Below, piece after piece: positions 1-64,000 of a stretch of 64,000 nt of DNA. Below the pieces are notes generated by a model. That model ran no database searches, was not told the DNA's origin, and was given only the letters and a program-made list of their open reading frames with translations. Positions within the stretch are counted from its first letter, which is position 1, and every line of letters starts with the position of its first letter. Origin of the DNA: Candidatus Falkowbacteria bacterium (GTDB taxonomy: Bacteria; Patescibacteriota; Patescibacteriia; XYB2-FULL-38-15); NCBI GenBank assembly GCA_016214745.1, contig JACRNW010000012.1, positions 4,368 through 68,367 of the forward strand, written 5' to 3'. The position numbers were made by a program, and so were the translations under genes.

Positions 1-1533
1 GTGGAAGTGTTTATAGGTCCCGGTTGGAATGCCGCGGGGACGATTGCCACTGATGGTACGGCAGTTTTCTTAAACGATGATTTTACTTTTAATAAACTTG
101 GCACGGCAGACGGAATTATTCAGGGTTATGATTCAAAGGGTTTAGCTTTCCGCGGTTCAGGTTGGGACGGCGCGGCGGCGCAAAATGTGGAAATGAAAAT
201 TAGTAATGTTGTTACGAACGCATCAAATTATAAACTTTCAGTTTTAAATAACGCCGGACAGGAAGTTGCTTATCTTGATCAGAGCGGAGCGCTTGGTCTT
301 TCGGGGAAATTTTATCCGGCTTCTCCCACCGGCACGCAAACCGACGCTTACATTTTCTACCGGAACAATCGCATGAGAACGAACGCGTCTGGCTGGGCGA
401 CCGGATCATTTGACTTTGCCGAAATGTTTTTGTCAAACGAATTTTTGGAAGCCGGCGATGTTGTGGTGCTTGACGAAACGACAAATGAATATGTAAAAAA
501 ATCCGTTGCGGCGTATGACGCGATGGCGCTTGGTATTGTTTCTACTGAACCGGGATTTTTGGCCGGGACAAATGTCAATTTTGACGATCCTTCGGTCGAT
601 CAGGGTTATCCGATCGCTCTCGCCGGCCGCGTGCCGACCAAAGTTTCAGTTGAGAACGGTCCGATCCGGCCGGGTGATTTTCTAACAACCTCATCCGCGG
701 CAGGCGTGGCCATGAAAGCGACTGAGTCAGGAATGATTATTGGTACGGCACTTGAAAGTTTTGATGGTCCAGAGGTCGGTTTGATAAAAGTTTTTGTCAA
801 TCTTGCCTGGTACAACGTGACTGGAGACGTGACGCCGGTTAGTGAAATGTCACAACTCACTCTTTCCGGTGATTTGAATATGAATGGCAATTACATTTTG
901 AATGTCGGCAAGATTGTCGGACAAGATGAAAAATGGAGCATTGATGAAAATGGCGTTTTGAAAATTAAATTGGTGAGCAAAGACGCGACAGAAAAAGAAA
1001 TGTTTGGATTGTCATCGGCCAAAGTGGAATTAACTCTGTCTGGTACCGACCGATTGGAAAACGGCACTAAGATGATAGATCTAAGTTTAATTGATCCTGA
1101 ATTTGTTAAAAATATTTCCGCCGAAACGCCACTTAAAGTTGTGGTAACTCTGAACGAACAAGCTTACGGCGTTTATGTTGCTGAAAAAACTGCTTACAGT
1201 TTCCGCGTAGCGGAATTGAACGCCGGAACTTCCGACGCGGCTTTTGATTGGATTGTGATCGCGCGAAGAAAGGGCTACGAAGATCCGCCGCCGACTGAAA
1301 TTATACCTCCCGTGGAACCAACTCCGGCTCCGAGTGAACCTGCGCCTGCGCCGACGGAACCAGCGCCTACACCAGCACCGACCGAACCTACTCCAGTTCC
1401 GACTGAACCAACTCCGGCTCCGACAGAGCCTGCACCAACAGAACCGGCGCCAACTGAACCTGCCCCAGCTCCAGTCGAACCTGCGCCAACGCCGAGCGAA
1501 CCAGCACCAACAGAGCCAGCCCCAGCCATTTAA
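1..1533 (+). CDS. Partial (N-terminus off-window) secreted/surface protein. It shares a roughly 130-aa domain with the next gene (FDFAEMF..GRVPTKV..GDFLTTS..AMKATE..). It ends in a Pro/Thr/Glu-rich tandem repeat (PTEPAPT)n.
   Basis: The ORF runs open from the window edge. The paralogous domain is aligned by eye to ORF 1562..4108. The C-terminal low-complexity repeat covers 1276..1530. Confidence 0.6.
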   Translation: MEVFIGPGWNAAGTIATDGTAVFLNDDFTFNKLGTADGIIQGYDSKGLAFRGSGWDGAAAQNVEMKISNVVTNASNYKLSVLNNAGQEVAYLDQSGALGLSGKFYPASPTGTQTDAYIFYRNNRMRTNASGWATGSFDFAEMFLSNEFLEAGDVVVLDETTNEYVKKSVAAYDAMALGIVSTEPGFLAGTNVNFDDPSVDQGYPIALAGRVPTKVSVENGPIRPGDFLTTSSAAGVAMKATESGMIIGTALESFDGPEVGLIKVFVNLAWYNVTGDVTPVSEMSQLTLSGDLNMNGNYILNVGKIVGQDEKWSIDENGVLKIKLVSKDATEKEMFGLSSAKVELTLSGTDRLENGTKMIDLSLIDPEFVKNISAETPLKVVVTLNEQAYGVYVAEKTAYSFRVAELNAGTSDAAFDWIVIARRKGYEDPPPTEIIPPVEPTPAPSEPAPAPTEPAPTPAPTEPTPVPTEPTPAPTEPAPTEPAPTEPAPAPVEPAPTPSEPAPTEPAPAI

Positions 1534-1561
1534 AATTCATTGATAATTTATAATATATTTT

Positions 1562-4108
1562 ATGTTTGACTTCCCAGAAGTTCGTCCAATTGGTAAACAA
1601 AAACAAAATGACCCTTCGGGTCATCACCCGCATGGTGACAAAAATAGTTTAAGACCTCTGATTTTAATTTTGGGGTTTTTTGCCATTGCTTCCGCCGGCG
1701 TAATTTTATTTGCCCTATTTCAAAAATTGGGGCCGGAAGCTTCTGCCGCTCCGGGTATTTATAAAACTTTAAATTACCAGGGAAAATTGGAAGACGTTGG
1801 CGGCGTCACCGTGGCCGACGGGTCATATAATATTAAACTTACAATTTATGATGCCGCCGCGGCCGGCAACGTTCTTTGGACCGCTCGCGAGTCGGATGCT
1901 TGCGGCGCGCCGTTTAATCCGGCGGCAAAATCAGTCACGACTTCGCTTGGTGTTTTTTCAACACAACTTGGAGAATCTGGTGACTGTCCGATCAATTTGG
2001 ATTTTAATACAGATTCTTATTATCTTGGTGTGACAGTTGGCGCGGATTCGGAAATGACGCCGAGAAAAAGAATTGGCGCGGCTGGCTACGCCTTCAACGC
2101 AGATTTGTTAGATGGCCTTAATACTTCCGCGGTCGGCGGCGCTTCGGCTTTTGTTCCGGCAGCTGATTCCAGCGGAAATTTTGTTTTAACTGGCAACGTT
2201 ACTTTTGACACAAATACTTTTGCTCTTGATTCTACAAATGATAATATTGGGATCGGCACGGCGGCGCCTGATATTGCTCGTACTTTGGATTTAATAATCA
2301 GCAAAAAGTACGGAATTTATGCTTCATCAAACTCTACCACAAACCACATGGCGGTGATTTATGGCGAGGCGACAGACACAACTAACATTGATCAGATGGG
2401 CGGATATTTTTCCGCGGCAAGCCCCAGCGGAAAAGGTGTTTTTGGGACAGCGGTTACCGCCGGCAATCCGTTTATTCCAAATTATGGCGGATATTTTATT
2501 GCGGCTGGCGATTCTGGAAATGGTGTCTATGGCGAAGCTACCGCGACAACTGGGGCCACTAACTACGGCGGGTATTTCACGGCGGGGGGCGATACGGGCT
2601 ATGGAGTTTACGGTTGGGCTGCCGGCACGGGTGGAGTAAATTATGGAGGGTATTTTAGAGCAAACGGCCTTGGCGGTTATGGTGTTTATGGCTGGGCCGC
2701 GGATATGGGAGCCACAGGAAATTACGGCGGTTATTTCCAGGCTAGCGGTCAAAGTAGCTACGGCGTCTACGGCTACGCGAGCGAAGCCACGACGGTAAAT
2801 TACGGCGTCTACGGACAAGCCGAAGGCCCGGCTGGCTATGGTGTTAAAGGTTACGCGGGGAATATTGTTGGCGGAAATTACGGCGGGTATTTTGAGGGCG
2901 CCGCCGCAGGAAGTTACGGCGCTTACGGAAAAGCGCCGGGCACCGGCGGCTACGGTGTTTACGGTTGGGCTTCAAACGCGGGCGCGCCAAACTACGGCGG
3001 TTATTTTAAATCAGACGGCGCGGGCGGTTACGGCGTTTACGCGTTGGCTACTGATACCACCGCGGTCACAAACTACGGCGGCTATTTTACGGCCGCGGGA
3101 ACTACGGCGCGGGCGGTTTATGCTGAAGCCAGTGACCTTACCTCAATAAATTTTGGCGGTTATTTTATAGCTAGAGGGGTAGATGGGGGCACGAGTGGAG
3201 TTTATGGAGAAGCTACGGCTGCTGGTTCTGTTTACGGTGTTCAAGGATTTGCTTCTAATAGTGGGGCTGTAGCAAATTACGGCGGTAATTTTGCGGCTGA
3301 CGGCACTGGCGGTGCTCGTGGTGTTTTTGGTTTCGCCTCTAACGTCGCAGGCACCAATTACGGAGTTTATGGGCAAGTAGCCTCCTCGGCTGGCTGGGGC
3401 GGATATTTTACCGGCGGCAATGGGCTTTACGCTAGCAGATTTAGCATTGCTGATACAACGAGCGCCATATCTTACAACACTATCGGCGCGCCCGCGGCAA
3501 CACATACCGCAGCCGGAGAAATTGAAAACGCCTCGGATCTTTTTATTGCCGATGACTTGGAAATCGGCGGTCAGGGTTGGTCCACCGGAGGCTATACGGA
3601 CTTGGCTGAAATGATTGCTTACAGCGGAGAGGGTGAAGCTGGCGATGTGGTCGTAGTTGATGAAAACAACGATAACGCCGCGAAACTCGCGACAAAACCT
3701 TATGATCAAAGTGTTCTCGGAATAATTTCCACTAAACCGAGTTTAATAATTACCGGCGGTATTAAGGAAGGGAAATTGATGGCTGTGGCCGGCCGCGTGC
3801 CGACCAAGGTGACGAACGTAAACGGCGCGATTAAGCGCGGCGACTTACTGACAACTTCTGCGGCGCCTGGCCGCGCCATGAAGGCAACCGAGCCAGGACC
3901 GATTGTAGGTAAGGCTCTTGGAGAGTGCGACGAGAGTGAATGCACAATTTGGGTTTTTCTAAATGTTAGTTGGTATGGCGGTGTAAGAACTGAAACAACG
4001 GCAATAGTTTCTTCGGTAATTGAAGATGCCAAAAATTTGGAGAGAGAAAATCTTTTGACAAAATTATCAGAGCTATGGCAAAAAATTGTTTCGTTGTTGA
4101 AAAAATAA
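1562..4108 (+). CDS. Large membrane-anchored surface protein. It has about 12 tandem Gly/Tyr-rich repeats (NYGGYF.A.G..GYGVYG) and a C-terminal domain paralogous to the upstream ORF.
   Basis: The N-terminal hydrophobic segment reads ILILGFFAIASAGVILFALF. A roughly 66-nt periodic coding repeat spans 2400..3400. The shared motif is AGRVPTKVTNVNGAIKRGDLLTTSAAPGRAMKATEPG. Confidence 0.6.
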   Translation: MFDFPEVRPIGKQKQNDPSGHHPHGDKNSLRPLILILGFFAIASAGVILFALFQKLGPEASAAPGIYKTLNYQGKLEDVGGVTVADGSYNIKLTIYDAAAAGNVLWTARESDACGAPFNPAAKSVTTSLGVFSTQLGESGDCPINLDFNTDSYYLGVTVGADSEMTPRKRIGAAGYAFNADLLDGLNTSAVGGASAFVPAADSSGNFVLTGNVTFDTNTFALDSTNDNIGIGTAAPDIARTLDLIISKKYGIYASSNSTTNHMAVIYGEATDTTNIDQMGGYFSAASPSGKGVFGTAVTAGNPFIPNYGGYFIAAGDSGNGVYGEATATTGATNYGGYFTAGGDTGYGVYGWAAGTGGVNYGGYFRANGLGGYGVYGWAADMGATGNYGGYFQASGQSSYGVYGYASEATTVNYGVYGQAEGPAGYGVKGYAGNIVGGNYGGYFEGAAAGSYGAYGKAPGTGGYGVYGWASNAGAPNYGGYFKSDGAGGYGVYALATDTTAVTNYGGYFTAAGTTARAVYAEASDLTSINFGGYFIARGVDGGTSGVYGEATAAGSVYGVQGFASNSGAVANYGGNFAADGTGGARGVFGFASNVAGTNYGVYGQVASSAGWGGYFTGGNGLYASRFSIADTTSAISYNTIGAPAATHTAAGEIENASDLFIADDLEIGGQGWSTGGYTDLAEMIAYSGEGEAGDVVVVDENNDNAAKLATKPYDQSVLGIISTKPSLIITGGIKEGKLMAVAGRVPTKVTNVNGAIKRGDLLTTSAAPGRAMKATEPGPIVGKALGECDESECTIWVFLNVSWYGGVRTETTAIVSSVIEDAKNLERENLLTKLSELWQKIVSLLKK

Positions 4109-4248
4109 TTTTTAAATTGTAAGCGAGTTGTGCCTTCGGGTACGGGTCATAACTCGTGTATAATAGCAGCTCCCCACCGCAAGGTGAGGAGTTGTTGTAT
4201 TTGTAGAAAAAGAAGTTTGAAGTTGGAAGTTAGAAGTTGGTGTTAGTT

Positions 4249-4330
4249 TCCCCCTCTACCCTTGGGGGAGAGGGTTGGCCCGCCTGCCACGCTAGCGCTG
4301 GCGTTGCGGGCAGGGGTGAGGGGTATGCGG
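4249..4330. repeat. GC-rich hairpin repeat, copy R-a. It is the reverse complement of the copy inside the RT gene at 39826..39912.
   Basis: The sequence cccctctacccttgggggagagggttggcccgcctgccacgctagcgctggcgttgcgggcaggggtgagggg is the reverse complement of 39838..39905 with few mismatches. Confidence 0.8.
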
Positions 4331-4332
4331 GG

Positions 4333-4361
4333 TTGACAAAAAGGTAAAAATGTGGTATTAT
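4333..4361 (+). promoter_or_regulatory. Sigma70-like promoter (TTGACA, 17 nt, TATTAT). It belongs to a promoter-leader module that recurs at 37463 and 49596.
   Basis: The sequence is ggTTGACAaaaaggtaaaaatgtggTATTATaaat. It is nearly identical to 49594..49630 and 37462..37498. Confidence 0.55.
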
Positions 4362-4478
4362 AAATGGTAAAATTAAAGGATGGAGTTTAGGCGAAAAAGC
4401 TCTTAAATTAAAGCTTTTTCGGGTAAGCTTCAACTTTTGAAGAGCCGTCTCGGCAGCGCCGAGACAAGGAGGTTGGCA

Positions 4479-5096
4479 ATGAAGGGTTTGATGACGTGCG
4501 CGGCGCTCGGATTCGTGTTCGTGGCTGGCTGCTACGGGAGCTACCAGAACTACGGCGATGGCCGAGGGGAAGACAGCTTCCCGATCGTGACCTGCGAAGT
4601 CACGGTGACGACGAACGCAGACGGCGCGACCATCACGGTCGACGGCGTCGTGGCAGGCGGTACCGTGGAACTCACGGTGGGCTCCCACACTTTCGTGGCC
4701 ACGGCTGCCGGTTACATTCCGGCGAGCGCGGTCGTGGACGTGGACGAGACCTGTGCGCCTGTCGCGCTTCGGCTTCGGCCGAACCTGAACGGCGACTACG
4801 ATCTCGTCTTGCACAACAGCATCTACGACCGGCTCCTGCTGCACCTCGACCAGGACGAGGAAGGGAATCTCGTCGGCTACGACTGGTACGCCGATGACCC
4901 GGGACACAGCTTCCAGGAATTCACCGGCACTGTTTCGTTCGATGGGGAGGCTTATCTCCTTTCGGACGATTCGGTCCGGCTGAATCTCACTGGCCGCTGG
5001 ACTCCGCCGGGAATTGGCGGCATCTCTCGGATCGTTGGTACCTGGATTTCCGCCGCAGGAGGCGACGGAGAGTGGCTCGCCGAGTCGCGGCCGTAG
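4479..5096 (+). CDS. High-GC lipoprotein with a PEGA-like domain.
   Basis: A strong SD (aaggagg) sits 7 nt before the ATG. The lipobox is FVFVAGC. The PEGA-like stretch reads TVTTNADGATITVDGVVAGGTVELTVGSHTFVATAAGY. The ORF is about 63% GC against about 40% in the flanks. Confidence 0.6.
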   Translation: MKGLMTCAALGFVFVAGCYGSYQNYGDGRGEDSFPIVTCEVTVTTNADGATITVDGVVAGGTVELTVGSHTFVATAAGYIPASAVVDVDETCAPVALRLRPNLNGDYDLVLHNSIYDRLLLHLDQDEEGNLVGYDWYADDPGHSFQEFTGTVSFDGEAYLLSDDSVRLNLTGRWTPPGIGGISRIVGTWISAAGGDGEWLAESRP

Positions 5097-5285
5097 CATC
5101 GGCCGCGCTCGAACCGGCATCTGGCAGAAATCGTGAAGAACGATTCTGTCGGGTGCCGGCTTTTTTAATTTTCATTCCGCTGTGGATGAAAATTTTTTTA
5201 TAATCATTTTTTGTGCTATAATTAATTAATTAATTTAACGCTTGTCCTTAAAAGTGCGTCTTTTGAGGAAAGTAAAATTCAATTT

Positions 5286-7637
5286 ATGAACAAAATCGCA
5301 AACATTTGCGACAAAGTTCTAAAGGCCTCTCTTTATCTTTTGGTCTTTGCTTTGCCGCTCTTCTTTCTTCCTTGGACTTTTGAAGCCCTGGATTTTAACA
5401 AACAAAATTTACTGATTATTTTGACTTTGTTCGCTGGATTGGCTTGGCTCGGGAAAATGGTGGCTTCAAGGCAGGTTGTTTTGCGCCGCAGTTTTTTGAA
5501 TGTGTTGATTTTGCTGTATGTTGTGATTTATACTCTGGCGACAATTTTTTCATTGGACTCCATCAGAAGTTTTATCGGCGCTTCGGGTTTGGAAAAAGAG
5601 GGGCTTGTGACCGTGCTTTGTTTTGTTGTTCTTTATTTTGTCATTATCAACAATTTCCGCGACATAAAGGCGGTTAAAAATTTACTCTATTCATATATTT
5701 TAGGCGCGGGACTTGTAACTGTCTGGACACTTATCGCTTTTTTGGGAGTACTGCCGGCTATTCTTGTTCCCAGTCAGGCGTTAAATCCGGTCGGGACACT
5801 TAATAGTTTGGGAATATTTTTAGGAGCCGCGTTTGTTTTGCTTTGTCCATTATTTTTGGGAGCGGAAACGGAAAAAGCGGCAGCCAGCAAGAAAAATTTA
5901 ATTATGAAAATTGTGATGGCTGTTTTTGCCGCTCTTGCTTTATTCCTTTTAGCGACGATTGATAATTGGACTGTTTGGGCGATTTTTACGCCAGCCGTTG
6001 CATTGATTTTGGCTTTTGTCATTATTCGGGCTCATGAAGTTAAAAATTTAGGATGGTTGGCTCTTCCCATGGCGGCTTTTGTTGTGACGGTTCTACTGTT
6101 CTTCATAAATACTCCGATTGTCACGCGGCTGCCGGCGGAAATTATGCCGTCTTTTTCCGCGAGCGCGGGAATTGCCAGGCAGACACTGCGGGAAGCTCCG
6201 CTTCTTGGTTCTGGGCCAAGCACATTTGTTTTTGATTATGCTAAATTTAAACCGGCCGGAGTAAATGAAACACAGCTTTGGGACATTAAATTTGATCGTT
6301 CCGCTTCAAGGGTTCTGACCATGCTTACAACTACCGGGCTTTTTGGAATTATTTCATGGTTATTTCTGATCATCTTTCTGGCGGTTCAAACCGTCTTTAA
6401 TTTGATCAAGGAAAAATCCGGAGCGTTATGGCTGAATCAGCTGGCCGTGGGCTCTGCTTGGTTTTTACTTTTGATCGCCAAATTTCTTTATTCTTCAAAT
6501 TTAACTTTAGAATTTTCATTTTGGATATTGACGGCTATTCTGATTGTCATGACTTCGCATAAGTTCTGGGAAATTTCCCTTGGCAGCGCGCCGCGCATTT
6601 CTTTGATTCTGTCATTTCTTCTTGCCCTTGGTATGATTTTGGCGATTTCCTCTTTTTATCTTATCGGTGAACGCTACGCGGCCGACGCGAGATTTGTCCA
6701 GGCGCTTTCATCCATAAATCGGGGAGAAGATTTGAGCAAAACGACGGAACTTTTTAACAGCGCCGCATCGCTAAATCAACGAAACGACGTTTACCTTAGA
6801 AATTTGGCGCAGAGTTTACAGGCGCAAATTAATCAAGAATTAGCGGCAACGCCGAATGAAGAGCGCGCGAAAAAAATTCAGGAATTGGTAGCAGCGGATA
6901 TTAATGTGGCAAAAAGAGCCACTGAACTTTCTCCCAAAAATTCAGCGAATTGGGCGACGTTAGCTTCAATTTATCAGACAGTCATGCCGCTTATCCAGGG
7001 GTCTAGCGAATGGGCCATTAGTTCTTGGCAGAAAGCGATTGAACTTGAGCCGGGGAATCCATACTTTTACACTGAACTGGGAAAAACTTATGCGAGCATG
7101 GCCGATATTCTTTCCACCGGTCTTCAGTCAAGTGACGAAAAAGTAAAAGCTGACGCTGAAACAAAAATTAAAGAAAATTTAGCTAAAGCAGAAGAGCAAC
7201 TTAGCAAGGCCATTGAAGTTAAGGCAGATTATGCACCAGCCCATTTTGAATTGGCGCTTGTTTACAGCCGGCAAGGGAAAATAAAAGAAGCGATTAGTAA
7301 ATTGGAAGCAATTAAAGCAGATTTGCCGAACGATATTGGCGTGGCTTTTCAGTTGGGACTTCTCTATGCGCAAAATAAAGAATTGGATAAAGCGGTTACC
7401 GAACTTTCCCGGGCCGTGGAATTGGCGCCAAACTTTGCCAACGCGCGATGGTATTTGGCGGCAATTTACGAAGAGCAGGGCAAAAAGGATTTAGCCCTCG
7501 CTCAATTGGAAGAAATTTTGAAAACTAATCCGGAGAATGAAACCGTTAAGCAAAAAATAGACGCATTAAAAAATCCGCCAGCCAGAGAGTCTGAGCCGCT
7601 ACCAACTCCAATTCCCGAGGCGGCTCCGGCGCAATAA
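5286..7637 (+). CDS. Polytopic membrane protein (O-antigen-ligase-like N-terminal region) with C-terminal TPR repeats.
   Basis: The first 470 aa contain about 10 hydrophobic helices. The C-terminus has TPR-like repeats (AHFELALVYSRQGKIKEAI, AFQLGLLYAQNKELDKAV, ARWYLAAIYEEQGK). Confidence 0.55.
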   Translation: MNKIANICDKVLKASLYLLVFALPLFFLPWTFEALDFNKQNLLIILTLFAGLAWLGKMVASRQVVLRRSFLNVLILLYVVIYTLATIFSLDSIRSFIGASGLEKEGLVTVLCFVVLYFVIINNFRDIKAVKNLLYSYILGAGLVTVWTLIAFLGVLPAILVPSQALNPVGTLNSLGIFLGAAFVLLCPLFLGAETEKAAASKKNLIMKIVMAVFAALALFLLATIDNWTVWAIFTPAVALILAFVIIRAHEVKNLGWLALPMAAFVVTVLLFFINTPIVTRLPAEIMPSFSASAGIARQTLREAPLLGSGPSTFVFDYAKFKPAGVNETQLWDIKFDRSASRVLTMLTTTGLFGIISWLFLIIFLAVQTVFNLIKEKSGALWLNQLAVGSAWFLLLIAKFLYSSNLTLEFSFWILTAILIVMTSHKFWEISLGSAPRISLILSFLLALGMILAISSFYLIGERYAADARFVQALSSINRGEDLSKTTELFNSAASLNQRNDVYLRNLAQSLQAQINQELAATPNEERAKKIQELVAADINVAKRATELSPKNSANWATLASIYQTVMPLIQGSSEWAISSWQKAIELEPGNPYFYTELGKTYASMADILSTGLQSSDEKVKADAETKIKENLAKAEEQLSKAIEVKADYAPAHFELALVYSRQGKIKEAISKLEAIKADLPNDIGVAFQLGLLYAQNKELDKAVTELSRAVELAPNFANARWYLAAIYEEQGKKDLALAQLEEILKTNPENETVKQKIDALKNPPARESEPLPTPIPEAAPAQ

Positions 7638-7704
7638 CACTCGGTTGACAAAATTATAGTTTGTTGTAATCTTAAACAATCTCCCGCCTAGATTCATGGG
7701 ACGT

Positions 7705-7778
7705 GGGCCTATAGTATAGTAGTAAAACGCCTCCATGGCATGGAGGAGTCGAGGGTGCGATTCCCTCTAGGTCCACCA
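7705..7778 (+). tRNA. tRNA-Ala (anticodon GGC).
   Basis: I folded the cloverleaf by hand. It has a G3:U70 pair, anticodon loop ATGGCAT, T-stem GAGGG/CCCTC, and an encoded CCA end. A 19-nt inverted repeat (ctcccgcctagattcatgg / ccatgaacttaggcgggag) embeds the tRNA. Confidence 0.6.
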
Positions 7779-7879
7779 TGAACTTAGGCGGGAGGTTTTT
7801 GAACTGGTTTATAGTTCATAGTTCATGGTCAACTATCAACAACAAACTGTGAACTATTAACTATTAACTATCAACCGCT

Positions 7880-8974
7880 ATGTCTTTTAAAGTCGGAATT
7901 GTCGGCCTGCCGAACGTGGGCAAATCAACTTTGTTCAAAGCCCTGACAAGAAAACAGGTTGACATCGCCAATTATCCATTTTGTACCATTGAGCCGAATG
8001 TCGGTACGGTTGCCGTACCCGATTTTCGGTTACAAAAATTATCAGACCTTTATAATTCGGAAAAAATAGTGCCGACCGTGATTGAATTTGTAGATATTGC
8101 CGGTTTAGTTAAAGGCGCCCACGAAGGGCAGGGTCTGGGAAATAAATTTTTGTCGCATATCAGAGAAGTGGATGCTATTTGCCAGGTTATCCGCGCTTTT
8201 CACGACCCAAATGTCATTCACGTGGATGGGAAAATCAATCCCATTTCCGATTTGGAAGTTATAAATTTGGAATTAATTTTTGCCGACCAAGAAACCGTAA
8301 AAAAACGTTTAGCGAGCTTGGCGAGCGAACTTAAGGGCGGAAAAGAAAAAGCGCTTGTTAAAACCAATGAGACGCTTTTGAAGATTAAAGATGGATTGGA
8401 AAAAGGCGTGATGGCCGCGACTATGGAATTGAATGAAGAAGAAAAATTTTTAGTTAAGGAATTAAGTTTATTATCTTTGAAACAGACGCTTTATGCGTTG
8501 AATGTATCCGAGGCGGATATCAAGGCCGAGAAAAATGAAATTTTGAAAAAATTTAATTTGCCGCTTGATCCGGAAAAAGTGATTTTGGTTTCCGCGAAGA
8601 TTGAATCTGAGCTTGCGGAGTTGCCGCCCGAAGAAGCAAGAAATTATTTAAAAGAGTTGGGACTTGAAGAGTCCGGTTTGGATAAATTGATTCGGGCGAG
8701 TTATAAAGAACTTAATTTAATTACCTTTTTTACGGCCGGGCCGAAAGATTCTCACGCTTGGACAATAAAAAAAGGCGCGAAAGCGCCGGAAGCGGCCGGG
8801 AAAATTCACACCGATTTTGAACGAGGGTTTATTTGTGCTGAAGTAATTAATTGGCAGGATTTAGTTAATGCCGGTGGCGATGTCGGGGCAAAGGAGAAGG
8901 GGTTGATTAGATTGGAAGGAAAAGAATATGTTGTTCAAGACGGCGACGTGGTGGAGTTTAGGTTTAATGTCTAA
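7880..8974 (+). CDS. ychF: Ribosome-binding ATPase YchF (Obg family).
   Basis: The N-terminus reads GIVGLPNVGKSTLFKALT...ANYPFCTIEPNVG and there is a TGS-like C-terminus. Confidence 0.9.
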   Translation: MSFKVGIVGLPNVGKSTLFKALTRKQVDIANYPFCTIEPNVGTVAVPDFRLQKLSDLYNSEKIVPTVIEFVDIAGLVKGAHEGQGLGNKFLSHIREVDAICQVIRAFHDPNVIHVDGKINPISDLEVINLELIFADQETVKKRLASLASELKGGKEKALVKTNETLLKIKDGLEKGVMAATMELNEEEKFLVKELSLLSLKQTLYALNVSEADIKAEKNEILKKFNLPLDPEKVILVSAKIESELAELPPEEARNYLKELGLEESGLDKLIRASYKELNLITFFTAGPKDSHAWTIKKGAKAPEAAGKIHTDFERGFICAEVINWQDLVNAGGDVGAKEKGLIRLEGKEYVVQDGDVVEFRFNV

Positions 8975-10190
8975 AAATAAAAATTTCCCGCATTACTTTT
9001 TGATCTGGGCGTGAGTAAATTGTGGAGCCGCGTTTCGTGATTTTTAAAAAATTGAAATCAGTAAATTCTTTAGGTAGAAGGTCAGCGGCTTGAAAGCCGA
9101 TTTTTTTTATTTCATCTATAATTGGTAAAAATAAGTTTTCATTTTTTCTGTGGAAGACGGGAAAAGCAATGACAATTTTGCCGCCAGATTTTAGAATTTT
9201 TTTAAATTCGCGGAAAGCGGCGAGATAAAGAGCGGATAATTCTTCAACAACTTTTTTTATCATTTCGTCGGTTTCGTTTCCTTGCATCGGCGGACCGAGA
9301 TACGGTTCAGTAATAACCGCATCCACCGAGCGAGGTGGTAGTTTATTGCCAAGGTGGCGAACATCGGATTCAATTAAGTTATAAGTTTCAAGTTTTAAGT
9401 TATAAGTTTTTGAAAGCCATTCCAGGTTTTGTTTCGCGCCGGCGATAATTTCGGGATTAATGTCTGAACCAGTCAAATTCTGATAGCCCATTAGCGCCGC
9501 CTCGCCCAAAATTGTGCCGAGGCCCAAGAAGGGATCTAAAATAGTTGCAGATTTATCAATGTTGGCTAAATTAATCATAATTTTTGCTAATTTTGGCGGG
9601 AGAAGGCCGACTTTCATGCTTCGTACCGGGCGGCTGTAATCGCGGAAACTTAAATTTTCAAATTCTTGGACGGCTAAAGTTCTGCCGAGATAAGTTTTCT
9701 TTTCGTCAATCAAGAAAATTAATTCCGCGCCGGCTTCGGTCAGTAGTTTATTTTTTTCCACGACAACCGAACTTAAATTTTTTTCTTTTGAAGTAACCCA
9801 TCGGGCGGCCGCTCCGGTATCAGCCAGAATGTCTTTGATTGCCATAGCCATTTTTTTTATTTTTTGGGTTTTGTTTTGGAAGTTTTTTAATGGTAATTTG
9901 TCGTCTATTTTATAAAAACTAAAGCCAAAATAAGATTTTTTTCCGTGAACTCGGGGAATATTTTCCGCGATATCTTCTGGTCTTGGGTCATCAAAAGCAT
10001 TCAAAATTGTACCAATTTTTATTGTGCCGCCGAGTCGCGCCATAAGATCGAAAACATCCTGGTCTTTTTCGGTTAGAAGCAGGAGAGCCTCTGGCGAAAC
10101 GGCTAAAAATTTTGTTTTATCCGAAAGAAGCGAGACAATTTCAGCGCTTGACAAAGTTGGATTTTGGCCTAAAATAAAGAAGTATTTCAT
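8964..10190 (-). CDS. Class I SAM-dependent RNA/DNA methyltransferase (Trm11/RlmL-like).
   Basis: Motif I is ILDPFLGLGTILGEAALMGY and motif IV-like is VITEPYLGPP. Confidence 0.5.
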   Translation of the reverse strand: MKYFFILGQNPTLSSAEIVSLLSDKTKFLAVSPEALLLLTEKDQDVFDLMARLGGTIKIGTILNAFDDPRPEDIAENIPRVHGKKSYFGFSFYKIDDKLPLKNFQNKTQKIKKMAMAIKDILADTGAAARWVTSKEKNLSSVVVEKNKLLTEAGAELIFLIDEKKTYLGRTLAVQEFENLSFRDYSRPVRSMKVGLLPPKLAKIMINLANIDKSATILDPFLGLGTILGEAALMGYQNLTGSDINPEIIAGAKQNLEWLSKTYNLKLETYNLIESDVRHLGNKLPPRSVDAVITEPYLGPPMQGNETDEMIKKVVEELSALYLAAFREFKKILKSGGKIVIAFPVFHRKNENLFLPIIDEIKKIGFQAADLLPKEFTDFNFLKITKRGSTIYSRPDQKVMREIFIFRH

Positions 10191-10254
10191 AATCCTCTGG
10201 TTTATATGCGAAAGTAAAGAGTTATTTAGTTTTGTTTTATTATATCACATCTTA

Positions 10255-10382
10255 CCCCGTTAGAAGTCCTCCGCGTAAAAATTTAATAAATTTTTACGCC
10301 CAAAAGTCATCGTCGTTTTTAAAAAAAATATTCCAACTCCGGCTGTCGTTTAAAGATAAATTAAACGGACTTCTAACGAGGC
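10255..10382 (+). promoter_or_regulatory. Copy 1 of a structured leader-element family (CCCCGTTAGAAGTCC ... GGACTTCTAACGAGG), oriented toward rpsF.
   Basis: Terminal inverted repeats enclose an AT-rich hairpin (gcgtaaaaattt-aataa-atttttacgc). Homologous copies are at 17418..17545 and 49405..49545. Confidence 0.6.
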
Positions 10383-10513
10383 TTGCACAATTTTTAGGGT
10401 TATGCTAAACTTTTAGAAACTTTATTATCAAGCGAGCGAGAGAAATGAAATTTATTTCATTTCCGAGCGAGCGCAGATAACAGGGATTTAATGCCCTTTA
10501 TTTAAATAGTTTT

Positions 10514-10957
10514 ATGAAACATTACGAATTATTGTACATTATCCCGGGACGTTATACCGAGGAAGAGATGGAGGGGATCAGCGGCAAAATTAACGAGACG
10601 GTCAAAAAATACGGCGGGGAAATAACCTCAACCGATAATTTGGGTTCTAAAAAAATAGCTTACCCCATTGCCAATACTCAGGTTGGGAATTATCTTGTGA
10701 TTGAGTTTAATGCCGAGCCGGAAAAAATCAAGGAACTTGAAGGGGAGTTAAAATTAACACCAGAAGTTTTGCGGTGCGAAATCGTGCTGAAGAAATTAAA
10801 AACTCAGGCGGAAATTGACGCGGAAAAAATAAGAAAAGAAAAGATGGCCGAAAAAGCGAAGGTAGAAGAAGTAAAAGCAGAGCAACCGGCGCCCAAGGTC
10901 AGTTTGGAAGAATTAGACAAAAAACTCGGCGAAATCCTTGAAGGAGATATTATTTAA
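10514..10957 (+). CDS. rpsF: 30S ribosomal protein S6.
   Basis: The N-terminus reads MKHYELLYIIPGRYTEEEMEG and the C-terminus is acidic/Lys-rich. Confidence 0.9.
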   Translation: MKHYELLYIIPGRYTEEEMEGISGKINETVKKYGGEITSTDNLGSKKIAYPIANTQVGNYLVIEFNAEPEKIKELEGELKLTPEVLRCEIVLKKLKTQAEIDAEKIRKEKMAEKAKVEEVKAEQPAPKVSLEELDKKLGEILEGDII

Positions 10958-10975
10958 AAGTAAATATTCAACTTT

Positions 10976-11422
10976 ATGAATTTGAATAAAGCGATGATTA
11001 TCGGAAATTTGACTCGCGATCCAGAAGTTAAAACTACTCCTTCTGGTCAAAGCGTTTCCTCTTTTTCCGTGGCGACAAACCGCGTTTGGACAAATGCGCA
11101 GGGGCAAAAGCAGGAAGCGGTTGAATATCATAATATTGTTGCTTGGGGAAAATTAGCAGAAATTTGCGGCCAATATTTAAATAAAGGAAAAAAAGTTTAT
11201 ATTGAAGGGCGGCTGCAGACCAGAGATTGGCAGGGGCAAGACGGAGTTAAAAGATATAAAACTGAAATTGTTGCCGAAAATATGATTATGCTTGACCGCG
11301 GCGGCGCTCCGAGCGCTTCTTCGGGAGCATCAGCGTCGGCCCAGCCCTCGGAACCAGAAGTTCAGGCACCGGCCGAGGAGCCTCAAGAAGAAGAGATTAA
11401 AGTTGAAAACATTCCTTTTTAA
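10976..11422 (+). CDS. ssb: Single-stranded DNA-binding protein.
   Basis: An OB-fold N-terminus (MIIGNLTRDPEVKTTPSGQSV) is followed by a Gly/Ser-rich linker and an acidic tail ending in IPF. Confidence 0.9.
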   Translation: MNLNKAMIIGNLTRDPEVKTTPSGQSVSSFSVATNRVWTNAQGQKQEAVEYHNIVAWGKLAEICGQYLNKGKKVYIEGRLQTRDWQGQDGVKRYKTEIVAENMIMLDRGGAPSASSGASASAQPSEPEVQAPAEEPQEEEIKVENIPF

Positions 11423-11439
11423 ACAGACTAAATTAAATT

Positions 11440-11676
11440 ATGATTAGACAAAATAACAGCACAGCAACAACCGGACGGAAGACCTGCTACTTCTGCGCCA
11501 ATAACGTCAAGGAAATTGATTATAAAGATGAAGCGGTCCTTAGAAAATTTATTTCTTCTTACGGGAAGATTGTCCCGCGACGCCGGAGCGGAGTTTGCAC
11601 AAAGCATCAACGTAAGTTGGCGCTTGCAATAAAACGCGCTAGAATTCTCGGGATTTTGCCTTTTACAAATAAGTAA
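11440..11676 (+). CDS. rpsR: 30S ribosomal protein S18.
   Basis: The sequence reads CYFCANNVKEIDYKDEAVLRKFISSYGKIVPRRRSGVCTKHQRKLALAIKRAR. Confidence 0.9.
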   Translation: MIRQNNSTATTGRKTCYFCANNVKEIDYKDEAVLRKFISSYGKIVPRRRSGVCTKHQRKLALAIKRARILGILPFTNK

Positions 11677-11748
11677 ATATGGCGGAGCAATAAAATCCAC
11701 TCTTTAAAATCGGGGTGGATTTTGTAATGATGAGAGGAAGTCAATTTT

Positions 11749-12810
11749 ATGACGCCCAATTGGATGATCTTAAAAAAAGAAAAGGATAAACAAAAAAAGT
11801 TTTTTTTGAGAGCAAAAATTATTTCATTAATTAGAAATTTTTTTTGTAGAGAAAATTTTTTAGAAGTAGAGACACCAAGCCTTGTCCGGCTGCCGGGAAT
11901 GGAGCCGCATCTTGATCCCGTCAAAGTAAATTTTTCTATTTTGGGCGGAAAACGCGAAGCATATCTTACAACTTCGCCGGAATATGCCATGAAAAAAATT
12001 TTGGCGGCCGGTTTTTCTCGGATTTTTCAAATTTGCAAAAGTTTTCGCGGGGGAGAAGCGATGGACGATTTACACAATCCAGAATTTACTATTTTAGAAT
12101 GGTACAGGACAAATGCGGATTATAAGGATATTATGGATGATGCAGAAAAATTGATAACTTTTATTGGCGTTAATTTGCAAAACAAAAAACGCTTAACCTT
12201 CCCTAAAAAAATCAAGAATTTAAAGATAAAATATCAAGGAAAAATAATCGATTTAACTCCGCCTTGGCCGAAGCTCACCATAAGAGATGCGTTTTCTAAA
12301 TATGCTGGTATAGATTTAGATAAAGTGTTAGAGAGGAATAAAATAGTACGCGTGGCTAAAGATAAGGGTTATGTTATTTCAAAAAACGATAGTTTTGATG
12401 ACATTTTCTTTAAAATATTTTTAAGCGAGATTGAACCGCATTTAGGCCAAGAAAAACCGACAATCCTTTACGATTGGCCGGTTCAAATGGCTGCACTTTC
12501 CCGGCAGAAAAAAACCGATCCGCGTTATGCTGAAAGATTTGAGATTTATATCGGCGGCTTGGAACTGGGAAACGCCTTTTCGGAATTAATTGATTCGGGC
12601 GAGCAAAGAAGGCGGCTTGTCTCGGAAAGAAATTTGAGAAAAGAATTAGGCAAGGAAATTTACGATATTGATGAAGATTTTTTAGAAGCTCTCCGTGAAA
12701 TGCCGCCATCCGGAGGAATTGCTATGGGGGTAGACCGGATTGCGATGTTATTTGCTGACGCTAAAAGTATTGACGAAGTTATGTTTTTTACGGCCAAACA
12801 AATTTTATAA
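11749..12810 (+). CDS. epmA: EF-P lysine-34 lysyltransferase (class II LysRS paralog EpmA/GenX/PoxA).
   Basis: Class II aaRS motifs are present (FRGGE, EFTILEWY, GGIAMGVDRIAMLF). It lacks an anticodon-binding domain and sits immediately upstream of efp. Confidence 0.75.
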   Translation: MTPNWMILKKEKDKQKKFFLRAKIISLIRNFFCRENFLEVETPSLVRLPGMEPHLDPVKVNFSILGGKREAYLTTSPEYAMKKILAAGFSRIFQICKSFRGGEAMDDLHNPEFTILEWYRTNADYKDIMDDAEKLITFIGVNLQNKKRLTFPKKIKNLKIKYQGKIIDLTPPWPKLTIRDAFSKYAGIDLDKVLERNKIVRVAKDKGYVISKNDSFDDIFFKIFLSEIEPHLGQEKPTILYDWPVQMAALSRQKKTDPRYAERFEIYIGGLELGNAFSELIDSGEQRRRLVSERNLRKELGKEIYDIDEDFLEALREMPPSGGIAMGVDRIAMLFADAKSIDEVMFFTAKQIL

Positions 12811-12834
12811 ACTTTAAATTATAACTCTAAATTT

Positions 12835-13401
12835 ATGGCTTCAACGCAAGACATTAAGCGAGGCGTAGTCATTTTGTGGAAAAATGATCCGCATCTTGTA
12901 ACAGAATTTGAGCATATCATGCCGGGTAAGGGTTCGGCTTTTGTTCGCACGAAATTAAAAAATTTAAAAACTGGAAAAGTTTTAGAAAACACTTTTAAGG
13001 TTGGGGAAAAAATTGACGTGGTTGATTTGGAAAAAAGAAAAGTCCAATATCTTTATGCGAGCGGAGATAAATTTGCGTTTATGGATAATAACACTTATGA
13101 GCAATTTGAGTTGGGGGTTGAGGTCTTGGCCGGCTTTGAAAAATATTTAAAAGAGGGATTGGAAGTGGTTTTGCTTTTTTCCGACGGCATGCCGATAACT
13201 TGTGAATTTCCCAAAAAAGTTTCATACAAAGTTACAGAGGCCGAGCCGGGTGTAAAGGGCGATACCGCTTCTGGGCGGGTGACGAAAGAGGTCACTGCAG
13301 AAAATGGCCTGAAAATTCGTGCACCGCTTTTTATCAAAGAAGGTGACACAATTGTCGTCAATACAGAAACCGGCGAATATGCCGAAAGGGCGTCGGAGTA
13401 A
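12835..13401 (+). CDS. efp: Elongation factor P.
   Basis: The sequence reads KRGVVILWKNDPHLVTEFEHIMPGKGSAFVRTKLKNLKTGKV and includes the conserved modified Lys in the PGKG loop. Confidence 0.9.
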   Translation: MASTQDIKRGVVILWKNDPHLVTEFEHIMPGKGSAFVRTKLKNLKTGKVLENTFKVGEKIDVVDLEKRKVQYLYASGDKFAFMDNNTYEQFELGVEVLAGFEKYLKEGLEVVLLFSDGMPITCEFPKKVSYKVTEAEPGVKGDTASGRVTKEVTAENGLKIRAPLFIKEGDTIVVNTETGEYAERASE

Positions 13402-13419
13402 AAATTAAAAATAGAGAAT

Positions 13420-13458
13420 TAAAAAACTCGGCTAGTCTCGGCCGAGTTTTTAGTTTGG
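13420..13458. terminator. Bidirectional intrinsic terminator between efp (+) and recA (-).
   Basis: The hairpin aactcggctagtctcggccgagtt is flanked by an A-run and a T-run. Confidence 0.5.
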
Positions 13459-13465
13459 AATTTTT

Positions 13466-14527
13466 TTAAGCGTTATTGTCGGGATTTTCTGCCGCTGCCT
13501 CTACCACCGTATTTTCCGCCGTGGCCTGGGCGGCATCCATAACCAACTTTCTAATTTGCGCCATTAATTTTGGTTTTTCTTTGAGATATCTTTTGGCTGT
13601 TTCCCGGCCAACGCCCAATTTTTCTTCGCCAAAATTATAAGAGTTGCCGCTTTTATTAATGATTTTATGGATAACCGCCGTGTCCAAGAGATCGCCGGAA
13701 AGAGAAATACCCTCGTTATACATAATATCAAATTCGCAGAATCTGAATGGCGGAGCAACTTTATTTTTAACGATTTTTGCCTTGACGCGATTCCCGATAA
13801 TCTGGTCGCCTTGTTTAATTTGGGCGGCCCGACGGACTTCAATGCGCACTGAGGAATAAAATTTGAGGGCCATGCCTCCGGTCGTGGTTTCGGGGTTTCC
13901 AAAAACAATGCCAATTTTATGTCTGATCTGGTTAATGAAAATAAGAGCGGTTTTTGTTTTTGAAATAACACCGGTTAATTTACGTAAGGCCTGAGACATT
14001 AATCTCGCCTGCAACCCCATATGTTGGTCGCCCATTTCACCTTCAATTTCCGCTTTTGGAACAAGAGCCGCGACTGAATCAACAACAATCACATCAACCC
14101 CGCCGGAGCGAACGAGCGTTTCCACAATTTCAAGAGCTTGTTCCCCAGTGTCTGGTTGAGAAATTAAGAGTTCCTCAATATTGACGCCGATTTTTGACGC
14201 GTATTCCGGATCAAGGGCGTGTTCGGCGTCAACAAAAGCGGCGATACCGCCGGCTTTTTGAATTTCCGCCACGACGTGCTGGGCGAGAGTTGTTTTACCG
14301 CTGGCTTCCGGACCGAAAATTTCAATGATTCTTCCGCGGGGCATACCGCCGATACCCAGAGCTAAATCCAGAGAAAGGCAACCTGAGGGGATAGATTCAA
14401 CTTCCATTCTTTTGGCCTCGCCAAGTTTCATAATTGAACCATCGCCGAATCTTTCTTTAATTTGATTAATCGCTTCTTCGGCTGCTTTGAATTTTTCGGA
14501 GACTTTTTCTTTATTTTCTTTGGTCAT
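13466..14527 (-). CDS. recA: Recombinase RecA.
   Basis: A Walker A motif ([14 protein letters not shown]) and RecA loop regions are present. The full length of about 350 aa fits. Confidence 0.95.
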
Positions 14528-14547
14528 ATTTTTACGGTTTATTTAAA

Positions 14548-15234
14548 TTATTTTAAAATTACTTGTCGGTAAATGATATTTTCTCGGCTGCGTTTTTTTG
14601 CCGCTGAAATTTTTATGACATTTAAACCAGTTTTTAGACTGATAGACTCATTAAAATTTCCCAGAGCATCAGTTTGAATTGTTTGATCGTTAATTTTGAC
14701 GTTGACTTCTTTTTCCGTTTTTCCGGTCACAAAAATTGTTGGACTTTCAGTGGTTAAATTTTGGACGGGGTTTATTACCAGAAGATCGGGGGGCGAAAAA
14801 ATATTGTTTATTTCAAATCCGAGATATGTTAGAAAAAGGATAACAAGGATGGCGGCGATTGATATTTCAATCAGTCTTGGAGTAACAATAAAATGTTTTG
14901 AAGAAACTTTTTGGAGGAATGCCTGCTTTTTTGTTTGGTGATCAGTAAAATTTTCTTTGTCAAAGATTTTTTTTAATCCGGTAAGGTCTATATTCAAAAA
15001 ATTGGCGTAAGTCTCTAAAATTTTTTCAGAATAAACTCCGCCGGGCAAGTTTTCATAATCTCCAGCCTCGAGGGCAAGAATGTGATTTGGCCTGAGGCGA
15101 GTTGCCAGAGCCACCTCCTCAAGGGAAAGATTCTGTTCCCGGCGGGTTTCAGAAAGAATATCGCCAACAGTTTTATTTTTTATTTGAGTAACGGAAAATT
15201 TACGCATTTTCTTCGGGGTCCTCTTCCTCGGCAA
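14548..15234 (-). CDS. rodZ: RodZ-like HTH membrane protein.
   Basis: An N-terminal XRE-type HTH (VGDILSETRREQNLSLEEVALATRLRPNHILALEAGDYENLPGGVY) is followed by a single TM segment. Confidence 0.6.
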   Translation of the reverse strand: MPRKRTPKKMRKFSVTQIKNKTVGDILSETRREQNLSLEEVALATRLRPNHILALEAGDYENLPGGVYSEKILETYANFLNIDLTGLKKIFDKENFTDHQTKKQAFLQKVSSKHFIVTPRLIEISIAAILVILFLTYLGFEINNIFSPPDLLVINPVQNLTTESPTIFVTGKTEKEVNVKINDQTIQTDALGNFNESISLKTGLNVIKISAAKKRSRENIIYRQVILK

Positions 15235-17419
15235 GATTATCGTTATTATCGTTGTAGGAATTTGTCGGAGCCGCTACGCCGGCAATCAAAATATCGCGAG
15301 GTTTGGCGCCGTCAGCTGGTCCAATTATACCTTGTTCTTCCATAAGATCAAGCAAACGGGCAGCTCTTGCGTAGCCGACCTTAAGCCGTCGTTGAAGAAG
15401 GGAAGCCGAAGCCTTGCCGGCTTGGACAATAACTTCTTTGGCGTCGGAAAGCAATTCATCATCAGAATCGTTTCCCAAATCAAGTCCGGGGATAGAAACG
15501 CCGAACGTTGGTTTTTGAGTAACTTCTTCCAGATATTCCGGCTCGTCTTGATTTTTTAAATAATCAATAACTTTTTTAATTTCATGATCGCGGACGAGTG
15601 CTCCCTGCAGACGTTTCGGTTTGCCAAGATCCGGGCAAGTGTAAAGCATATCGCCGCGGCCTAAAAGTTTTTCTGCGCCGGAAGTGTCCAAAATTGTTCG
15701 CGAATCAGTGTTTGAGGCCACGGCAAAGGCGATGCGGGTTGTGATGTTGGCTTTAATTAAACCGGTAATAATATTAACGGACGGTCGTTGAGTGGCCAAA
15801 ATCAAGTGAATCCCTACGGCGCGCGCCATCTGAGCCAAACGGATAATTGCCGCTTCAACTTCCGCGGCGGCAACGACCATTAGGTCCGCTAATTCGTCAA
15901 TAATCAGAACGAGGTAAGGCATTTTCTCACCGGTTTCTCGGTTGAAAGCGCCAATGTCGCGTTTGCCATGTTTGGAAAGAAGTTCAAAGCGGCGATCCAT
16001 TTCGCCAATGACCCATTTTAGGGCGTTTACGGTTTTGACTGTGTCAGTAATAACCGGCGTCAAAAGATGCGGAATGCCGTTATAAACCGTAAATTCAACG
16101 CGCTTTGGATCAACCATAATCATCCGCAAATCATCTGGACTATTTTGGTAAAGCAAACTGACAATAATAGTATTTAAGCAAACACTTTTGCCAGAACCAG
16201 TCGATCCGGCCACGAGCAAATGCGGCATTTTTCCCAAATCGGAAACCCAAACTTTTCCCGAGACATCCTTACCAAGCGCCACCGTGAGATTAGTTTTTCT
16301 TTGTTTAAATTCTTGCGCCCGCAAAATTTCTTTCAAATTGACCGCGGCAACTTTTTGGTTTGGCACTTCAATGCCGACAAGTGATTTGCCGGGAATTGGC
16401 GCCTCAATTCTGATGGGATGAGCAGCCAGAGCCAGAGCTAAATCATTATGAAGACTTGTAATTTTAGTGAGCTTGACGCCGTCGGCCGGTTTTAAAGTGT
16501 ATTGAGTTACGGTTGGTCCAACCGAGATGTCTCCCATTTCCACAATAATACCGAAATTTTCCAAAGTTTTTTGAATAATATTCATTTGAGTTTTGATGTC
16601 GCCGCTTGTCGGTTTTTCAGATTGGTCATCAAGTAAATCTAATGGTAAATCAATTTTTTTTCGCGCAACCTTAACAATCATTGGGCTTGCTTCCGGCAGG
16701 GCGGATTGGTCCGATGTCTCGGCCGGCAAATTTTTTGCCTCAAAAGCAGGAGCAGTCGCGGGAGCCGCTTCAGCGGGTTCTTGTTCGCCTTCTCCATCAG
16801 CCGGAGATTCTTCAGGGCGGTCGTTAAATTTCATGCCCAAAAATAAAAGTTTGATATTTTGATAAATTTTTTTCCAGAAACTTCCTTTTTCCGCTATTTT
16901 ATGGAGCGAGGTATTGAAGGTTAAGAGAATTGAAGAAATAAAAACAGCCAGAAGAATTAGAGTAGTGGCCACTGATCCGAGAGAAGTTAAAAGCGGATAA
17001 GAAAGAGTGAGGCCCAAATATCCGCCGCCCTCGGAAAGTCCGGTGAAGGAAAATGGATCATTATAAGAAAAGCTAAGATGGAGCAAGCTTTCGGTTGAAA
17101 GAATTAAGAAAAAAAGACCAATGTAATTTGAAGCCCCAAGTTCGTATTTTTCTCCGTTCAAAATAATGTAGCCAAGCGCCAAAAAAATTATGGGGATGGC
17201 AAAACGGCCTAAACCAAAAAAGGAAGCCAGAGCTTTTTCCAGATGTTCTCCGGCCCCGCCTGCTAAATTGAAAAGACTTAAAATACTGATTCCGGCCAAG
17301 GCGAAAAGGAAAACAATTAAAATTCCTCGCCTGGTTTCCGGATTTAACCGCGATGTTCCTCGTCGGTTGCTTTTTCGTCCCTCATTTTTCTCGTTTTTTG
17401 TATATTTGATTTTAGGCAT
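15200..17419 (-). CDS. ftsK: DNA translocase FtsK/SpoIIIE.
   Basis: It has N-terminal TM helices, a Pro/Glu-rich linker, a Walker A motif (GSTGSGKSVCLN), and a C-terminal gamma domain. Confidence 0.9.
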   Translation of the reverse strand: MPKIKYTKNEKNEGRKSNRRGTSRLNPETRRGILIVFLFALAGISILSLFNLAGGAGEHLEKALASFFGLGRFAIPIIFLALGYIILNGEKYELGASNYIGLFFLILSTESLLHLSFSYNDPFSFTGLSEGGGYLGLTLSYPLLTSLGSVATTLILLAVFISSILLTFNTSLHKIAEKGSFWKKIYQNIKLLFLGMKFNDRPEESPADGEGEQEPAEAAPATAPAFEAKNLPAETSDQSALPEASPMIVKVARKKIDLPLDLLDDQSEKPTSGDIKTQMNIIQKTLENFGIIVEMGDISVGPTVTQYTLKPADGVKLTKITSLHNDLALALAAHPIRIEAPIPGKSLVGIEVPNQKVAAVNLKEILRAQEFKQRKTNLTVALGKDVSGKVWVSDLGKMPHLLVAGSTGSGKSVCLNTIIVSLLYQNSPDDLRMIMVDPKRVEFTVYNGIPHLLTPVITDTVKTVNALKWVIGEMDRRFELLSKHGKRDIGAFNRETGEKMPYLVLIIDELADLMVVAAAEVEAAIIRLAQMARAVGIHLILATQRPSVNIITGLIKANITTRIAFAVASNTDSRTILDTSGAEKLLGRGDMLYTCPDLGKPKRLQGALVRDHEIKKVIDYLKNQDEPEYLEEVTQKPTFGVSIPGLDLGNDSDDELLSDAKEVIVQAGKASASLLQRRLKVGYARAARLLDLMEEQGIIGPADGAKPRDILIAGVAAPTNSYNDNNDNLAEEEDPEENA

Positions 17420-17545
17420 ACCCCGTTAGAAGTCTGCTTTTGAGCAGATTAAGTAATCAAAGGTAAAATGGATGTATTTTTATCATTACCCCGTTTCGCT
17501 GTAAGCGAAAAATTTTTACGGAAAATTTTTCGCCAAGGATTTCTA
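17418..17545 (-). promoter_or_regulatory. Copy 2 of the structured leader element. Its 3' arm directly abuts the ftsK start codon.
   Basis: The minus strand reads CCCCGTTAGAAATCCTTGGCG-[cgaaaaatt..aatttttcg hairpin]-...GACTTCTAACGGGGT-ATG. Confidence 0.6.
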
Positions 17546-17721
17546 ACGGGGCATACCCCCTTAAATAATTGATAATTTGTTCTTAAATTATAGTATTATT
17601 GGGTAGAAAAGTAAATCCCCACACCAACAATTGTTGGTGTGGGGATAAACCCCTTCTGTCAATACCGAAACATTGGTGTCTATCTCTTGACAAGAGCATG
17701 ATTATTTCTTAAAATAACAAA

Positions 17722-17901
17722 AATCCCGCACTTTTTTTTAAAGTACGGGACAGACAAGATAGTAAGGAAAGAACTGGAGGCAGTGAGCTCGGCTTGGTCC
17801 CGTCATTCGACAGGACGCCGGACACGGGATTGGTTAAAGTGCCACCGCTAAAAGCGGGGTGCCGCCAAGGCGGCAAAAAATTGAGTGTGCACCCGATTTT
17901 T
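17722..17901 (+). ncRNA. Candidate small RNA of about 180 nt, identity unknown (size is compatible with 6S RNA but unverified).
   Basis: The upstream promoter is TTGACA(17687)-17nt-TAAAAT. A 5' hairpin (cccgcacttt/aaagtacggg) is present. The terminal stem cggggtgc...gcacccg is followed by a T-run at 17895..17901. No ORF is present. Both flanking genes are on the minus strand. Confidence 0.35.
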
Positions 17902-18072
17902 ACTATTCCAATCCTTCCCGACCCCCATTTCTTTCCTTGCTATTTTCTTTTAAATTAGCGCTTTTTAAACACTAACAAGTAATCATACCATAAAATTAGA
18001 ATTTTGTCAATAGTCATTGACAAAAACCGCCGAAAGGGCGGTTTTTAGTTTATCTTAGATTTAATTTTTCTG

Positions 18073-19695
18073 TTATTGATTTTTTACTTTGTAAATCGTC
18101 ACTTCGCCGTTTTGGTAAACTTTATCTAAATTTTTATCTGTTTCAGGGTTAAAATTAGCCACAGCCTTTTCTTCAGGACCGAAAAATAGGTAATTAATAT
18201 TATTTATTTTGAGAAATACAGCTCTTGTTTGACTTTGGCTGTCGGGTGTTCCGAAAAAATATTGTAGCCGCTCGGTTTTTATCGTTTGGGCGGCGGTTAA
18301 ACTCCATTGGCCGACATAGACCGGACGGAGAGAAAGGGCGGGGAGGAGATTGCCATTTACCGGAGTTGCTAAAATGATATTTTCTTCGGCCGTATTATTT
18401 TTAAGCCAGACCATCGCCTCTTTTTTATCCAGGGATAAATAGGAGGAATAAATTTGTGGCGGGTTTGAATAATAAATTAAGTCATCAGTAATTAAAAAAT
18501 AATTGGAAAGTCCGAGAAAAACAATAAAAATAAACCACATCAAGATTTTTTTCTTGGCGAATTTTTTGAAGATAGAATTTGTGTCATACAGATAAAACAA
18601 ACTGATGACAGCCAGGACGGACATTACTATTTGCAAGCCGGCAGTCATTCTTCTTTGAAAATTGAAAGGAGCGTAAATTAAAATTATCTGCGCGAAAAAC
18701 CAGGCGAGGAGGAAAAGAGATTTTTCCGTTTTTTCTTTTTTAAGTAAAACGAAGACGCCAAAACACGCTAAAATCAAAAGAAGTCCGTAGCTTAAAAATG
18801 CTGCTCCGGGTCCTGGCGTGAGACAGATATTTTGAAGAGCGAATTGCTGGCGGGTCCAGAAATTTTTTAGGGTCCATGCGTGATAAATAATTGCCGGAAG
18901 AGAAATTGATAGTAAAATAAAATAATGTTTTAAAATATCCCATCGGATTTTTTTATTTTCTATACATAAAAATAAAAAATGTAATCCGAGGATGCCGGCG
19001 AGAGTTGGCGCATTATAAGGATGAAATTGAAAAAGAAAAAGAGCCGCGAAGCCCGCCCCTAAACTATAAATTTTTTTGCCCCTCTCAATCGCGAAAAGGG
19101 TTAGTAACAAAACTGTAATAAAAAGAGTAAGCGAGGCGATAAAATGCGGAGAATTGTAAAGAGTGGAAAAAGTAAAGGCTTCGGGGACCCAAAGATCCAT
19201 GGGGAGGGAAGAGGGGGTTACGGAGAAAATTTTAGAGATCAACCAGACCATCCAGCCCAGACCCGAGGCAAAAATTAAAAAAAGAAAACCAAGTTTTCTT
19301 TTTTTCTCTTCCGTGAAAAAGTGGGAAATAAAAATGTAAGCGACAGCCAAAAAAATCGGAATTAAAAAAATTCTTGCGAGTTGGTAGGCGGCAAAACTTG
19401 AAAGAGAAAATGTTTTGGCAGAAAGGCCGACCCCGAGCCAAAATGGATCAAAGATAAATCGTCCTTCATTTTCGGAAGTAAATAAATTTTTGAAAAGAAG
19501 ATGGCCATCTTTTGCTTGTTCAATCCAGGAATAATAAACCGGAGTATCTGCATGATCAATAAACTGAAGTCCGAGAAAAACGTTATTTTGCGGAGTTGAA
19601 AGAAAACCAAATAATATCGGGAGAGAGGTAATAACAATCAGCAATAAACTTACGAGACCGATAAGTTTCCATTTTTTTAAACTAATTTCTGGCAT
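18073..19695 (-). CDS. Polytopic membrane protein, putative GT-C-type glycosyltransferase.
   Basis: It has more than 10 predicted TM helices and sits in a cluster with a GT2 enzyme and a second large membrane protein. Confidence 0.4.
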   Translation of the reverse strand: MPEISLKKWKLIGLVSLLLIVITSLPILFGFLSTPQNNVFLGLQFIDHADTPVYYSWIEQAKDGHLLFKNLFTSENEGRFIFDPFWLGVGLSAKTFSLSSFAAYQLARIFLIPIFLAVAYIFISHFFTEEKKRKLGFLFLIFASGLGWMVWLISKIFSVTPSSLPMDLWVPEAFTFSTLYNSPHFIASLTLFITVLLLTLFAIERGKKIYSLGAGFAALFLFQFHPYNAPTLAGILGLHFLFLCIENKKIRWDILKHYFILLSISLPAIIYHAWTLKNFWTRQQFALQNICLTPGPGAAFLSYGLLLILACFGVFVLLKKEKTEKSLFLLAWFFAQIILIYAPFNFQRRMTAGLQIVMSVLAVISLFYLYDTNSIFKKFAKKKILMWFIFIVFLGLSNYFLITDDLIYYSNPPQIYSSYLSLDKKEAMVWLKNNTAEENIILATPVNGNLLPALSLRPVYVGQWSLTAAQTIKTERLQYFFGTPDSQSQTRAVFLKINNINYLFFGPEEKAVANFNPETDKNLDKVYQNGEVTIYKVKNQ

Positions 19696-20401
19696 GGGAT
19701 TTTTTTAAACGCCAAATTTCTTTCAAATATCCAAGAGAAACTTTTATAAAACTCACCCGGCTTTTGCGGCCGATTTTTTTATGTTCGGTCCAGATGACGG
19801 GAATTTCTTTTATACGATAATTATTTTTTTCAGCCAAGATGACGAGCTCAGTATCAAAAAACCATTCATTATTTTTTATTTGCGGTATGATGTTTTGAAC
19901 AATGGCACGGTTTACGGCCTTGAAACCGCAAGGAGCGTCTTTTGTTTTGAGGCCAAGTATCATGCGGAGAATAAAGCGGTATATTCTGGAAATTAATTTT
20001 CGCAGAGTGGATCTATTAACCTTAGAATCTTTATGAAACCGCGCGCCGGCGGCGAGGTCATAATTTTCCCGGCCGACCGCAGCGACGAGAGCAGGAAGGG
20101 CAGAAAGATCAGTTGCCAAATCCGCGTCCATAAAAACATAGACCTCGGCGTCGTTGCTCTCCCAAGCCGCGCGAATGGCTCGTCCCTTTCCTTTTTGCGG
20201 GATATGCAGATATTTTATCTCCCCAATATTTTTTTCCAAATCTTTCCCGATGTCGCTCGTCCGGTCAGTAGAATTATTATCGGCAATAATAATTTGCCAG
20301 TCGTCCGCGATGTTTTTTTTCAGAAAATCATAAAGTTTTGTGACGTTTTCCGCCAGGATCGCTTCTTCATTATAAACAGGAATAGCAATTAAAATTTTCA
20401 T
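19682..20401 (-). CDS. Family 2 glycosyltransferase (polyprenol-phosphate sugar transferase-like).
   Basis: The N-terminus reads IAIPVYNEE and there is a DAD motif (VFMDADLATD). Confidence 0.8.
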   Translation of the reverse strand: MKILIAIPVYNEEAILAENVTKLYDFLKKNIADDWQIIIADNNSTDRTSDIGKDLEKNIGEIKYLHIPQKGKGRAIRAAWESNDAEVYVFMDADLATDLSALPALVAAVGRENYDLAAGARFHKDSKVNRSTLRKLISRIYRFILRMILGLKTKDAPCGFKAVNRAIVQNIIPQIKNNEWFFDTELVILAEKNNYRIKEIPVIWTEHKKIGRKSRVSFIKVSLGYLKEIWRLKKSHARN

Positions 20402-20406
20402 AAAAT

Positions 20407-20509
20407 CTACAAATTACAAATTTTGATACAAATATACAAATTCTTGCTTACACGTTGATCTAATAAAAATATACTTTATCGCTATTTGTAAATGATTTGT
20501 AATTTGTAG
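20407..20509. mobile_element. AT-rich MITE-like element, copy A (TIR CTACAAATTACAAAT...ATTTGTAATTTGTAG).
   Basis: It is about 90% identical to the reverse complement of 41325..41432, including the internal caaatatacaaattcttgct..acgcgtt.atctaa. Confidence 0.65.
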
Positions 20510-22174
20510 TTATTCTATCAATTTATAAATTTTCCCCTCATCGTCTTTATATACCATAAGAAAGTTCCCGTCACTTTTTAAATTATTTTCCAGGGCGATA
20601 TGGTCTTTATCAACAAAAACATATTCTGAATGGAAATCATTTTTAACAATCTCGGAAATGTTTTGCCGCCTGCCGGTTGTGATATCAACCCATTCTTTAT
20701 GCAGGTCTTTATTATAATCATACATAAAAGTCGGATCAAGGCCGGCGATGTAATAATTGTGGGTGTTGTAATAAAAAAGCGCCGGAAAATCATCCCAGTC
20801 ATTATGAAAAATAATTGCTCCGGCCGGAGTATTATTTTTTAACCATTCCGCCGCGCCGCGATATTTATAGATGGAGCCGCCGGAAAGATAGAGTTGTTTT
20901 ATGGACCAAACGTTCCGCCCGGCAGTAAGCGGAATCATAATTAAAATATAAAGAATAACGAGGCTGGAAAAAATTTTTCTTTTTTGTCGCCAATTATTAA
21001 ATGCGGTCCAATATTTTTTAATTAAAGACAGCGGCTGATTTAAGGTAAAGGCGGATGAAAGAGTCGCAAAAGGAATGAAGTATTCAACATTGCGGCGGGA
21101 GCGCAAAGTCAGCGCCAAGAAAAAAAGCGCGAGAAAAGTTGAGGTGAGAATTTTTGTCTTTGTCTTGCGGTCGGTTAGAGCGGGTTTTTCTTTGCCAGCG
21201 AAATTTTTAAGAAAATTTATAAAAAATACAGTGAAAGAGAGTATCAATAAAATAAAAATAAAAGAAGAATTGGCGATGAGATCGCCCAAACCGTAAGGAT
21301 ACCACTCGGCTCCCACGCCGATTTTATCTTGATAATTAATAACGGCGATTTTTATAATTTGTTGCCAGTAAAAAAATAAATTTTTTGGAAAAAACGGATT
21401 TAGAACAACGCCGGCAACAAGGCCGCCAAAACACGCCGTAAGCAGTTTGATATTTTGTTTAGTGAAGACACAACGGAAAAAGTATGAAGTATAAAGTATG
21501 AAGTATAAAGTATATTTTTTTATTTTTTGAGCCAGGTTTTTGATACTTAATACTTGATACCCAATACGATCATCTATCTGTTTTTGATGAGAAAAATTTA
21601 TAATCGCGTCGCTTAAAACATAGAATGTGGTTAGAATAAACATCAGCGGCCAGCCGCCGTAAGTCCAAACATAAATAAAAGATAAAAGAAAAAGCGGCCA
21701 GATTTTTCGATTAAAAATAAAATAAAGGCCAAAGAGTAGGATTATCAGTGAAATAGATGAGGCCTTAGCCAGATTAATTCTAAAAATAAAAGGACTTGAA
21801 ACAAGAAGAATTAGACAATAAAAAATTGCGCCCCTAATTTTAAATTTTTGGAGAAACCAATAAAAAGTTAAAATCAAAAGCGCAGCGGAAAACGCGGTAA
21901 AAAGTTTTATACCGACCAGCGGGTCAAAAAAAGTAACAAAAGGAATGAGGGCGACGTGATATAAAAAATGGTGGTCGGTATAATAATTTTTCAAAACAGT
22001 AAATTGCAGCCAGGGAAAATCCCGGACAATCCCTTGGTCGCTGGTTAAGACCGCCATCTTGGCGTGGTAGAAAGAATCCGGATCGGGAAAAGTCGGGGAA
22101 ATTTGAAAATACGAAAAAAGAGAAAACGAAACGATGAAAAGCAGAAGAAATTTTAAGAGTTCAGTTTTTTTCAT
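20510..22174 (-). CDS. Polytopic membrane protein, putative GT-C-type glycosyltransferase.
   Basis: It has many TM helices and an N-terminal loop with FPDPDSFYHAK. A 13-nt tandem repeat (aagtatgaagtat)x3 lies inside the coding region at about 21470. Confidence 0.4.
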   Translation of the reverse strand: MKKTELLKFLLLFIVSFSLFSYFQISPTFPDPDSFYHAKMAVLTSDQGIVRDFPWLQFTVLKNYYTDHHFLYHVALIPFVTFFDPLVGIKLFTAFSAALLILTFYWFLQKFKIRGAIFYCLILLVSSPFIFRINLAKASSISLIILLFGLYFIFNRKIWPLFLLSFIYVWTYGGWPLMFILTTFYVLSDAIINFSHQKQIDDRIGYQVLSIKNLAQKIKKYTLYFILYTSYFFRCVFTKQNIKLLTACFGGLVAGVVLNPFFPKNLFFYWQQIIKIAVINYQDKIGVGAEWYPYGLGDLIANSSFIFILLILSFTVFFINFLKNFAGKEKPALTDRKTKTKILTSTFLALFFLALTLRSRRNVEYFIPFATLSSAFTLNQPLSLIKKYWTAFNNWRQKRKIFSSLVILYILIMIPLTAGRNVWSIKQLYLSGGSIYKYRGAAEWLKNNTPAGAIIFHNDWDDFPALFYYNTHNYYIAGLDPTFMYDYNKDLHKEWVDITTGRRQNISEIVKNDFHSEYVFVDKDHIALENNLKSDGNFLMVYKDDEGKIYKLIE

Positions 22175-22207
22175 CGGACAGTTTCCTCCTTTAAAATCGC
22201 GAGACAG

Positions 22208-23245
22208 TTAGCCCAGTTGTTTTTTAAAGAAATCAACCCAGGGAATGGGCGATGGATCAAGATTATAAATCATTGCCAGATAAAAACTCGTGTAACTGCC
22301 GAAGAGCAGAGTTTCCGTTGATTGTTGAAGTTTGGTTTTGGCTTTCGGTCTATACTCAACAAAATCAATTTTATTTCTTCGCAAAACTTCTTTTAAAATT
22401 AGATATCTTTTTTGATTTCGCGGGTGGTAAAGATTGGAATTGATAAGAACAAACTTAATATTTTTGTTGGCACTTGGATTTTTTAGCCCTTCCATTAGGT
22501 GATGATTTAATTCGGGGAGTTCAAAATAAGCCGCGAAGCATTTGGCATTTTCATTAATTTGGTTTGCCATAATATGGCCATTGCCGAGCAAAAATTCTGA
22601 AGCAACAATTATCGGAATTTTGTTTTGTAATTTTTGGGCAAAAGTTTTGGCCGTGCCATTCTTATGGTTCAGGAGAGCAATAGCTTGATTAATTTCTTTT
22701 TCTTCAATTTTCAAGAGGCCGCATCGTGCGAGGAAGCCGAGTTGTCCGAAAATGGAATAGCCCAAGCCCATGCGCGGCTGATTTGATGGATTATAAGTTG
22801 GTTTAAAAATATAAGCCGGATAATTGTTGCGGCGTAAAAAATTAGCCAGCGCGCCGCCGGTAGCAAGACCCAAAATTTTAGCTTTTCTTTTTTGTCCTTC
22901 ACGGGCCGTGGCCAAAGTTTCCTCAGTATTGCCGGAATAACTTGAAAGAATTAAAAGAGTTTTTGGTCCGACGTAAGCGGGCAGGGAATAGCCGCGGACG
23001 ATTTCGAGGGGTTTTTTCAACTGATCGGCAAAAAGAGTTTGAATTAAATGTCCGCCGAGCGCTGATCCGCCCATACCAGAGACGACGATATTTTCCACAC
23101 CGCGGTAGGCGGCCGGAATTTTTATTTTTTTAACTTCCCGCCAGGCTGCTTCGCATTGTTCGCCCAGAAGTTCAATTGACCCGAGCAGGTTTGATTTGTC
23201 TAATTTTTTGATTTGTTGAGGGGTAATCATATTTGTAAATGTCAT
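22208..23245 (-). CDS. Bifunctional phosphoglucose/phosphomannose isomerase (SIS domain).
   Basis: The sequence includes VVSGMGGSALGGHLIQ ... ASEFLLGNGH. Confidence 0.75.
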   Translation of the reverse strand: MTFTNMITPQQIKKLDKSNLLGSIELLGEQCEAAWREVKKIKIPAAYRGVENIVVSGMGGSALGGHLIQTLFADQLKKPLEIVRGYSLPAYVGPKTLLILSSYSGNTEETLATAREGQKRKAKILGLATGGALANFLRRNNYPAYIFKPTYNPSNQPRMGLGYSIFGQLGFLARCGLLKIEEKEINQAIALLNHKNGTAKTFAQKLQNKIPIIVASEFLLGNGHIMANQINENAKCFAAYFELPELNHHLMEGLKNPSANKNIKFVLINSNLYHPRNQKRYLILKEVLRRNKIDFVEYRPKAKTKLQQSTETLLFGSYTSFYLAMIYNLDPSPIPWVDFFKKQLG

Positions 23246-23283
23246 CGTTTTTATTTCTTTATTCTAACATTTTCAAGACAAAT

Positions 23284-23312
23284 TAAAAAGCCCAGCCGGG
23301 CGGCTGGGCGGA
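23284..23312 (-). terminator. Intrinsic terminator downstream of uvrC.
   Basis: The hairpin gcccagcc-gggc-ggctgggc is followed by a T-run on the minus strand. Confidence 0.55.
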
Positions 23313-23327
23313 AAATGCGGTATTCTA

Positions 23328-24629
23328 TCATTTATTAAATAATTTTTTACGGCGGAGGAGCTTGTGATAGCCAATGGCAAAACGGTGGGCTTCATCGCGA
23401 ACTCGGAGCAAAATATCTTTGTGCAATTCAGCGACGCGGACGAGTTCAGGATTATTTTGATCGGCAATCAGCCGGTCTTGTTTGCGGTCAAAACCTTTGG
23501 CAACACCCAGCACCGGAATTTTTATTTTTTTCTCGGAGAGAATCTCGCGAACAGCGTTGATTTGCCCCCAGCCGCCGTCAACCAAAATTATATTTGGTAA
23601 TGGCCAATCAGAAAGATGCTTTAATCGTCGCGTCATTACTTCTTTCATCATCCCGACATCGTTTGGTGTGGTTAAAGTTTTAATTTTAAATTTTCGGTAT
23701 TCATTTTTATTTGGTTTACCATCTTCAAAAACAACCATGCTGCCGGTCGCCGAAGTGCCGCTGATGTTTGAAATGTCATAACCCTCAATTCGACCAAAAA
23801 TGTCAATTGTTCCGCTGGATACGAATAGCGAATCTTTTGCGAATTTGCGAATTCGTAAATTCGAAGTTAATTCGTTATTCGTATCCTTTGTCAAAATAGC
23901 CACATCCTGGATATGCTCCAGAGAAAAAATTTGATTGCGAAGTCGCGCTGCTTTTTCAAAATTTTCTTCGCGGCTCGCAATAGCCATTTCCTTTTTTAAA
24001 TTTTTAATGATTTTTTCTTTTTTTCCTTCAAAAAATAAAATTAAATGGTGGATGAGGCGGCGGTAATCTTTTATTGAAACAAATCCGGCGCAAGGTGCAG
24101 GGCATTGTTTTAAATGATAATGAAGGCACGGTTTTTTAGCCATAACCACGCAATCGCGGAAAGGAAAAATTTTCCGGCGCAGAATATCAAGCGCGGCGCG
24201 AAGCGAGGAGGCACTCGTGTACGGACCGAAAAGTTTGGCGATTTGTTTTTTCTCGCCGGATGTCATCCGAGCCAATTCTAATCCACGCAGTAAAAAAATC
24301 CGAGGAAATTTTTCTTTGCTGATCGCCACGTACAAAAACGATCTATCATCTTTTTCTTTAACATTATATTTTGGTAAATATTTTTTTATCAAATTGGCTT
24401 CCAAAATTAAAGCTTCAATCACGGTAGGAGTTTTTTGGTAATCAATATCTGCAATTTTTGAAACTAATTTTTCAATTCTAATATCGTGCGGTCGGTCAAA
24501 ATAGCTTTTTACCCGATCGCGGAGCGAAGTGGCTTTTCCGACATAAATAATTTTACCCACGGCATTTTTCATTAAATACATGCCCGGGGTTTTAGGAAAT
24601 TTTTTTATTTTATTTTTTAATTCCGGCAT
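23328..24629 (-). CDS. uvrC: Excinuclease ABC subunit C, short form. The start is reassigned to the internal Met.
   Basis: A GIY-YIG motif (GMYLMKNAVGKIIYVGKATSLRDRVKSYF), a UvrBC-interaction region, and a C-terminal RNase H-like endonuclease region are present. The longer ORF start at 24779 would read through the high-GC insert. Confidence 0.85.
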   Translation of the reverse strand: MPELKNKIKKFPKTPGMYLMKNAVGKIIYVGKATSLRDRVKSYFDRPHDIRIEKLVSKIADIDYQKTPTVIEALILEANLIKKYLPKYNVKEKDDRSFLYVAISKEKFPRIFLLRGLELARMTSGEKKQIAKLFGPYTSASSLRAALDILRRKIFPFRDCVVMAKKPCLHYHLKQCPAPCAGFVSIKDYRRLIHHLILFFEGKKEKIIKNLKKEMAIASREENFEKAARLRNQIFSLEHIQDVAILTKDTNNELTSNLRIRKFAKDSLFVSSGTIDIFGRIEGYDISNISGTSATGSMVVFEDGKPNKNEYRKFKIKTLTTPNDVGMMKEVMTRRLKHLSDWPLPNIILVDGGWGQINAVREILSEKKIKIPVLGVAKGFDRKQDRLIADQNNPELVRVAELHKDILLRVRDEAHRFAIGYHKLLRRKKLFNK

Positions 24630-24681
24630 ATTGACTTTTTTATTTTTTTGTTTCAAGATAAATTTGCGAAAGGAGGACGCA

Positions 24682-24972
24682 ATGAAGATAGGCCACCTCA
24701 GGGAGCGCGTAGAACGTGACGCGAAACGGGACTTACCCGAGAGATTAATCTTCGGCGTCTGGGATGCAACAGTCGGCAATTACGTCGAAAGAGCCGAGTG
24801 GATTGTTGTCGTGGCAGAAAATGCCAAGGTGACGGTTGATCGGCTGAAGGGAGTGATTGATTATTTCTCGTCAATGCAATGTAGCGGCGTATCGAGCGAC
24901 GTGCAGCAGATCATGACACGTTTCGGTATGGCGCTCTCGAGGCAGTGGAAGGTCTACCGGACCGCGAAGTGA
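24682..24972 (+). CDS. High-GC small hypothetical protein (97 aa) inserted between uvrC and uvrA.
   Basis: A strong SD (aaaggagg) precedes the ATG. A TTGACT promoter lies upstream. The ORF is about 58% GC in a 40% GC context. Confidence 0.45.
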   Translation: MKIGHLRERVERDAKRDLPERLIFGVWDATVGNYVERAEWIVVVAENAKVTVDRLKGVIDYFSSMQCSGVSSDVQQIMTRFGMALSRQWKVYRTAK

Positions 24973-25006
24973 GCCTTGGCAAAACTTGCCCGGGCTCTTT
25001 TTTTAT

Positions 25007-27598
25007 TTATTTTTTATTCAAAACTTTTTTCAAATATTGTCCAGTGTATGATTTGGGATTTTTTGCCAATTCTTCCGGCGTGCCGGTCGCAATCAATTGT
25101 CCGCCGGCGTCGCCGCCATCGGGTCCTAAATCAATAATCCAGTCGGCCGTTTTTATGAAATCCAGATTATGCTCAATTACAATGACGGTATTTCCCAAAC
25201 TAACCAAGCGATGCAAAACTTCCAGCAATTTTTCCACGTCGGCGTAATGCAAACCGACTGTCGGTTCATCCAAAATATAAATCGTCCGACCGGTAGAGCG
25301 GCGGGCAAGTTCAGCGCCGAGTTTAATTCTTTGCGCTTCGCCGCCGGATAAAGTTGTCGCGGCCTGACCGAGTGTTAAATATTGTAAACCAACTTCGCGA
25401 AGAATTTTCAGCCGATCATAAACAGGAGGAATATTTCGGAAAAAAGTTTCCGCTTCTTCAACAGTCATCTGAAGCACGTCGTGAATATTTTTTTCTTTGT
25501 ATTTTATAGCCAATGTCTCCCGGTCAAAACGAGTTCCTTTACAAACTGGACAAGTCACATAAACTGCCGGCAGAAAATGCATTTCAATTTTAATCAGGCC
25601 GGCGCCTTCGCAATTTTCACAGCGTCCGCCCGGCACGTTGAAACTGAAACGACCCGGCTGGTAGCCGCGGGCGCGAGCTTCCGGCATAGCGGTGAAGAGT
25701 TCGCGAATGTGTGTCCAGGCGCCAGTGTAAGTTACCGGATTGGAACGAGGCGTGCGGCCGATGGGAGATTGGTCGATCACGATAACTTTATCCAAATAAT
25801 CCAGGCCCTCAATCCGAGCGTGTTTTCCGATTTCCCAATTGGTGTGATTAAGTTTATTGGAAAGCCCTTTATACAAAATATCATTTATAAGCGTGCTTTT
25901 GCCCGAACCGGAAACGCCCGTCACGCAAACGAATCTTTTGAGCGGAATTCTGACGTCAATATTTTTTAAATTATTTTCCGTGGCGCCGACTATTTTTATT
26001 TGGCCCGAGGAAAAATATTTGCTTTTGCCGTCAACGTGGCGGCGTTTTTCCGGAGTCTTAATTTCCTTATCTCCGCGTAAATAAGCCGCAGTCAAAGATT
26101 TCTTATCTTGCAAAACGTCGGGCATTGGTCCGGCGGCGACAATTTCTCCGCCGTGCGCTCCGGCGCCCGGCCCGAGGTCAACCAAATAATCGGCCGTCCA
26201 AATTGTTTCCGGATCATGTTCAACCACGATGACCGTGTTGCCGATGTCTTTGATGTGTTTTAAGGTGGCCAGCAATTTTTCGTTATCTTTCGGATGCAGG
26301 CCGATCGTCGGTTCGTCCAAAATGTAGAGCGCACCGACCAAACGCGAGCCGACTTGCGAAGCCAAGCGAATGCGCTGCGCTTCGCCGCCCGAGAGCGTGC
26401 CGGCCTTGCGGTCAAGCGTCAGATATCCCAAACCGACATCCAGCATAAATTGCAGCCGGCTTTTTATTTCTTTCAAAATCGTTGAGGAAATTTCCAAATC
26501 AGTCACGCTCAAGGGATTTTTTTTATTTTCCAAGTCAGTCAGGGCACCAAAAAATTCGTACGCTTCGTGAATCGACATTTTTGTCGTCTCGACGATATTT
26601 TTTCCCGCCACAAAAACATGCAGACTTTCTTTTCTAAGCCGGGCGCTACCGCAGTCGGGACAGGGAGTTTCGGAAAATAAAAATTCGGTGCCGAGGCCGT
26701 GACAAGTCGGACAGGCGCCGTAAGGACTGTTGAAAGAAAATAAGCGCGGTTCTATTTCCGGAAAAGAGAAACCGTCGTCCGGGCAAGAAAATTTTCCCGA
26801 CATCACCATTTCTTCGCCGTTGTCCAAAATAATGGTCACTACCTCCTGTCCGTGTTTTAAAGCGATTTCCACGGCTTCGGCGAGGCGGGCGCGCATGCCT
26901 TTATTATTTTCAAGCGGCCAGCCGAGCGTAACTTTATCAACGATCAAATCGATGTTGTGCTGTTTATAACGTGGCAAAACGATTTTTTCCCGGAGCGGTT
27001 TAAATTTTCCGTTGACGCGGACTTCGGAAAATCCGTCGTTATATAAATCATAAAGCAGTTGGTAATATTCGCCCTTGCGGCCGCGGACGACCGGCGCGAG
27101 AATTGAAATGTGGTCGGCCGATTTCGCGGCAGAGAGCGCGTCTTTTTTCTTATCGTGGATTTCCACGGTTTTTTTCAAAATCCAATCAACGATTTCTTCC
27201 ACAGTCATTTTTTTAATTTCTTTTCCGCAGACGGGACAATACGGTTTCCCAACCCGCGCGAAAAGAACGCGGAGATAATCATAAATTTCCGTGATGGTGG
27301 CGACCGTGGAGCGGGGATTTGCGCTATGGGCTTTTTGATCAATGGAAATGGCCGGCGACAATCCCTCAATTTCATCAACGTCGGGTTTATCCATCTGGCC
27401 CAAAAATTGCCGGGCGTAAGCCGAGAGAGACTCAACATAACGGCGCTGGCCTTCGGCAAAAATTGTATCAAAAGCCAAAGAAGATTTTCCCGAACCGGAG
27501 AGGCCAGTGAAAACAGTCATTTTATTTCTGGGAATCTCGAGAGAAACATTTTTCAAATTATGTTCTCGGGCGCCTTTTATAATTATTTTATCTTGCAT
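25007..27598 (-). CDS. uvrA: Excinuclease ABC subunit A.
   Basis: Two ABC ATPase modules ([30 protein letters not shown]), zinc-finger Cys clusters, and LSGGEAQR signatures are present. Confidence 0.95.
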
Positions 27599-27639
27599 AT
27601 TGACATTTTTTAATAATTTTGTAATAATTCATTTTGTAC

Positions 27640-27900
27640 GGTTTTGGTTTGCCGTGTTGGCGGACCACCGTCCGAGGAAAGAAGGAGGTGGATAGAGGAA
27701 AATGAGCAACAAGTCTTCGCTCGTGCGCGAGGCCAAGGCGCAGACGGCGTGATGCGGTGATCCCGCTAGGAGGTGGATGTCGGGGCGCCCCTGACACGGG
27801 ACGGAGATCGTCGGTTTAGCGGCTTAAGTGCCGCCACAGAAATGTGAACCGGCGGAAGCTCCAGTAGCCCTCAGGAGAATCATTCCTTCATTGGATCCCC
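27640..27900. other. GC-rich noncoding insert between uvrA and uvrB with duplicated AGGAGGTGGAT motifs. It supplies the last roughly 10 codons of uvrB.
   Basis: The composition shifts to above 60% GC. The motifs gaaggaggtggatagagg and gctaggaggtggatgtcgggg are present. Only micro-ORFs are found. Confidence 0.4.
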
Positions 27901-30018
27901 GGGATGTGCTTCGGCATGTTTCGGGGATTTTTTTAATTCCCGAATTTCATCGCGCAAAATGGCGGCCAGCTCGAATTGTAAATTTTTCGCCGCCTCTTTC
28001 ATTTGCCTTTCTTTTTCGTTTATAATTTCTTCAATATTTTTTCCTTTTTCGCCGATAACATCCAGATCCAAAATATTTTTAACTTTTTCTTTTTTATCTT
28101 CTTCGCCGACAATATCTTTGATTTTCTTTTGAATAGTTTTTGGTGTGATGCCGTGTTTTTTGTTATAGTCCATTTGCGTTTTTCGCCGACGTTCGGTTTC
28201 GCGGATGGCGCGTTCCATTGAGCCAGTCATTTGATCGGCATAAAGTAAAACTTGCCCGTGGACATTTCTCGCCGCTCGGCCAATCGTCTGGATAAGCGAA
28301 GTTTCACTGCGCAAAAATCCTTCTTTGTCCGCGTCTAAAATGGCGACTAGGGTCACTTCCGGCAGATCCAATCCTTCGCGCAATAAATTAACGCCGACCA
28401 GAATATCAAATTTCCCCCGGCGAAATTCAGTCAGAATTTTTATCCGGTCCAATGTTTGAACCTCACTGTGGATGTAGTTAACTTTAAATTTTTTTTCCGC
28501 GAGATATTCGCTTAAATCCTCGGCCATTTTTTTAGTCAGAGTCGTGACAAGGACCCGTTCGTTTCGTTTTACGCGGTCGGCAATTCGTTCCATTAAATCA
28601 TCAACTTGAGATTTTTCACCGGAATTTTTTGGTGTGATCGGGCGAACAATAATTTCCGGATCAATCAAACCAGTCGGTCTGATAATTTGTTCAACAACTT
28701 GTCCGCTTCGAGTTAATTCATAATCCGCCGGCGTGGCCGAAGTATAAATTGTCTGCGGCATTCGCGTTTCAAATTCGCTGAATTTCAGCGGCCGATTATC
28801 GGCGGCGGAAGGCAGACGAAAACCAAAATCAATCAACGCTCTTTTTCGCGAAGCATCACCGTCATACATTCCGGAAATTTGCGGCACGGTGACATGTGAT
28901 TCATCAATTACCATTAGCCAATCGGATAGGTTGTGGTTATTTTTGCCGGGGGATACGAATTGCGAATCTTTTACGAATTTACGAATTTGCAAATTCGCAG
29001 TTAATTCGTTATTCGTATCCTTTTGTGATGAGCGCGGGAAATAATCTAAAAGTGTCTCCGGCGGTTCGCCCGCGGCGCGGCCAGAAAGATGGCGAGAATA
29101 ATTTTCAATCCCATGGCAGTAGCCGACTTCTTTTATCATTTCTAAATCATAATTGGTCCGGCGCTCCAATCGCTCGGCTTCAAGCAGTTTTCCATTTTTA
29201 TTAAAATAATCCAAGCGGTCTTTTAATTCTTCTTTGATTGTTTTGAACGCTCGCTCGCGTTCCGGGCCCAGCGTGACAAAATGTTTGGCCGGAAAAATCC
29301 AAACGTCGGATGGTTCATCTTTTATTTTTCTTGTTACTGGGTCAATCGCAAAAATATTTTTTATTTTCTGGTTGGCGGACTCTACTCGGTAAATAATTTC
29401 TTGGTTCACGGGCATTATTTCCAAAGTCTCCCCACGCAAACGAAATTCGCCGCGTTTTAAATCGGAGTTAGTCCGGTTAAATTGCATGGTGATTAACTGG
29501 TTCAATAAATCAGCGCGGGTGATAGTTTGATCTTTAGCCAAATGCAAAACAATTTTTTCATAGGTTTCCGGGGCGCCCAAACCATAAATACAAGAAACCG
29601 AAGCGACGATGATTACATCGCGCCGCGTCAAAAGCGCCTGAGTCGCGGCGTGGCGGAGGCGATCAATTTCGTCATTGATCATGGCTTCTTTTTCAATGTA
29701 AGTATCGGTTCGCGGCAAATATGCTTCAGGTTGGTAGTAATCGTAATAGGAAACAAAATATTCCACGGCATTATCCGGGAAAAATTCTCGAAACTCATTG
29801 CAAAGCTGCGCCGCCAGGGTTTTATTGTGGGCGATGACAAGAGTGGGTTTATTGATTTTTGCGATCACATTTGCCACAGTAAAAGTTTTGCCTGAACCGG
29901 TGACGCCGAGAAGCGTTTGATGACCGTAATTTTTTTTCAAACCACTAACAAGTTCGGCGATTGCTTTTGGCTGATCGCCCGATGGTTTAAATTTAGATTT
30001 TAATTTGAATTTGTTCAT
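27880..30018 (-). CDS. uvrB: Excinuclease ABC subunit B. The start is reassigned to MNKFKLKSKF.
   Basis: The sequence reads GDQPKAIAELVSGLKKNYGHQTLLGVTGSGKTF, with helicase motifs, a DESH box, and a C-terminal UVR domain (ELAAILRDEIRELK). Confidence 0.95.
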   Translation of the reverse strand: MNKFKLKSKFKPSGDQPKAIAELVSGLKKNYGHQTLLGVTGSGKTFTVANVIAKINKPTLVIAHNKTLAAQLCNEFREFFPDNAVEYFVSYYDYYQPEAYLPRTDTYIEKEAMINDEIDRLRHAATQALLTRRDVIIVASVSCIYGLGAPETYEKIVLHLAKDQTITRADLLNQLITMQFNRTNSDLKRGEFRLRGETLEIMPVNQEIIYRVESANQKIKNIFAIDPVTRKIKDEPSDVWIFPAKHFVTLGPERERAFKTIKEELKDRLDYFNKNGKLLEAERLERRTNYDLEMIKEVGYCHGIENYSRHLSGRAAGEPPETLLDYFPRSSQKDTNNELTANLQIRKFVKDSQFVSPGKNNHNLSDWLMVIDESHVTVPQISGMYDGDASRKRALIDFGFRLPSAADNRPLKFSEFETRMPQTIYTSATPADYELTRSGQVVEQIIRPTGLIDPEIIVRPITPKNSGEKSQVDDLMERIADRVKRNERVLVTTLTKKMAEDLSEYLAEKKFKVNYIHSEVQTLDRIKILTEFRRGKFDILVGVNLLREGLDLPEVTLVAILDADKEGFLRSETSLIQTIGRAARNVHGQVLLYADQMTGSMERAIRETERRRKTQMDYNKKHGITPKTIQKKIKDIVGEEDKKEKVKNILDLDVIGEKGKNIEEIINEKERQMKEAAKNLQFELAAILRDEIRELKKSPKHAEAHPGDPMKE

Positions 30019-30214
30019 ATACGCAAAAAATTCCCCGAGATTCCTCCTCACTAAGGGAGGAGTGGGGCGTGTCTGTAAAGAAACGAACAGATTTTCGTTC
30101 TTATTGTAAGAGTATAGTAGCAAGAGAATTCGGCTTTGTCAAGCGCAACTTGACAAATGAGGGTTTTTTGATTTAAGATAGACAATCGCGAACAATAAGG
30201 GAGGGAAGGGAGGA

Positions 30215-31021
30215 TTGATCGTGAGCGAAGGAAACGCAGGGAGCAGTGTTGGGGGTTGTTCGGACGACAACCAGGTGGGCGACGACACGCTGACTGGCAA
30301 CAAAACTGGTCGGTACGAACTGCCGCTGGACGATCCGGATTTTCTTGGCGAGCTGTTTAGGACGGCAGAGGAAGAGGGCTTGGCCAAGACCTTCCAGGCT
30401 GGCGAGTGGATCTTCCATGCCGGCGAAGAGCCGGAGGAGTACTGGCTCATCGGCAAGGGTCGGGTAGCCCAGTACCGTGGAGGCAGCGATACGGGCAGTT
30501 GCATCAATGAGCTTGGCCCGCGGAGATTCCTCGGGGTGAGAGCGTTCCACCTCGGGATGCCGCATACTACCTCGGCTCAGGCCATTGAACCCAGCACTCT
30601 GATCAGGATCGGGGGATCCCTCTACGGCAAGTTGCTCAAAGTTCCGCGGTTCGTCTACCTCGTTATCCAGCAGCAGGAGAAGGAAATCTGCGAGGTGAGC
30701 GACGCGGTTCTGCGGAGTCGCGTTGACCTTGAAGCGCTGCAGCGCGAGGTCGCCACTCTCCGGAGGGATATTGAGCGATATGAAAAGATGTCGCCAGAGC
30801 AGCTGGCTCAGAGGAACGTTAGGGCCGGGGTGGCGGAACGGACTCTGCATCTTCTGGCGCCGGATCTTGTGGGGCTCGACAAGGACGTGGCAGAGCTTCT
30901 TGCCACGCTTCCGCCAGAAGTTCTGAAGGCGGTACGCAACAATCTCGTTTTTGGCAGGATTTTCGCCGCCATTACGAGATGTCGGAACCAGGTTCGGCCG
31001 CTCGAGTTTACCCGCAAGTAG
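30215..31021 (+). CDS. High-GC cyclic-nucleotide-binding domain protein with a C-terminal coiled coil.
   Basis: The cNMP-binding fold signature is FQAGEWIFHAGEEPEEYWLIGKGRVAQYR...GPRRFLGVRAF. An SD (aagggagga) is present. The ORF is about 62% GC. Confidence 0.55.
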   Translation: MIVSEGNAGSSVGGCSDDNQVGDDTLTGNKTGRYELPLDDPDFLGELFRTAEEEGLAKTFQAGEWIFHAGEEPEEYWLIGKGRVAQYRGGSDTGSCINELGPRRFLGVRAFHLGMPHTTSAQAIEPSTLIRIGGSLYGKLLKVPRFVYLVIQQQEKEICEVSDAVLRSRVDLEALQREVATLRRDIERYEKMSPEQLAQRNVRAGVAERTLHLLAPDLVGLDKDVAELLATLPPEVLKAVRNNLVFGRIFAAITRCRNQVRPLEFTRK

Positions 31022-31028
31022 GGGGTTT

Positions 31029-31066
31029 GCCGGTTGCGCGCAAGTGCGACCGGCTTTTTTTATTTT
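31029..31066 (+). terminator. Intrinsic terminator.
   Basis: The hairpin gccggttgcgcgcaagtgcgaccggc is followed by ttttttt. Confidence 0.7.
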
Positions 31067-31075
31067 GTGGGAAGT

Positions 31076-31145
31076 AAACCCCGCCCCGATTTTGCCCCTC
31101 ACCCAACCCTCTCCCCGATGGGGAGAGGACTAAGGTGAAGGGGGT
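31076..31145. repeat. GC-rich hairpin repeat, copy R-f.
   Basis: The sequence is cccctcacccaaccctctccccgatggggagaggactaaggtgaaggggg. It shares the CCCCTCAC and CTCTCCCC-GNNG-GGGAGAG modules with the copies at 37533, 50699, 4249 and 39826. Confidence 0.7.
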
Positions 31146-31149
31146 GTAT

Positions 31150-31899
31150 TTAAAAAAATTCTGCCGCGGCTTGTGGCTTTGGCAGAATAGTGAAGACGAA
31201 CTCGTGGGTTCTACGGTTAGGGCGGAGTGCATCCCGCGACAGGACATTTGGTCGCGGTCCACTCCCCGAGATCTTCGCCGGTGGAATCGCGAATGACTCG
31301 GCCAACCACATTTTCGTGATCGGCGAATTCGCCGAGGTAGTGCCAGTCGCCAGACCAGAAATCAATTTCTCGGCCGTTGATTTCCGGTTCAAAAGAAGCG
31401 GCTTCAAGTTCTCGCCCACGATACTTCGCACCGTGTGCGGCGGGCTGCAGATTTCCGGCAGGCATTCAACGCAACCCGCCTCAATCACTTCGCAGTTGTT
31501 CGTCACGCAGGCCATGACCGTGGCTTTGGGTTCCGTGTCGCCGCCGCGATCAAGAATGTCGGCGGTGGTTTGGATCAGAGCCGTGGCTTCCCGTCGCGTT
31601 TCAGCCGACGCGCCGTTCGGCGCGAGAGTCAAAAGCGTCGGATTGTCGGAAATTTGCCAGTCCACATCCTTGATCATGATACCGTACGAGTTGTAGACGT
31701 AGGCGTGAAGCTTGTAGTCACTGACGCTGGTCGTGTCGCCGGCGGGGACGACCGAGATGCCGTCTTCCGGCGGAGCGCAGTCGGAGACGATCGCTACTGC
31801 CATGGCGACGCTTGAATCGTTGGGACAGGGGTCAATGAACTCATTCCGGCAGCCGAGCGCCATTGCGAAAAGAACCGCGAACAACATCTTCGTCTTCAT
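31150..31899 (-). CDS. High-GC lipoprotein, hypothetical.
   Basis: The lipobox is FAMALGC and the SD is aaggaggg. It is Cys-rich and about 60% GC. Confidence 0.5.
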   Translation of the reverse strand: MKTKMLFAVLFAMALGCRNEFIDPCPNDSSVAMAVAIVSDCAPPEDGISVVPAGDTTSVSDYKLHAYVYNSYGIMIKDVDWQISDNPTLLTLAPNGASAETRREATALIQTTADILDRGGDTEPKATVMACVTNNCEVIEAGCVECLPEICSPPHTVRSIVGENLKPLLLNRKSTAEKLISGLATGTTSANSPITKMWLAESFAIPPAKISGSGPRPNVLSRDALRPNRRTHEFVFTILPKPQAAAEFF

Positions 31900-32041
31900 T
31901 TGTACCCTCCTTGCTGATTTTATTTTAGCAAAATATAAATAAAATTAAAAATATTTTTTTAAATAATCTTTCCCATGAACCGGAATTAACAAAAATTTCT
32001 CCCTTGACAATTCCCCCAGATTTGTTTAAATAGAATATTCT

Positions 32042-32299
32042 TTGTTTTATCCTTGGAGGAAGATGAGGAGGGAGGGAAAGGTGGAAAAAACAAAGCTAAA
32101 GAGGGGAGACACGTTGGAGTTCACGCTTGAGGGTAAGACCCTGAAGTGCGAAGTTTTGACCAAGATGTGCGTTGGTGACGCCGACCTCGTCGCGTTTTCC
32201 GTCGTCGGCCAGCCGGGCAGGAAATTCTACATCTACCTGCAACAGTTGCCGAACGGCAACCTGATCCAGAAGCCGGGGACCAAAATCTTCGGACATTAG
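32042..32299 (+). CDS. High-GC small hypothetical protein (the start may be the internal ATG/GTG after the ggaggagggaggg SD).
   Basis: A TTGACA promoter is at about 32005. A second 38-aa ORF (32321..32437) with its own SD (gggaggag) follows. A terminator hairpin (aaaaagaggccgactggcctcttt) is at about 32452. Confidence 0.4.
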   Translation: MFYPWRKMRREGKVEKTKLKRGDTLEFTLEGKTLKCEVLTKMCVGDADLVAFSVVGQPGRKFYIYLQQLPNGNLIQKPGTKIFGH

Positions 32300-32735
32300 C
32301 GGGGCGGCGGGAGGAGCGGATGGCCGCGATGAAAGTTCAAACCGGAGACAGGGTTGGACTTGGTCTTGGAAACCGGGATCATCGGGTTGGGGAGGTAGCC
32401 CATTTCTCGCACGAGAGGCCGAGGATCGTTTTCTGACGGTCCTCTTTTTTTGTATAAAAAAAGAGGCCGACTGGCCTCTTTCCCTAAAATTATTGGCAGC
32501 AGCAGGAACAACCCCTTAATCTTTTGGTGTGTTTGCGTAATTCTTTTCCCTTTTTAGTGTTTTTCAGAGCCTGTTTAGTTCTGGCTTTGGCCGCGCTATT
32601 TTGTCCCATATTATTTTTCTAATTAATTATGTAGGTGGCTTTACTTTAATATAATTATCCAAAGTAGTCAAATGTATTGATTTTTTAACGAAAATTTTGT
32701 ATAATTAAATACGCATTAATTAATAAATTTAAACT

Positions 32736-33506
32736 ATGGAAAACGCTTTAATTACGATTGGCATCATCGTGGCGGCGATTATTTTGGCTTCAATCAGACA
32801 AATCAACCAGTATCAACGAGGCGTGAAGTTCACAATGGGAAGATTTTCCGGCGTGCTGGCGCCTGGCTGGCGTTTAGTAATTCCCGTTTTTCAGTCCGCC
32901 AGAAAAGTTGATATGAGAATCAAGGCGGTTGACGTGCCGGATCAGGAAGCGATTACTAAAGATAATATTTCCGTCCGCGTGAACGCCGTGATTTATTACA
33001 AGGTTCGCGACGCGGAAAAAGTGATTATTGAAGTGGAAGATTTTGGTTATGCCACTTCGCAACTTGCTCAAACGACGATGAGAAACGTGGTCGGCGAAGT
33101 AAATCTGGATGAATTACTCTCCAGCCGCGAAGCCATCGCTGAAAAAATCAGAGAAATTGTTGACAAGGCCACTGACGCTTGGGGTATTGAGGTACATTCA
33201 GTGGAATTGAAAGACGTGACTTTGCCGGAAGAAATGAAACGGGTCATTGGCAAGCAAGCCGAGGCCGAGCGGGAAAAGAGATCGGTCATCATCAAGGCCG
33301 AAGGTGAAGTGATTGCCGCGGAAAATTTAGCCAAGGCCGCGAATACCCTGTCCGCTTCCGACGGCGCGCTGCATCTCCGCACTTTGAGTACGATTAATGA
33401 TGTTAGTTCTGACCAGTCAAACACAATTGTCTTTGCTATTCCACTGGAAATTCTACGGGCGTTTGAAAGATTGGGGAAAAAAGATAAAGAAAAAGAGCAG
33501 GTGTAA
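32736..33506 (+). CDS. SPFH/band-7 (stomatin-prohibitin-like) membrane protein.
   Basis: An N-terminal TM helix is followed by an SPFH core (YQRGVKFTMGRFSGVLAPGWRLVIPVFQSARKVDMRIKAVDVPDQEAITKDNISVRVNAVIYYKV) and a C-terminal coiled coil. Confidence 0.8.
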   Translation: MENALITIGIIVAAIILASIRQINQYQRGVKFTMGRFSGVLAPGWRLVIPVFQSARKVDMRIKAVDVPDQEAITKDNISVRVNAVIYYKVRDAEKVIIEVEDFGYATSQLAQTTMRNVVGEVNLDELLSSREAIAEKIREIVDKATDAWGIEVHSVELKDVTLPEEMKRVIGKQAEAEREKRSVIIKAEGEVIAAENLAKAANTLSASDGALHLRTLSTINDVSSDQSNTIVFAIPLEILRAFERLGKKDKEKEQV

Positions 33507-33520
33507 AAAATAATTTAAAA

Positions 33521-33557
33521 AACGTCCCGGGAAATCTGGGACGTTTTTGTTTTGTAA
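33521..33557 (+). terminator. Intrinsic terminator.
   Basis: The hairpin aacgtcccgggaaatctgggacgtt is followed by tttgtttt. Confidence 0.75.
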
Positions 33558-33631
33558 ATAAAAAAACTCCCGCGCGAACCGAAGTTCGGGGGAGTGGGGT
33601 ACGGTGGTGCTGTATGTGGCAGGCAGTGAGT

Positions 33632-33868
33632 CTAGCGCTTGGGCATAGGACCGATTTTGACTGCAGTGAGAAACTGACGGTCGGCTTCGGTACGGGTTCG
33701 TTCGAGTTCGGTCCAGTCGATGGGGTCTCCTTCGGGAATGCCAAATCCTTCGTCGTTGTAGTCCCCGGTATTGACAGAGCCGACTCGCTCCAGAAAGCGT
33801 TTGGCTCTCTCGGGAAGGCCGCTACCCAATGGTCGGCGGATTTCCTCATCCGTCAATGTCACCTTCAT
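33632..33868 (-). CDS. High-GC small hypothetical protein (78 aa).
   Basis: An SD (aaaggaga) precedes the ATG. The ORF is about 60% GC and sits as an islet between SPFH and PAP2 genes of native GC. Confidence 0.45.
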   Translation of the reverse strand: MKVTLTDEEIRRPLGSGLPERAKRFLERVGSVNTGDYNDEGFGIPEGDPIDWTELERTRTEADRQFLTAVKIGPMPKR

Positions 33869-33941
33869 GGCAAGTTCTCCTTTCTTGCTGATTAAAGTTT
33901 ATCAATTTCCATATTTTTTGTAAATAATCCCCCGCGCGGAT

Positions 33942-35600
33942 TTAAAGATAAATGAGATAAGCCTGGCCGTCGGTCGTGAAACTGTCGCCCGCGGCATTAG
34001 TTCCTTTTATTTCTCCAACCAGACCAATTTTTTGAAAGCTTCCGATGAGGCCAGTTTTTTCGAGGTCAGTCATAATAAATTCTCTCTCGGCGTCTATGTT
34101 AGGATTGATTTTATGAACAGGCAACTGAATAATCGGGCCAAGCTCCACACCCTGGTCAAAACTCGCCGTGGCCACCCAAACTTCAGTATTGTTTATTTTA
34201 TAATTGGTTTCCCAATATCGAGTATGGTGCCGCTGGCGGGCAGTGTTTAGTTCAGTTGATTTTTCAAAACCCAAGTCGTTGATTTTACTTTGATAAAAAG
34301 ACGGAGTCATGGGAGCGGTGGGATAATTTATATTTTTTGCAATGGCGGAAGATAATTTAAGAAAATTTTTTAAATTTGGCTCTTCGGCCCTGGACCAGCC
34401 GGCCGCAGTAAACAAATTAATTATTTGTTGTTTCTCGCCGATAACTATAAAACTGATTGGTTCCATTTTCTGGCCGAACAAGTCTTCGCTGTAGAGCGAT
34501 GCCGTTTTTGAAAAATCGGTCAGGGTGGTCTCCGCGAAGGCGTTAGCGGGTTGAATAATTTTTATTTTTCCGAAAGAAACAATAGAAAAAATCAAAAATA
34601 AAACAGTGAAGGCGGACAGCAATAATTTTTTCTCCGGCAAGGGCGCCGGTTTTTTTGCGGAAAATTTATTTTTAATTTCCGCGAAAGTCACGCCGAGCGC
34701 CAAAATCGCGAAACCCAAATACCAGCCCGCCAAAACGTCGCTTGGGTAATGGACGCCCAGATAAGTTCGGCTTAAACCGATGAGCAGAGCCAGCAGCAAA
34801 AATAAAATCAGGATAGAAATTTTTGAAAATTTATTTTTTAATTTTTTAAATAAAAGGTAGGCAATAAAACCATAAAAACAAACGGAGATTAGCGCATGGC
34901 CGCTCGGCAGGCTGTACGAAGTTGGCGAGGCGATTAAATTGGCGGCGATTGGCCTTGGTCGGTGAAAAATTATTTTCGCGATATAAGACAATAAAAAACC
35001 GCCGGCCGTGGTGGCGATTAAATATTGGGCGGCCTTTTTATTTTTAGTGATAAAAAGATAAGCGGCGGCCAGCGTTAGCCCGACGACGATTGTCTGCCAA
35101 TTAGCCAGATTAGTAAAAAAGACAAAGAAGTAATCCAGTTTTTCCGAAGTCGTGGCGTGCAACAAAGAAATAATTCGTCGGTCGGCAAAATACAACGGAT
35201 CTTTAAACCAGATGTCCTGGATGATGCCGAGAAAAAGAAAGAAAAAGACAGCGCTGATAATGATACCGAGAGTTAAATACCACCCGGTCGGCCGGTCAGC
35301 TCTTATCCTGTTTATGAAAAATTGGTAAAGTCTTGGCCACTTAATTTTTATTTTGTGGTTAAACGCCTGCCATTTTTTGTTTGATTTTATGCGTTCAATG
35401 ATCGCCCGCGCCAAGGTTATTATTTTTGCTTTGTGCTGCAGAAGGAACGACAAAATAATTTCCCATAAAACAATAACAAGGGCAACAAGCAGAATAAGAA
35501 TATTTAAAGCTAATCCCCAGTAACTAAAATACCGAAACATTTCTACGGATACATATACTACCGCAATGGCAAGAATAATTTTTAGAATTGTTTTCACCAT
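33942..35600 (-). CDS. Membrane protein with a PAP2 phosphatase domain and a C-terminal extracytoplasmic domain.
   Basis: PAP2 motifs are present (KIIFHRPRP ... PSGHA ... SRTYLGVHYPSDV). There are multiple TM helices. Confidence 0.7.
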   Translation of the reverse strand: MVKTILKIILAIAVVYVSVEMFRYFSYWGLALNILILLVALVIVLWEIILSFLLQHKAKIITLARAIIERIKSNKKWQAFNHKIKIKWPRLYQFFINRIRADRPTGWYLTLGIIISAVFFFLFLGIIQDIWFKDPLYFADRRIISLLHATTSEKLDYFFVFFTNLANWQTIVVGLTLAAAYLFITKNKKAAQYLIATTAGGFLLSYIAKIIFHRPRPIAANLIASPTSYSLPSGHALISVCFYGFIAYLLFKKLKNKFSKISILILFLLLALLIGLSRTYLGVHYPSDVLAGWYLGFAILALGVTFAEIKNKFSAKKPAPLPEKKLLLSAFTVLFLIFSIVSFGKIKIIQPANAFAETTLTDFSKTASLYSEDLFGQKMEPISFIVIGEKQQIINLFTAAGWSRAEEPNLKNFLKLSSAIAKNINYPTAPMTPSFYQSKINDLGFEKSTELNTARQRHHTRYWETNYKINNTEVWVATASFDQGVELGPIIQLPVHKINPNIDAEREFIMTDLEKTGLIGSFQKIGLVGEIKGTNAAGDSFTTDGQAYLIYL

Positions 35601-35604
35601 AAGT

Positions 35605-35991
35605 TTAGGCGGCTCGTGTTATTTTTTTCTTTTTGAACCAACCAATCAGAAATAAAATTCCTATAAGAAATGCAGGCCCATCAAGTACTAGCGATATAGC
35701 GAGAGTAATATACCAGGGGTTAATGTTTTCTCTTAGAATTGAAAATACCATGTGTGCTATACCTGCAATAATAAAAGCAATCCCGCCAACTACCTCATAT
35801 TTCCAGGATATCCATATTATCACTGCTAATGTCAGTGCAGGGATATTGTGTAATAATAAACCTAAAATAGTTTGCCAAAAGCCTAAATTTTCATCAAAAA
35901 CATCCCCTGAAAGTATTGTTAAGAATAAAACTAGTATTATTGATAAAATTCTTGGCGTCCAATATACAAACTTATTAATTTTTTTCTCCAT
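35605..35991 (-). CDS. Small four-TM membrane protein, hypothetical.
   Basis: Hydrophobicity pattern only. Confidence 0.4.
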   Translation of the reverse strand: MEKKINKFVYWTPRILSIILVLFLTILSGDVFDENLGFWQTILGLLLHNIPALTLAVIIWISWKYEVVGGIAFIIAGIAHMVFSILRENINPWYITLAISLVLDGPAFLIGILFLIGWFKKKKITRAA

Positions 35992-36076
35992 ATATTTTTA
36001 TTAAGGGATAAATCTATTTTAATTATACTCTCTTTTCCAAAACCAAAACACCCCGCAGTATCGCGGGATGTGTTGG

Positions 36077-36151
36077 TGGGGTGGCTACTGGGAGTTGAAC
36101 CCAGGCCAGTGGGACCACAACCCACTGTTCTACCGTTAAACTATAGCCACC
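36077..36151 (-). tRNA. tRNA-His (anticodon GTG).
   Basis: It has a G-1 extra nucleotide, acceptor GGTGGCTA/TAGCCACC, anticodon loop TTGTGGT, T-loop GGTTCAACTCC, and an encoded CCA. Confidence 0.75.
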
Positions 36152-36152
36152 A

Positions 36153-36228
36153 TGGTGACCCCGCTAGGAATCGAACCTAGATATCCAGCTTAGAAGGCTG
36201 GTGTTCTATCCATTGAACTACGGGGCCG
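36153..36228 (-). tRNA. tRNA-Arg (anticodon TCT).
   Basis: Cloverleaf: GGCCCCG-TA-GTTCAATGGATAGAAC-A-CCAGCCTTCTAAGCTGG-ATAT-CTAGGTTCGATTCCTAG-CGGGGTC-A-CCA. Confidence 0.75.
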
Positions 36229-36322
36229 TAATAAGTTAAAAGTTTAAAGTGAAAAGTTAAAAGTTTTTGAGTAAATTATTTTTTAATATAACAAACAATT
36301 TTCAGATTGTCAATCGTGAATT

Positions 36323-36499
36323 TCTCCCCTTAAGATAAGGGGAGATTAAGAGGGGTTATGAGCGGTGGATTTTAGTGGCCGGTTCATAACGCCCCCGCCC
36401 GCCACGCAAGCCAGCCCCGCCTGCAACGCTATGCTTGCATTAGCGGGCAGGTTGCTGGCGTTGCGGGCAGGCCCAGCCCCTCTTACCTTAAGAGGGGAG
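36323..36499. repeat. Structured GC-rich direct repeat, copy 1, flanking the xer gene (related to the R-a/R-b core).
   Basis: It is nearly identical to 37648..37827. The end hairpins are tctcccctta-ag-taaggggaga and cccctctta-cc-ttaagagggg. The core is gctggcgttgcgggcagg. Confidence 0.8.
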
Positions 36500-36502
36500 T
36501 TA

Positions 36503-37420
36503 TCATTTCCCGCGTCGGCGGCCGTGAAAACTTTTGTGCACGTCGCGAAGTTGTTGATTTGTGATATGCGTATAAATTTGCGTAGTAGTAATGGAAGAAT
36601 GGCCGAGCATGGCCTGGACCGAACGGATGTCGGCGCCGTTCATCAATAAATCCGTGGCGTAAGAATGGCGCATGGTGTGCGGCGTAACTTTTTTGGTGAT
36701 GCCGGCGATTTTAGAATATTTTTTTACGAGCCGTTCCACGCTCCGGGGAGTGAGAGCCGCTTCACTCTCATGCGCCCGGTCGTGGGAAACGAACAAAAAC
36801 GGTGAAACGTCTTGGCGCGCCTCCAGATATTGTTTGACCCAAAACTTGGCCTGGTTTGATAAAAAGACTATGCGCGGTTTGTCGCCCTTGCCGCGGACTG
36901 TAAATTCCTCTTTTTTTAAATTGACTTGTTCTTTTTTTAAATTTGCCAGCTCAGAAACGCGGAGTCCGGTGGAAAAAAGCATTTCCACAATCGCCTTGTC
37001 TCGTTTTTTTATAATTTCCGGCGTCTCGGCGAGCGTTGGCGCTTCAAGTAGCCGCTCCAAATCGCTTCCTTCTAAAAAATCCACCACGCGTTCGGGCATT
37101 TTGCCCAATTCAATTTTTTCCGCAGACAAAGTTTTGATGTCGCGCTTGGCCAGATATTTCAAAAAAGCTCGTAGGGCGATCAGATGATAATTTTGCGTAT
37201 TCTTTTTTAATTCTCTTCCTGTTTCGTCGGCAAAACGATTAAGCCAAAGGCGATACTGCCTAACCTTTTCTTGGGTAATGCCGGAAGGGGAGGAATTGCC
37301 TGCCCACTCGTTAAACCTTTTTAAATAAAAATCATAATTCCGTATGGTCTTGGAGGAACGGTTTTTTTCTATTTCCAAATATTCCAGAAATTGAGTGATC
37401 AAAGTGTTGAGGTTGGCCAT
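36503..37420 (-). CDS. xerC: Tyrosine site-specific recombinase, XerC/XerD-like.
   Basis: The N-terminal SAM-like domain reads FLEYLEIEKNRSSKTIRNYDFYLKRF. The catalytic C-terminus reads HTMRHSYATDLLMNGADIRSVQAMLGHSSITTTQIYTH. Confidence 0.85.
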   Translation of the reverse strand: MANLNTLITQFLEYLEIEKNRSSKTIRNYDFYLKRFNEWAGNSSPSGITQEKVRQYRLWLNRFADETGRELKKNTQNYHLIALRAFLKYLAKRDIKTLSAEKIELGKMPERVVDFLEGSDLERLLEAPTLAETPEIIKKRDKAIVEMLFSTGLRVSELANLKKEQVNLKKEEFTVRGKGDKPRIVFLSNQAKFWVKQYLEARQDVSPFLFVSHDRAHESEAALTPRSVERLVKKYSKIAGITKKVTPHTMRHSYATDLLMNGADIRSVQAMLGHSSITTTQIYTHITNQQLRDVHKSFHGRRRGK

Positions 37421-37462
37421 AGAGGATTTTTAGTGTCGCACAATTATATTTTACTACACATT

Positions 37463-37520
37463 TTTACTATTGACAAAATCCTCAAAATGTGGTATATTTA
37501 ATTGTTAGTAAATAGTTCTT
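37463..37520 (+). promoter_or_regulatory. Conserved promoter-leader module (TTGACAaaatcctcaaaatgtggTATATTtaattgttagtaaa), paralogous to 4333 and 49596.
   Basis: Aligned by eye to 49594..49650 (ttgacaaaatggttaaaatgtgttattctaaattgttagtaaa) and to 4333..4375. Confidence 0.55.
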
Positions 37521-37532
37521 TTAAAGGTAAAA

Positions 37533-37610
37533 CCCCCTCACTCCAACTCTCTCCCCGAAGGGGAGAGAGAGTCTCCTCGCCCCATTGGGGAGAGGATTAA
37601 GGTGAGGGGG
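37533..37610. repeat. GC-rich hairpin repeat, copy R-e (double hairpin).
   Basis: The sequence ccccctcac...ctctccccgaaggggagagagagtctcctcgccccattggggagagg...gtgaggggg has flanking inverted repeats. Confidence 0.75.
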
Positions 37611-37647
37611 CAACAAGTTCACAGTTTTCTTTTGGCGGCGCTCTGGT

Positions 37648-37827
37648 TTCTCCCCTTAAGGTAAGGGGAGATTAAGAGGGGTTATGAAAGGTGGATTTTT
37701 AAAATCACAATTCATAACGCCCCCGCCCGCCACGCAAGCCAGCCCCGCCTGCAACGCTATGCTTGCATTAGCGGGCAGGTTGCTGGCGTTGCGGGCAGGC
37801 CCAGCCCCTCTTATCTTAAGAGGGGAG
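37648..37827. repeat. Structured GC-rich direct repeat, copy 2 (partner of 36323..36499).
   Basis: About 97% identical over about 175 bp. Confidence 0.8.
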
Positions 37828-37923
37828 GAGCGAGCACAATCAAAAGAAGGCTGGGAAACCGGCGCTTCCTCTTTGCCACATCGGCGAGGAGAAAGCTTTC
37901 GCGTAAGGCGGAGGCAAAAGGAA

Positions 37924-38391
37924 ATGAAGATGGATACCCTGCGTTCCGCGTCCCACCTGCAGCGCGAGATCGGCGACGAGCTGTTCGCGGCTCTCGTGAA
38001 CTCGGACAACACCGCGGCGGTGCGGAAGTTCGCCGCGACGCTCGTCAAGTCCGCCCTCCCGACCGAGATGACGGTCGGCGGGGTCACCTACGAGATCCTC
38101 TCGTTCCTCAAGGGGGACGAGAAGAGCGTGGTCGGCCACACCATGGTCGAGCGGGCGAAGGAGATGGGCGCCAACCTCGGGGAGGAGGATTGCGAGCGCT
38201 TCCTGAAGAACCAGTCCGACATCCCCGCCGCGCTCTGCGGCAAGGTCGCCTTCGTCTTCCCGGACTTGCGGCACCCGGACGACCGCGAGTACGTCGCGGA
38301 CCTCGACTGGGGCGGCGACGGCTGGTACCTGCTCTGGGGCTGGCTCTCGCGCGACTGGCGCGGCCGCGGTCGTCTCCTTCGCCGCAAGTAA
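37924..38391 (+). CDS. DGR target protein (156 aa, high GC) with a C-terminal variable region.
   Basis: RBS aaaggaa. The last roughly 45 codons (38262..38387) align to the TR at 38735..38870. Differences fall mostly at TR adenines (AAC->GGC/CGC/GAC/CTC; GAC->GGC). The 3' 15 nt are identical (cgtctccttcgccgc). Confidence 0.75.
   Translation: MKMDTLRSASHLQREIGDELFAALVNSDNTAAVRKFAATLVKSALPTEMTVGGVTYEILSFLKGDEKSVVGHTMVERAKEMGANLGEEDCERFLKNQSDIPAALCGKVAFVFPDLRHPDDREYVADLDWGGDGWYLLWGWLSRDWRGRGRLLRRK
38262..38387 (+). repeat. DGR variable repeat (VR).
   Basis: It is homologous to the TR. All TR AAC codons are substituted in the VR. An IMH-like GC-rich 3' end is present. Confidence 0.75.
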
Positions 38392-38456
38392 TGTTTTGTA
38401 ACTCGGCCCTTCAAAAAGGCCGTGTCGCTCGGACCCTTGGACACTCGGTTCCTCGG

Positions 38457-38500
38457 GCCCTCACACATTTCGTTGTGTGAGGGCCTATTTTTTTAAACTA
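38457..38500 (+). terminator. Perfect 12-bp hairpin downstream of the VR, followed by a T-run (terminator and/or DGR homing-associated stem-loop).
   Basis: The hairpin is ggccctcacaca-tttcgt-tgtgtgagggcc, followed by ctattttttt. Confidence 0.6.
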
Positions 38501-38734
38501 AATTTTGATATACTTCAAAATAGATTTTACGGTTACGGCGTCGGCTATTGCTTATGCGCGTAGAATCTCGCCATTTCATTTTTCAGAATGCGATCGGTTA
38601 AGGCTTATCGCAGAGCAAGAATGAAGTGACTAAAATGAAGATACTTGGTGCGGCTTGTTAGGGAGACATAGCTTCTCCGAATACGATTCAACCCCGAGAG
38701 TATTCAAAGGGTGGTGGCACGGACGACAGGCCGC

Positions 38735-38870
38735 ATAATTCTGCGCAACCCGAACGGCAACCTCTACGTCGCCTACCTCAACTGGAACGACGACCGCTGG
38801 ATCGTGAACTTCAACTGGCTCGACAACGACTGGAACGACAACGATCGTCTCCTTCGCCGCCAGTCTCTTC
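38735..38870 (+). ncRNA. DGR template repeat (TR), a noncoding template rich in AAC codons.
   Basis: It contains seven in-frame AAC triplets where the VR has G/C-containing codons. The ORF called at 38711..39172 is the TR read in frame and overlaps avd on the other strand. Confidence 0.75.
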
Positions 38871-38900
38871 ATCAACGCTCCCGTCCCTTTGGGCGGGAGT

Positions 38901-39209
38901 TTATTTTCGGAAGGATTGTAAATTTTTTATCCAACCACCAAGCATTATACCGGCGGACGAAAGTTTTTGGGAGAGCCGCGCGTATTTTCCGGTATCTATT
39001 CCTTTTGCTTCCCAGAGAATTGCCACAAAAAATTTCAGATTGTCTAATTTACGATTTAATTGCAGCAAAAAGTTTAATTTATCTTCGCGTCTTGTATATT
39101 GCGCGGTTAAGGCCAATTCCAAAATATTTACGAATAATTCGTCTATTTTTTTGCCGAGCGTGTAGCGTGTGAGGCGGGGCAGATGCGTTAAAAAACTATG
39201 CCACAACAA
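38901..39209 (-). CDS. avd: DGR accessory variability determinant (Avd, four-helix-bundle protein).
   Basis: It is 102 aa. The C-terminal LGGWIKNL resembles the Bordetella Avd LGSWIARV. Four-helix-bundle / 23S-IVS family features are present. It lies between the TR and the RT but is transcribed divergently from the RT. Confidence 0.65.
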   Translation of the reverse strand: MLWHSFLTHLPRLTRYTLGKKIDELFVNILELALTAQYTRREDKLNFLLQLNRKLDNLKFFVAILWEAKGIDTGKYARLSQKLSSAGIMLGGWIKNLQSFRK

Positions 39210-39234
39210 ATAAGTTTCTTTGAAAGTGGAGATA

Positions 39235-40362
39235 ATGGGAATCTCGGTAAAATTCCGTTGGGGGGGGGGATTTAAAGGGCGGATCGTTCCGAAAATTCAA
39301 TTGGCTCATAAATTTGAAGATATTATTTCTTTAGAAAATTTATTTTTGGCCTGGCAGGAATTTTTAGTTGGCAAAAAGGGTAAGCGCGACGTCCAGATTT
39401 TTGCTCGCGACTTGGCTGATAATATTTTAGCGCTCCACGAAGATTTAGCAAATAAAACTTATCGCCACGGCGGATATGAAAGTTTTTACGTCAACGATCC
39501 GAAACGCCGACATATTCATAAAGCGGCGGCGCGCGACCGTTTACTCCATCACGCCGTTTACAGAATTCTTTATCAGTTTTTTGAAAAAACATTTATTGCC
39601 GACTCCTTTTCCTGTCGCTTAGGGAAAGGAACACACAAGGCCATTAATCGTTTCCGGGCCATGGCTTTTCGGGTAAGCCAAAATCACACGCGGACGGTTT
39701 GGGTTTTGAAATGCGACATTAAAAAGTTTTTCGCGAGCATTGACCACGAGGTTTTACTTAAAATTTTGAAAGAATATATTCCGGATGAAAATATTTTGTG
39801 GCTGCTGAAAAATGTGATAGAAAGTTTTGCCACTCTCCCCCTCACCCCTGCCCGCAACGCCAGCGCTAGCGTGGCAGGCGGGCCAACCCTCTCCCCGAAG
39901 GGGCGAGGGGACGAAAACGGTGTTGGTCTGCCGCTTGGCAATTTGACCTCGCAACTTTTCGCCAATGTTTATATGAATGTTTTTGATCAGTGGGTTAAAC
40001 ATAAACTGAAAGCCAAAAATTATTTACGCTATGCCGACGACTTTGTTTTTCTTTCCGAAAATCGTGAGTGGCTTTTGAATATCGTGCCGCAGATTAAAAA
40101 GTTTTTGGCGGAAGAATTAAAACTGACGCTTCATCCAAAGAAAATTATTTTGAAAACCGTCGTTTCGGGCGTTGATTTTTTGGGTTGGGTGTGCTTCTCG
40201 GACCATCGCGTCCTGCGGCAGACGGCGCGGCGGCGGATGTTAGCGCGTATTTTGGAAAATCCCACACAAGAAACTCTGCAATCATATTTAGGTCTTCTGA
40301 AACACGGCAATACTCTTGGAGTACGGTGGCAGACTCTTATAAATTATTGGTTGTGGGGGTGA
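39235..40362 (+). CDS. DGR reverse transcriptase.
   Basis: Motifs present: ENLFLAWQEFLVGKKGKR; GLPLGNLTSQLFANVYMN (DGR-type motif 4); LRYADDFVFL (YADD). There is no maturase/X domain and no intron structure. A G10 tract sits at 39260..39269 near the N-terminus. An in-frame GC-hairpin repeat insert lies at 39826..39912. Confidence 0.85.
   Translation: MGISVKFRWGGGFKGRIVPKIQLAHKFEDIISLENLFLAWQEFLVGKKGKRDVQIFARDLADNILALHEDLANKTYRHGGYESFYVNDPKRRHIHKAAARDRLLHHAVYRILYQFFEKTFIADSFSCRLGKGTHKAINRFRAMAFRVSQNHTRTVWVLKCDIKKFFASIDHEVLLKILKEYIPDENILWLLKNVIESFATLPLTPARNASASVAGGPTLSPKGRGDENGVGLPLGNLTSQLFANVYMNVFDQWVKHKLKAKNYLRYADDFVFLSENREWLLNIVPQIKKFLAEELKLTLHPKKIILKTVVSGVDFLGWVCFSDHRVLRQTARRRMLARILENPTQETLQSYLGLLKHGNTLGVRWQTLINYWLWG
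39826..39912. repeat. GC-rich hairpin repeat, copy R-b, inserted in-frame within the RT gene.
   Basis: It is the reverse complement of 4249..4330. It translates as ATLPLTPARNASASVAGGPTLSPKGRGDENG without stops. Confidence 0.8.
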
Positions 40363-40468
40363 TGGAATTTTTTATCAATCCTTGCCAAATAAAAAAGGTT
40401 GTGTTAATATGATTAAGTAAATTATTAATGACGGTTCGCTGGGCTACGGAGGGTAGACTCGGCAACCC

Positions 40469-40738
40469 GTGACAAAAATGTTAGACAAAAAAGCAAAAGA
40501 CAAAATTATTGAAAAGTTTCGAATTCACGAAACTGATACTGGTTCACCGCAGGTGCAGGTCGCCATTTTGACATCAGAGATCAAAGAATTGGTTGAACAC
40601 TTGAAAGAGCACAAAAAAGATTTCTCTTCCCGCCGCGGGTTGCTGAAAAAAGTCGGTGAGCGGCGCAGACTCTTGAAATATCTTGAGAGGGAAGACAAAA
40701 AGGGCCATGCCGAGTTAATGGAGAAATTAAAATTGTAA
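40469..40738 (+). CDS. rpsO: 30S ribosomal protein S15.
   Basis: The sequence reads [56 protein letters not shown]. Confidence 0.9.
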
Positions 40739-40797
40739 AAAATTTAGAGCCCCTCCTCTCGGAGGGGTTTTCGTCTTAAAAATAAGGAGGAAATTTT

Positions 40798-41319
40798 ATG
40801 GTAACTTATAAAGAGCAGCGCGTCGGAGTTTTTATCGACGTGCAAAACATGTATTATTCAGCCAAGAATTTATATAATGCAAAAGTAAATTTTGGTAATA
40901 TTTTAGAAACAGCAGTTGGAAATCGTAAATTAATTCGGGCCATCGCCTATGTTGTAAAAACAAAAACCGGCGAGGAAAAAGTTTTTTTTGAAGCGTTGGA
41001 AAAATTGGGTTTAGAAACCAGAGAAAAAGAATTAATGATTTACGATGGCGCGAAAAAAGCCGATTGGGATGTTGGAATTTGTATTGACTCAATTGCCTTG
41101 GCTGAAAGATTAGACGTCATTGTTATTGTTTCCGGCGACGGCGATTTTATTCCGCTCGTGCAATATTTAAAAATGAATAAAGGATGCCGGGTTGAATCAA
41201 TGGCTTTTCGTGAAACGACATCCACAAAATTAGTAGAAACGGTTGACAATTTTGTTGATTTGAGCCAAGATAAAAGACGGTATTTGATTAGCGGCCGGAC
41301 AAAGAGAACGATTATTTAA
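40798..41319 (+). CDS. NYN-domain (LabA/YacP-like) putative RNase.
   Basis: The sequence reads VGVFIDVQNMYYSAK ... AYVVKT ... VIVIVSGDGDFIPLVQYL. Confidence 0.7.
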   Translation: MVTYKEQRVGVFIDVQNMYYSAKNLYNAKVNFGNILETAVGNRKLIRAIAYVVKTKTGEEKVFFEALEKLGLETREKELMIYDGAKKADWDVGICIDSIALAERLDVIVIVSGDGDFIPLVQYLKMNKGCRVESMAFRETTSTKLVETVDNFVDLSQDKRRYLISGRTKRTII

Positions 41320-41324
41320 CTAAT

Positions 41325-41432
41325 CTACAAATTACAAATCATTTACAAATATACAAATAATAACGGAACGTGTTTTGTTAGATTAACGCGTCAGCAAGAA
41401 TTTGTATATTTGTATTAAATTCGTAATTTGTA
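41325..41432. mobile_element. AT-rich MITE-like element, copy B (inverted relative to copy A at 20407).
   Basis: Shares the same TIRs and internal sequence with copy A. Confidence 0.65.
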
Positions 41433-41515
41433 GTAATTTAATTTTTGATCGCCAGACAAGTAGGCTTCTTCTGGGTCACCAGAAGTCTAAAGTTTGGCGG
41501 TCAAAGCAAAAAATT

Positions 41516-43693
41516 ATGGTAAAAAAGTTTGAGTTGGAGTGGGGAGGAAAAAATTTAATTATTGAAACGGGAAAATTCGCCGGCCAGGCCAACGGCAGTT
41601 GCACGGTTCGTTACGGCGACACCTTGGTTTTGGCCACAGCCACAATGTCGGGAAATCAAAGGGAAGGAATTGATTTTTTTCCTTTGATGGTTGAGTACGA
41701 AGAAAAACTTTACGCGGCCGGAAAAATAAAAGGTTCTCGTTTTATAAAACGCGAGGGCCGTCCGACTGACGAAGCGATTTTAACAGCGCGCCTGATTGAT
41801 CGTGCGATCCGGCCGTTTTTTGATGACCGAATGAGAAACGATATTCAGGTAGTACTTTCCACTTTGTCTTGGGATCAGAAAAACGATCCGGATATCCCGG
41901 CTATGGTTGGCGCTTCAGTGGCCCTGATGATATCTGATATTCCCTGGAACGGGCCGATTGCCGCGGCAAGAGTCGGACAGATTAACGGGGAGTGGGTGTT
42001 AAATCCGACCTATGAAGCTCGGACAAAAAGTTCAATGGATGTTGTCGTGGCCGGCACGGAAGAAAAAGTTTGTATGCTTGAGGCCGGAGCGAGCGAAGTT
42101 TTGGAAACGGATGTTTTGGAAGCGATTAAGTTTGGACAGAAGCATTTAAAATCAATTACTAAATTAGTTGAAGCCATTCGCGAAGAAATAGGTAAAACTA
42201 AGATGTCCATTGTGGAAGAAGATCCGGAAGCCGCTTCCGAAAAAGAGGGATTGAAAAATAAAGTTAAAGAATTTTTGCGCGAAAAACTTGCGAGTTGTCT
42301 TTTTGACAGTAAAAAAGAAAGTAAAGCTTCGCGCCAGGAAGTTTTGGATAAGCTGGAAAAAGAATTGGAAGAATATTTAAAAGAGGAAGGGATTGGAAAA
42401 GATCGCCGAAAGGACGCCATGGGTTTTTTCTACGGAATTGTTGAAGAGGAAATCAGCCGGGTAATTTTGGAAAAAGAATTGCGGGTTGATTGCCGTGCCT
42501 TAACCGAGATTAGACCGCTCGCCGCTGAAGTGGCGTTGTTGCCCCGAACTCATGGTTCAGGATATTTTACTCGCGGTGATACGCACGTCTTGTCCGCGGT
42601 GACTTTGGGTTCGCCGGCGGACGAGCAGACTTTGGATGGGATGGAAGTTTCCGGCAAAAAAAGATTTATGCATCATTATAATTTTCCGCCCTTTTCTGTT
42701 GGTGAGGCTTCGCCGATGCGCGGACCGGGCCGGCGGGAAATTGGTCATGGCGCTCTCGCAGAACGCGCTCTTCTTCCGGTTTTGCCAAAAACGGAAATTT
42801 TCCCTTACACCATTCGCGTTGTCTCTGAAGTTTTAAGTTCCAACGGTTCTTCTTCCATGGCTTCGACCTGCGCTTCAACGTTGGCTTTGATGGATGCGGG
42901 CGTGCCGATTCACGCTCCGGTAGCGGGCATTGCCATGGGTTTGGCTTCGGACGAAAAAGGAAATTATAGAGTTTTGACAGATCTGCAAGACCTGGAAGAC
43001 AGCAAGGGCGGCATGGATTTTAAAATCGCCGGCACGAGAACGGGAATTACCGCCATTCAGATGGATACCAAAACTTTGGGATTGACCATGGAAATGGTGG
43101 AAAAAACTTTGGGGCAGGGTCGGGAAGCGAGAATGAAAATTTTGGACGTGATGGAGAGCGCGATTGCCACGCCGCGTCCGGAACTTTCGCCATACGCGCC
43201 GAGAATTATTTCTTTCAAAATTAATCCAGACAGAATTCGCGACGTCATTGGTCCTGGTGGAAAAATTATTAATGAGATTATTGATAACACGGGCGTTTCA
43301 ATTGATATTGCGAACGACGGGACAGTAGTAATTTGTTCGTCCCAGCCGCCGTCGCTTGATAAAGCCGTGGCTTGGGTTAAAAGTTTGACGCAGGAAGCTG
43401 AAGTCGGAGAAATTTATCAAGGGCCAGTCACGCGCATTCTTGATTTCGGCGCCTTCGTGGAAATTTTTCCGCACAAAGATGGACTAGTCCATATCTCGGA
43501 ACTCGCGCCGTACCGCGTAGACAAGGTAACCGACATTGTTAAAATCGGCGATGTTGTCCGAGTGAAAGTTATTAAGGTTGATGAACAGGGCAGAGTCGAT
43601 CTTTCCATAAAACGATTGCAAGAAAATGGAGATAAAAACGGCGGGCACGACCGAGACAATACGCGACCGAGAAACGATCGGCCAAGAAGATAG
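41516..43693 (+). CDS. pnp: Polynucleotide phosphorylase. The start is reassigned to MVKKFELEW.
   Basis: Two RNase PH domains, a KH domain, and a C-terminal S1 domain (GEIYQGPVTRILDFGAFVEI) are present. A 5' leader hairpin cttctgggtcaccagaag lies at about 41466. Confidence 0.95.
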   Translation: MVKKFELEWGGKNLIIETGKFAGQANGSCTVRYGDTLVLATATMSGNQREGIDFFPLMVEYEEKLYAAGKIKGSRFIKREGRPTDEAILTARLIDRAIRPFFDDRMRNDIQVVLSTLSWDQKNDPDIPAMVGASVALMISDIPWNGPIAAARVGQINGEWVLNPTYEARTKSSMDVVVAGTEEKVCMLEAGASEVLETDVLEAIKFGQKHLKSITKLVEAIREEIGKTKMSIVEEDPEAASEKEGLKNKVKEFLREKLASCLFDSKKESKASRQEVLDKLEKELEEYLKEEGIGKDRRKDAMGFFYGIVEEEISRVILEKELRVDCRALTEIRPLAAEVALLPRTHGSGYFTRGDTHVLSAVTLGSPADEQTLDGMEVSGKKRFMHHYNFPPFSVGEASPMRGPGRREIGHGALAERALLPVLPKTEIFPYTIRVVSEVLSSNGSSSMASTCASTLALMDAGVPIHAPVAGIAMGLASDEKGNYRVLTDLQDLEDSKGGMDFKIAGTRTGITAIQMDTKTLGLTMEMVEKTLGQGREARMKILDVMESAIATPRPELSPYAPRIISFKINPDRIRDVIGPGGKIINEIIDNTGVSIDIANDGTVVICSSQPPSLDKAVAWVKSLTQEAEVGEIYQGPVTRILDFGAFVEIFPHKDGLVHISELAPYRVDKVTDIVKIGDVVRVKVIKVDEQGRVDLSIKRLQENGDKNGGHDRDNTRPRNDRPRR

Positions 43694-43694
43694 G

Positions 43695-43722
43695 GCAAGC
43701 CCTTTCCCTTTTTGTTTGGGTT
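43695..43722 (+). terminator. Intrinsic terminator after pnp.
   Basis: The hairpin agggcaagccct is followed by ttccctttttgttt. Confidence 0.5.
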
Positions 43723-43786
43723 AAATAAAAGTAATATTTATTTTACCCCCCGTCATCGGTTAGTTAGAAATAATTCTGGCAAACTA

Positions 43787-44893
43787 ATGTTTTTTGAATT
43801 CTTCAAAAAAAATAGAACGAAAACCTTGCTGTGCGCGGCAGGGTTTTTGGTTATCGCAGGGCTTGTAGGATTTTCTTTTTGGTTTTATTTTAATTTTTTG
43901 AAAAGCGAGGAAGCATTTTTGGAAGTTGTGCCGGCTGATGCGGCAGTCTATTGGCATAGTGATTCTGGCCGAGGCGCGGATGATGCTTGGCTTTGGGCAA
44001 TGTCCCGGGCAACGCTTTCTCACGAAGCGGCAGACCAGACTAATTTTTTGGAAGAATTTTTGGCGCCGGAGACAAGTGAAATGGGTTTTGTGATTCTGCC
44101 GGACTTTGCGGACTTTGTTTTTTTCGGCCGGGTTGACGCTCCGAAATTTAATTTACTGAGGAGTAAATTAGAAGAACAAAATTATCATTATATTTTTGAA
44201 GACGGCAACAGAGCGATAATTTCAAGCACAAGGTCTGGTCTTGGAGAGGCGGTCGCAGTTTTAAGCCAAGAAAAATCATCTATGGCCGATCAGAAAATGA
44301 AATTGATGTCCTTTAACAGAGCAAGGCGCCGTTCGTCAGCTCAAATTTATTTTGGAGAAAATTTTAAAATAGATGATTTCCGCGCCATGTCCTGGAATTC
44401 TGATTTTTGGTCGAGCAATAAATTAACTATAGCCGCGAAAAGGGGAGCAGAGGTCGGTTTAGATGTCGCTGATTTTGATTTTTTGGCCGTTTCAGACGAT
44501 GAGTACCTTAAAGAGAACATGGAAAAAATTCTGAAAGACGATTTGGCCGTACTTTTGCCGGAAATTCGTGAGAAAATTTTGCCCGATAAGACTGTAGTCA
44601 AGGAACTTTTGGCCAACCCTGACGCTTTTTTGTTTGAAGACAAGAAGATTGGCGTTTTTTTGGTTCATTATCTTTTTGTGTCGGCCATAAATCAAGAGTT
44701 TTTGGTTGGAGAGGAGCGTCAGAAAGTAATTATCAGCAATTCAACCGGAATGTTTGAGAATTTTTTGGCTGATTCGGTTCGCCGGCCGGATTATTACGGA
44801 AAAAATTTGATAGAGTTGATTTTAGGCGGGTTAAAATGGCTGACAGCGGATTTTAATGGAGTAATTTTTGAAATTAATGTGGATAACCTGTGA
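43787..44893 (+). CDS. Membrane-anchored hypothetical protein.
   Basis: An N-terminal TM segment reads LLCAAGFLVIAGLVGFSFWFYF. No motif was recognised. Confidence 0.45.
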   Translation: MFFEFFKKNRTKTLLCAAGFLVIAGLVGFSFWFYFNFLKSEEAFLEVVPADAAVYWHSDSGRGADDAWLWAMSRATLSHEAADQTNFLEEFLAPETSEMGFVILPDFADFVFFGRVDAPKFNLLRSKLEEQNYHYIFEDGNRAIISSTRSGLGEAVAVLSQEKSSMADQKMKLMSFNRARRRSSAQIYFGENFKIDDFRAMSWNSDFWSSNKLTIAAKRGAEVGLDVADFDFLAVSDDEYLKENMEKILKDDLAVLLPEIREKILPDKTVVKELLANPDAFLFEDKKIGVFLVHYLFVSAINQEFLVGEERQKVIISNSTGMFENFLADSVRRPDYYGKNLIELILGGLKWLTADFNGVIFEINVDNL

Positions 44894-45016
44894 ACAAGAA
44901 TATCGTTCTTCTGGGGATAACTGGCCATTAATTTTAAACAACAAAATGATTTTTCTTTTAAATAAGCCAAAGTTTTAGGATTGACAAGAAGGCTTATTTC
45001 ATGATATAATATCTAT

Positions 45017-45334
45017 AGAACATTGAAATCAGAGACGTTTGGCAGAAAGATCGGCCAAATTTCTCTCTTCTCTACTTTTCGTCAAAGGTTCTCAGCTGGC
45101 AGAACCTGACTCTAAAACAAAAACAAAAATTACATTTTCGGTGGGGTTCTCGCGAACTTCACCATAAGAATGGTAGAGGGGCCTTTCGCTTTGAAGTCAG
45201 CAAAAAGCGTTCCTTCCCCCAAGACCGGTATCTCTTTAATCCTCTCCGGAGGACAAAAGGGTGTGTCAAGGGGGCATAAGGGCGCAACGGCCATTTATTA
45301 ATTATATTATATAAGGGCGCAGTTGCGCCCTTTT
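45017..45334 (+). ncRNA. Candidate ncRNA of about 320 nt, identity unknown.
   Basis: The promoter is TTGACA(44981)-18nt-TGaTATAAT (an extended -10). No ORF of 40 aa or more is present. The terminator is gggcgcagttgcgccc+tttt at 45315..45334. Internal hairpins are present. The downstream dksA-like gene has its own promoter at about 45412. Confidence 0.4.
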
Positions 45335-45497
45335 AAAGTTGAGCGAAGTCCCCCGATAAATCGGGGACGAAGCGAAATCCCGAGCAGAGCGAGGGATCCC
45401 ATGAACACTTGAAAAAACTTGCCTATTCATATATACTTAATTTAAAGAGTTTATCATTAAATAAACGCGAAAATCGTTAAAGTTAAATGGCAATTAT

Positions 45498-45884
45498 ATG
45501 GCAGTCAAAAACAATCTTGATAAAGAATTTTTAAAGAAAATTGAAAATCAACTTTTGGCGGAAAGGGCGCGCTTGGAAAAGGAGTTGGCTCAATTCACCA
45601 AAAAGAATCCGCATAACGCGTCTGACTACGACGCTAATTTTCCGACGATCGGCGACGCGGAAGACGAAAATGCGGCCGAGGTTGCCGTCTATAGCGATAA
45701 TCTGACCTTGGAGCGAACGCTTGAGTCTGCTTTGCGCGATGTCAATGGCGCCCTGAAACGCATTGAAGACGGAACTTATGGGATTTGTCGTTATTGCGGC
45801 AAACCAATTGATCCAAAACGATTAGAGGCGCGTCCAGCTTCTTCCGCCTGCATGGAATGTAAATCAAAGTTTAGCGGAAAATAA
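45498..45884 (+). CDS. DksA/TraR-family C4 zinc-finger protein.
   Basis: An N-terminal coiled coil is followed by CRYCGKPI...CMECK. Confidence 0.65.
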   Translation: MAVKNNLDKEFLKKIENQLLAERARLEKELAQFTKKNPHNASDYDANFPTIGDAEDENAAEVAVYSDNLTLERTLESALRDVNGALKRIEDGTYGICRYCGKPIDPKRLEARPASSACMECKSKFSGK

Positions 45885-45895
45885 CACGGGAAGCG

Positions 45896-46363
45896 ATGAA
45901 TTTAACCTTTGCTAAAAAAATGATGCTTATCAACTTTCTGATAAGCATTTTGTTTTTGGCCGACCGATTGGCTAAGTGGTGCGCTCTCGGAATTTCCGAA
46001 GGAGGCGTTTTTTTATTTTCGGAAAAATTTGTCGGCCTGCGTTTCTATAAAAATTTTAATTTGATTTTTAATATCGCTTTACCAGAGATTCTGATGTACG
46101 GACTGATCAGCATAATTTTGGCGGTGCTCGCCTGGCTGCTTATAAAAAATTATCGGCAGAAAAATATTTTTTTAATTTTCTCCTTTAGTTTAATTATTGC
46201 CGGGGCGGTGAGTAATCTAATTGATCGGCTGTATTTTGGTTTTGTAATTGATTTTATAAGTTTTTTTGATTATTCAGTTTTTAATTTATCCGACGTTTAT
46301 ATTATTGGTGGCGTGGGATTAATTTTTATCAGAGAATTTTTTTTAAAAAATAAAAATTTATAG
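45896..46363 (+). CDS. lspA: Lipoprotein signal peptidase II.
   Basis: Four TM helices. The conserved FNLSDVYIIGGVGL (FN.AD motif) is present. Confidence 0.75.
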   Translation: MNLTFAKKMMLINFLISILFLADRLAKWCALGISEGGVFLFSEKFVGLRFYKNFNLIFNIALPEILMYGLISIILAVLAWLLIKNYRQKNIFLIFSFSLIIAGAVSNLIDRLYFGFVIDFISFFDYSVFNLSDVYIIGGVGLIFIREFFLKNKNL

Positions 46364-46366
46364 TTC

Positions 46367-47974
46367 TTGAACATGTCTTCAAAAATATTATCGGCGGCGA
46401 TTGTCGGATTGGACGCGGAGCTCGTTGAAGTAGAGGCTGATATTTCGCCGGGACTTAGTCATTTTACAATTGTTGGCCTGCCGGACATGGCCGTGCAAGA
46501 ATCGCGCGAGCGGGTTCGGGCAGCCATTAAAAATAGTAATCTCCCGTTTCCGAGAACTCGCGTTACGGTAAATTTGGCACCGGCTGATTTAAAAAAAGAG
46601 GGCCCGTCTTATGATTTGCCCATCGCGATTGCAATTCTTTTAGCTTCACATTTTTTGAAAATGCCGGAAAAGACAAGAGAGACAGGCGGAGAAAATCTTG
46701 AACTCTTGGCAAGCGCAAAACCCGACTCCATTCTTTGTTGTTTCGACGCTCTCTTTGTCGGCGAGTTGGCTCTGGACGGAGTAGTGAGGCCGGTAAATGG
46801 AATGTTGGCCATTGCCGCGGCCGCCCGCGCCCGCGGTATAAAAATATTGTGTGTTCCCGAGGCAAACGCTCGGGAAGCGAGTTTGATTGAAGGTCTGGAA
46901 ATTATTCCGATAAAAAATTTATTTCAGTTGGTTGAACATTTAGCCGGAAAAAATTTAATTCCATTATTTTCCCGCGAAAAACCGTTTGATTTTGGCGATA
47001 CTGGTTTGGTCGATGAAGAAAACTTTGATATGGCCTACGTCCGCGGACAGGAATATGCCAAGCGCGCCCTGGAAATCGTGGCTGCCGGAGGTCATAATCT
47101 TTTGATGTCCGGTCCGCCGGGTTCGGGGAAAACCTTACTTTCAAAAACACTGCCTTCAATTTTGCCTTCACTTACGATTGATGAAGCGCTTGAAGTAACG
47201 CGAATTTATTCGGTTGCCGGCCTTCTGCCGCCGGACCAGCCGCTTATGATTCGCCGGCCGTTTCGAAGTCCGCACCATACCGCCTCAAATGTTTCGCTTG
47301 TGGGCGGCGGCGCTTGGCCGCGGCCGGGCGAAGTGAGTTTGTCTCATCGCGGCGTTTTATTTTTGGACGAACTCCCCGAATTCAGCCGCGCCGTGCTTGA
47401 AAGTTTGCGCCAACCTCTGGAAGACGGCGTAGTTACAATTTCTCGCGCCGCGGGCAGTCTGCAGTTTCCGGCAAAATTCATTTTAGTGGCGGCGCGGAAT
47501 CCCTGCCCCTGCGGCTACAACACCGATCCGGAAAAATTTTGTACCTGTTCACCATCGGCAATTTTACGTTATCAGAAAAAAATTTCCGGACCGCTCCTGG
47601 ACAGAATTGATTTGCACATTGAAGTGCCGCGGGTAAAATTTGAAAAATTGGCTGAAGAAAAAGTAGCGGAAAGTTCAGCGGAAATAAAAAAACGGGCGGA
47701 GCGAGCGCGAAATTTGCAGCGAGCGAGATATAAGGGTTACAAAATTATGACCAACGCCGAGCTTCCCTCCAAATTAATTAAAGATTTTTGCCAGATTGAC
47801 GGAGCGAGTCAGGATTTCTTAAAAAATGCGGTGAATCAGATGCGTTTATCGGCTCGCGCTTATTATCGTTTGTTAAAAATTTCCCGGACAATTGCCGATT
47901 TATCGGGTGAAGAAAAAATTTTACTGCCGCACGTGGCCGAGGCGCTGCAATATCGAGCAAAGGCGGCGGAGTAA
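46367..47974 (+). CDS. comM: Mg-chelatase-like AAA+ protein YifB/ComM.
   Basis: A Lon-like N-terminal domain (AAIVGLDAELVEVEADIS), a Walker A motif (GPPGSGKT), and a C-terminal ChlI-like domain are present. Confidence 0.9.
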   Translation: MNMSSKILSAAIVGLDAELVEVEADISPGLSHFTIVGLPDMAVQESRERVRAAIKNSNLPFPRTRVTVNLAPADLKKEGPSYDLPIAIAILLASHFLKMPEKTRETGGENLELLASAKPDSILCCFDALFVGELALDGVVRPVNGMLAIAAAARARGIKILCVPEANAREASLIEGLEIIPIKNLFQLVEHLAGKNLIPLFSREKPFDFGDTGLVDEENFDMAYVRGQEYAKRALEIVAAGGHNLLMSGPPGSGKTLLSKTLPSILPSLTIDEALEVTRIYSVAGLLPPDQPLMIRRPFRSPHHTASNVSLVGGGAWPRPGEVSLSHRGVLFLDELPEFSRAVLESLRQPLEDGVVTISRAAGSLQFPAKFILVAARNPCPCGYNTDPEKFCTCSPSAILRYQKKISGPLLDRIDLHIEVPRVKFEKLAEEKVAESSAEIKKRAERARNLQRARYKGYKIMTNAELPSKLIKDFCQIDGASQDFLKNAVNQMRLSARAYYRLLKISRTIADLSGEEKILLPHVAEALQYRAKAAE

Positions 47975-48037
47975 AAGTTATAAGTTTTATAAAATAAAAA
48001 AACGAACTTTTGGCAAGCTCGTTTTTTTTGAGTCTTT

Positions 48038-49399
48038 TTATTTTATGTAATTTAACGGATTATACACTTTGCCATTAATTCTAACTTCAAAGTGCAAGTG
48101 AGGGCCAGTGGAACGGCCGGTTGAACCCTCTAATCCGATTTTTTGTCCTCTTTCAATAGTGTCTCCATCTTCAACCAGAATTGTAGTCATGTGTCCGTAA
48201 AGAGTTACTACTCCTCCGCCGTGATTAACCATGACGTTATGTCCGTAACCGGAGTTCAGATACTGAACGCGAATAACCACGCCGTCATCGGCGGCAAGAA
48301 TAGGTGTGCCGGCTGGGCAGGCGATATCAACGCCGGTGTGGCGCCAGCCAAAATATTGAGAAATGCGGCTGCAGCCATTGGGCCAGAGCATTTTTCCGCT
48401 CGTAGGAACGGGACCATACGAAGGAATATTCACGGTATTTCTGCCGGCGACAGATGGTCGCGGGGCCGGAGCTGGTGCCGGAACCTTTCCGTCCGGTACT
48501 ATTATATATTCGCCGACTTTGATATCACTTGCATCGGGTAATGCGTTAAATTCCAAAACTTTTTCCGCATCGGTGTTGTAGTATTTAGCAATTTTTTCTA
48601 CAGTGTCGCCGGTTTTTACTTGATGCAGTACGCCGCTCGTCGGCAAAATTACGAGTTTGTCGCCCGGACGGATTGTACTCGTGCTCGTGAGTTTGTTGGC
48701 CCAGAGGATCGTGGTTACGCCGATATTAAATTTTTCCGCGATAGTGCCAATCGTGTCGCCGCCTTCAACTTGATATTCAATGACTTTGGTTCGGCTGTTG
48801 GAATTTATACTTGAAGGAAGATTGGGGTTTAAAAGTGTGCTGTTGTCTCCGATTGAAGCGATTGGCAAATCGCCGGAAAAGTCGTCATTCCCCAGAGCTG
48901 CAGCTGGCAGCGGCATGCCGATATCAGATTCCAAATAACTTACAGTTTTGATGTTACTTTGGTCAGCCGTTTCTTGGATGAAATCATTTAATTCTGAGTC
49001 GCTGTTGTAGGATAAAGTGTAGAGGATACTTTTTTGACCGATCTGTTCAGAATTTTCGAGCGAGGCCGCTTTGGCATTTAAACTTGAAGCCACGGAGAGA
49101 AGAGTAATTAAGGCTATAACCGTGTGGGTGATATAGCGGCGGGTGAAGGGATAAATAATTTTAACTTTAATCGGCGCGTAAATTTTATCCCACCAGCGAA
49201 TTTTTATAAAAAGGGCGATTTTGTAGATTTTTACCGCAAATGAAAAAAGGACAGTTTTACCGAACCATTGTAATGGTTTTGCGACTGTCCAAGTCAGGAT
49301 AAAAACGATTAAATTTTTTAAATGAATCAGACCGCCCAAAAAGCCAACCAGAATCTTGATGCCCATCTTTTTCAGCAAGAATAAAGCATTTTGTGCCAT
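48038..49399 (-). CDS. LysM-domain M23 family peptidoglycan endopeptidase.
   Basis: Two LysM repeats (GDTIGTIAEKFNIGVTTILWANKL; GDTVEKIAKYYNTDAEKVLEFN). The M23 motifs are HTGVDIA and GSTGRSTGPHLHFEV. Confidence 0.85.
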   Translation of the reverse strand: MAQNALFLLKKMGIKILVGFLGGLIHLKNLIVFILTWTVAKPLQWFGKTVLFSFAVKIYKIALFIKIRWWDKIYAPIKVKIIYPFTRRYITHTVIALITLLSVASSLNAKAASLENSEQIGQKSILYTLSYNSDSELNDFIQETADQSNIKTVSYLESDIGMPLPAAALGNDDFSGDLPIASIGDNSTLLNPNLPSSINSNSRTKVIEYQVEGGDTIGTIAEKFNIGVTTILWANKLTSTSTIRPGDKLVILPTSGVLHQVKTGDTVEKIAKYYNTDAEKVLEFNALPDASDIKVGEYIIVPDGKVPAPAPAPRPSVAGRNTVNIPSYGPVPTSGKMLWPNGCSRISQYFGWRHTGVDIACPAGTPILAADDGVVIRVQYLNSGYGHNVMVNHGGGVVTLYGHMTTILVEDGDTIERGQKIGLEGSTGRSTGPHLHFEVRINGKVYNPLNYIK

Positions 49400-49404
49400 A
49401 CACC

Positions 49405-49545
49405 CCGTTAGAAATCTGTTAAGAATTAAATTACAGATTAAGCGAGAAAAGGTGCGTTTTTATTTAAGTCCCGTCAAAACGGACGCAGAGAAAAATCGTT
49501 AAATTTTTCTCTGCCAAGGATTTCTAACGGGGTAAATAATTCAAT
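49405..49545 (-). promoter_or_regulatory. Copy 3 of the structured leader element. Its 3' arm abuts the M23 peptidase start codon.
   Basis: The minus strand reads CCCCGTTAGAAATCCTTGGCAG-[cagagaaaaat..atttttctctg hairpin]-...GATTTCTAACGGGGTGT-ATG. Confidence 0.6.
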
Positions 49546-49593
49546 TGTAATCATACCAGAAAGGGGGTGGCGTGTCAATCTCGGCGACAAGCC

Positions 49594-49650
49594 GGGTTGA
49601 CAAAATGGTTAAAATGTGTTATTCTAAATTGTTAGTAAAATTGGTCTTTT
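49594..49650 (+). promoter_or_regulatory. Conserved promoter-leader module (ggTTGACAaaatggttaaaatgtgtTATTCTaaattgttagtaaa).
   Basis: Paralogous to 4333 and 37463. Confidence 0.55.
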
Positions 49651-49810
49651 AAACTTATTCTTAGCCTTATTTTGGCGGTTTTATGACCATCAAAACAAGG
49701 CTGGGAGTGGTTTCCCGGCTGTTCTTGCCTTCCGGCGAATCGGACAAGGTGTCTGGCAATGGTGCCGAGTGCTTTGTTTGACTACCGGCGGGTGAGGGAG
49801 GAAAGAGACG

Positions 49811-50479
49811 ATGGCAAGGGCGACGATTAGTCAGGTGCACGAACTGGGGGAGCAGATCAGGCGCGGGCAGATTCCGGCGTGGAAGGTGAGGATCGTTTTC
49901 GGGCTTTCCGAAAAGGAAACGGAAACGCCGTTCCACATGTTCCTCAGCCTGGTAAAGGCCGCCAAGGCCGAGATCGTCTCGGCCGAGCAGATGCAGATGA
50001 TCCTCGAGGGAAGGTGCGAATCCTTCGGGATTTTCAAGGTGACGGTGGATTACGGTCTCACTCTCTCCGAGATGATCGCCGCTGGCCGTTATGACGTCGT
50101 AGACAGCTACATCACTACCGAGTATTTCCCTGTGACCGGCAAGGGGAGGGTAGAGCGCGAGGTCGTCGCGGTTTACCTGAATCGTGAAGTAAAGGACGGT
50201 GATGTCATCGCCGAGCTCGCCCTTCGCGGTTTCCGGCCCGCCAAGATCGAGGATCTTCTTGCTTTGAGCGCACTGCATCCCGATTTTCGGGAAGGATTTC
50301 CGACGACGGTGCTTGGTCCTAAGGGAGATCTGAGCGGTGATCGCGGCTGTTTCTACACGTGTCACGGTCTGACTGAGGGCATGTGGGTCTTGGCTCACGG
50401 CTGGTTCAATCTCCGCCTGTGCGTTCCCTGCTGGGGGAAGTCCTGTCGGTTTCTGGCCGTCCGCAAGGACGCTGCGTAG
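49811..50479 (+). CDS. High-GC hypothetical protein (222 aa).
   Basis: SD gagggagga. About 60% GC. C-terminal Cys/Trp-rich. No motif was recognised. Confidence 0.45.
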   Translation: MARATISQVHELGEQIRRGQIPAWKVRIVFGLSEKETETPFHMFLSLVKAAKAEIVSAEQMQMILEGRCESFGIFKVTVDYGLTLSEMIAAGRYDVVDSYITTEYFPVTGKGRVEREVVAVYLNREVKDGDVIAELALRGFRPAKIEDLLALSALHPDFREGFPTTVLGPKGDLSGDRGCFYTCHGLTEGMWVLAHGWFNLRLCVPCWGKSCRFLAVRKDAA

Positions 50480-50698
50480 TTCGAACCTCATCCTGACACT
50501 TTCGGCGTAAGCCGAGAGAGTCGGGTGGAACGGACCTGCTGACTCCTACCTTTGGTGTAACAACCGGGGTAGGAGTCTTTTTTATTTCGCGAAAACGCAA
50601 AAGAAACAAAGACGCAAAAACCCCAACTGCAAGTTTTGAATTTTGGTCATTGGGATTTATTTGGAATTTGATGTTTTGGATTTTGGATTTTTGATATC

Positions 50699-50752
50699 GT
50701 CCCCCTCACCTCAATCCTCTCCCGCAAGGGGAGAGGAGGAAATTGTGGGGAT
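50699..50752. repeat. GC-rich hairpin repeat, copy R-g. It is preceded by a ttttggat tandem repeat at 50641..50695.
   Basis: The sequence is ccccctcacctcaatcctctcccgcaaggggagaggagg. Confidence 0.7.
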
Positions 50753-50835
50753 TTATTCTCTTTACAATTTTTATATTTTAATGTAAATTTAACAAATAAC
50801 TTTTAACAATTAACCGTTAACTATTAACTAATTGT

Positions 50836-52857
50836 ATGTTGTATTCTCTGCTTTTCTCTCTGGGCGCCGCGATTTTGGCCATCGTTTTTGGATTTTTCCT
50901 TATGCGATGGATTTTAAAACTTCCGGCCGGAGACGAAAAAATGCAATCAATTGCCAAGGCCATTCAAGAAGGGGCCAAGGCGTATTTAAATCGGCAGTAC
51001 AAAACCGTGGCGATTGTCGCGGTCATTTTATTTGTTTTGCTTTTATTCCTCGGAATTTACGCCTCGCTTGGATTTTTAGTTGGCGCGGCGGCCTCGGCTC
51101 TGGCCGGATACCTCGGCATGTACATTTCTGTGCGAGCCAATGTCCGGACAACCGAAGCGGCAAAGAGCGGTTTAAAAAATGCCCTGAATGTCGCTTTCCG
51201 CGGCGGAACGGTGACGGGTTTATTGGTTGTCGGCTTGGCGCTTTTGGCGGTGACTGGATTTTTTATGCTTTTAGTCTATGGATTTAAACAAGACGCAGTC
51301 GATGCGGTGAAAGCTTTAGTCGGCTTAGGTTTTGGCGGAAGTTTGATTTCAGTTTTTGCCCGGCTCGGCGGCGGCATTTATACCAAGGGTGCTGACGTCG
51401 GCGCTGATTTGGTGGGAAAAGTTGAAGCCGGTATTCCGGAAGATGACCCAAGAAATCCAGCCGTGATTGCCGACAATGTCGGTGATAATGTTGGCGACTG
51501 CGCGGGCATGGCCGCGGACTTGTTTGAAACTTACGCTATCTCGGCGATTGCCGCGATGTTACTCGGTACACTTCTCTTGCCAGATTTTTCCAACTCATTG
51601 ATTTATCCGTTGGTTCTTGGTGGAGTTTCCATTATTTGTTCAATCATCGGAACGTTTTTTGTCCGTCTCGGAAGAAAACAGGCGATTATGGGCGCGCTTT
51701 ACAAAGGATTGGTTGCGAGCGCGGTTTTGGCGGCGGCAGCTTTTTATCCGATTACTTCATGGCTCATGAAAGGAAACGGATCTTTTGAAGTTTGGAAACT
51801 TTATGTTGTGTCACTCGTCGGAATTCTTATAACTTTTGGCATGATGGCGATTACGGAATATTACACTTCAAAAAAATATCGGCCGGTGCGGGAAATTGCC
51901 AAGGCCTCAACCACCGGACATGGGACAAATATTATTACCGGTCTTGCGATGTCTATGGAGTCAACCGCCATGCCAGTACTTTTGATTGTCGCGGGAATTT
52001 TAGTTTCTTTTTGGCTCGCGGGAATTTATGGTGTGGCAATTGCAGTCATGACGATGTTATCAATGACCGGAATTATTGTGGCGATTGATGCTTTTGGTCC
52101 GATTACTGATAACGCCGGCGGCATTGCAGAAATGGCCGGATTGCCGAAAGAAGTTCGCGACGTGACCGATCCGCTAGACGCGGTTGGAAATACAACGAAA
52201 GCGGTGACCAAAGCATATGCCATTGCTTCGGCCGGACTCGCGGCGCTTGTGCTCTTTGCATCTTATGTCCACGAAATTACGGCGCTTGGATTTAAGGATA
52301 ATGTTTTTGACTTGTCTGATCCAAAAATTATTGCTGGATTATTTATCGGCGGATTGCTTCCGTATTTGTTTGGTTCAATGGCCATGAGAGCGGTCGGCAA
52401 GGCCGGCGGAAAAGTGGTTGACGAGGTTCGCCGCCAATGGAAAGAAATAAAAGGTTTGATGGAAGGCACAGCCAAAGCCGATTACGCGGCGTGCGTGGAT
52501 ATTGTCACAAAATCTGCTATTCGCCAGATGATTGTGCCGGCGCTTTTGCCGGTGGTCGCGCCGATTTTGGTTGGTCTGCTTTTGGGACCAAAAGCTTTGG
52601 GCGGATTATTGGTGGGTTCAATCGTGACGGGAATTTTTGTCGGAATTTCCATGACTTCGGGCGGCGCGGCTTGGGATAATTCCAAAAAATTTATTGAAGA
52701 AGGAAATTTCGGCGGCAAAGGATCTTTTGCCCATCAGGCGGCGGTGACCGGCGACACAGTTGGCGATCCCTACAAAGATACGGCCGGCCCGGCGATTAAT
52801 CCAATGATTAAGGTGTTGAACATTGTCGCGCTTTTGATTATTGGTTTTTTGATCTAG
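50836..52857 (+). CDS. hppA: Membrane-bound proton/sodium-translocating pyrophosphatase.
   Basis: The signature is [55 protein letters not shown]. About 15 TM helices are present. Confidence 0.95.
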
Positions 52858-52865
52858 CTTAAAAT

Positions 52866-52902
52866 AAAAAATCCACTCGCCTAATCAGCGGGTGGATTTT
52901 TG
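52866..52902 (+). terminator. Intrinsic terminator after hppA.
   Basis: The hairpin atccactcgc-ctaatca-gcgggtggat is followed by ttttgttt. Confidence 0.65.
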
Positions 52903-53156
52903 TTTGACAAAATTTTAAGGTTTAGTTAAAATGATTTTTGTATGACAGTTAAGAGAATTTTTATTTTGATTAGCATTATTACTGGCCATAGGCGGTCTAG
53001 GCGTTTTTAATAGTTATAAATTAAAAATGAACTGGCCGCCAAACGCGGTCAGTTTTATTTTTAGGATATTGTCTCTCTAAAATAGTCGCGAAAATTTTGC
53101 CGCTGTTTTGGGGAGGGAAATGGATGGGCGCGGGAGGCGCCGGGAGGAGAAACGAG

Positions 53157-53756
53157 ATGGACGACAAAAGGCTGCGGGAAGTGAAGATCTGTCCGGTGCA
53201 CGGGGAGGCGATGGAGGAGAGGCCGGATGGTCTCTATTGTCAGCACTGTGATCGGCTGGGACGACACGGCCATGTGGTTGTTGCGGCTTGTCTCAATTGC
53301 GGCTCAGTCCTGCTCGACATCGGCCATTTCATGAGCTGCTACCCCTCGATCGTACTCGGCTGGCGCTGCACCGAGGAGCGACTCCGGGATGGCCGGGAAC
53401 ACGTGCTTCACGTTTCGGCCGTCTGGGGAGATCACGCGGTCCATCCGGATGCGGACATCGTACCGGGGAGTGTTCTCAACCTTTTCTGTCCTCGCTGCAA
53501 GGCGGAGTTCCCGAGGGTTTCCTATTGCAACGAGTGTCGCGCCAAGGTGGTGCGGATCGGGGCGCGGCACATGTACGACGGGAGGGACGGTTTCATCGAA
53601 GTTTGTGCCAGGTGGGGCTGCCCGCAACATCGCAAGGTGAGTCCGGACGAGTCTGCGGCTGTGGCCGGTCCCCAGGTCATGTGCGGCGGGGGACGCCACA
53701 TGGACATCGCTGCGATGAGAGCCGACGTGGTTCTGCGCAACGGCGCCGGAAGGTAG
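53157..53756 (+). CDS. High-GC Cys-rich (multiple CxxC) putative zinc-ribbon protein.
   Basis: SD gggaggag 6 nt before the ATG. Cys pairs: CPVHG..CQHCD, CLNCG, CPRCK..CNECR, CARWGC. About 64% GC. Confidence 0.45.
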   Translation: MDDKRLREVKICPVHGEAMEERPDGLYCQHCDRLGRHGHVVVAACLNCGSVLLDIGHFMSCYPSIVLGWRCTEERLRDGREHVLHVSAVWGDHAVHPDADIVPGSVLNLFCPRCKAEFPRVSYCNECRAKVVRIGARHMYDGRDGFIEVCARWGCPQHRKVSPDESAAVAGPQVMCGGGRHMDIAAMRADVVLRNGAGR

Positions 53757-53953
53757 GAACGCCGGGGCACAGGTGAGGAGTGGGGGGTCTTCGGGCGGAT
53801 CTGTGAAGTTGCATTGAGTGCAACAACGCAGGTTCGCCCTCTTTTTTATATGCGAAATTGTAAAAGGCGACGAAAATGTAAAATTAAAAAAAGAGGCCTT
53901 GCCTCCTTCCGCCCCCTTGACAAGATTTTTACATATGTTATGATAATCTGTTC

Positions 53954-54078
53954 GGAACAAAAACCGCCGGAAACCTGCAGACACGACAAGCACGGGGGTT
54001 AATTCTGCGCTCGCCTGGCTTTGGCTCGGCAAAGCGCGGAAATAACTCTCTTGTCTGCAGATTCCCGGTGGTTTTTTA
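53954..54078 (+). ncRNA. Candidate small RNA of about 125 nt.
   Basis: The promoter is TTGACA(53917)-17nt-ATGATAAT. A 24-nt closing stem (aaaaaccgccggaaacctgcagac / gtctgcagattcccggtggttttt) ends in a T-run. No ORF is present. The downstream gene is on the opposite strand. Confidence 0.4.
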
Positions 54079-54096
54079 TTTAAAAGATTTTTGGTT

Positions 54097-56097
54097 TTAA
54101 AAAGTCAGAGGGTTTAACGCCGGATCGGGGATTCCTGACGGTGAGGTTGGTACAGTCGCCGGCGGTTCTGTTGGCGGCGGGGTCGGTTCTTTTCCGACCA
54201 AACAAACCGCGCTCCATGGAACATAATGGCTTGTCCAAGTTTCAGTTTTTATTTCACCGTCCTTAGAAGCAATAGTTCTCTCAAACGCAGCGTCCGCGCC
54301 GGTATGCGCGCGCTCAGTACATTTTTTTTCGCCGGGCGCCAAGTCCGTGGTTTCAACAATTTTAGTCGGGCCGGGGCTCACAAAATTAAAAACTCTTGGC
54401 GTTGTTATTTCTACCTTACGTCCGTCGGGCGTACCCCAGAGTTCAAAAATTAATTCATTGCCGTCAATTTTCGTTTGGAGCAAAAGATAAGCCGGCGTAT
54501 CATTGATAAACTTAAGATCAGGACTTGGACTGTAAATTGTCGCGTCCATGCCGGCTGGTTCATAATAAACTACGCGGTAAGAATGAGGCCGGCGTTCGGT
54601 AATGGGCAGGCCGGCGTTTAAAGCCACGCGGAACATTGTCGTGCCGATTTGGCAGAGGCCGCCGCCGTATTCGGGAATTGTTTTATCGCCCTTGATAACC
54701 AGCTCCTGCAGATAGCCGGTACGTCCGCTTATTTCTCCGAGAGTTTTGTCGGTGGAAAATTCTTCGCCAGGAGCAATTAAGACGCCATTAAGTTTTGCCG
54801 CTCCGACCGCGATGTTGTGGCGGCGATTTACCGGGCTTCCGGAAAAATCTGAAATACCTTCGCCGACCAATTCCTGAATTCCTAAATTATTAAGACTGCC
54901 GATTGGAATTTGCGGAGCGGTAATTTTTACAATTAATTGGATAATGTCAGAATTGTCTAGTTTATAATTTGACGGACAACTGGCGGGAATTTTTGTTTCG
55001 TCAAAATTTATCAAGTAATCATTTATGATATTGTAGCTTGCCTCAACATTTAATTCTTTTCCGCCCTGATGGAGCTGAAATTCTTTGACAACGCCGTTTT
55101 CAATCGTGAACTTGGCGTTTTGCGGGGCGACGTCAATCGTCTTTGCCAAAGTTTTTAAATATTCTTCAGTTTTTTCTTTATTTAGTCCGGCTATTACGCT
55201 GTTCGGCGTTAATTGAAACTCCATCCATAATCTGATTTGATCTTGAGTTATATTCCAGATTTTTTTATTTTCTTTGACAGAGATAAGGCAAAGTCCAGCC
55301 AGTTTTTTTGCTCGATCCGCGGCCAAGGTCGCTTCGGCTTTTTTTATTTTTGCTTTTCCGGCCACAAAATCAATCGGCGTCGGGGTTGTATCAAGGACGG
55401 AAACTTTGGCAAAAGCTTCATCAATTGCTGATGAATAATCAAAGACTTGGCCGTCTTCTTCGTCGCTCACTTTGGTGGAAACAGTTCGTCCGTTTGTAAT
55501 TATTTCGAGTTGGGCATCTTTAATCGGTTTTTCAAGATAACCAAAATTTTCTTTTAAGACTGCCAGAATTTCTTCTTCATTTAGTTGATATTTAAGTTTA
55601 AGCTTTTGTCCGAAGAGTAAAAGATAAAAATGCTGCTTCAAATCATTCCAAAAATTTCCTGACCGTCCCAAGGCCATGGCTTCTTCAATTGTTCCTTTAT
55701 TATCCAAAGTAAAGACGGAGCGGGAGAGGTCGGGGTCAGTTGGGGCAGTAACAAGCGGAACGACTGATGCTTTTTTATTTTGGTAAATAAAAGTAACCCC
55801 TTCCTCGTTGTAGGTTCTGGTTGTCTCATTGAGCAGGTTGAAGGCATGATCGTTTGTTTTTCCGCCGATATTTAAATCCCCGATTTTTACGCCGGGAAAA
55901 ATTTTATCGGAGAAAACTTCTTCAAAGGCAAAAACCGTGGCGGTCGGCAAAACTATTAATAACAAAAAAATGGCAATAACAATTTTATGCCATTTTTTAA
56001 TGATGAATTTTCGCGGAGTTGCTTCAGCTATTTTCACCTCGGGATTTGCTAAATTTTTATTTTTTTCTTTACGCATCTTTTCTTGCCCGCTCACCAA
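54097..56097 (-). CDS. VanW-domain membrane-anchored protein with a Pro-rich C-terminus.
   Basis: An N-terminal TM segment is present. The VanW core reads YGGGLCQIGTTMFRVALNAGLPITERRPHSYRVVYYEPAGMDATIY. Confidence 0.7.
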   Translation of the reverse strand: MVSGQEKMRKEKNKNLANPEVKIAEATPRKFIIKKWHKIVIAIFLLLIVLPTATVFAFEEVFSDKIFPGVKIGDLNIGGKTNDHAFNLLNETTRTYNEEGVTFIYQNKKASVVPLVTAPTDPDLSRSVFTLDNKGTIEEAMALGRSGNFWNDLKQHFYLLLFGQKLKLKYQLNEEEILAVLKENFGYLEKPIKDAQLEIITNGRTVSTKVSDEEDGQVFDYSSAIDEAFAKVSVLDTTPTPIDFVAGKAKIKKAEATLAADRAKKLAGLCLISVKENKKIWNITQDQIRLWMEFQLTPNSVIAGLNKEKTEEYLKTLAKTIDVAPQNAKFTIENGVVKEFQLHQGGKELNVEASYNIINDYLINFDETKIPASCPSNYKLDNSDIIQLIVKITAPQIPIGSLNNLGIQELVGEGISDFSGSPVNRRHNIAVGAAKLNGVLIAPGEEFSTDKTLGEISGRTGYLQELVIKGDKTIPEYGGGLCQIGTTMFRVALNAGLPITERRPHSYRVVYYEPAGMDATIYSPSPDLKFINDTPAYLLLQTKIDGNELIFELWGTPDGRKVEITTPRVFNFVSPGPTKIVETTDLAPGEKKCTERAHTGADAAFERTIASKDGEIKTETWTSHYVPWSAVCLVGKEPTPPPTEPPATVPTSPSGIPDPALNPLTF

Positions 56098-56140
56098 TTC
56101 TAGAAAAATTTTTCCATTGCAAAAAATTATTTCACGGGAG

Positions 56141-56398
56141 TTAAGGTTTTTTATGATGATCTTTGTCGGAATTGGTGGGCGGGTGAACCTGTAATATTTC
56201 GTTCAGGAGAGTTTTGGCCAATTTAGCTCTTTCTTCTTCATCAGTTTGGCTTGTAGAAATACTAAGCCGGAGAGCTGAACCTTCTTTTGCGTCATCGGGG
56301 AGATCTTTTTTGGGCCAGATAATTTCTTGTCCGTCTTCGGTTTTTATAACAGCAGAATCGCCTTCAAATCGATCAACCGCCGCTTTTATAAATTTCAT
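56141..56398 (-). CDS. Small hypothetical protein (DUF3006-like).
   Basis: 85 aa. The sequence includes FEGDSAVIKTEDGQEIIWPKKDLP. Confidence 0.4.
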   Translation of the reverse strand: MKFIKAAVDRFEGDSAVIKTEDGQEIIWPKKDLPDDAKEGSALRLSISTSQTDEEERAKLAKTLLNEILQVHPPTNSDKDHHKKP

Positions 56399-56403
56399 AA
56401 AAT

Positions 56404-56841
56404 TTAAAACTCCTCCTTAACTTTAATTTGAGCGTCGGAAACAGCTTTGGGCAGAATAATTGTCAGAAGTCCGTTTTTTAGAATTGCTTTTATTTTATCC
56501 GCTTTGACATCTTGAGGCAGAACAATAGTTCTTGAAAAACCTCCCCAGTAGCATTCGCGGTAAAGATAATCGGAAGGGTTAATATTGGCCTCGGCTTCGC
56601 GTTTTCCACGGATAGTCAGAAGATCATTATTTACGAGAATATTTAAATCTTCCGGTTTTACGCCAGCCACGGTTGACCGAACAACAATTTCTTTATCATT
56701 ATGATAAACATCAACAGAGAGCTGGCCTTCATATTCTTTGGCCAGCCAGGTATGGGGCTCTCCGTCGCCCTCTTTTTGCACCGGGAAAAAATTCTCCTCT
56801 TCAGGTTTTTGATTTTTTAATGGGAAGAGGTTTTTGAGCAT
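56404..56841 (-). CDS. Hsp20/alpha-crystallin family small heat-shock protein.
   Basis: The alpha-crystallin domain reads VDVYHNDKEIVVRSTVAGVKPEDLNILVNNDLLTIRGKRE ... KNGLLTIILPKA. Confidence 0.85.
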   Translation of the reverse strand: MLKNLFPLKNQKPEEENFFPVQKEGDGEPHTWLAKEYEGQLSVDVYHNDKEIVVRSTVAGVKPEDLNILVNNDLLTIRGKREAEANINPSDYLYRECYWGGFSRTIVLPQDVKADKIKAILKNGLLTIILPKAVSDAQIKVKEEF

Positions 56842-56925
56842 AGGCTTTAAATAAGTTATATTATTGTAGTAGATTTTTAAATAGTTGTCAAAATTTTTAA
56901 CTTCTGATATTATATTAAATAACTT

Positions 56926-57003
56926 GGCCCTATCGTCTAGTCTGGTCTAGGACACCACGCTTTCAATGTGGTAACCCGGGTTCGAATCCCGGTGGGGCTA
57001 CCA
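56926..57003 (+). tRNA. tRNA-Glu (anticodon TTC).
   Basis: Cloverleaf: GGCCCTA-TC-GTCTAGTCTGGTCTAGGAC-A-CCACGCTTTCAATGTGG-TAAC-CCGGGTTCGAATCCCGG-TGGGGCT-A-CCA. The 3' end is overlapped by IR1-L and by the recombinase ORF tail. Confidence 0.75.
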
Positions 57004-58525
57004 GAAAAAAACTTTTCGGATTTTCGGTAAAAATTTGGTTGACGGCGCACAGCGCCGCCCACGGGTTTTTCGGCGAATTGTCGCCGTTTTTTATTTCCCC
57101 CCACACCACTTGTCCGCCCGTAAGGCGGAGGTTCGAGCCAAATATTTTTTTGGCCATAACCTTTTTGTCTAAAAGGTTATGCTCCCGCGCGATTTTAGGC
57201 AGATTCTCTGCCTCTTTTATCCATTCCTTCATCGGTTCGATCCAGCCAGTCCGCTTTTGTTTCAGGTGGACAATTTTTTCTTCCAGCGACTTTTTCTCAC
57301 TTATAAATTTAGCCTTCTTTTCTAAGTATACCTCTCGCTCAATATCCTGCTCCAAGTAACTATCTAAAAGTCGCTGTAGCTTCATTTTTAGGGACTCTAT
57401 GGTATTTTTGATCTCTTGAACAAAAGCGGCCGAGGATTGGGCATCTTGGTTTTTGTCTTTTTCGAGCAAGGCGGTTAATTGCGTTGCCCAATCCTCGCTC
57501 AAAGAAAATTTTTCAAGCAAAAGGGATGTCTGCTCATCTAAACACTCCTGGCGAATACAGGGCTCGTCACATTTTATTGCCTTGTTCTTTTTGGTGCAGT
57601 GATAATAAATATAATCATGAGTATTACCATTCTTTTGTTTTTTCACCCTGTATTCGCCAGTTATGCCCATACCACAAGTGCCACATCTTAACATGCCGCA
57701 AAATGCTTGCGGTTCATTTTTTGTTTTGTGGTGCGGTCTGCTTTTTTGCTTCAAAATATTCTGTACTTGGTCAAAAATTTTCTTTGAGATGACTGGCTGA
57801 TGTTTGCCCTCATAAAGTTCTTTACCGTACCTAAAAAATCCAACATAAAACGGATTGGAAAGGATAAAAGAAACTCTGTCTCGTTTCCAGTGTTTACCAT
57901 TACGCGATGTTATTCCTTGTTGCGCCAAAAAGTTAGAGATATCCTCTAGTCGTGAATTGCCTTGCGCGTATAGTTCAAAAGTTTTTCGCAAGATTTCCGC
58001 TTGCTTTTTATCCACAGCCACATTTTTAGTGCGGGGGTCGTTGAAATACCAAAACGGCGCAAGGCCGGGATACTCTCCGCGCCTAACTTTTTGGCGCATA
58101 CCTCGCTTTACATTTTCGGATAATGAATCAACATAATATTTGCTTTGCCCAAAAGCAATATTTAGCATAAATTTCCCTTGTGGCGTGCTTTCAAACCAAA
58201 ACTGCGGAAATTTTAAGGCCGTAATATGCCCGCAATCTAAAAGATAAATTATCTTTCCACCATCCACAGAATTGCGCGCTAATCGGTCGGGATGCCACGA
58301 AATTATGCCATTTGCTTCCCCGCGCTCTATTCTTTCTAACATGGTATTAAAAACCGGTCTGCCTGGAATTTTAGCCGATTGTTTTTCTATTAACTCCTCA
58401 ACAATAATCAGACCTTCATTTCTGGCAAAGGCGCGCAATTCTGTGGTCTGGGCTTCAATACTCAAAACTTGCTTATCTTCCACATCCGTGGATTTGCGGG
58501 CATACAAAAAGAATTTTTGTTCCAT
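56963..58525 (-). CDS. Large serine recombinase (resolvase/invertase N-domain + recombinase domain + zinc ribbon). Its C-terminal roughly 45 aa are encoded by IR1-L.
   Basis: Catalytic N-terminus LYARKSTDVEDKQVLSIEAQ ... GIISWHPDRLARN. Zinc ribbon CGMLRCGTCGMGITGEY..YYHCTKK. A C-terminal coiled coil is present. The start is reassigned to MEQKFFLYARKST. Confidence 0.85.
   Translation of the reverse strand: MEQKFFLYARKSTDVEDKQVLSIEAQTTELRAFARNEGLIIVEELIEKQSAKIPGRPVFNTMLERIERGEANGIISWHPDRLARNSVDGGKIIYLLDCGHITALKFPQFWFESTPQGKFMLNIAFGQSKYYVDSLSENVKRGMRQKVRRGEYPGLAPFWYFNDPRTKNVAVDKKQAEILRKTFELYAQGNSRLEDISNFLAQQGITSRNGKHWKRDRVSFILSNPFYVGFFRYGKELYEGKHQPVISKKIFDQVQNILKQKSRPHHKTKNEPQAFCGMLRCGTCGMGITGEYRVKKQKNGNTHDYIYYHCTKKNKAIKCDEPCIRQECLDEQTSLLLEKFSLSEDWATQLTALLEKDKNQDAQSSAAFVQEIKNTIESLKMKLQRLLDSYLEQDIEREVYLEKKAKFISEKKSLEEKIVHLKQKRTGWIEPMKEWIKEAENLPKIAREHNLLDKKVMAKKIFGSNLRLTGGQVVWGEIKNGDNSPKNPWAALCAVNQIFTENPKSFFLVAPPGFEPGLPH
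56999..57135. repeat. Inverted repeat IR1-L (137 bp), a perfect inverted copy of 58737..58873. It starts in the tRNA-Glu 3' end.
   Basis: The reverse complement of 58737..58873 matches base-for-base as read. It contains the hairpin ccgcc-cgtaa-ggcgg. Confidence 0.85.
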
Positions 58526-58736
58526 ATATTTTTTATTAAAATTTAAATAGCCGCCCTGGTGCAGCCAACCCAAGAGAAAGTCTCAAGGATTGATTCCAAG
58601 ACGGCTATTAAAAAAGACTTTCTTGATTTGGTTGGCTGCGTATTAAGTATACCACAAATATAAAAAACAACAAAACAAAAATTCTTTTTGTCGGGCAAAG
58701 CAAATAACGAGACAGAATTTCAAATCGCGCGGGTGG

Positions 58737-58873
58737 CGAACCTCCGCCTTACGGGCGGACAAGTGGTGTGGGGGGAAATAAAAAACGGCGACAATTCGCC
58801 GAAAAACCCGTGGGCGGCGCTGTGCGCCGTCAACCAAATTTTTACCGAAAATCCGAAAAGTTTTTTTCTGGTA
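58737..58873. repeat. Inverted repeat IR1-R.
   Basis: Partner of 56999..57135. It generates the spurious ORF 58688..58918. Confidence 0.85.
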
Positions 58874-58887
58874 TCACTTTACAACGA

Positions 58888-59009
58888 AATACGAACCTTT
58901 TTTGAACAAAATTATTAGGGGTTTATGGTGTAGGGGCTGGCCGCCCCTACAACCCCGCAAATTCGTGCGGGCAAAAAGGAAGGGGTTTTAGGGGAGGGAA
59001 TTTTTGCCC
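58888..59009. repeat. Inverted repeat IR2-L (122 bp), a perfect inverted copy of 63129..63251, composed of three hairpins.
   Basis: gaaatacgaaccttttttgaacaaaattattaggggtttatggtgtaggggctggccgcccctacaaccccgcaaattcgtgcgggcaaaaaggaaggggttttaggggagggaatttttgccc equals the reverse complement of 63129..63251. Confidence 0.85.
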
Positions 59010-62000
59010 AGTTGGTACGCCGCGATACTCAAATCGAACGAAGTAAAAGTCCTCGCCACCCAAGTATTTATCCATTTTTTCATTGTGTGTCAAGAAAAAT
59101 CCTCGGCTTTCAAACCACTGTCGCACTCGTTCGTTCATTATCATTGCATATGATGTGCTTGCTCGCGCTTCCGCTTCAATCGGTACTTTGTATGCTGTCG
59201 CGATATCAAGGACGCGCTCCATCATTTTTCTTGCCAAACCTTTTCCTTGGTAGTTTGGCAAAATGGCCATATCATGCACATGAGCTGCGCGTTCGCTGGG
59301 ATTGACTTCCGATTCTTCAGGAAGAACAAGTAGGTAACCAGCGGCTTCTTTACCGGATCTGACGACAAAACTCGACGCGGCGCCGGGCACTTCCAATTCG
59401 CGCTGCTTGCGCAAAATATCAGCGATGTGCGCTTTCCCTTGAGTCATTCCTTGCGGATAAATTGCTTCTTCAAGTTTTGCAATGAGTTCCACATCTCTTT
59501 CAGTAAGATTGGCGTAAGTAATGGCTTCGTCTAAAGATTCAACGCCGCGAATTTTAGGCATATCATAAATTTGGTCGCCGCGCGCGTCGGAATATCCAAC
59601 ATGCGTTTTCGGCTCGTACACATTTTGTTCAAGCCTTCCACCAGGCGGAATCAAATCTGAATAACCAGTCCCAACTTTTACCGGACGACTCGTATATTCT
59701 GCCCAAAATGTTTGGTACACACGCGCTAAAAGCGGGGAAAGATTTTTGTAATTATTCGCCACCTCGATATTATCCAAGATCACCACATCTGAATTATCTC
59801 GACGATTCCGGCTGTCGACGATAACGGATTGCGCAACAATGCGTCCATTGTATTTGATAGTGAAGTATTGAGTGGAAGGATTAAACATGTAGTCAGTATT
59901 TTTGGAGTCGCCAAACGGCATGCAACAATCCGTATAGTTTCCACACACCCACCCTTCAGGGTCTGATTTTGCGTGAACTTGTGCTTCAACCAATGGACCA
60001 ACATCAACATTTTGTTCTTGAAGCAAGCGAATAACATCCTCCTCAATATCAACGGGTATATTTTGAAAAAGATCAGGTACTTCCATTTGTTTTTCGCCCA
60101 TTTTTCGGCCTTTGATTAGTTGCTTGAGTTGAAAGAATAACCCCTTAATGTCTTTAGCGGTGCCGCGGATTTTCATTTTTTGAGAACCTAATCCTTCTTT
60201 TAGGGCTTCAGTTAAGGCTCGGCCGGCAAAAATACGGCGGTGCGGTTCAAATGGTTGCTCGCTGTCCAATTTTCCCTCTGCGAGATCGTGAAAATCTGCT
60301 CTGCGTTTTAATTTTTCAAGCGCGCCAAGATTAAATCCTGGGGCGGCGGTAATTTCTAAAATTTCAGGAGGCAAACCGGAAAGATCAAGATTAGATTCAA
60401 CTGCAAACACTCGTTTTTTTAATTCACGCAAAGATGACACTGGACCATGATTTTGAAACGGATCGCGTTCTTTGTTATATCGTGGCAGGAAGTTAATAAA
60501 TTCTTGATTATCATCCATTGTCTGTATTCCATTCAAAATGCCTTTTGCTTCAGCTGGTTCAAGTCGTCGAATATTTGGCACCCAAAAAAGTACATCATGC
60601 CAATTTGCCAATCGTCCGTCGGTTCCTCGCGTTGCGTTAAACCGCAAAAGATAATTCTGCACCACCGTGCCGCCCGTATATTCTGCCGCTTCTTTATACC
60701 AACCTCTGATTTCTGGTGTTTGAGCCGCGAGACATAGTCTGAAATCAAGATCGTTTTTTGATTCAGGGGTTTCTGCAAAAATCTTTTGCCATTCGCGGCC
60801 TTCTGCGCTCGCGCGCCATTCGGCATAACGCACGAGGCCATTTGGGTCGCGCAAAACATAATCATTAGCGTACTCGTAATACATCTCAACTTCTGCCTGC
60901 GACACTGCGGTTTGTAATTCCGCTGGCCAATCAGCGACGGCAAAAGAAAGATCATCGCCTTCGTGTCCGTCAACAATACCTTTTAGATATCGCTGTTTAT
61001 CATGTGCTAAAGCAACGCCTCTCAAATCCTGTCCATGTTCCAATGCCTGAACGACAAGTCCAAGAGTTGCCTGTTTTCCTTGCTGTTCAGTTTGTTCTCT
61101 GCCATAACCACCGGCTTCCTGTTGTCCTAAAAGTGCAGCGATTAAATTACCATGTTGTTCAAGATATTTATTTAATTTATCTTGAGGCACGTCTGCAACG
61201 GATAAATCATAACGGCCCCAGTCAACCCACTGCTGATAAAATTTTGTTCCTTCAGCGCGATAGGGATTTTTCAAAAAAACTTGCAAGGCCAGCCAGTGCA
61301 TGCGCTTGCCTTCAAAAAATAAATCACGGCAAGCCCTTACGCCGATGACTTCTTCCCATGTTTTTCCTTCCGCTCGTTTTCCAAGCCGCTTTCGCGCCGC
61401 TTCAATTCTTGGCGCTTCGCGTTGCTGTAAATACTGCCAGACGCCTTTTTCAATGAGTTTGTGCGCTTCTGCTAACTGTTTTTTCAGTTTATCTGGTTCC
61501 ATTTTACTTACATCAAATCCGAGTTTTTCCAAAAGTTGCCAGCCGCTCATTTGACGGGAAACATCTCTATCATCAGCGGCGAGTATGCCTTTGGCGCGTT
61601 CCGGTCCTACGGCCTTCAAAAAATCATAAACCACCGCGTCGGAATAGTTATACGGCGACTGTTCTCCTCTGCGACAACGAAATTGCTCAATAAGTTCTGC
61701 GGTTTCCGGGTCTGCTTTTGCCGCGCGCAAACCTAAGGTCTCACGAACGCCAGTTTTTACTTGGGCAACCGCATTTTCTCTATCAATTTTTCCAAAAATA
61801 ACAGGCTTGTCATAAAATTTAGAAAGCACAAAATCAATTGTCGCTCCTTGCCGCTCGCTCTCGTTTGGTTCGGCGAAAAGTCGTTCCAGTCGTCTTGAAG
61901 TTCGCTCAAAATTTTGATAATCACGCAAAGCGTCACCAGACAGCAAGCCATATTTTTTTGCTATGGCCTCATACTTAAAATGTAATTGGCGCATGACCCT

Positions 62001-62933
62001 GCCGGAAGAAACGCCAGTCAATAATAGCTCGCGGTCGCGTATATTTTGACCAAGTTCTGCCGCCATTCTTTCTCGCGCCGCATGAATGACTGGGGCTCGA
62101 GCTTGACTTTCAATCTGGCCTCTTTCTTCCCAAGCTAAGTATTCGCCTGTTGGTAATTGTCCGTGTTCATTTACACCGCGTGCTTCAAAAGCAGTGCGCA
62201 CCGCTTCAGTCATGGATAAATTTGCTTGCTCAGAAAATTTGTCATTGTAATATATTGATAAATTTTCAGAAATTCTTGCGAGCTGATGTTTCATCGTGCG
62301 CACAAGCGGAGCAATGTTGCGCACATCCGGCTCAAACATTGTATTCGTTTGTTCATCCCAAGCACGCATGCCAAAATCGTTTACGCCAAGGTAGCGATTT
62401 TGTGAGCGAAGAAAATAGCGATGTGGCATAGCTACATCCGCCCCTTGCACATCTCGTCGAGTATCAATCCTGACATTCTCTTTCGCCCACGCCAACGCTA
62501 AAAGATCTGCGGTTGTAATTTCCGAGGCAGGAGAACCGTCGGGATTGTATTCGTCAGTTTTATAAATGGTTTTCTTTCCATTCTCTTCGCGAATAAAATA
62601 CTGCCCACCCAGCATGGCGATTTCTTCGTTGGTTAATCGCAGACGACGAATAACTGCGTCTTGATCTACTTCTTGGCCTTCCGCAAGCAAAAGCGGCAAC
62701 AATTCCTTAAAATGTTTTTCGGTAAAAGAAGACGCTTCGGTTTCAATATCTTTTCTTGTTAAGGGTTTTTCAGCTGCCTCAACTTCAAACTGTTCATCCA
62801 ATTCGGGATGATGACCGCCTTCTTTGCTTTTTGGAGTTTGCCGCCATTCCTCCAAACCCTCATCGATTTCTTTTGCCGCCTGACGTTTTGAATATCGTTC
62901 AGGCATTGAAAAACGTTCTGACATAAATTTCAA
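58947..62933 (-). CDS. Large (1328 aa) cytoplasmic hypothetical protein with a C-terminal GNAT N-acetyltransferase domain.
   Basis: The GNAT motif is HVHDMAILPNYQGKGLARKMMERVLDIATAYKVPIEAEA. No signal peptide. About 47% GC. Its 3' end lies within IR2-L. Confidence 0.6.
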   Translation of the reverse strand: MKFMSERFSMPERYSKRQAAKEIDEGLEEWRQTPKSKEGGHHPELDEQFEVEAAEKPLTRKDIETEASSFTEKHFKELLPLLLAEGQEVDQDAVIRRLRLTNEEIAMLGGQYFIREENGKKTIYKTDEYNPDGSPASEITTADLLALAWAKENVRIDTRRDVQGADVAMPHRYFLRSQNRYLGVNDFGMRAWDEQTNTMFEPDVRNIAPLVRTMKHQLARISENLSIYYNDKFSEQANLSMTEAVRTAFEARGVNEHGQLPTGEYLAWEERGQIESQARAPVIHAARERMAAELGQNIRDRELLLTGVSSGRVMRQLHFKYEAIAKKYGLLSGDALRDYQNFERTSRRLERLFAEPNESERQGATIDFVLSKFYDKPVIFGKIDRENAVAQVKTGVRETLGLRAAKADPETAELIEQFRCRRGEQSPYNYSDAVVYDFLKAVGPERAKGILAADDRDVSRQMSGWQLLEKLGFDVSKMEPDKLKKQLAEAHKLIEKGVWQYLQQREAPRIEAARKRLGKRAEGKTWEEVIGVRACRDLFFEGKRMHWLALQVFLKNPYRAEGTKFYQQWVDWGRYDLSVADVPQDKLNKYLEQHGNLIAALLGQQEAGGYGREQTEQQGKQATLGLVVQALEHGQDLRGVALAHDKQRYLKGIVDGHEGDDLSFAVADWPAELQTAVSQAEVEMYYEYANDYVLRDPNGLVRYAEWRASAEGREWQKIFAETPESKNDLDFRLCLAAQTPEIRGWYKEAAEYTGGTVVQNYLLRFNATRGTDGRLANWHDVLFWVPNIRRLEPAEAKGILNGIQTMDDNQEFINFLPRYNKERDPFQNHGPVSSLRELKKRVFAVESNLDLSGLPPEILEITAAPGFNLGALEKLKRRADFHDLAEGKLDSEQPFEPHRRIFAGRALTEALKEGLGSQKMKIRGTAKDIKGLFFQLKQLIKGRKMGEKQMEVPDLFQNIPVDIEEDVIRLLQEQNVDVGPLVEAQVHAKSDPEGWVCGNYTDCCMPFGDSKNTDYMFNPSTQYFTIKYNGRIVAQSVIVDSRNRRDNSDVVILDNIEVANNYKNLSPLLARVYQTFWAEYTSRPVKVGTGYSDLIPPGGRLEQNVYEPKTHVGYSDARGDQIYDMPKIRGVESLDEAITYANLTERDVELIAKLEEAIYPQGMTQGKAHIADILRKQRELEVPGAASSFVVRSGKEAAGYLLVLPEESEVNPSERAAHVHDMAILPNYQGKGLARKMMERVLDIATAYKVPIEAEARASTSYAMIMNERVRQWFESRGFFLTHNEKMDKYLGGEDFYFVRFEYRGVPTGQKFPPLKPLPFCPHEFAGL

Positions 62934-63128
62934 AAATATTAAAATATTAAAATGATGCTAAATCACTACTCATAATTTATCATAAATCGAGTTCTAAAGC
63001 AATGAGGAGCAATACTTGCGCGCGCACGGGCGGGTGGGGCAAGCGCAAATAGTTTCGGCGGCGCATTCGCGTAAGCGAATACGAAAACTCGCGCCGTCGG
63101 CGAAAAAGCGGCGGGCGAAAATAAGGGC

Positions 63129-63251
63129 GGGCAAAAATTCCCTCCCCTAAAACCCCTTCCTTTTTGCCCGCACGAATTTGCGGGGTTGTAGGGGCGGCCA
63201 GCCCCTACACCATAAACCCCTAATAATTTTGTTCAAAAAAGGTTCGTATTT
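63129..63251. repeat. Inverted repeat IR2-R.
   Basis: Partner of 58888..59009. Confidence 0.85.
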
Positions 63252-63261
63252 TATGCAGAAC

Positions 63262-63292
63262 CCGTTTTGACGGGTTTATTTTTTAGAGTAAA
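63262..63292 (+). terminator. Intrinsic terminator-like hairpin.
   Basis: The hairpin aacccgttttgacgggtt is followed by tatttttt. Confidence 0.55.
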
Positions 63293-63302
63293 ATACCAAT
63301 AT

Positions 63303-63920
63303 ATGAAGTCTAAAAGTATTTACATAATAACTATCGTCCTCGCGATAATCTTGGCAGGATTTTTATATTTTATAATTAAAAGTAATAATAAAGAAATTGA
63401 ACTGCCCAAAATAAACTTTGATGCAGAAGCTCAACTGCCGAATGCCAATATTAATTTCAAATATCCGAAGGAGGGATTTTACAAACTAGGGATCAATCTG
63501 ACTGATTTGGCAACCAGTGAAACTTTAATATCCGGAATACATATTGAACCCACCGCAGAATTTGATAGGAACGCCCAAAGTGCTTACGTAGTGGAGGAGA
63601 TTAAATTGTTGAAGAATGAAAAAAATTTTAAAAACATGGAAGAGCTTGAGTCATTTTATAAAACAGATTTTAGTCTTTCGGAGTTTGAAAGAGAGTATGC
63701 TAAAGAAAATGGACATATTTTAGATATCAATGATAACAAATATTTTATATATAAAGTGACAGAAGACGCGACTGTGTGGCATGCATTAACTATCGCAGAA
63801 GAAGGTGTTATTGAAGTTAGTTTAGCTTACACCAATGGTTTTACCCCTTATTCAGAAAATATATACAAAAATAATGACGGACTCTTTTTGGAAATATTAG
63901 AAAATATTAATCCCAGATAA
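63303..63920 (+). CDS. Hypothetical membrane-anchored protein.
   Basis: The N-terminal TM segment reads IYIITIVLAIILAGFLYFII. No motif was recognised. Confidence 0.4.
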   Translation: MKSKSIYIITIVLAIILAGFLYFIIKSNNKEIELPKINFDAEAQLPNANINFKYPKEGFYKLGINLTDLATSETLISGIHIEPTAEFDRNAQSAYVVEEIKLLKNEKNFKNMEELESFYKTDFSLSEFEREYAKENGHILDINDNKYFIYKVTEDATVWHALTIAEEGVIEVSLAYTNGFTPYSENIYKNNDGLFLEILENINPR

Positions 63921-64000
63921 TAATCCGAACGCCTGACAAAAATTATAAATGAAAACAACGGCTTTTCCGGCCACTGTTTTTATTTTTACTCAGCCACGAC

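Follow-up and report, generated by a model that had tools for sequence, protein, structure and literature searches.

The 4.1-kb segment bracketed by the perfect inverted repeats IR2 probably represents the cargo module of a site-specific island of ~6.25 kb inserted at a tRNA-Glu(ttc) gene, and belongs to a family of islands with a fixed layout; we put the probability of this reading at roughly 70%. The island spans positions ~57004-63253 of the window, the stretch of 64,000 nucleotides analyzed here, which stems from a Candidatus Falkowbacteria (Patescibacteria/CPR) genome (Table 1). It follows the order that recurs in the family: tRNA 3' end, arm A, large serine recombinase (LSR), arm A', arm B', cargo, arm B and native DNA, where IR1 forms the A/A' pair, IR2 the B'/B pair, and the LSR is convergent with the tRNA. 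The preliminary description had tied a mobilisable cargo module to the adjacent serine recombinase, and this is borne out by the recurrence of the two-module layout at many tRNA genes with ~50 cargos. The enclosed gene had also been seen as the raison d'être of IR2, a view that had to be abandoned, as IR2 is an arm found family-wide.

Table 1. Features of the tRNA-Glu island and its surroundings (positions in the window).
Feature	Position	Strand	Basis
tRNA-Glu(ttc), integration target	56926..57003	+	ARAGORN; Rfam tRNA, 58.9 bits
LSR gene, 520 aa from ATG 58525	56963..58525	-	Pfam
IR1-L, arm A, tRNA-proximal	56999..57135	+	Homologous arms in L021/LCOG, L014, L093, L131 and others
Putative recombinase upstream region, promoter-like TTGTTT..TGGTATACT and hairpin-forming leader	58526..58736	-	Inference from sequence
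IR1-R, arm A', perfect inverted copy of arm A	58737..58873	-	
13-nt "spacer" ATCACTTTACAAC	58874..58886	+	Alignments, junction analysis
IR2-L, arm B', LSR-proximal arm of the cargo module	58887..59009	+	Repeat search, alignments
Core hairpin in IR2-L, GGGCAAAAA / GGAAGGGGTTTTAGGGGAGGGAA / TTTTTGCCC	58969..59009	+	
Cargo gene, C-terminal GNAT, 1328 aa from TTG	58947..62933	-	
Cargo promoter-like motif TTGCTT-N17-TGATAAATT	62974..63002	-	Read from sequences
GC-rich, hairpin-rich stretch, inner part of ancestral longer B arm	63003..63128	-	
IR2-R, arm B, distal arm	63129..63251	-	Repeat search, comparison with native flank of L139/L140
Core hairpin in IR2-R	63129-63169	-	
Native DNA downstream of the tRNA-Glu site, ..TATGCAGAACCCGTTTTGACGGGTTTATTTTTTAGAG	63252..63290	+	L139/L140 comparison

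The island begins immediately after the 3' end of the tRNA-Glu (...GGGGCTACCA). Its recombinase was correctly recognized at the outset as a serine recombinase, and carries the Pfam domains Resolvase, Recombinase and Zn_ribbon_recom. The NCBIfam models it resembles are CcrB/XisF-like and all fall below cut-off; since the best one, CcrB, reaches 123.7 bits, far below its cut-off of 900 bits, the protein is not a Ccr. The LSR reading frame passes through arm A, whose minus strand encodes its last ~45 codons, and stops within the antisense strand of the tRNA, while the region upstream of the gene falls between the IR1 arms. Arm A itself begins within the final 5 nt of the tRNA-Glu and contains an inward-reading hairpin resembling an intrinsic terminator (CGGCGAATTGTCGCCG-T6); its counterpart in arm A' opposes transcripts arriving from the GNAT gene. 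At the other end, the native DNA resuming at 63252 marks the right border of the island, judging from the sequence ..ATTATGnAnAACCCGTTTTGACGGG.. common to the window, L139 and the relative L140, and in both L139 and L140 a terminator-like hairpin (63258-63277 in the window) is conserved upstream of the hyp217 gene. L140 displays the same synteny (VanW-DUF3006-HSP20-tRNA-Glu) and carries at that tRNA-Glu a different island of 4.25 kb, flanked by CTACCATGACAAC. The two junctions of the window island share only CAGAA, because its distal att-like end was deleted.

In the window, the arms of both pairs are 100% complementary, with 137 nt for IR1 and 123 nt for IR2, and the two pairs show no similarity to each other, as had been stated. 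The IR2 arms are separated by 4119 nt; the perfect pair initially delineated is real, but extends over 123 nt from 58887 rather than 122 nt from 58888, and it does adjoin IR1-R, at a distance of 13 rather than 14 nt. In the 64-kb window, a 25-nt stretch of the IR2 core is present in exactly two copies, against an expectation of 0 from 100 dinucleotide shuffles. Alignments show that the 13-nt spacer is the outermost part of arm B', a decayed mimic of a tRNA 3' end reading ...GTTGTAAAGTGATACCA on the opposite strand. The distal arm has no counterpart to it, since its end was deleted: IR2-R lacks the outer ~18 nt that held the mimic. The inner part of IR2-L is missing in turn. On the IR2-R side it persists as a structured stretch common to L001, L137, L014 and L087, with the same or with different cargo. 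The 195 nt of GC-rich structured sequence noted earlier between the TTG start and IR2-R are thus present, but represent inner arm deleted from the other side. A single deletion in arm B' both removed the inner arm and fused the GNAT reading frame to the arm, from which the final ~20 amino acids of the window protein are read; L001 and L137 retain the native stop (after ..GVPTQEE and ..GVPTPEE, respectively) plus ~85 further arm nucleotides. The window copy has probably been grounded by these two losses, that of the distal att-like end and that which fused the reading frame to the proximal arm.

The cargo gene, for which an ATG at 62924 (1325 aa) is a likelier start than the TTG, has its stop codon (58947-58949) inside IR2-L, as first described. 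High conservation marks the C-terminal part of its product, which terminates in a GNAT acetyltransferase domain; by inspection, the N-terminus is hydrophilic with no signal-like stretch, in agreement with the signal-less protein announced. The N-terminal ~700 aa are helical, and a structural search, addressing the remote homology that the preliminary description proposed to check, returned no known-fold match for them. With no PADLOC matches either, nothing supports a toxin- or effector-like acetyltransferase, and the supposedly elevated GC content (0.449 for the reading frame, 0.441 for the window) does not differ meaningfully. The promoter-like motif, situated ~50 nt ahead of the ATG and inside the IR2-bounded segment, is conserved between the window, L001 and L137, and was not detected by a strict consensus scan. 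L001 carries an orthologous gene (85% amino acid identity) adjoining a tRNA-Glu(ctc), without a recombinase, and L137 a third copy on a contig that ends within the arms. Flanking IR2-type arms were recovered for these two homologues, but not for those at 73% identity or below, which have neither arms nor core; the gene is therefore captured cargo. Homologues sit in unrelated genomic contexts, and the syntenic relative has a different island at its tRNA-Glu, so the gene is not the conserved syntenic core gene considered beforehand.

The arm core was found in at least 120 metagenome stretches and several CPR genomes, and wherever a locus holds two copies these are inverted (30/30, none direct). 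An LSR homologue lies beside the arms in 38 of 126 loci, and the layout is seen in L093, L131, L114, L031, L052 and L124 as well as in L014, where a tRNA-Arg is followed by a 93-nt inverted repeat enclosing the LSR and a 175-nt one enclosing Fic and DUF3800 genes. LCOG/L021 is collinear with the window over tRNA-Glu, LSR and arms (82.6%), its cargo being a 462-aa secreted protein. Across the family, the LSR lineage tracks the identity of the tRNA. The cargo, different in nearly every copy, comprises ~50 unrelated families of defence and nucleotide metabolism, for instance restriction-modification, Csx3, DndB with HEPN, Fic, radical SAM, GMP synthase, PurL/PurQ and PPDK-like proteins, and the same arms can also enclose operons of several genes that lie on both strands.

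At its outer end, each B arm repeats the final 3-6 nt of the target tRNA in decayed form (TACCA for Glu, CTCCA for Gly, CCGCCA for Ser, GCAC for Arg, CGC for Asp), with a T-loop-like GGTTCG motif 25-30 nt further inward, and distal B ends directly abut the next tRNA gene or native DNA and terminators. Whole islands are flanked by short direct repeats (TACCAGTACAAAAC in LCOG, 38 nt in L131). Each B arm contains a near-invariant core hairpin with an 11-12-bp stem and a 23-nt G-rich loop, the conservation of the loop being partly by construction, as it served as search pattern, with the flanking stem and the arms outside the pattern. As the hairpin sequences barely vary, they gain only negligible support from covariation, and Rfam gave no match. 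The loop is flipped relative to the arm between two core subtypes. Homology between islands with different cargo stops at the core or within a few tens of nucleotides, and in L093 and L124 the likeness of the arms is confined to the surroundings of the core. Our best guess is that the core hairpin is bound by the recombinase or by a host factor.

Sequence comparison further shows that recombinase, arms and cargo reassort between islands. Between the core and the start of the LSR (478 nt), L124 matches L026 at 99.6-100% identity, but within the coding sequence of the LSR at only 75%; the cargo of L094 recurs in L124 at 99.8%, and no alignment of ≥88% identity was obtained between the LSR regions of these two. 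The same restriction-modification cargo is oriented in L084 opposite to L075/L091, and the LSR module of L103 is inverted relative to L116, L093, L114 and L124, orientation calls across repeats of 120-220 nt being unreliable in short-read assemblies (L091, L094, L127 and L098 are palindromic contigs). In 12 of 12 loci with both tRNA and LSR visible the LSR orientation is identical, which argues against frequent flipping of its module, and three same-cargo pairs (window/L001, L035/L124, L037/L061) each keep one orientation.

The preliminary description named phase-variable expression as one possibility; here the LSR would flip the 4.1-kb IR2 segment and thereby switch the acetyltransferase on and off. 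Perfect repeats adjoining a serine recombinase would suit such a switch, as would the one cargo known in both orientations, albeit in different islands, and the one inverted LSR module. Yet we regard it as quite unlikely, since the cargo gene has its own promoter-like motif within the segment, where motif and entire reading frame would flip together; moreover, the arms of 120-220 nt far exceed known invertase sites, bracket operons with genes on both strands, are only 86-89% alike within L001 and LCOG, and enclose the three same-cargo pairs in a single orientation. A tentative alternative, unlikely in our view, is a platform for cassette exchange, with the B-arm hairpins as recombination sites of the LSR or a host enzyme, whose inversion permits orientation-free swapping or flipping and forbids loss. 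The invariably inverted cores, the end of different-cargo homology at or near them, the restricted arm likeness of L093 and L124 and the extreme cargo turnover and mosaicism are all consistent with it. So is the core itself (stem and loop, ~45-60 bp), with symmetric flanks around an asymmetric centre and a flipped loop that fits a site in duplex DNA; recombinase sites are of comparable size. However, cargo boundaries lie at varying distances, 20-45 nt, inside the core and hence give no sharp site-specific junction, and one and the same core accompanies recombinases with as little as 25-45% identity, although an att site usually changes along with the enzyme that acts on it. The mosaics are accounted for just as well by ordinary homologous recombination between arms, and no circular cassette was seen among the loci compared.

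The arms might also be regulatory or insulating palindromes only (terminators, promoters, sRNA), duplicated to either side of accessory genes, with no role in recombination. The terminator-like hairpins of the A arms point in this direction, together with the outward-reading T-runs that follow the core and next hairpin in subtype 2 and a weak inward TTGAAC-N17-TATGGT motif in subtype 1; this motif fails the consensus scan, though, and the strictly inverted pairing, the tight linkage to LSR and tRNA 3' ends, the arm tips mimicking tRNA ends, the invariant 23-nt loop unlike that of a terminator and the missing Rfam match make this reading very improbable. As for an assembly artefact, or a transposon in which the 1328-aa protein is its own transposase served by the terminal repeats, the perfect identity of the window arms and several homologue contigs of ~4 kb, the size of the gene alone, could be quoted in favour, but both are effectively refuted. 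Misassembly is ruled out by homologous imperfect arms in independent assemblies (86-100% identity in many; 223 nt at 86.5% around the orthologous gene of L001), and a transposon is contradicted by the ~50 other cargos between the same arms, the absence of target-site duplications, the armless GNAT homologues at 50-73% identity and a protein with no nuclease or transposase domain.

The site-specific tRNA islands recall several known systems. SCCmec and its relatives likewise rely on LSRs of the same broad type (Ccr), insert at the 3' end of one conserved gene, and have variable cargo, end repeats and recombinase-less derivatives; their target is rlmH and not a tRNA 3' end, and in contrast to them the islands are very small (3.6-8 kb) and possess a single recombinase, inverted arms of 80-280 nt around each module and a near-invariant hairpin. 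The tycheposons of Prochlorococcus are reportedly flanked by direct repeats of partial tRNA genes. They are likewise small cargo islands of streamlined genomes, integrated at tRNA genes with modular defence and metabolism cargo, and a figure labels partial tRNA genes; they carry mostly tyrosine integrases and many have replication genes, and their description includes neither mirrored arms around integrase and cargo nor a conserved hairpin (Hackl et al., bioRxiv 10.1101/2020.12.28.424599). The Hin/H and Gin/G invertible segments also place a serine recombinase gene within or next to a stretch delimited by inverted repeats, that of Hin lying inside like the LSR between the A arms, but work with ~190-aa invertases, 26-bp sites and an enhancer to flip a promoter or alternative gene ends, as opposed to a 520-aa integrase-type LSR and arms of 120-220 nt with no orientation-dependent expression logic. 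If the island circularises, it would resemble the yeast 2-micron plasmid (FLP/FRT) and plastid genomes in being a circle divided into two unique regions by a long inverted-repeat pair, with the recombinase gene within one region, and the concerted evolution of the arms is a further likeness; the 2-micron plasmid differs by its tyrosine recombinase, its host domain, its role in copy-number amplification and the lack of tRNA integration. Integrons share a recombinase-linked slot for highly variable, often defence-related cassettes with hairpin-forming boundaries, yet use a tyrosine integrase and one attC per cassette in direct arrays of mostly promoterless cassettes, unlike the single cargo module, inverted arms and cargo with own promoters of the islands.

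We propose that the recombinase would integrate a circular form, comprising recombinase and cargo, by crossover in the terminal tRNA nucleotides, a crossover point deduced from short identities only; no empty site or excised circle was seen. For LSRs, neither a need for long inverted arms nor a benefit from them is known. The mirrored arms, whose likeness gene conversion would maintain, would serve as common recombination handles, and cargo between identical inverted arms, such as a GNAT gene acquired from a rare family of chromosomal CPR genes, could be swapped or flipped either way without loss by deletion. Since the recombinase gene has its 3' end within its own arm, neither orientation would disrupt it, and terminator-like hairpins in some arms would insulate the modules. 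Such tRNA-end islands with conserved arms apparently constitute an undescribed and widespread family in the ultra-small CPR bacteria.

Comparison with related loci suggests that the inverted repeat IR2 and the GNAT gene within it form the cargo module of a serine-recombinase island inserted at a tRNA-Glu gene, a member of a large family in CPR genomes (Patescibacteria) with mirrored arms, and so a more general case than the preliminary description had envisaged. The window belongs to a Candidatus Falkowbacteria genome, with a 100% match to HZB93_03685. The order is tRNA 3' end, arm A, large serine recombinase (LSR), arm A', arm B', cargo, arm B and native DNA, IR1 being the A/A' pair and IR2 the B'/B pair. 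Both pairs exist as the preliminary description had claimed, each at 100% (table below), whereas the tRNA-Glu(ttc) gene is absent from that description. A 25-nt stretch of IR2 has exactly two copies in the window, versus none in 100 shuffles. The stop codon of the cargo gene lies in IR2-L. The 195 nt between its start and IR2-R, described as GC-rich sequence separating the two, do exist, and are better taken as the inner portion of the opposite B arm, matching the arm of L001 and L137, the two loci with the closest homologues of the cargo gene. The GC content of the gene itself, said to be slightly elevated, is not: it is 0.449 versus 0.441 for the window.

Coordinates of the features in the window and in related loci (L numbers, other genome or metagenome loci)
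Feature	Locus	Position	Orientation	Remark
tRNA-Glu(ttc)	window	56926-57003		IR1-L starts within last five tRNA bases
Island	window	about 57004-63253		extent from native flank comparison
IR1 arms (A/A')	window	56999-57135 / 58737-58873	inverted	137 nt, 100%
LSR ORF through A arm	window	56963-57135		arm part
LSR ORF through A arm	L093	5489-7174		
LSR ORF through A arm	L131	4821-6425		
LSR ORF through A arm	L031	2862-4526		
LSR ORF through A arm	L014	728-2488		
IR2 arms (B'/B)	window	58887-59009 / 63129-63251	inverted	123 nt, 100% complementary
Cargo ORF	window	58947..62933	minus	1328 aa, enclosed by IR2
Cargo N-terminal 700 aa	window	60825-62924		
Cargo promoter-like motif	window	62974-63002		within IR2 segment
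Reversed recombinase module	L103	1829-3629	reversed	breakpoints in 107-nt arms
Core-bounded module	L018	1-2962		
Second IR pair	L018	3189-3573 / 10035-10598	inverted	166 nt at 97%
Mobile-element region	L006	1-15655		621-kb CPR contig
Insert and island after tRNA-Glu	L140	4235-4503 and 8747-8759		insert ~185 nt, island 4.25 kb
tRNA-His/tRNA-Arg	window	36077-36227		
GC-rich repeats	window	36321-36499 / 37647-37827	direct	53 nt at 94% and 117 nt at 99%, ~1.3 kb apart
GC-rich pair	window	4251-4323 / 39838-39910	inverted	73 nt, 96%, 35 kb apart
Palindromic repeat	window	23802-23889 / 28936-29023	direct and inverted	88 nt, 86%, 5.1 kb apart

The most conserved stretch of the arm, including the loop of its near-invariant hairpin (the core), was used as a query against public collections. 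It matches six stretches of species-representative genomes (Magasanikiibacteriota, Parcubacteria GW2011_GWA2_47_26 and others) and at least 120 stretches of JGI metagenomes. Neither subtype of the core has a copy in the viral contig collection, which leaves a phage origin unsupported. Among the matches listed, the cores are inverted in all 30 two-copy loci, and an LSR homologue lies beside the arm in 38 of 126 loci; where tRNAs are visible, their 3' end abuts the 3' end of the recombinase gene. The layout with the LSR in one arm pair and the cargo in a second is also found in L093, L131, L114, L031, L052 and L124. L014 is an island at a tRNA-Arg gene with inverted repeats of 93 and 175 nt (both 100%), and LCOG (L021), the tRNA-Glu island of Parcubacteria GW2011_GWA2_47_26, is collinear with the window at 82.6% until the arm, beyond which it carries other cargo. 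Literature searches, including one on the core sequence, returned no description of the layout or the hairpin, and in Rfam (window 56000-64000, E up to 1) the tRNA was the sole match, with none for the arms or the core hairpin. In L018, the core-bounded module is followed by a 7.4-kb segment between another inverted repeat pair, so that mirrored arms may occur in chains or in further families of arms. The same core hairpin is accompanied in L051, L069, L090, L098, L107, L127 and L128 by another serine-recombinase lineage, only distantly related (25-28% identity to the window LSR); this lineage is seen in both orientations relative to the arm, and in L090 it adjoins a tRNA-Asn gene.

The window LSR has 520 aa and carries PF00239 (75.9 bits), PF07508 (68.8 bits) and PF13408 (30.9 bits), all over the Pfam cut-off, that is, the combination of resolvase, Recombinase and zinc-ribbon domains at about 450-600 aa expected of an integrase-type large serine recombinase. 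Its ORF overlaps the tRNA-Glu gene, a geometry found in 12 loci. The target tRNA varies with the identity of the LSR to the window enzyme: Glu at 87-100%, Gly or Asp at 63-70%, Ser at 46-49% and Arg at 39%. Such tracking of the tRNA by the recombinase lineage is the mark of site-specific integration, with a crossover that would lie in the terminal tRNA nucleotides.

The ends of the islands can be read in several loci. The tip of the B arm passes directly into native DNA, namely the following tRNA gene, entered at its 5' end, in L120, L126, L135 and L085 and a terminator in L075 and L084, and short direct repeats flank whole islands (TACCAGTACAAAAC in LCOG, CCGCCAA in L031 and 38 nt in L131). 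Distal ends are complete in L131, L031, LCOG and L093, all intact relatives, the last on a 167-kb Hainich contig. In the window, the far junction shares only CAGAA with the tRNA junction, since the distal arm tip has been deleted. This follows from comparison with L139 and L140, two relatives syntenic with the window at the tRNA-Glu site, which share with it the native ..ATTATGnAnAACCCGTTTTGACGGGTTTATTTTTTAGAG.. upstream of the next gene; it delimits the island and indicates the loss of about 18 nt of the distal arm tip, including TACCA, and of a few native bases, so that the window copy is probably no longer excisable. L001 and L137 retain the native stop of the cargo gene (..GVPTQEE* and ..GVPTPEE*) followed by about 85 further nt of arm; as another deletion, in the proximal arm of the window, took both the stop and these 85 nt, the window ORF has gained 20 codons from the arm. 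An excision would be expected to join ..GGTTCGTATTT to GAAAAAAACTTTTCGG.. in the circle, and ..GGGGCTACCA to TGACAAC/ATTATG..AACCCGTTTTGACGG in the restored site. Both relatives carry other inserts at this tRNA-Glu gene, and no empty site was found among those examined. L140 keeps the order VanW-DUF3006-HSP20-tRNA-Glu ... hyp205 and holds in the same place a different 4.25-kb island of three genes flanked by CTACCATGACAAC, which represents a different island family at the same tRNA hotspot. There, the tRNA gene and the three-ORF island are separated by a further insert, which has a direct copy of the 3' end of the tRNA (CCCGTTGGGGCTA) on either side; L139 ends likewise.

Other repeats of the window deserve mention. 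The direct repeats near 36.4 kb, GC-rich, hairpin-forming and located beside tRNA-His and tRNA-Arg, may mark the two ends of a further small tRNA-associated insert. They have CTGGCGTTGCGGGCAGG in common with the GC-rich 73-nt inverted pair (..GGCCCGCCTGCCACGCTAGCGCTGGCGTTGCGGGCAGGGG..), as if the genome had a second family of hairpin repeats, GC-rich and intergenic. One copy of the 73-nt pair lies directly upstream of a strong promoter-like TTGACA..TATTATAAAT. The 88-nt repeat is itself palindromic (ACGAATTTGCGAATTCGTAAATTCG..) and matches in both orientations.

The only recognizable domain of the cargo protein is at its C-terminus, a domain with the GNAT fold and acetyl-CoA-binding core that place it in the GNAT superfamily. 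We judge from the predicted secondary structure that a strand-rich, GNAT-like second region precedes it. The N-terminal 700 aa give a confident model (pLDDT 80.6, pTM 0.67), a largely helical body, for which Foldseek returned nothing from the PDB at E <= 0.001 (best E 0.44, TM about 0.1); this part may be a new fold joined to a tandem GNAT-like C-terminus. Searches of PADLOC, NCBIfam and PDB sequences gave nothing beyond GNAT, and no transposase or nuclease domain appeared in domain, defence and structure searches. Exact-protein look-ups returned no record for the window GNAT protein or the window HSP20. The family is rare, with 15 homologues, all from Patescibacteria metagenomes. Whether they possess IR2 had been proposed as a check, and only the closest relatives do: in L001 (85% amino acid identity), arms of 223 nt at 86.5% lie beside tRNA-Glu(ctc) without a recombinase, and L137 (82% nucleotide identity) is a 4.2-kb contig that ends within the arms, while homologues at 73% identity or less have neither arms nor core. 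The genomic contexts of the homologues are unrelated, at odds with a conserved syntenic gene. The protein is accessory cargo, neither a core gene nor a phase-variable toxin, a possibility raised in the preliminary description. The searches revealed no defence-system, transposase or toxin signature. A 57%-identical homologue without arms lies in L006 inside a mobile-element region that also holds two large serine recombinases and rolling-circle Rep, Zot, Fic, LexA and TrwB-like genes.

The range of cargo in the family is broad. Among the matches listed, 60 cargo ORFs of 31 two-core loci fall into 50 similarity clusters, of which 42 are singletons. By Pfam, defence or conflict cargo includes Fic with DUF3800, a DpnII-like restriction-modification system, an Eco57I/MmeI-like methylase fused to LexA, Csx3, DndB with HEPN, MORC-like ATPases and a radical SAM enzyme; metabolic cargo includes GMP synthase, PurL with PurQ, a PPDK/PEP-synthase-like enzyme, and a phosphoribosyltransferase with BtpA. 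Modules are found in new combinations from island to island. Over the 478 nt from the core to the LSR start, L124 and L026 have 99.6-100% identity, which extends to about 20 nt into the LSR gene and then drops abruptly to about 75%, a sharp mosaic breakpoint at the LSR start codon. L094 and L124 have cargo in common at 99.8%, and their recombinase regions are not alignable at >=88% identity; the window and LCOG share recombinase and arms and differ in cargo. In the Gly-type islands, the arm region of about 480 nt often varies less than the LSR coding sequence.

The B arm consists of three parts. Its outer tip is AT-rich, about 30 nt long, and finishes with 3-6 nt that repeat the 3'-terminal bases of the tRNA targeted by the island (Glu TACCA, Gly CTCCA, Ser CCGCCA, Arg GCAC, Asp CGC); with a T-loop-like GGTTCG at its start, the tip resembles a tRNA 3' fragment in decay. 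The middle is taken up by one or two GC-rich hairpins, which differ in sequence between loci. The core has a stem of 11-12 bp (GCGGGCAAAAA(A)), extendable to about 19 bp over a conserved GA/GA mismatch, and a purine-rich 23-nt loop, GGA(A)GGGGTTTTAGGGGAGG(G)AA. The constancy of the loop arises partly by construction, as it is in the search pattern; stem and extension lie outside the pattern and are nearly as constant. This hairpin of about 45-60 nt is almost invariant across recombinases only 25-45% identical. When 58 subtype-2 arms were folded jointly with RNAalifold, neither a meaningful consensus nor any compensatory pair emerged, and as these arms barely vary, covariation is usable neither for nor against the hairpins. 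The A arms start within the last tRNA bases and carry a GGGCGGC..GCCGCCC hairpin and a terminator-like hairpin. In every complete locus examined, the A arm is open in the LSR reading frame: the last ~45 LSR codons lie within the gene's own arm, and in five complete islands the ORF ends inside or beyond the tRNA antisense strand. As the 3' end of the gene belongs to the inverted repeat, it would survive a flip of its module intact. To our knowledge, mirrored arms around every module, an LSR 3' end within its own arm and a near-invariant hairpin lie outside the textbook picture of serine integrases.

Several explanations of the arms were weighed against this anatomy. The arm as promoter and 5' leader RNA of the cargo is contradicted by its TTGAAC-N17-TATGGT, which fails a consensus scan, by the promoter-like motif of the cargo downstream of the arm, and by the core loop, which is flipped relative to the arm in the major subtype; a 5'-3' panhandle of the mRNA falls on the same grounds. 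The two subtypes share the arm tip and have the core loop on opposite strands, a pattern that suits duplex DNA or a function independent of the strand better than one RNA. Serine recombinases cut both DNA strands, and a single-stranded folded att site in the style of CTX phage or attC would with such an enzyme yield a product that breaks the chromosome, and is rejected for this reason. Among loci that lack the recombinase, L001, L048 and L019 have a short perfect hairpin of the outer A-arm ends between tRNA and arm B', and L037 and L057 a palindrome of about 95 nt in this position. A less likely reading is that only the LSR module integrates, its target being a palindromic hairpin that follows the tRNA, and that these loci are empty sites, but the L001 hairpin consists of arm-A sequence beside a different tRNA-Glu gene, a better fit to secondary loss of the recombinase module, as which we would read these loci. 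Solo sites, in which a single core would have outer-arm motifs to its left and right, were absent from a regex screen, which was too crude to classify most loci.

Among known classes of element, an inverton of the Hin/Gin type, and with it the proposed phase variation, is disfavoured by the position of the complete ORF and its promoter-like motif, both within the segment. The motif is kept in L001 and L137, and a flip of the cargo would not be an on/off switch. A DNA transposon that encodes its transposase between terminal inverted repeats is contradicted by the roughly 50 other cargos found between such arms, the armless GNAT homologues at 50-73% identity, the lack of duplications at the junctions and the lack of a transposase or nuclease domain in the searches of the cargo protein. 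Unlike an integron, with IntI, attI and one attC per cassette in direct orientation, the island has a serine enzyme, inverted arms (30 of 30 pairs among the matches listed) and one module per island. It stands outside both invertase switches and integrons, and works like a site-specific integrative island, as SCC and tycheposon types do, without belonging to either. Inversion on an evolutionary time scale is likely. Judged against the side near the tRNA and the distal side, one and the same restriction-modification cargo (97.6% identity) points one way in L084 and the other way in L075 and L091, and the recombinase module of L103 is reversed versus its four closest relatives (L116, L093, L114, L124), L103 being a genuine inversion isomer or else the product of assembly mis-phasing; both the L084/L075 and L103/L116 hints come from different islands or assemblies and are open to mis-phasing. 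Against frequent flipping, LSR and tRNA converge in all 12 of the 12 loci showing both, and orientation is constant in three pairs with the same cargo. The whole contigs of L091, L094, L127 and L098 are perfect large palindromes (flank, arm, segment, arm, reversed flank), almost certainly assembler artefacts of the inverted arms, which calls for caution over orientation in these loci.

Candidate roles for arms and hairpin are orientation-free cassette exchange, protection from deletion, binding of recombinase or a host factor, and insulation. That they constitute a new recombination device, making the island a natural cassette-exchange system, is a speculative reading to which we would give roughly one chance in five. 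The LSR, or a host factor recruited by the hairpin, would then act on the inverted sites, and cargo and LSR gene would be swapped or flipped and never deleted.

The genomes of CPR bacteria are tiny, and gene gain and loss in them are poorly understood. The present family is abundant, compact and very regular, and brings restriction-modification, other defence and nucleotide-biosynthesis genes to tRNA ends. It also supplies many large serine recombinases, ready for use, whose target sites are defined by a tRNA and can be read from the sequence, and enzymes of this kind with defined targets are sought for genome engineering. If the arms were recombination sites, the islands would be a natural counterpart of recombinase-mediated cassette exchange, and if the device reading held, the tRNA ends of CPR genomes would be programmable slots for defence and metabolic genes.
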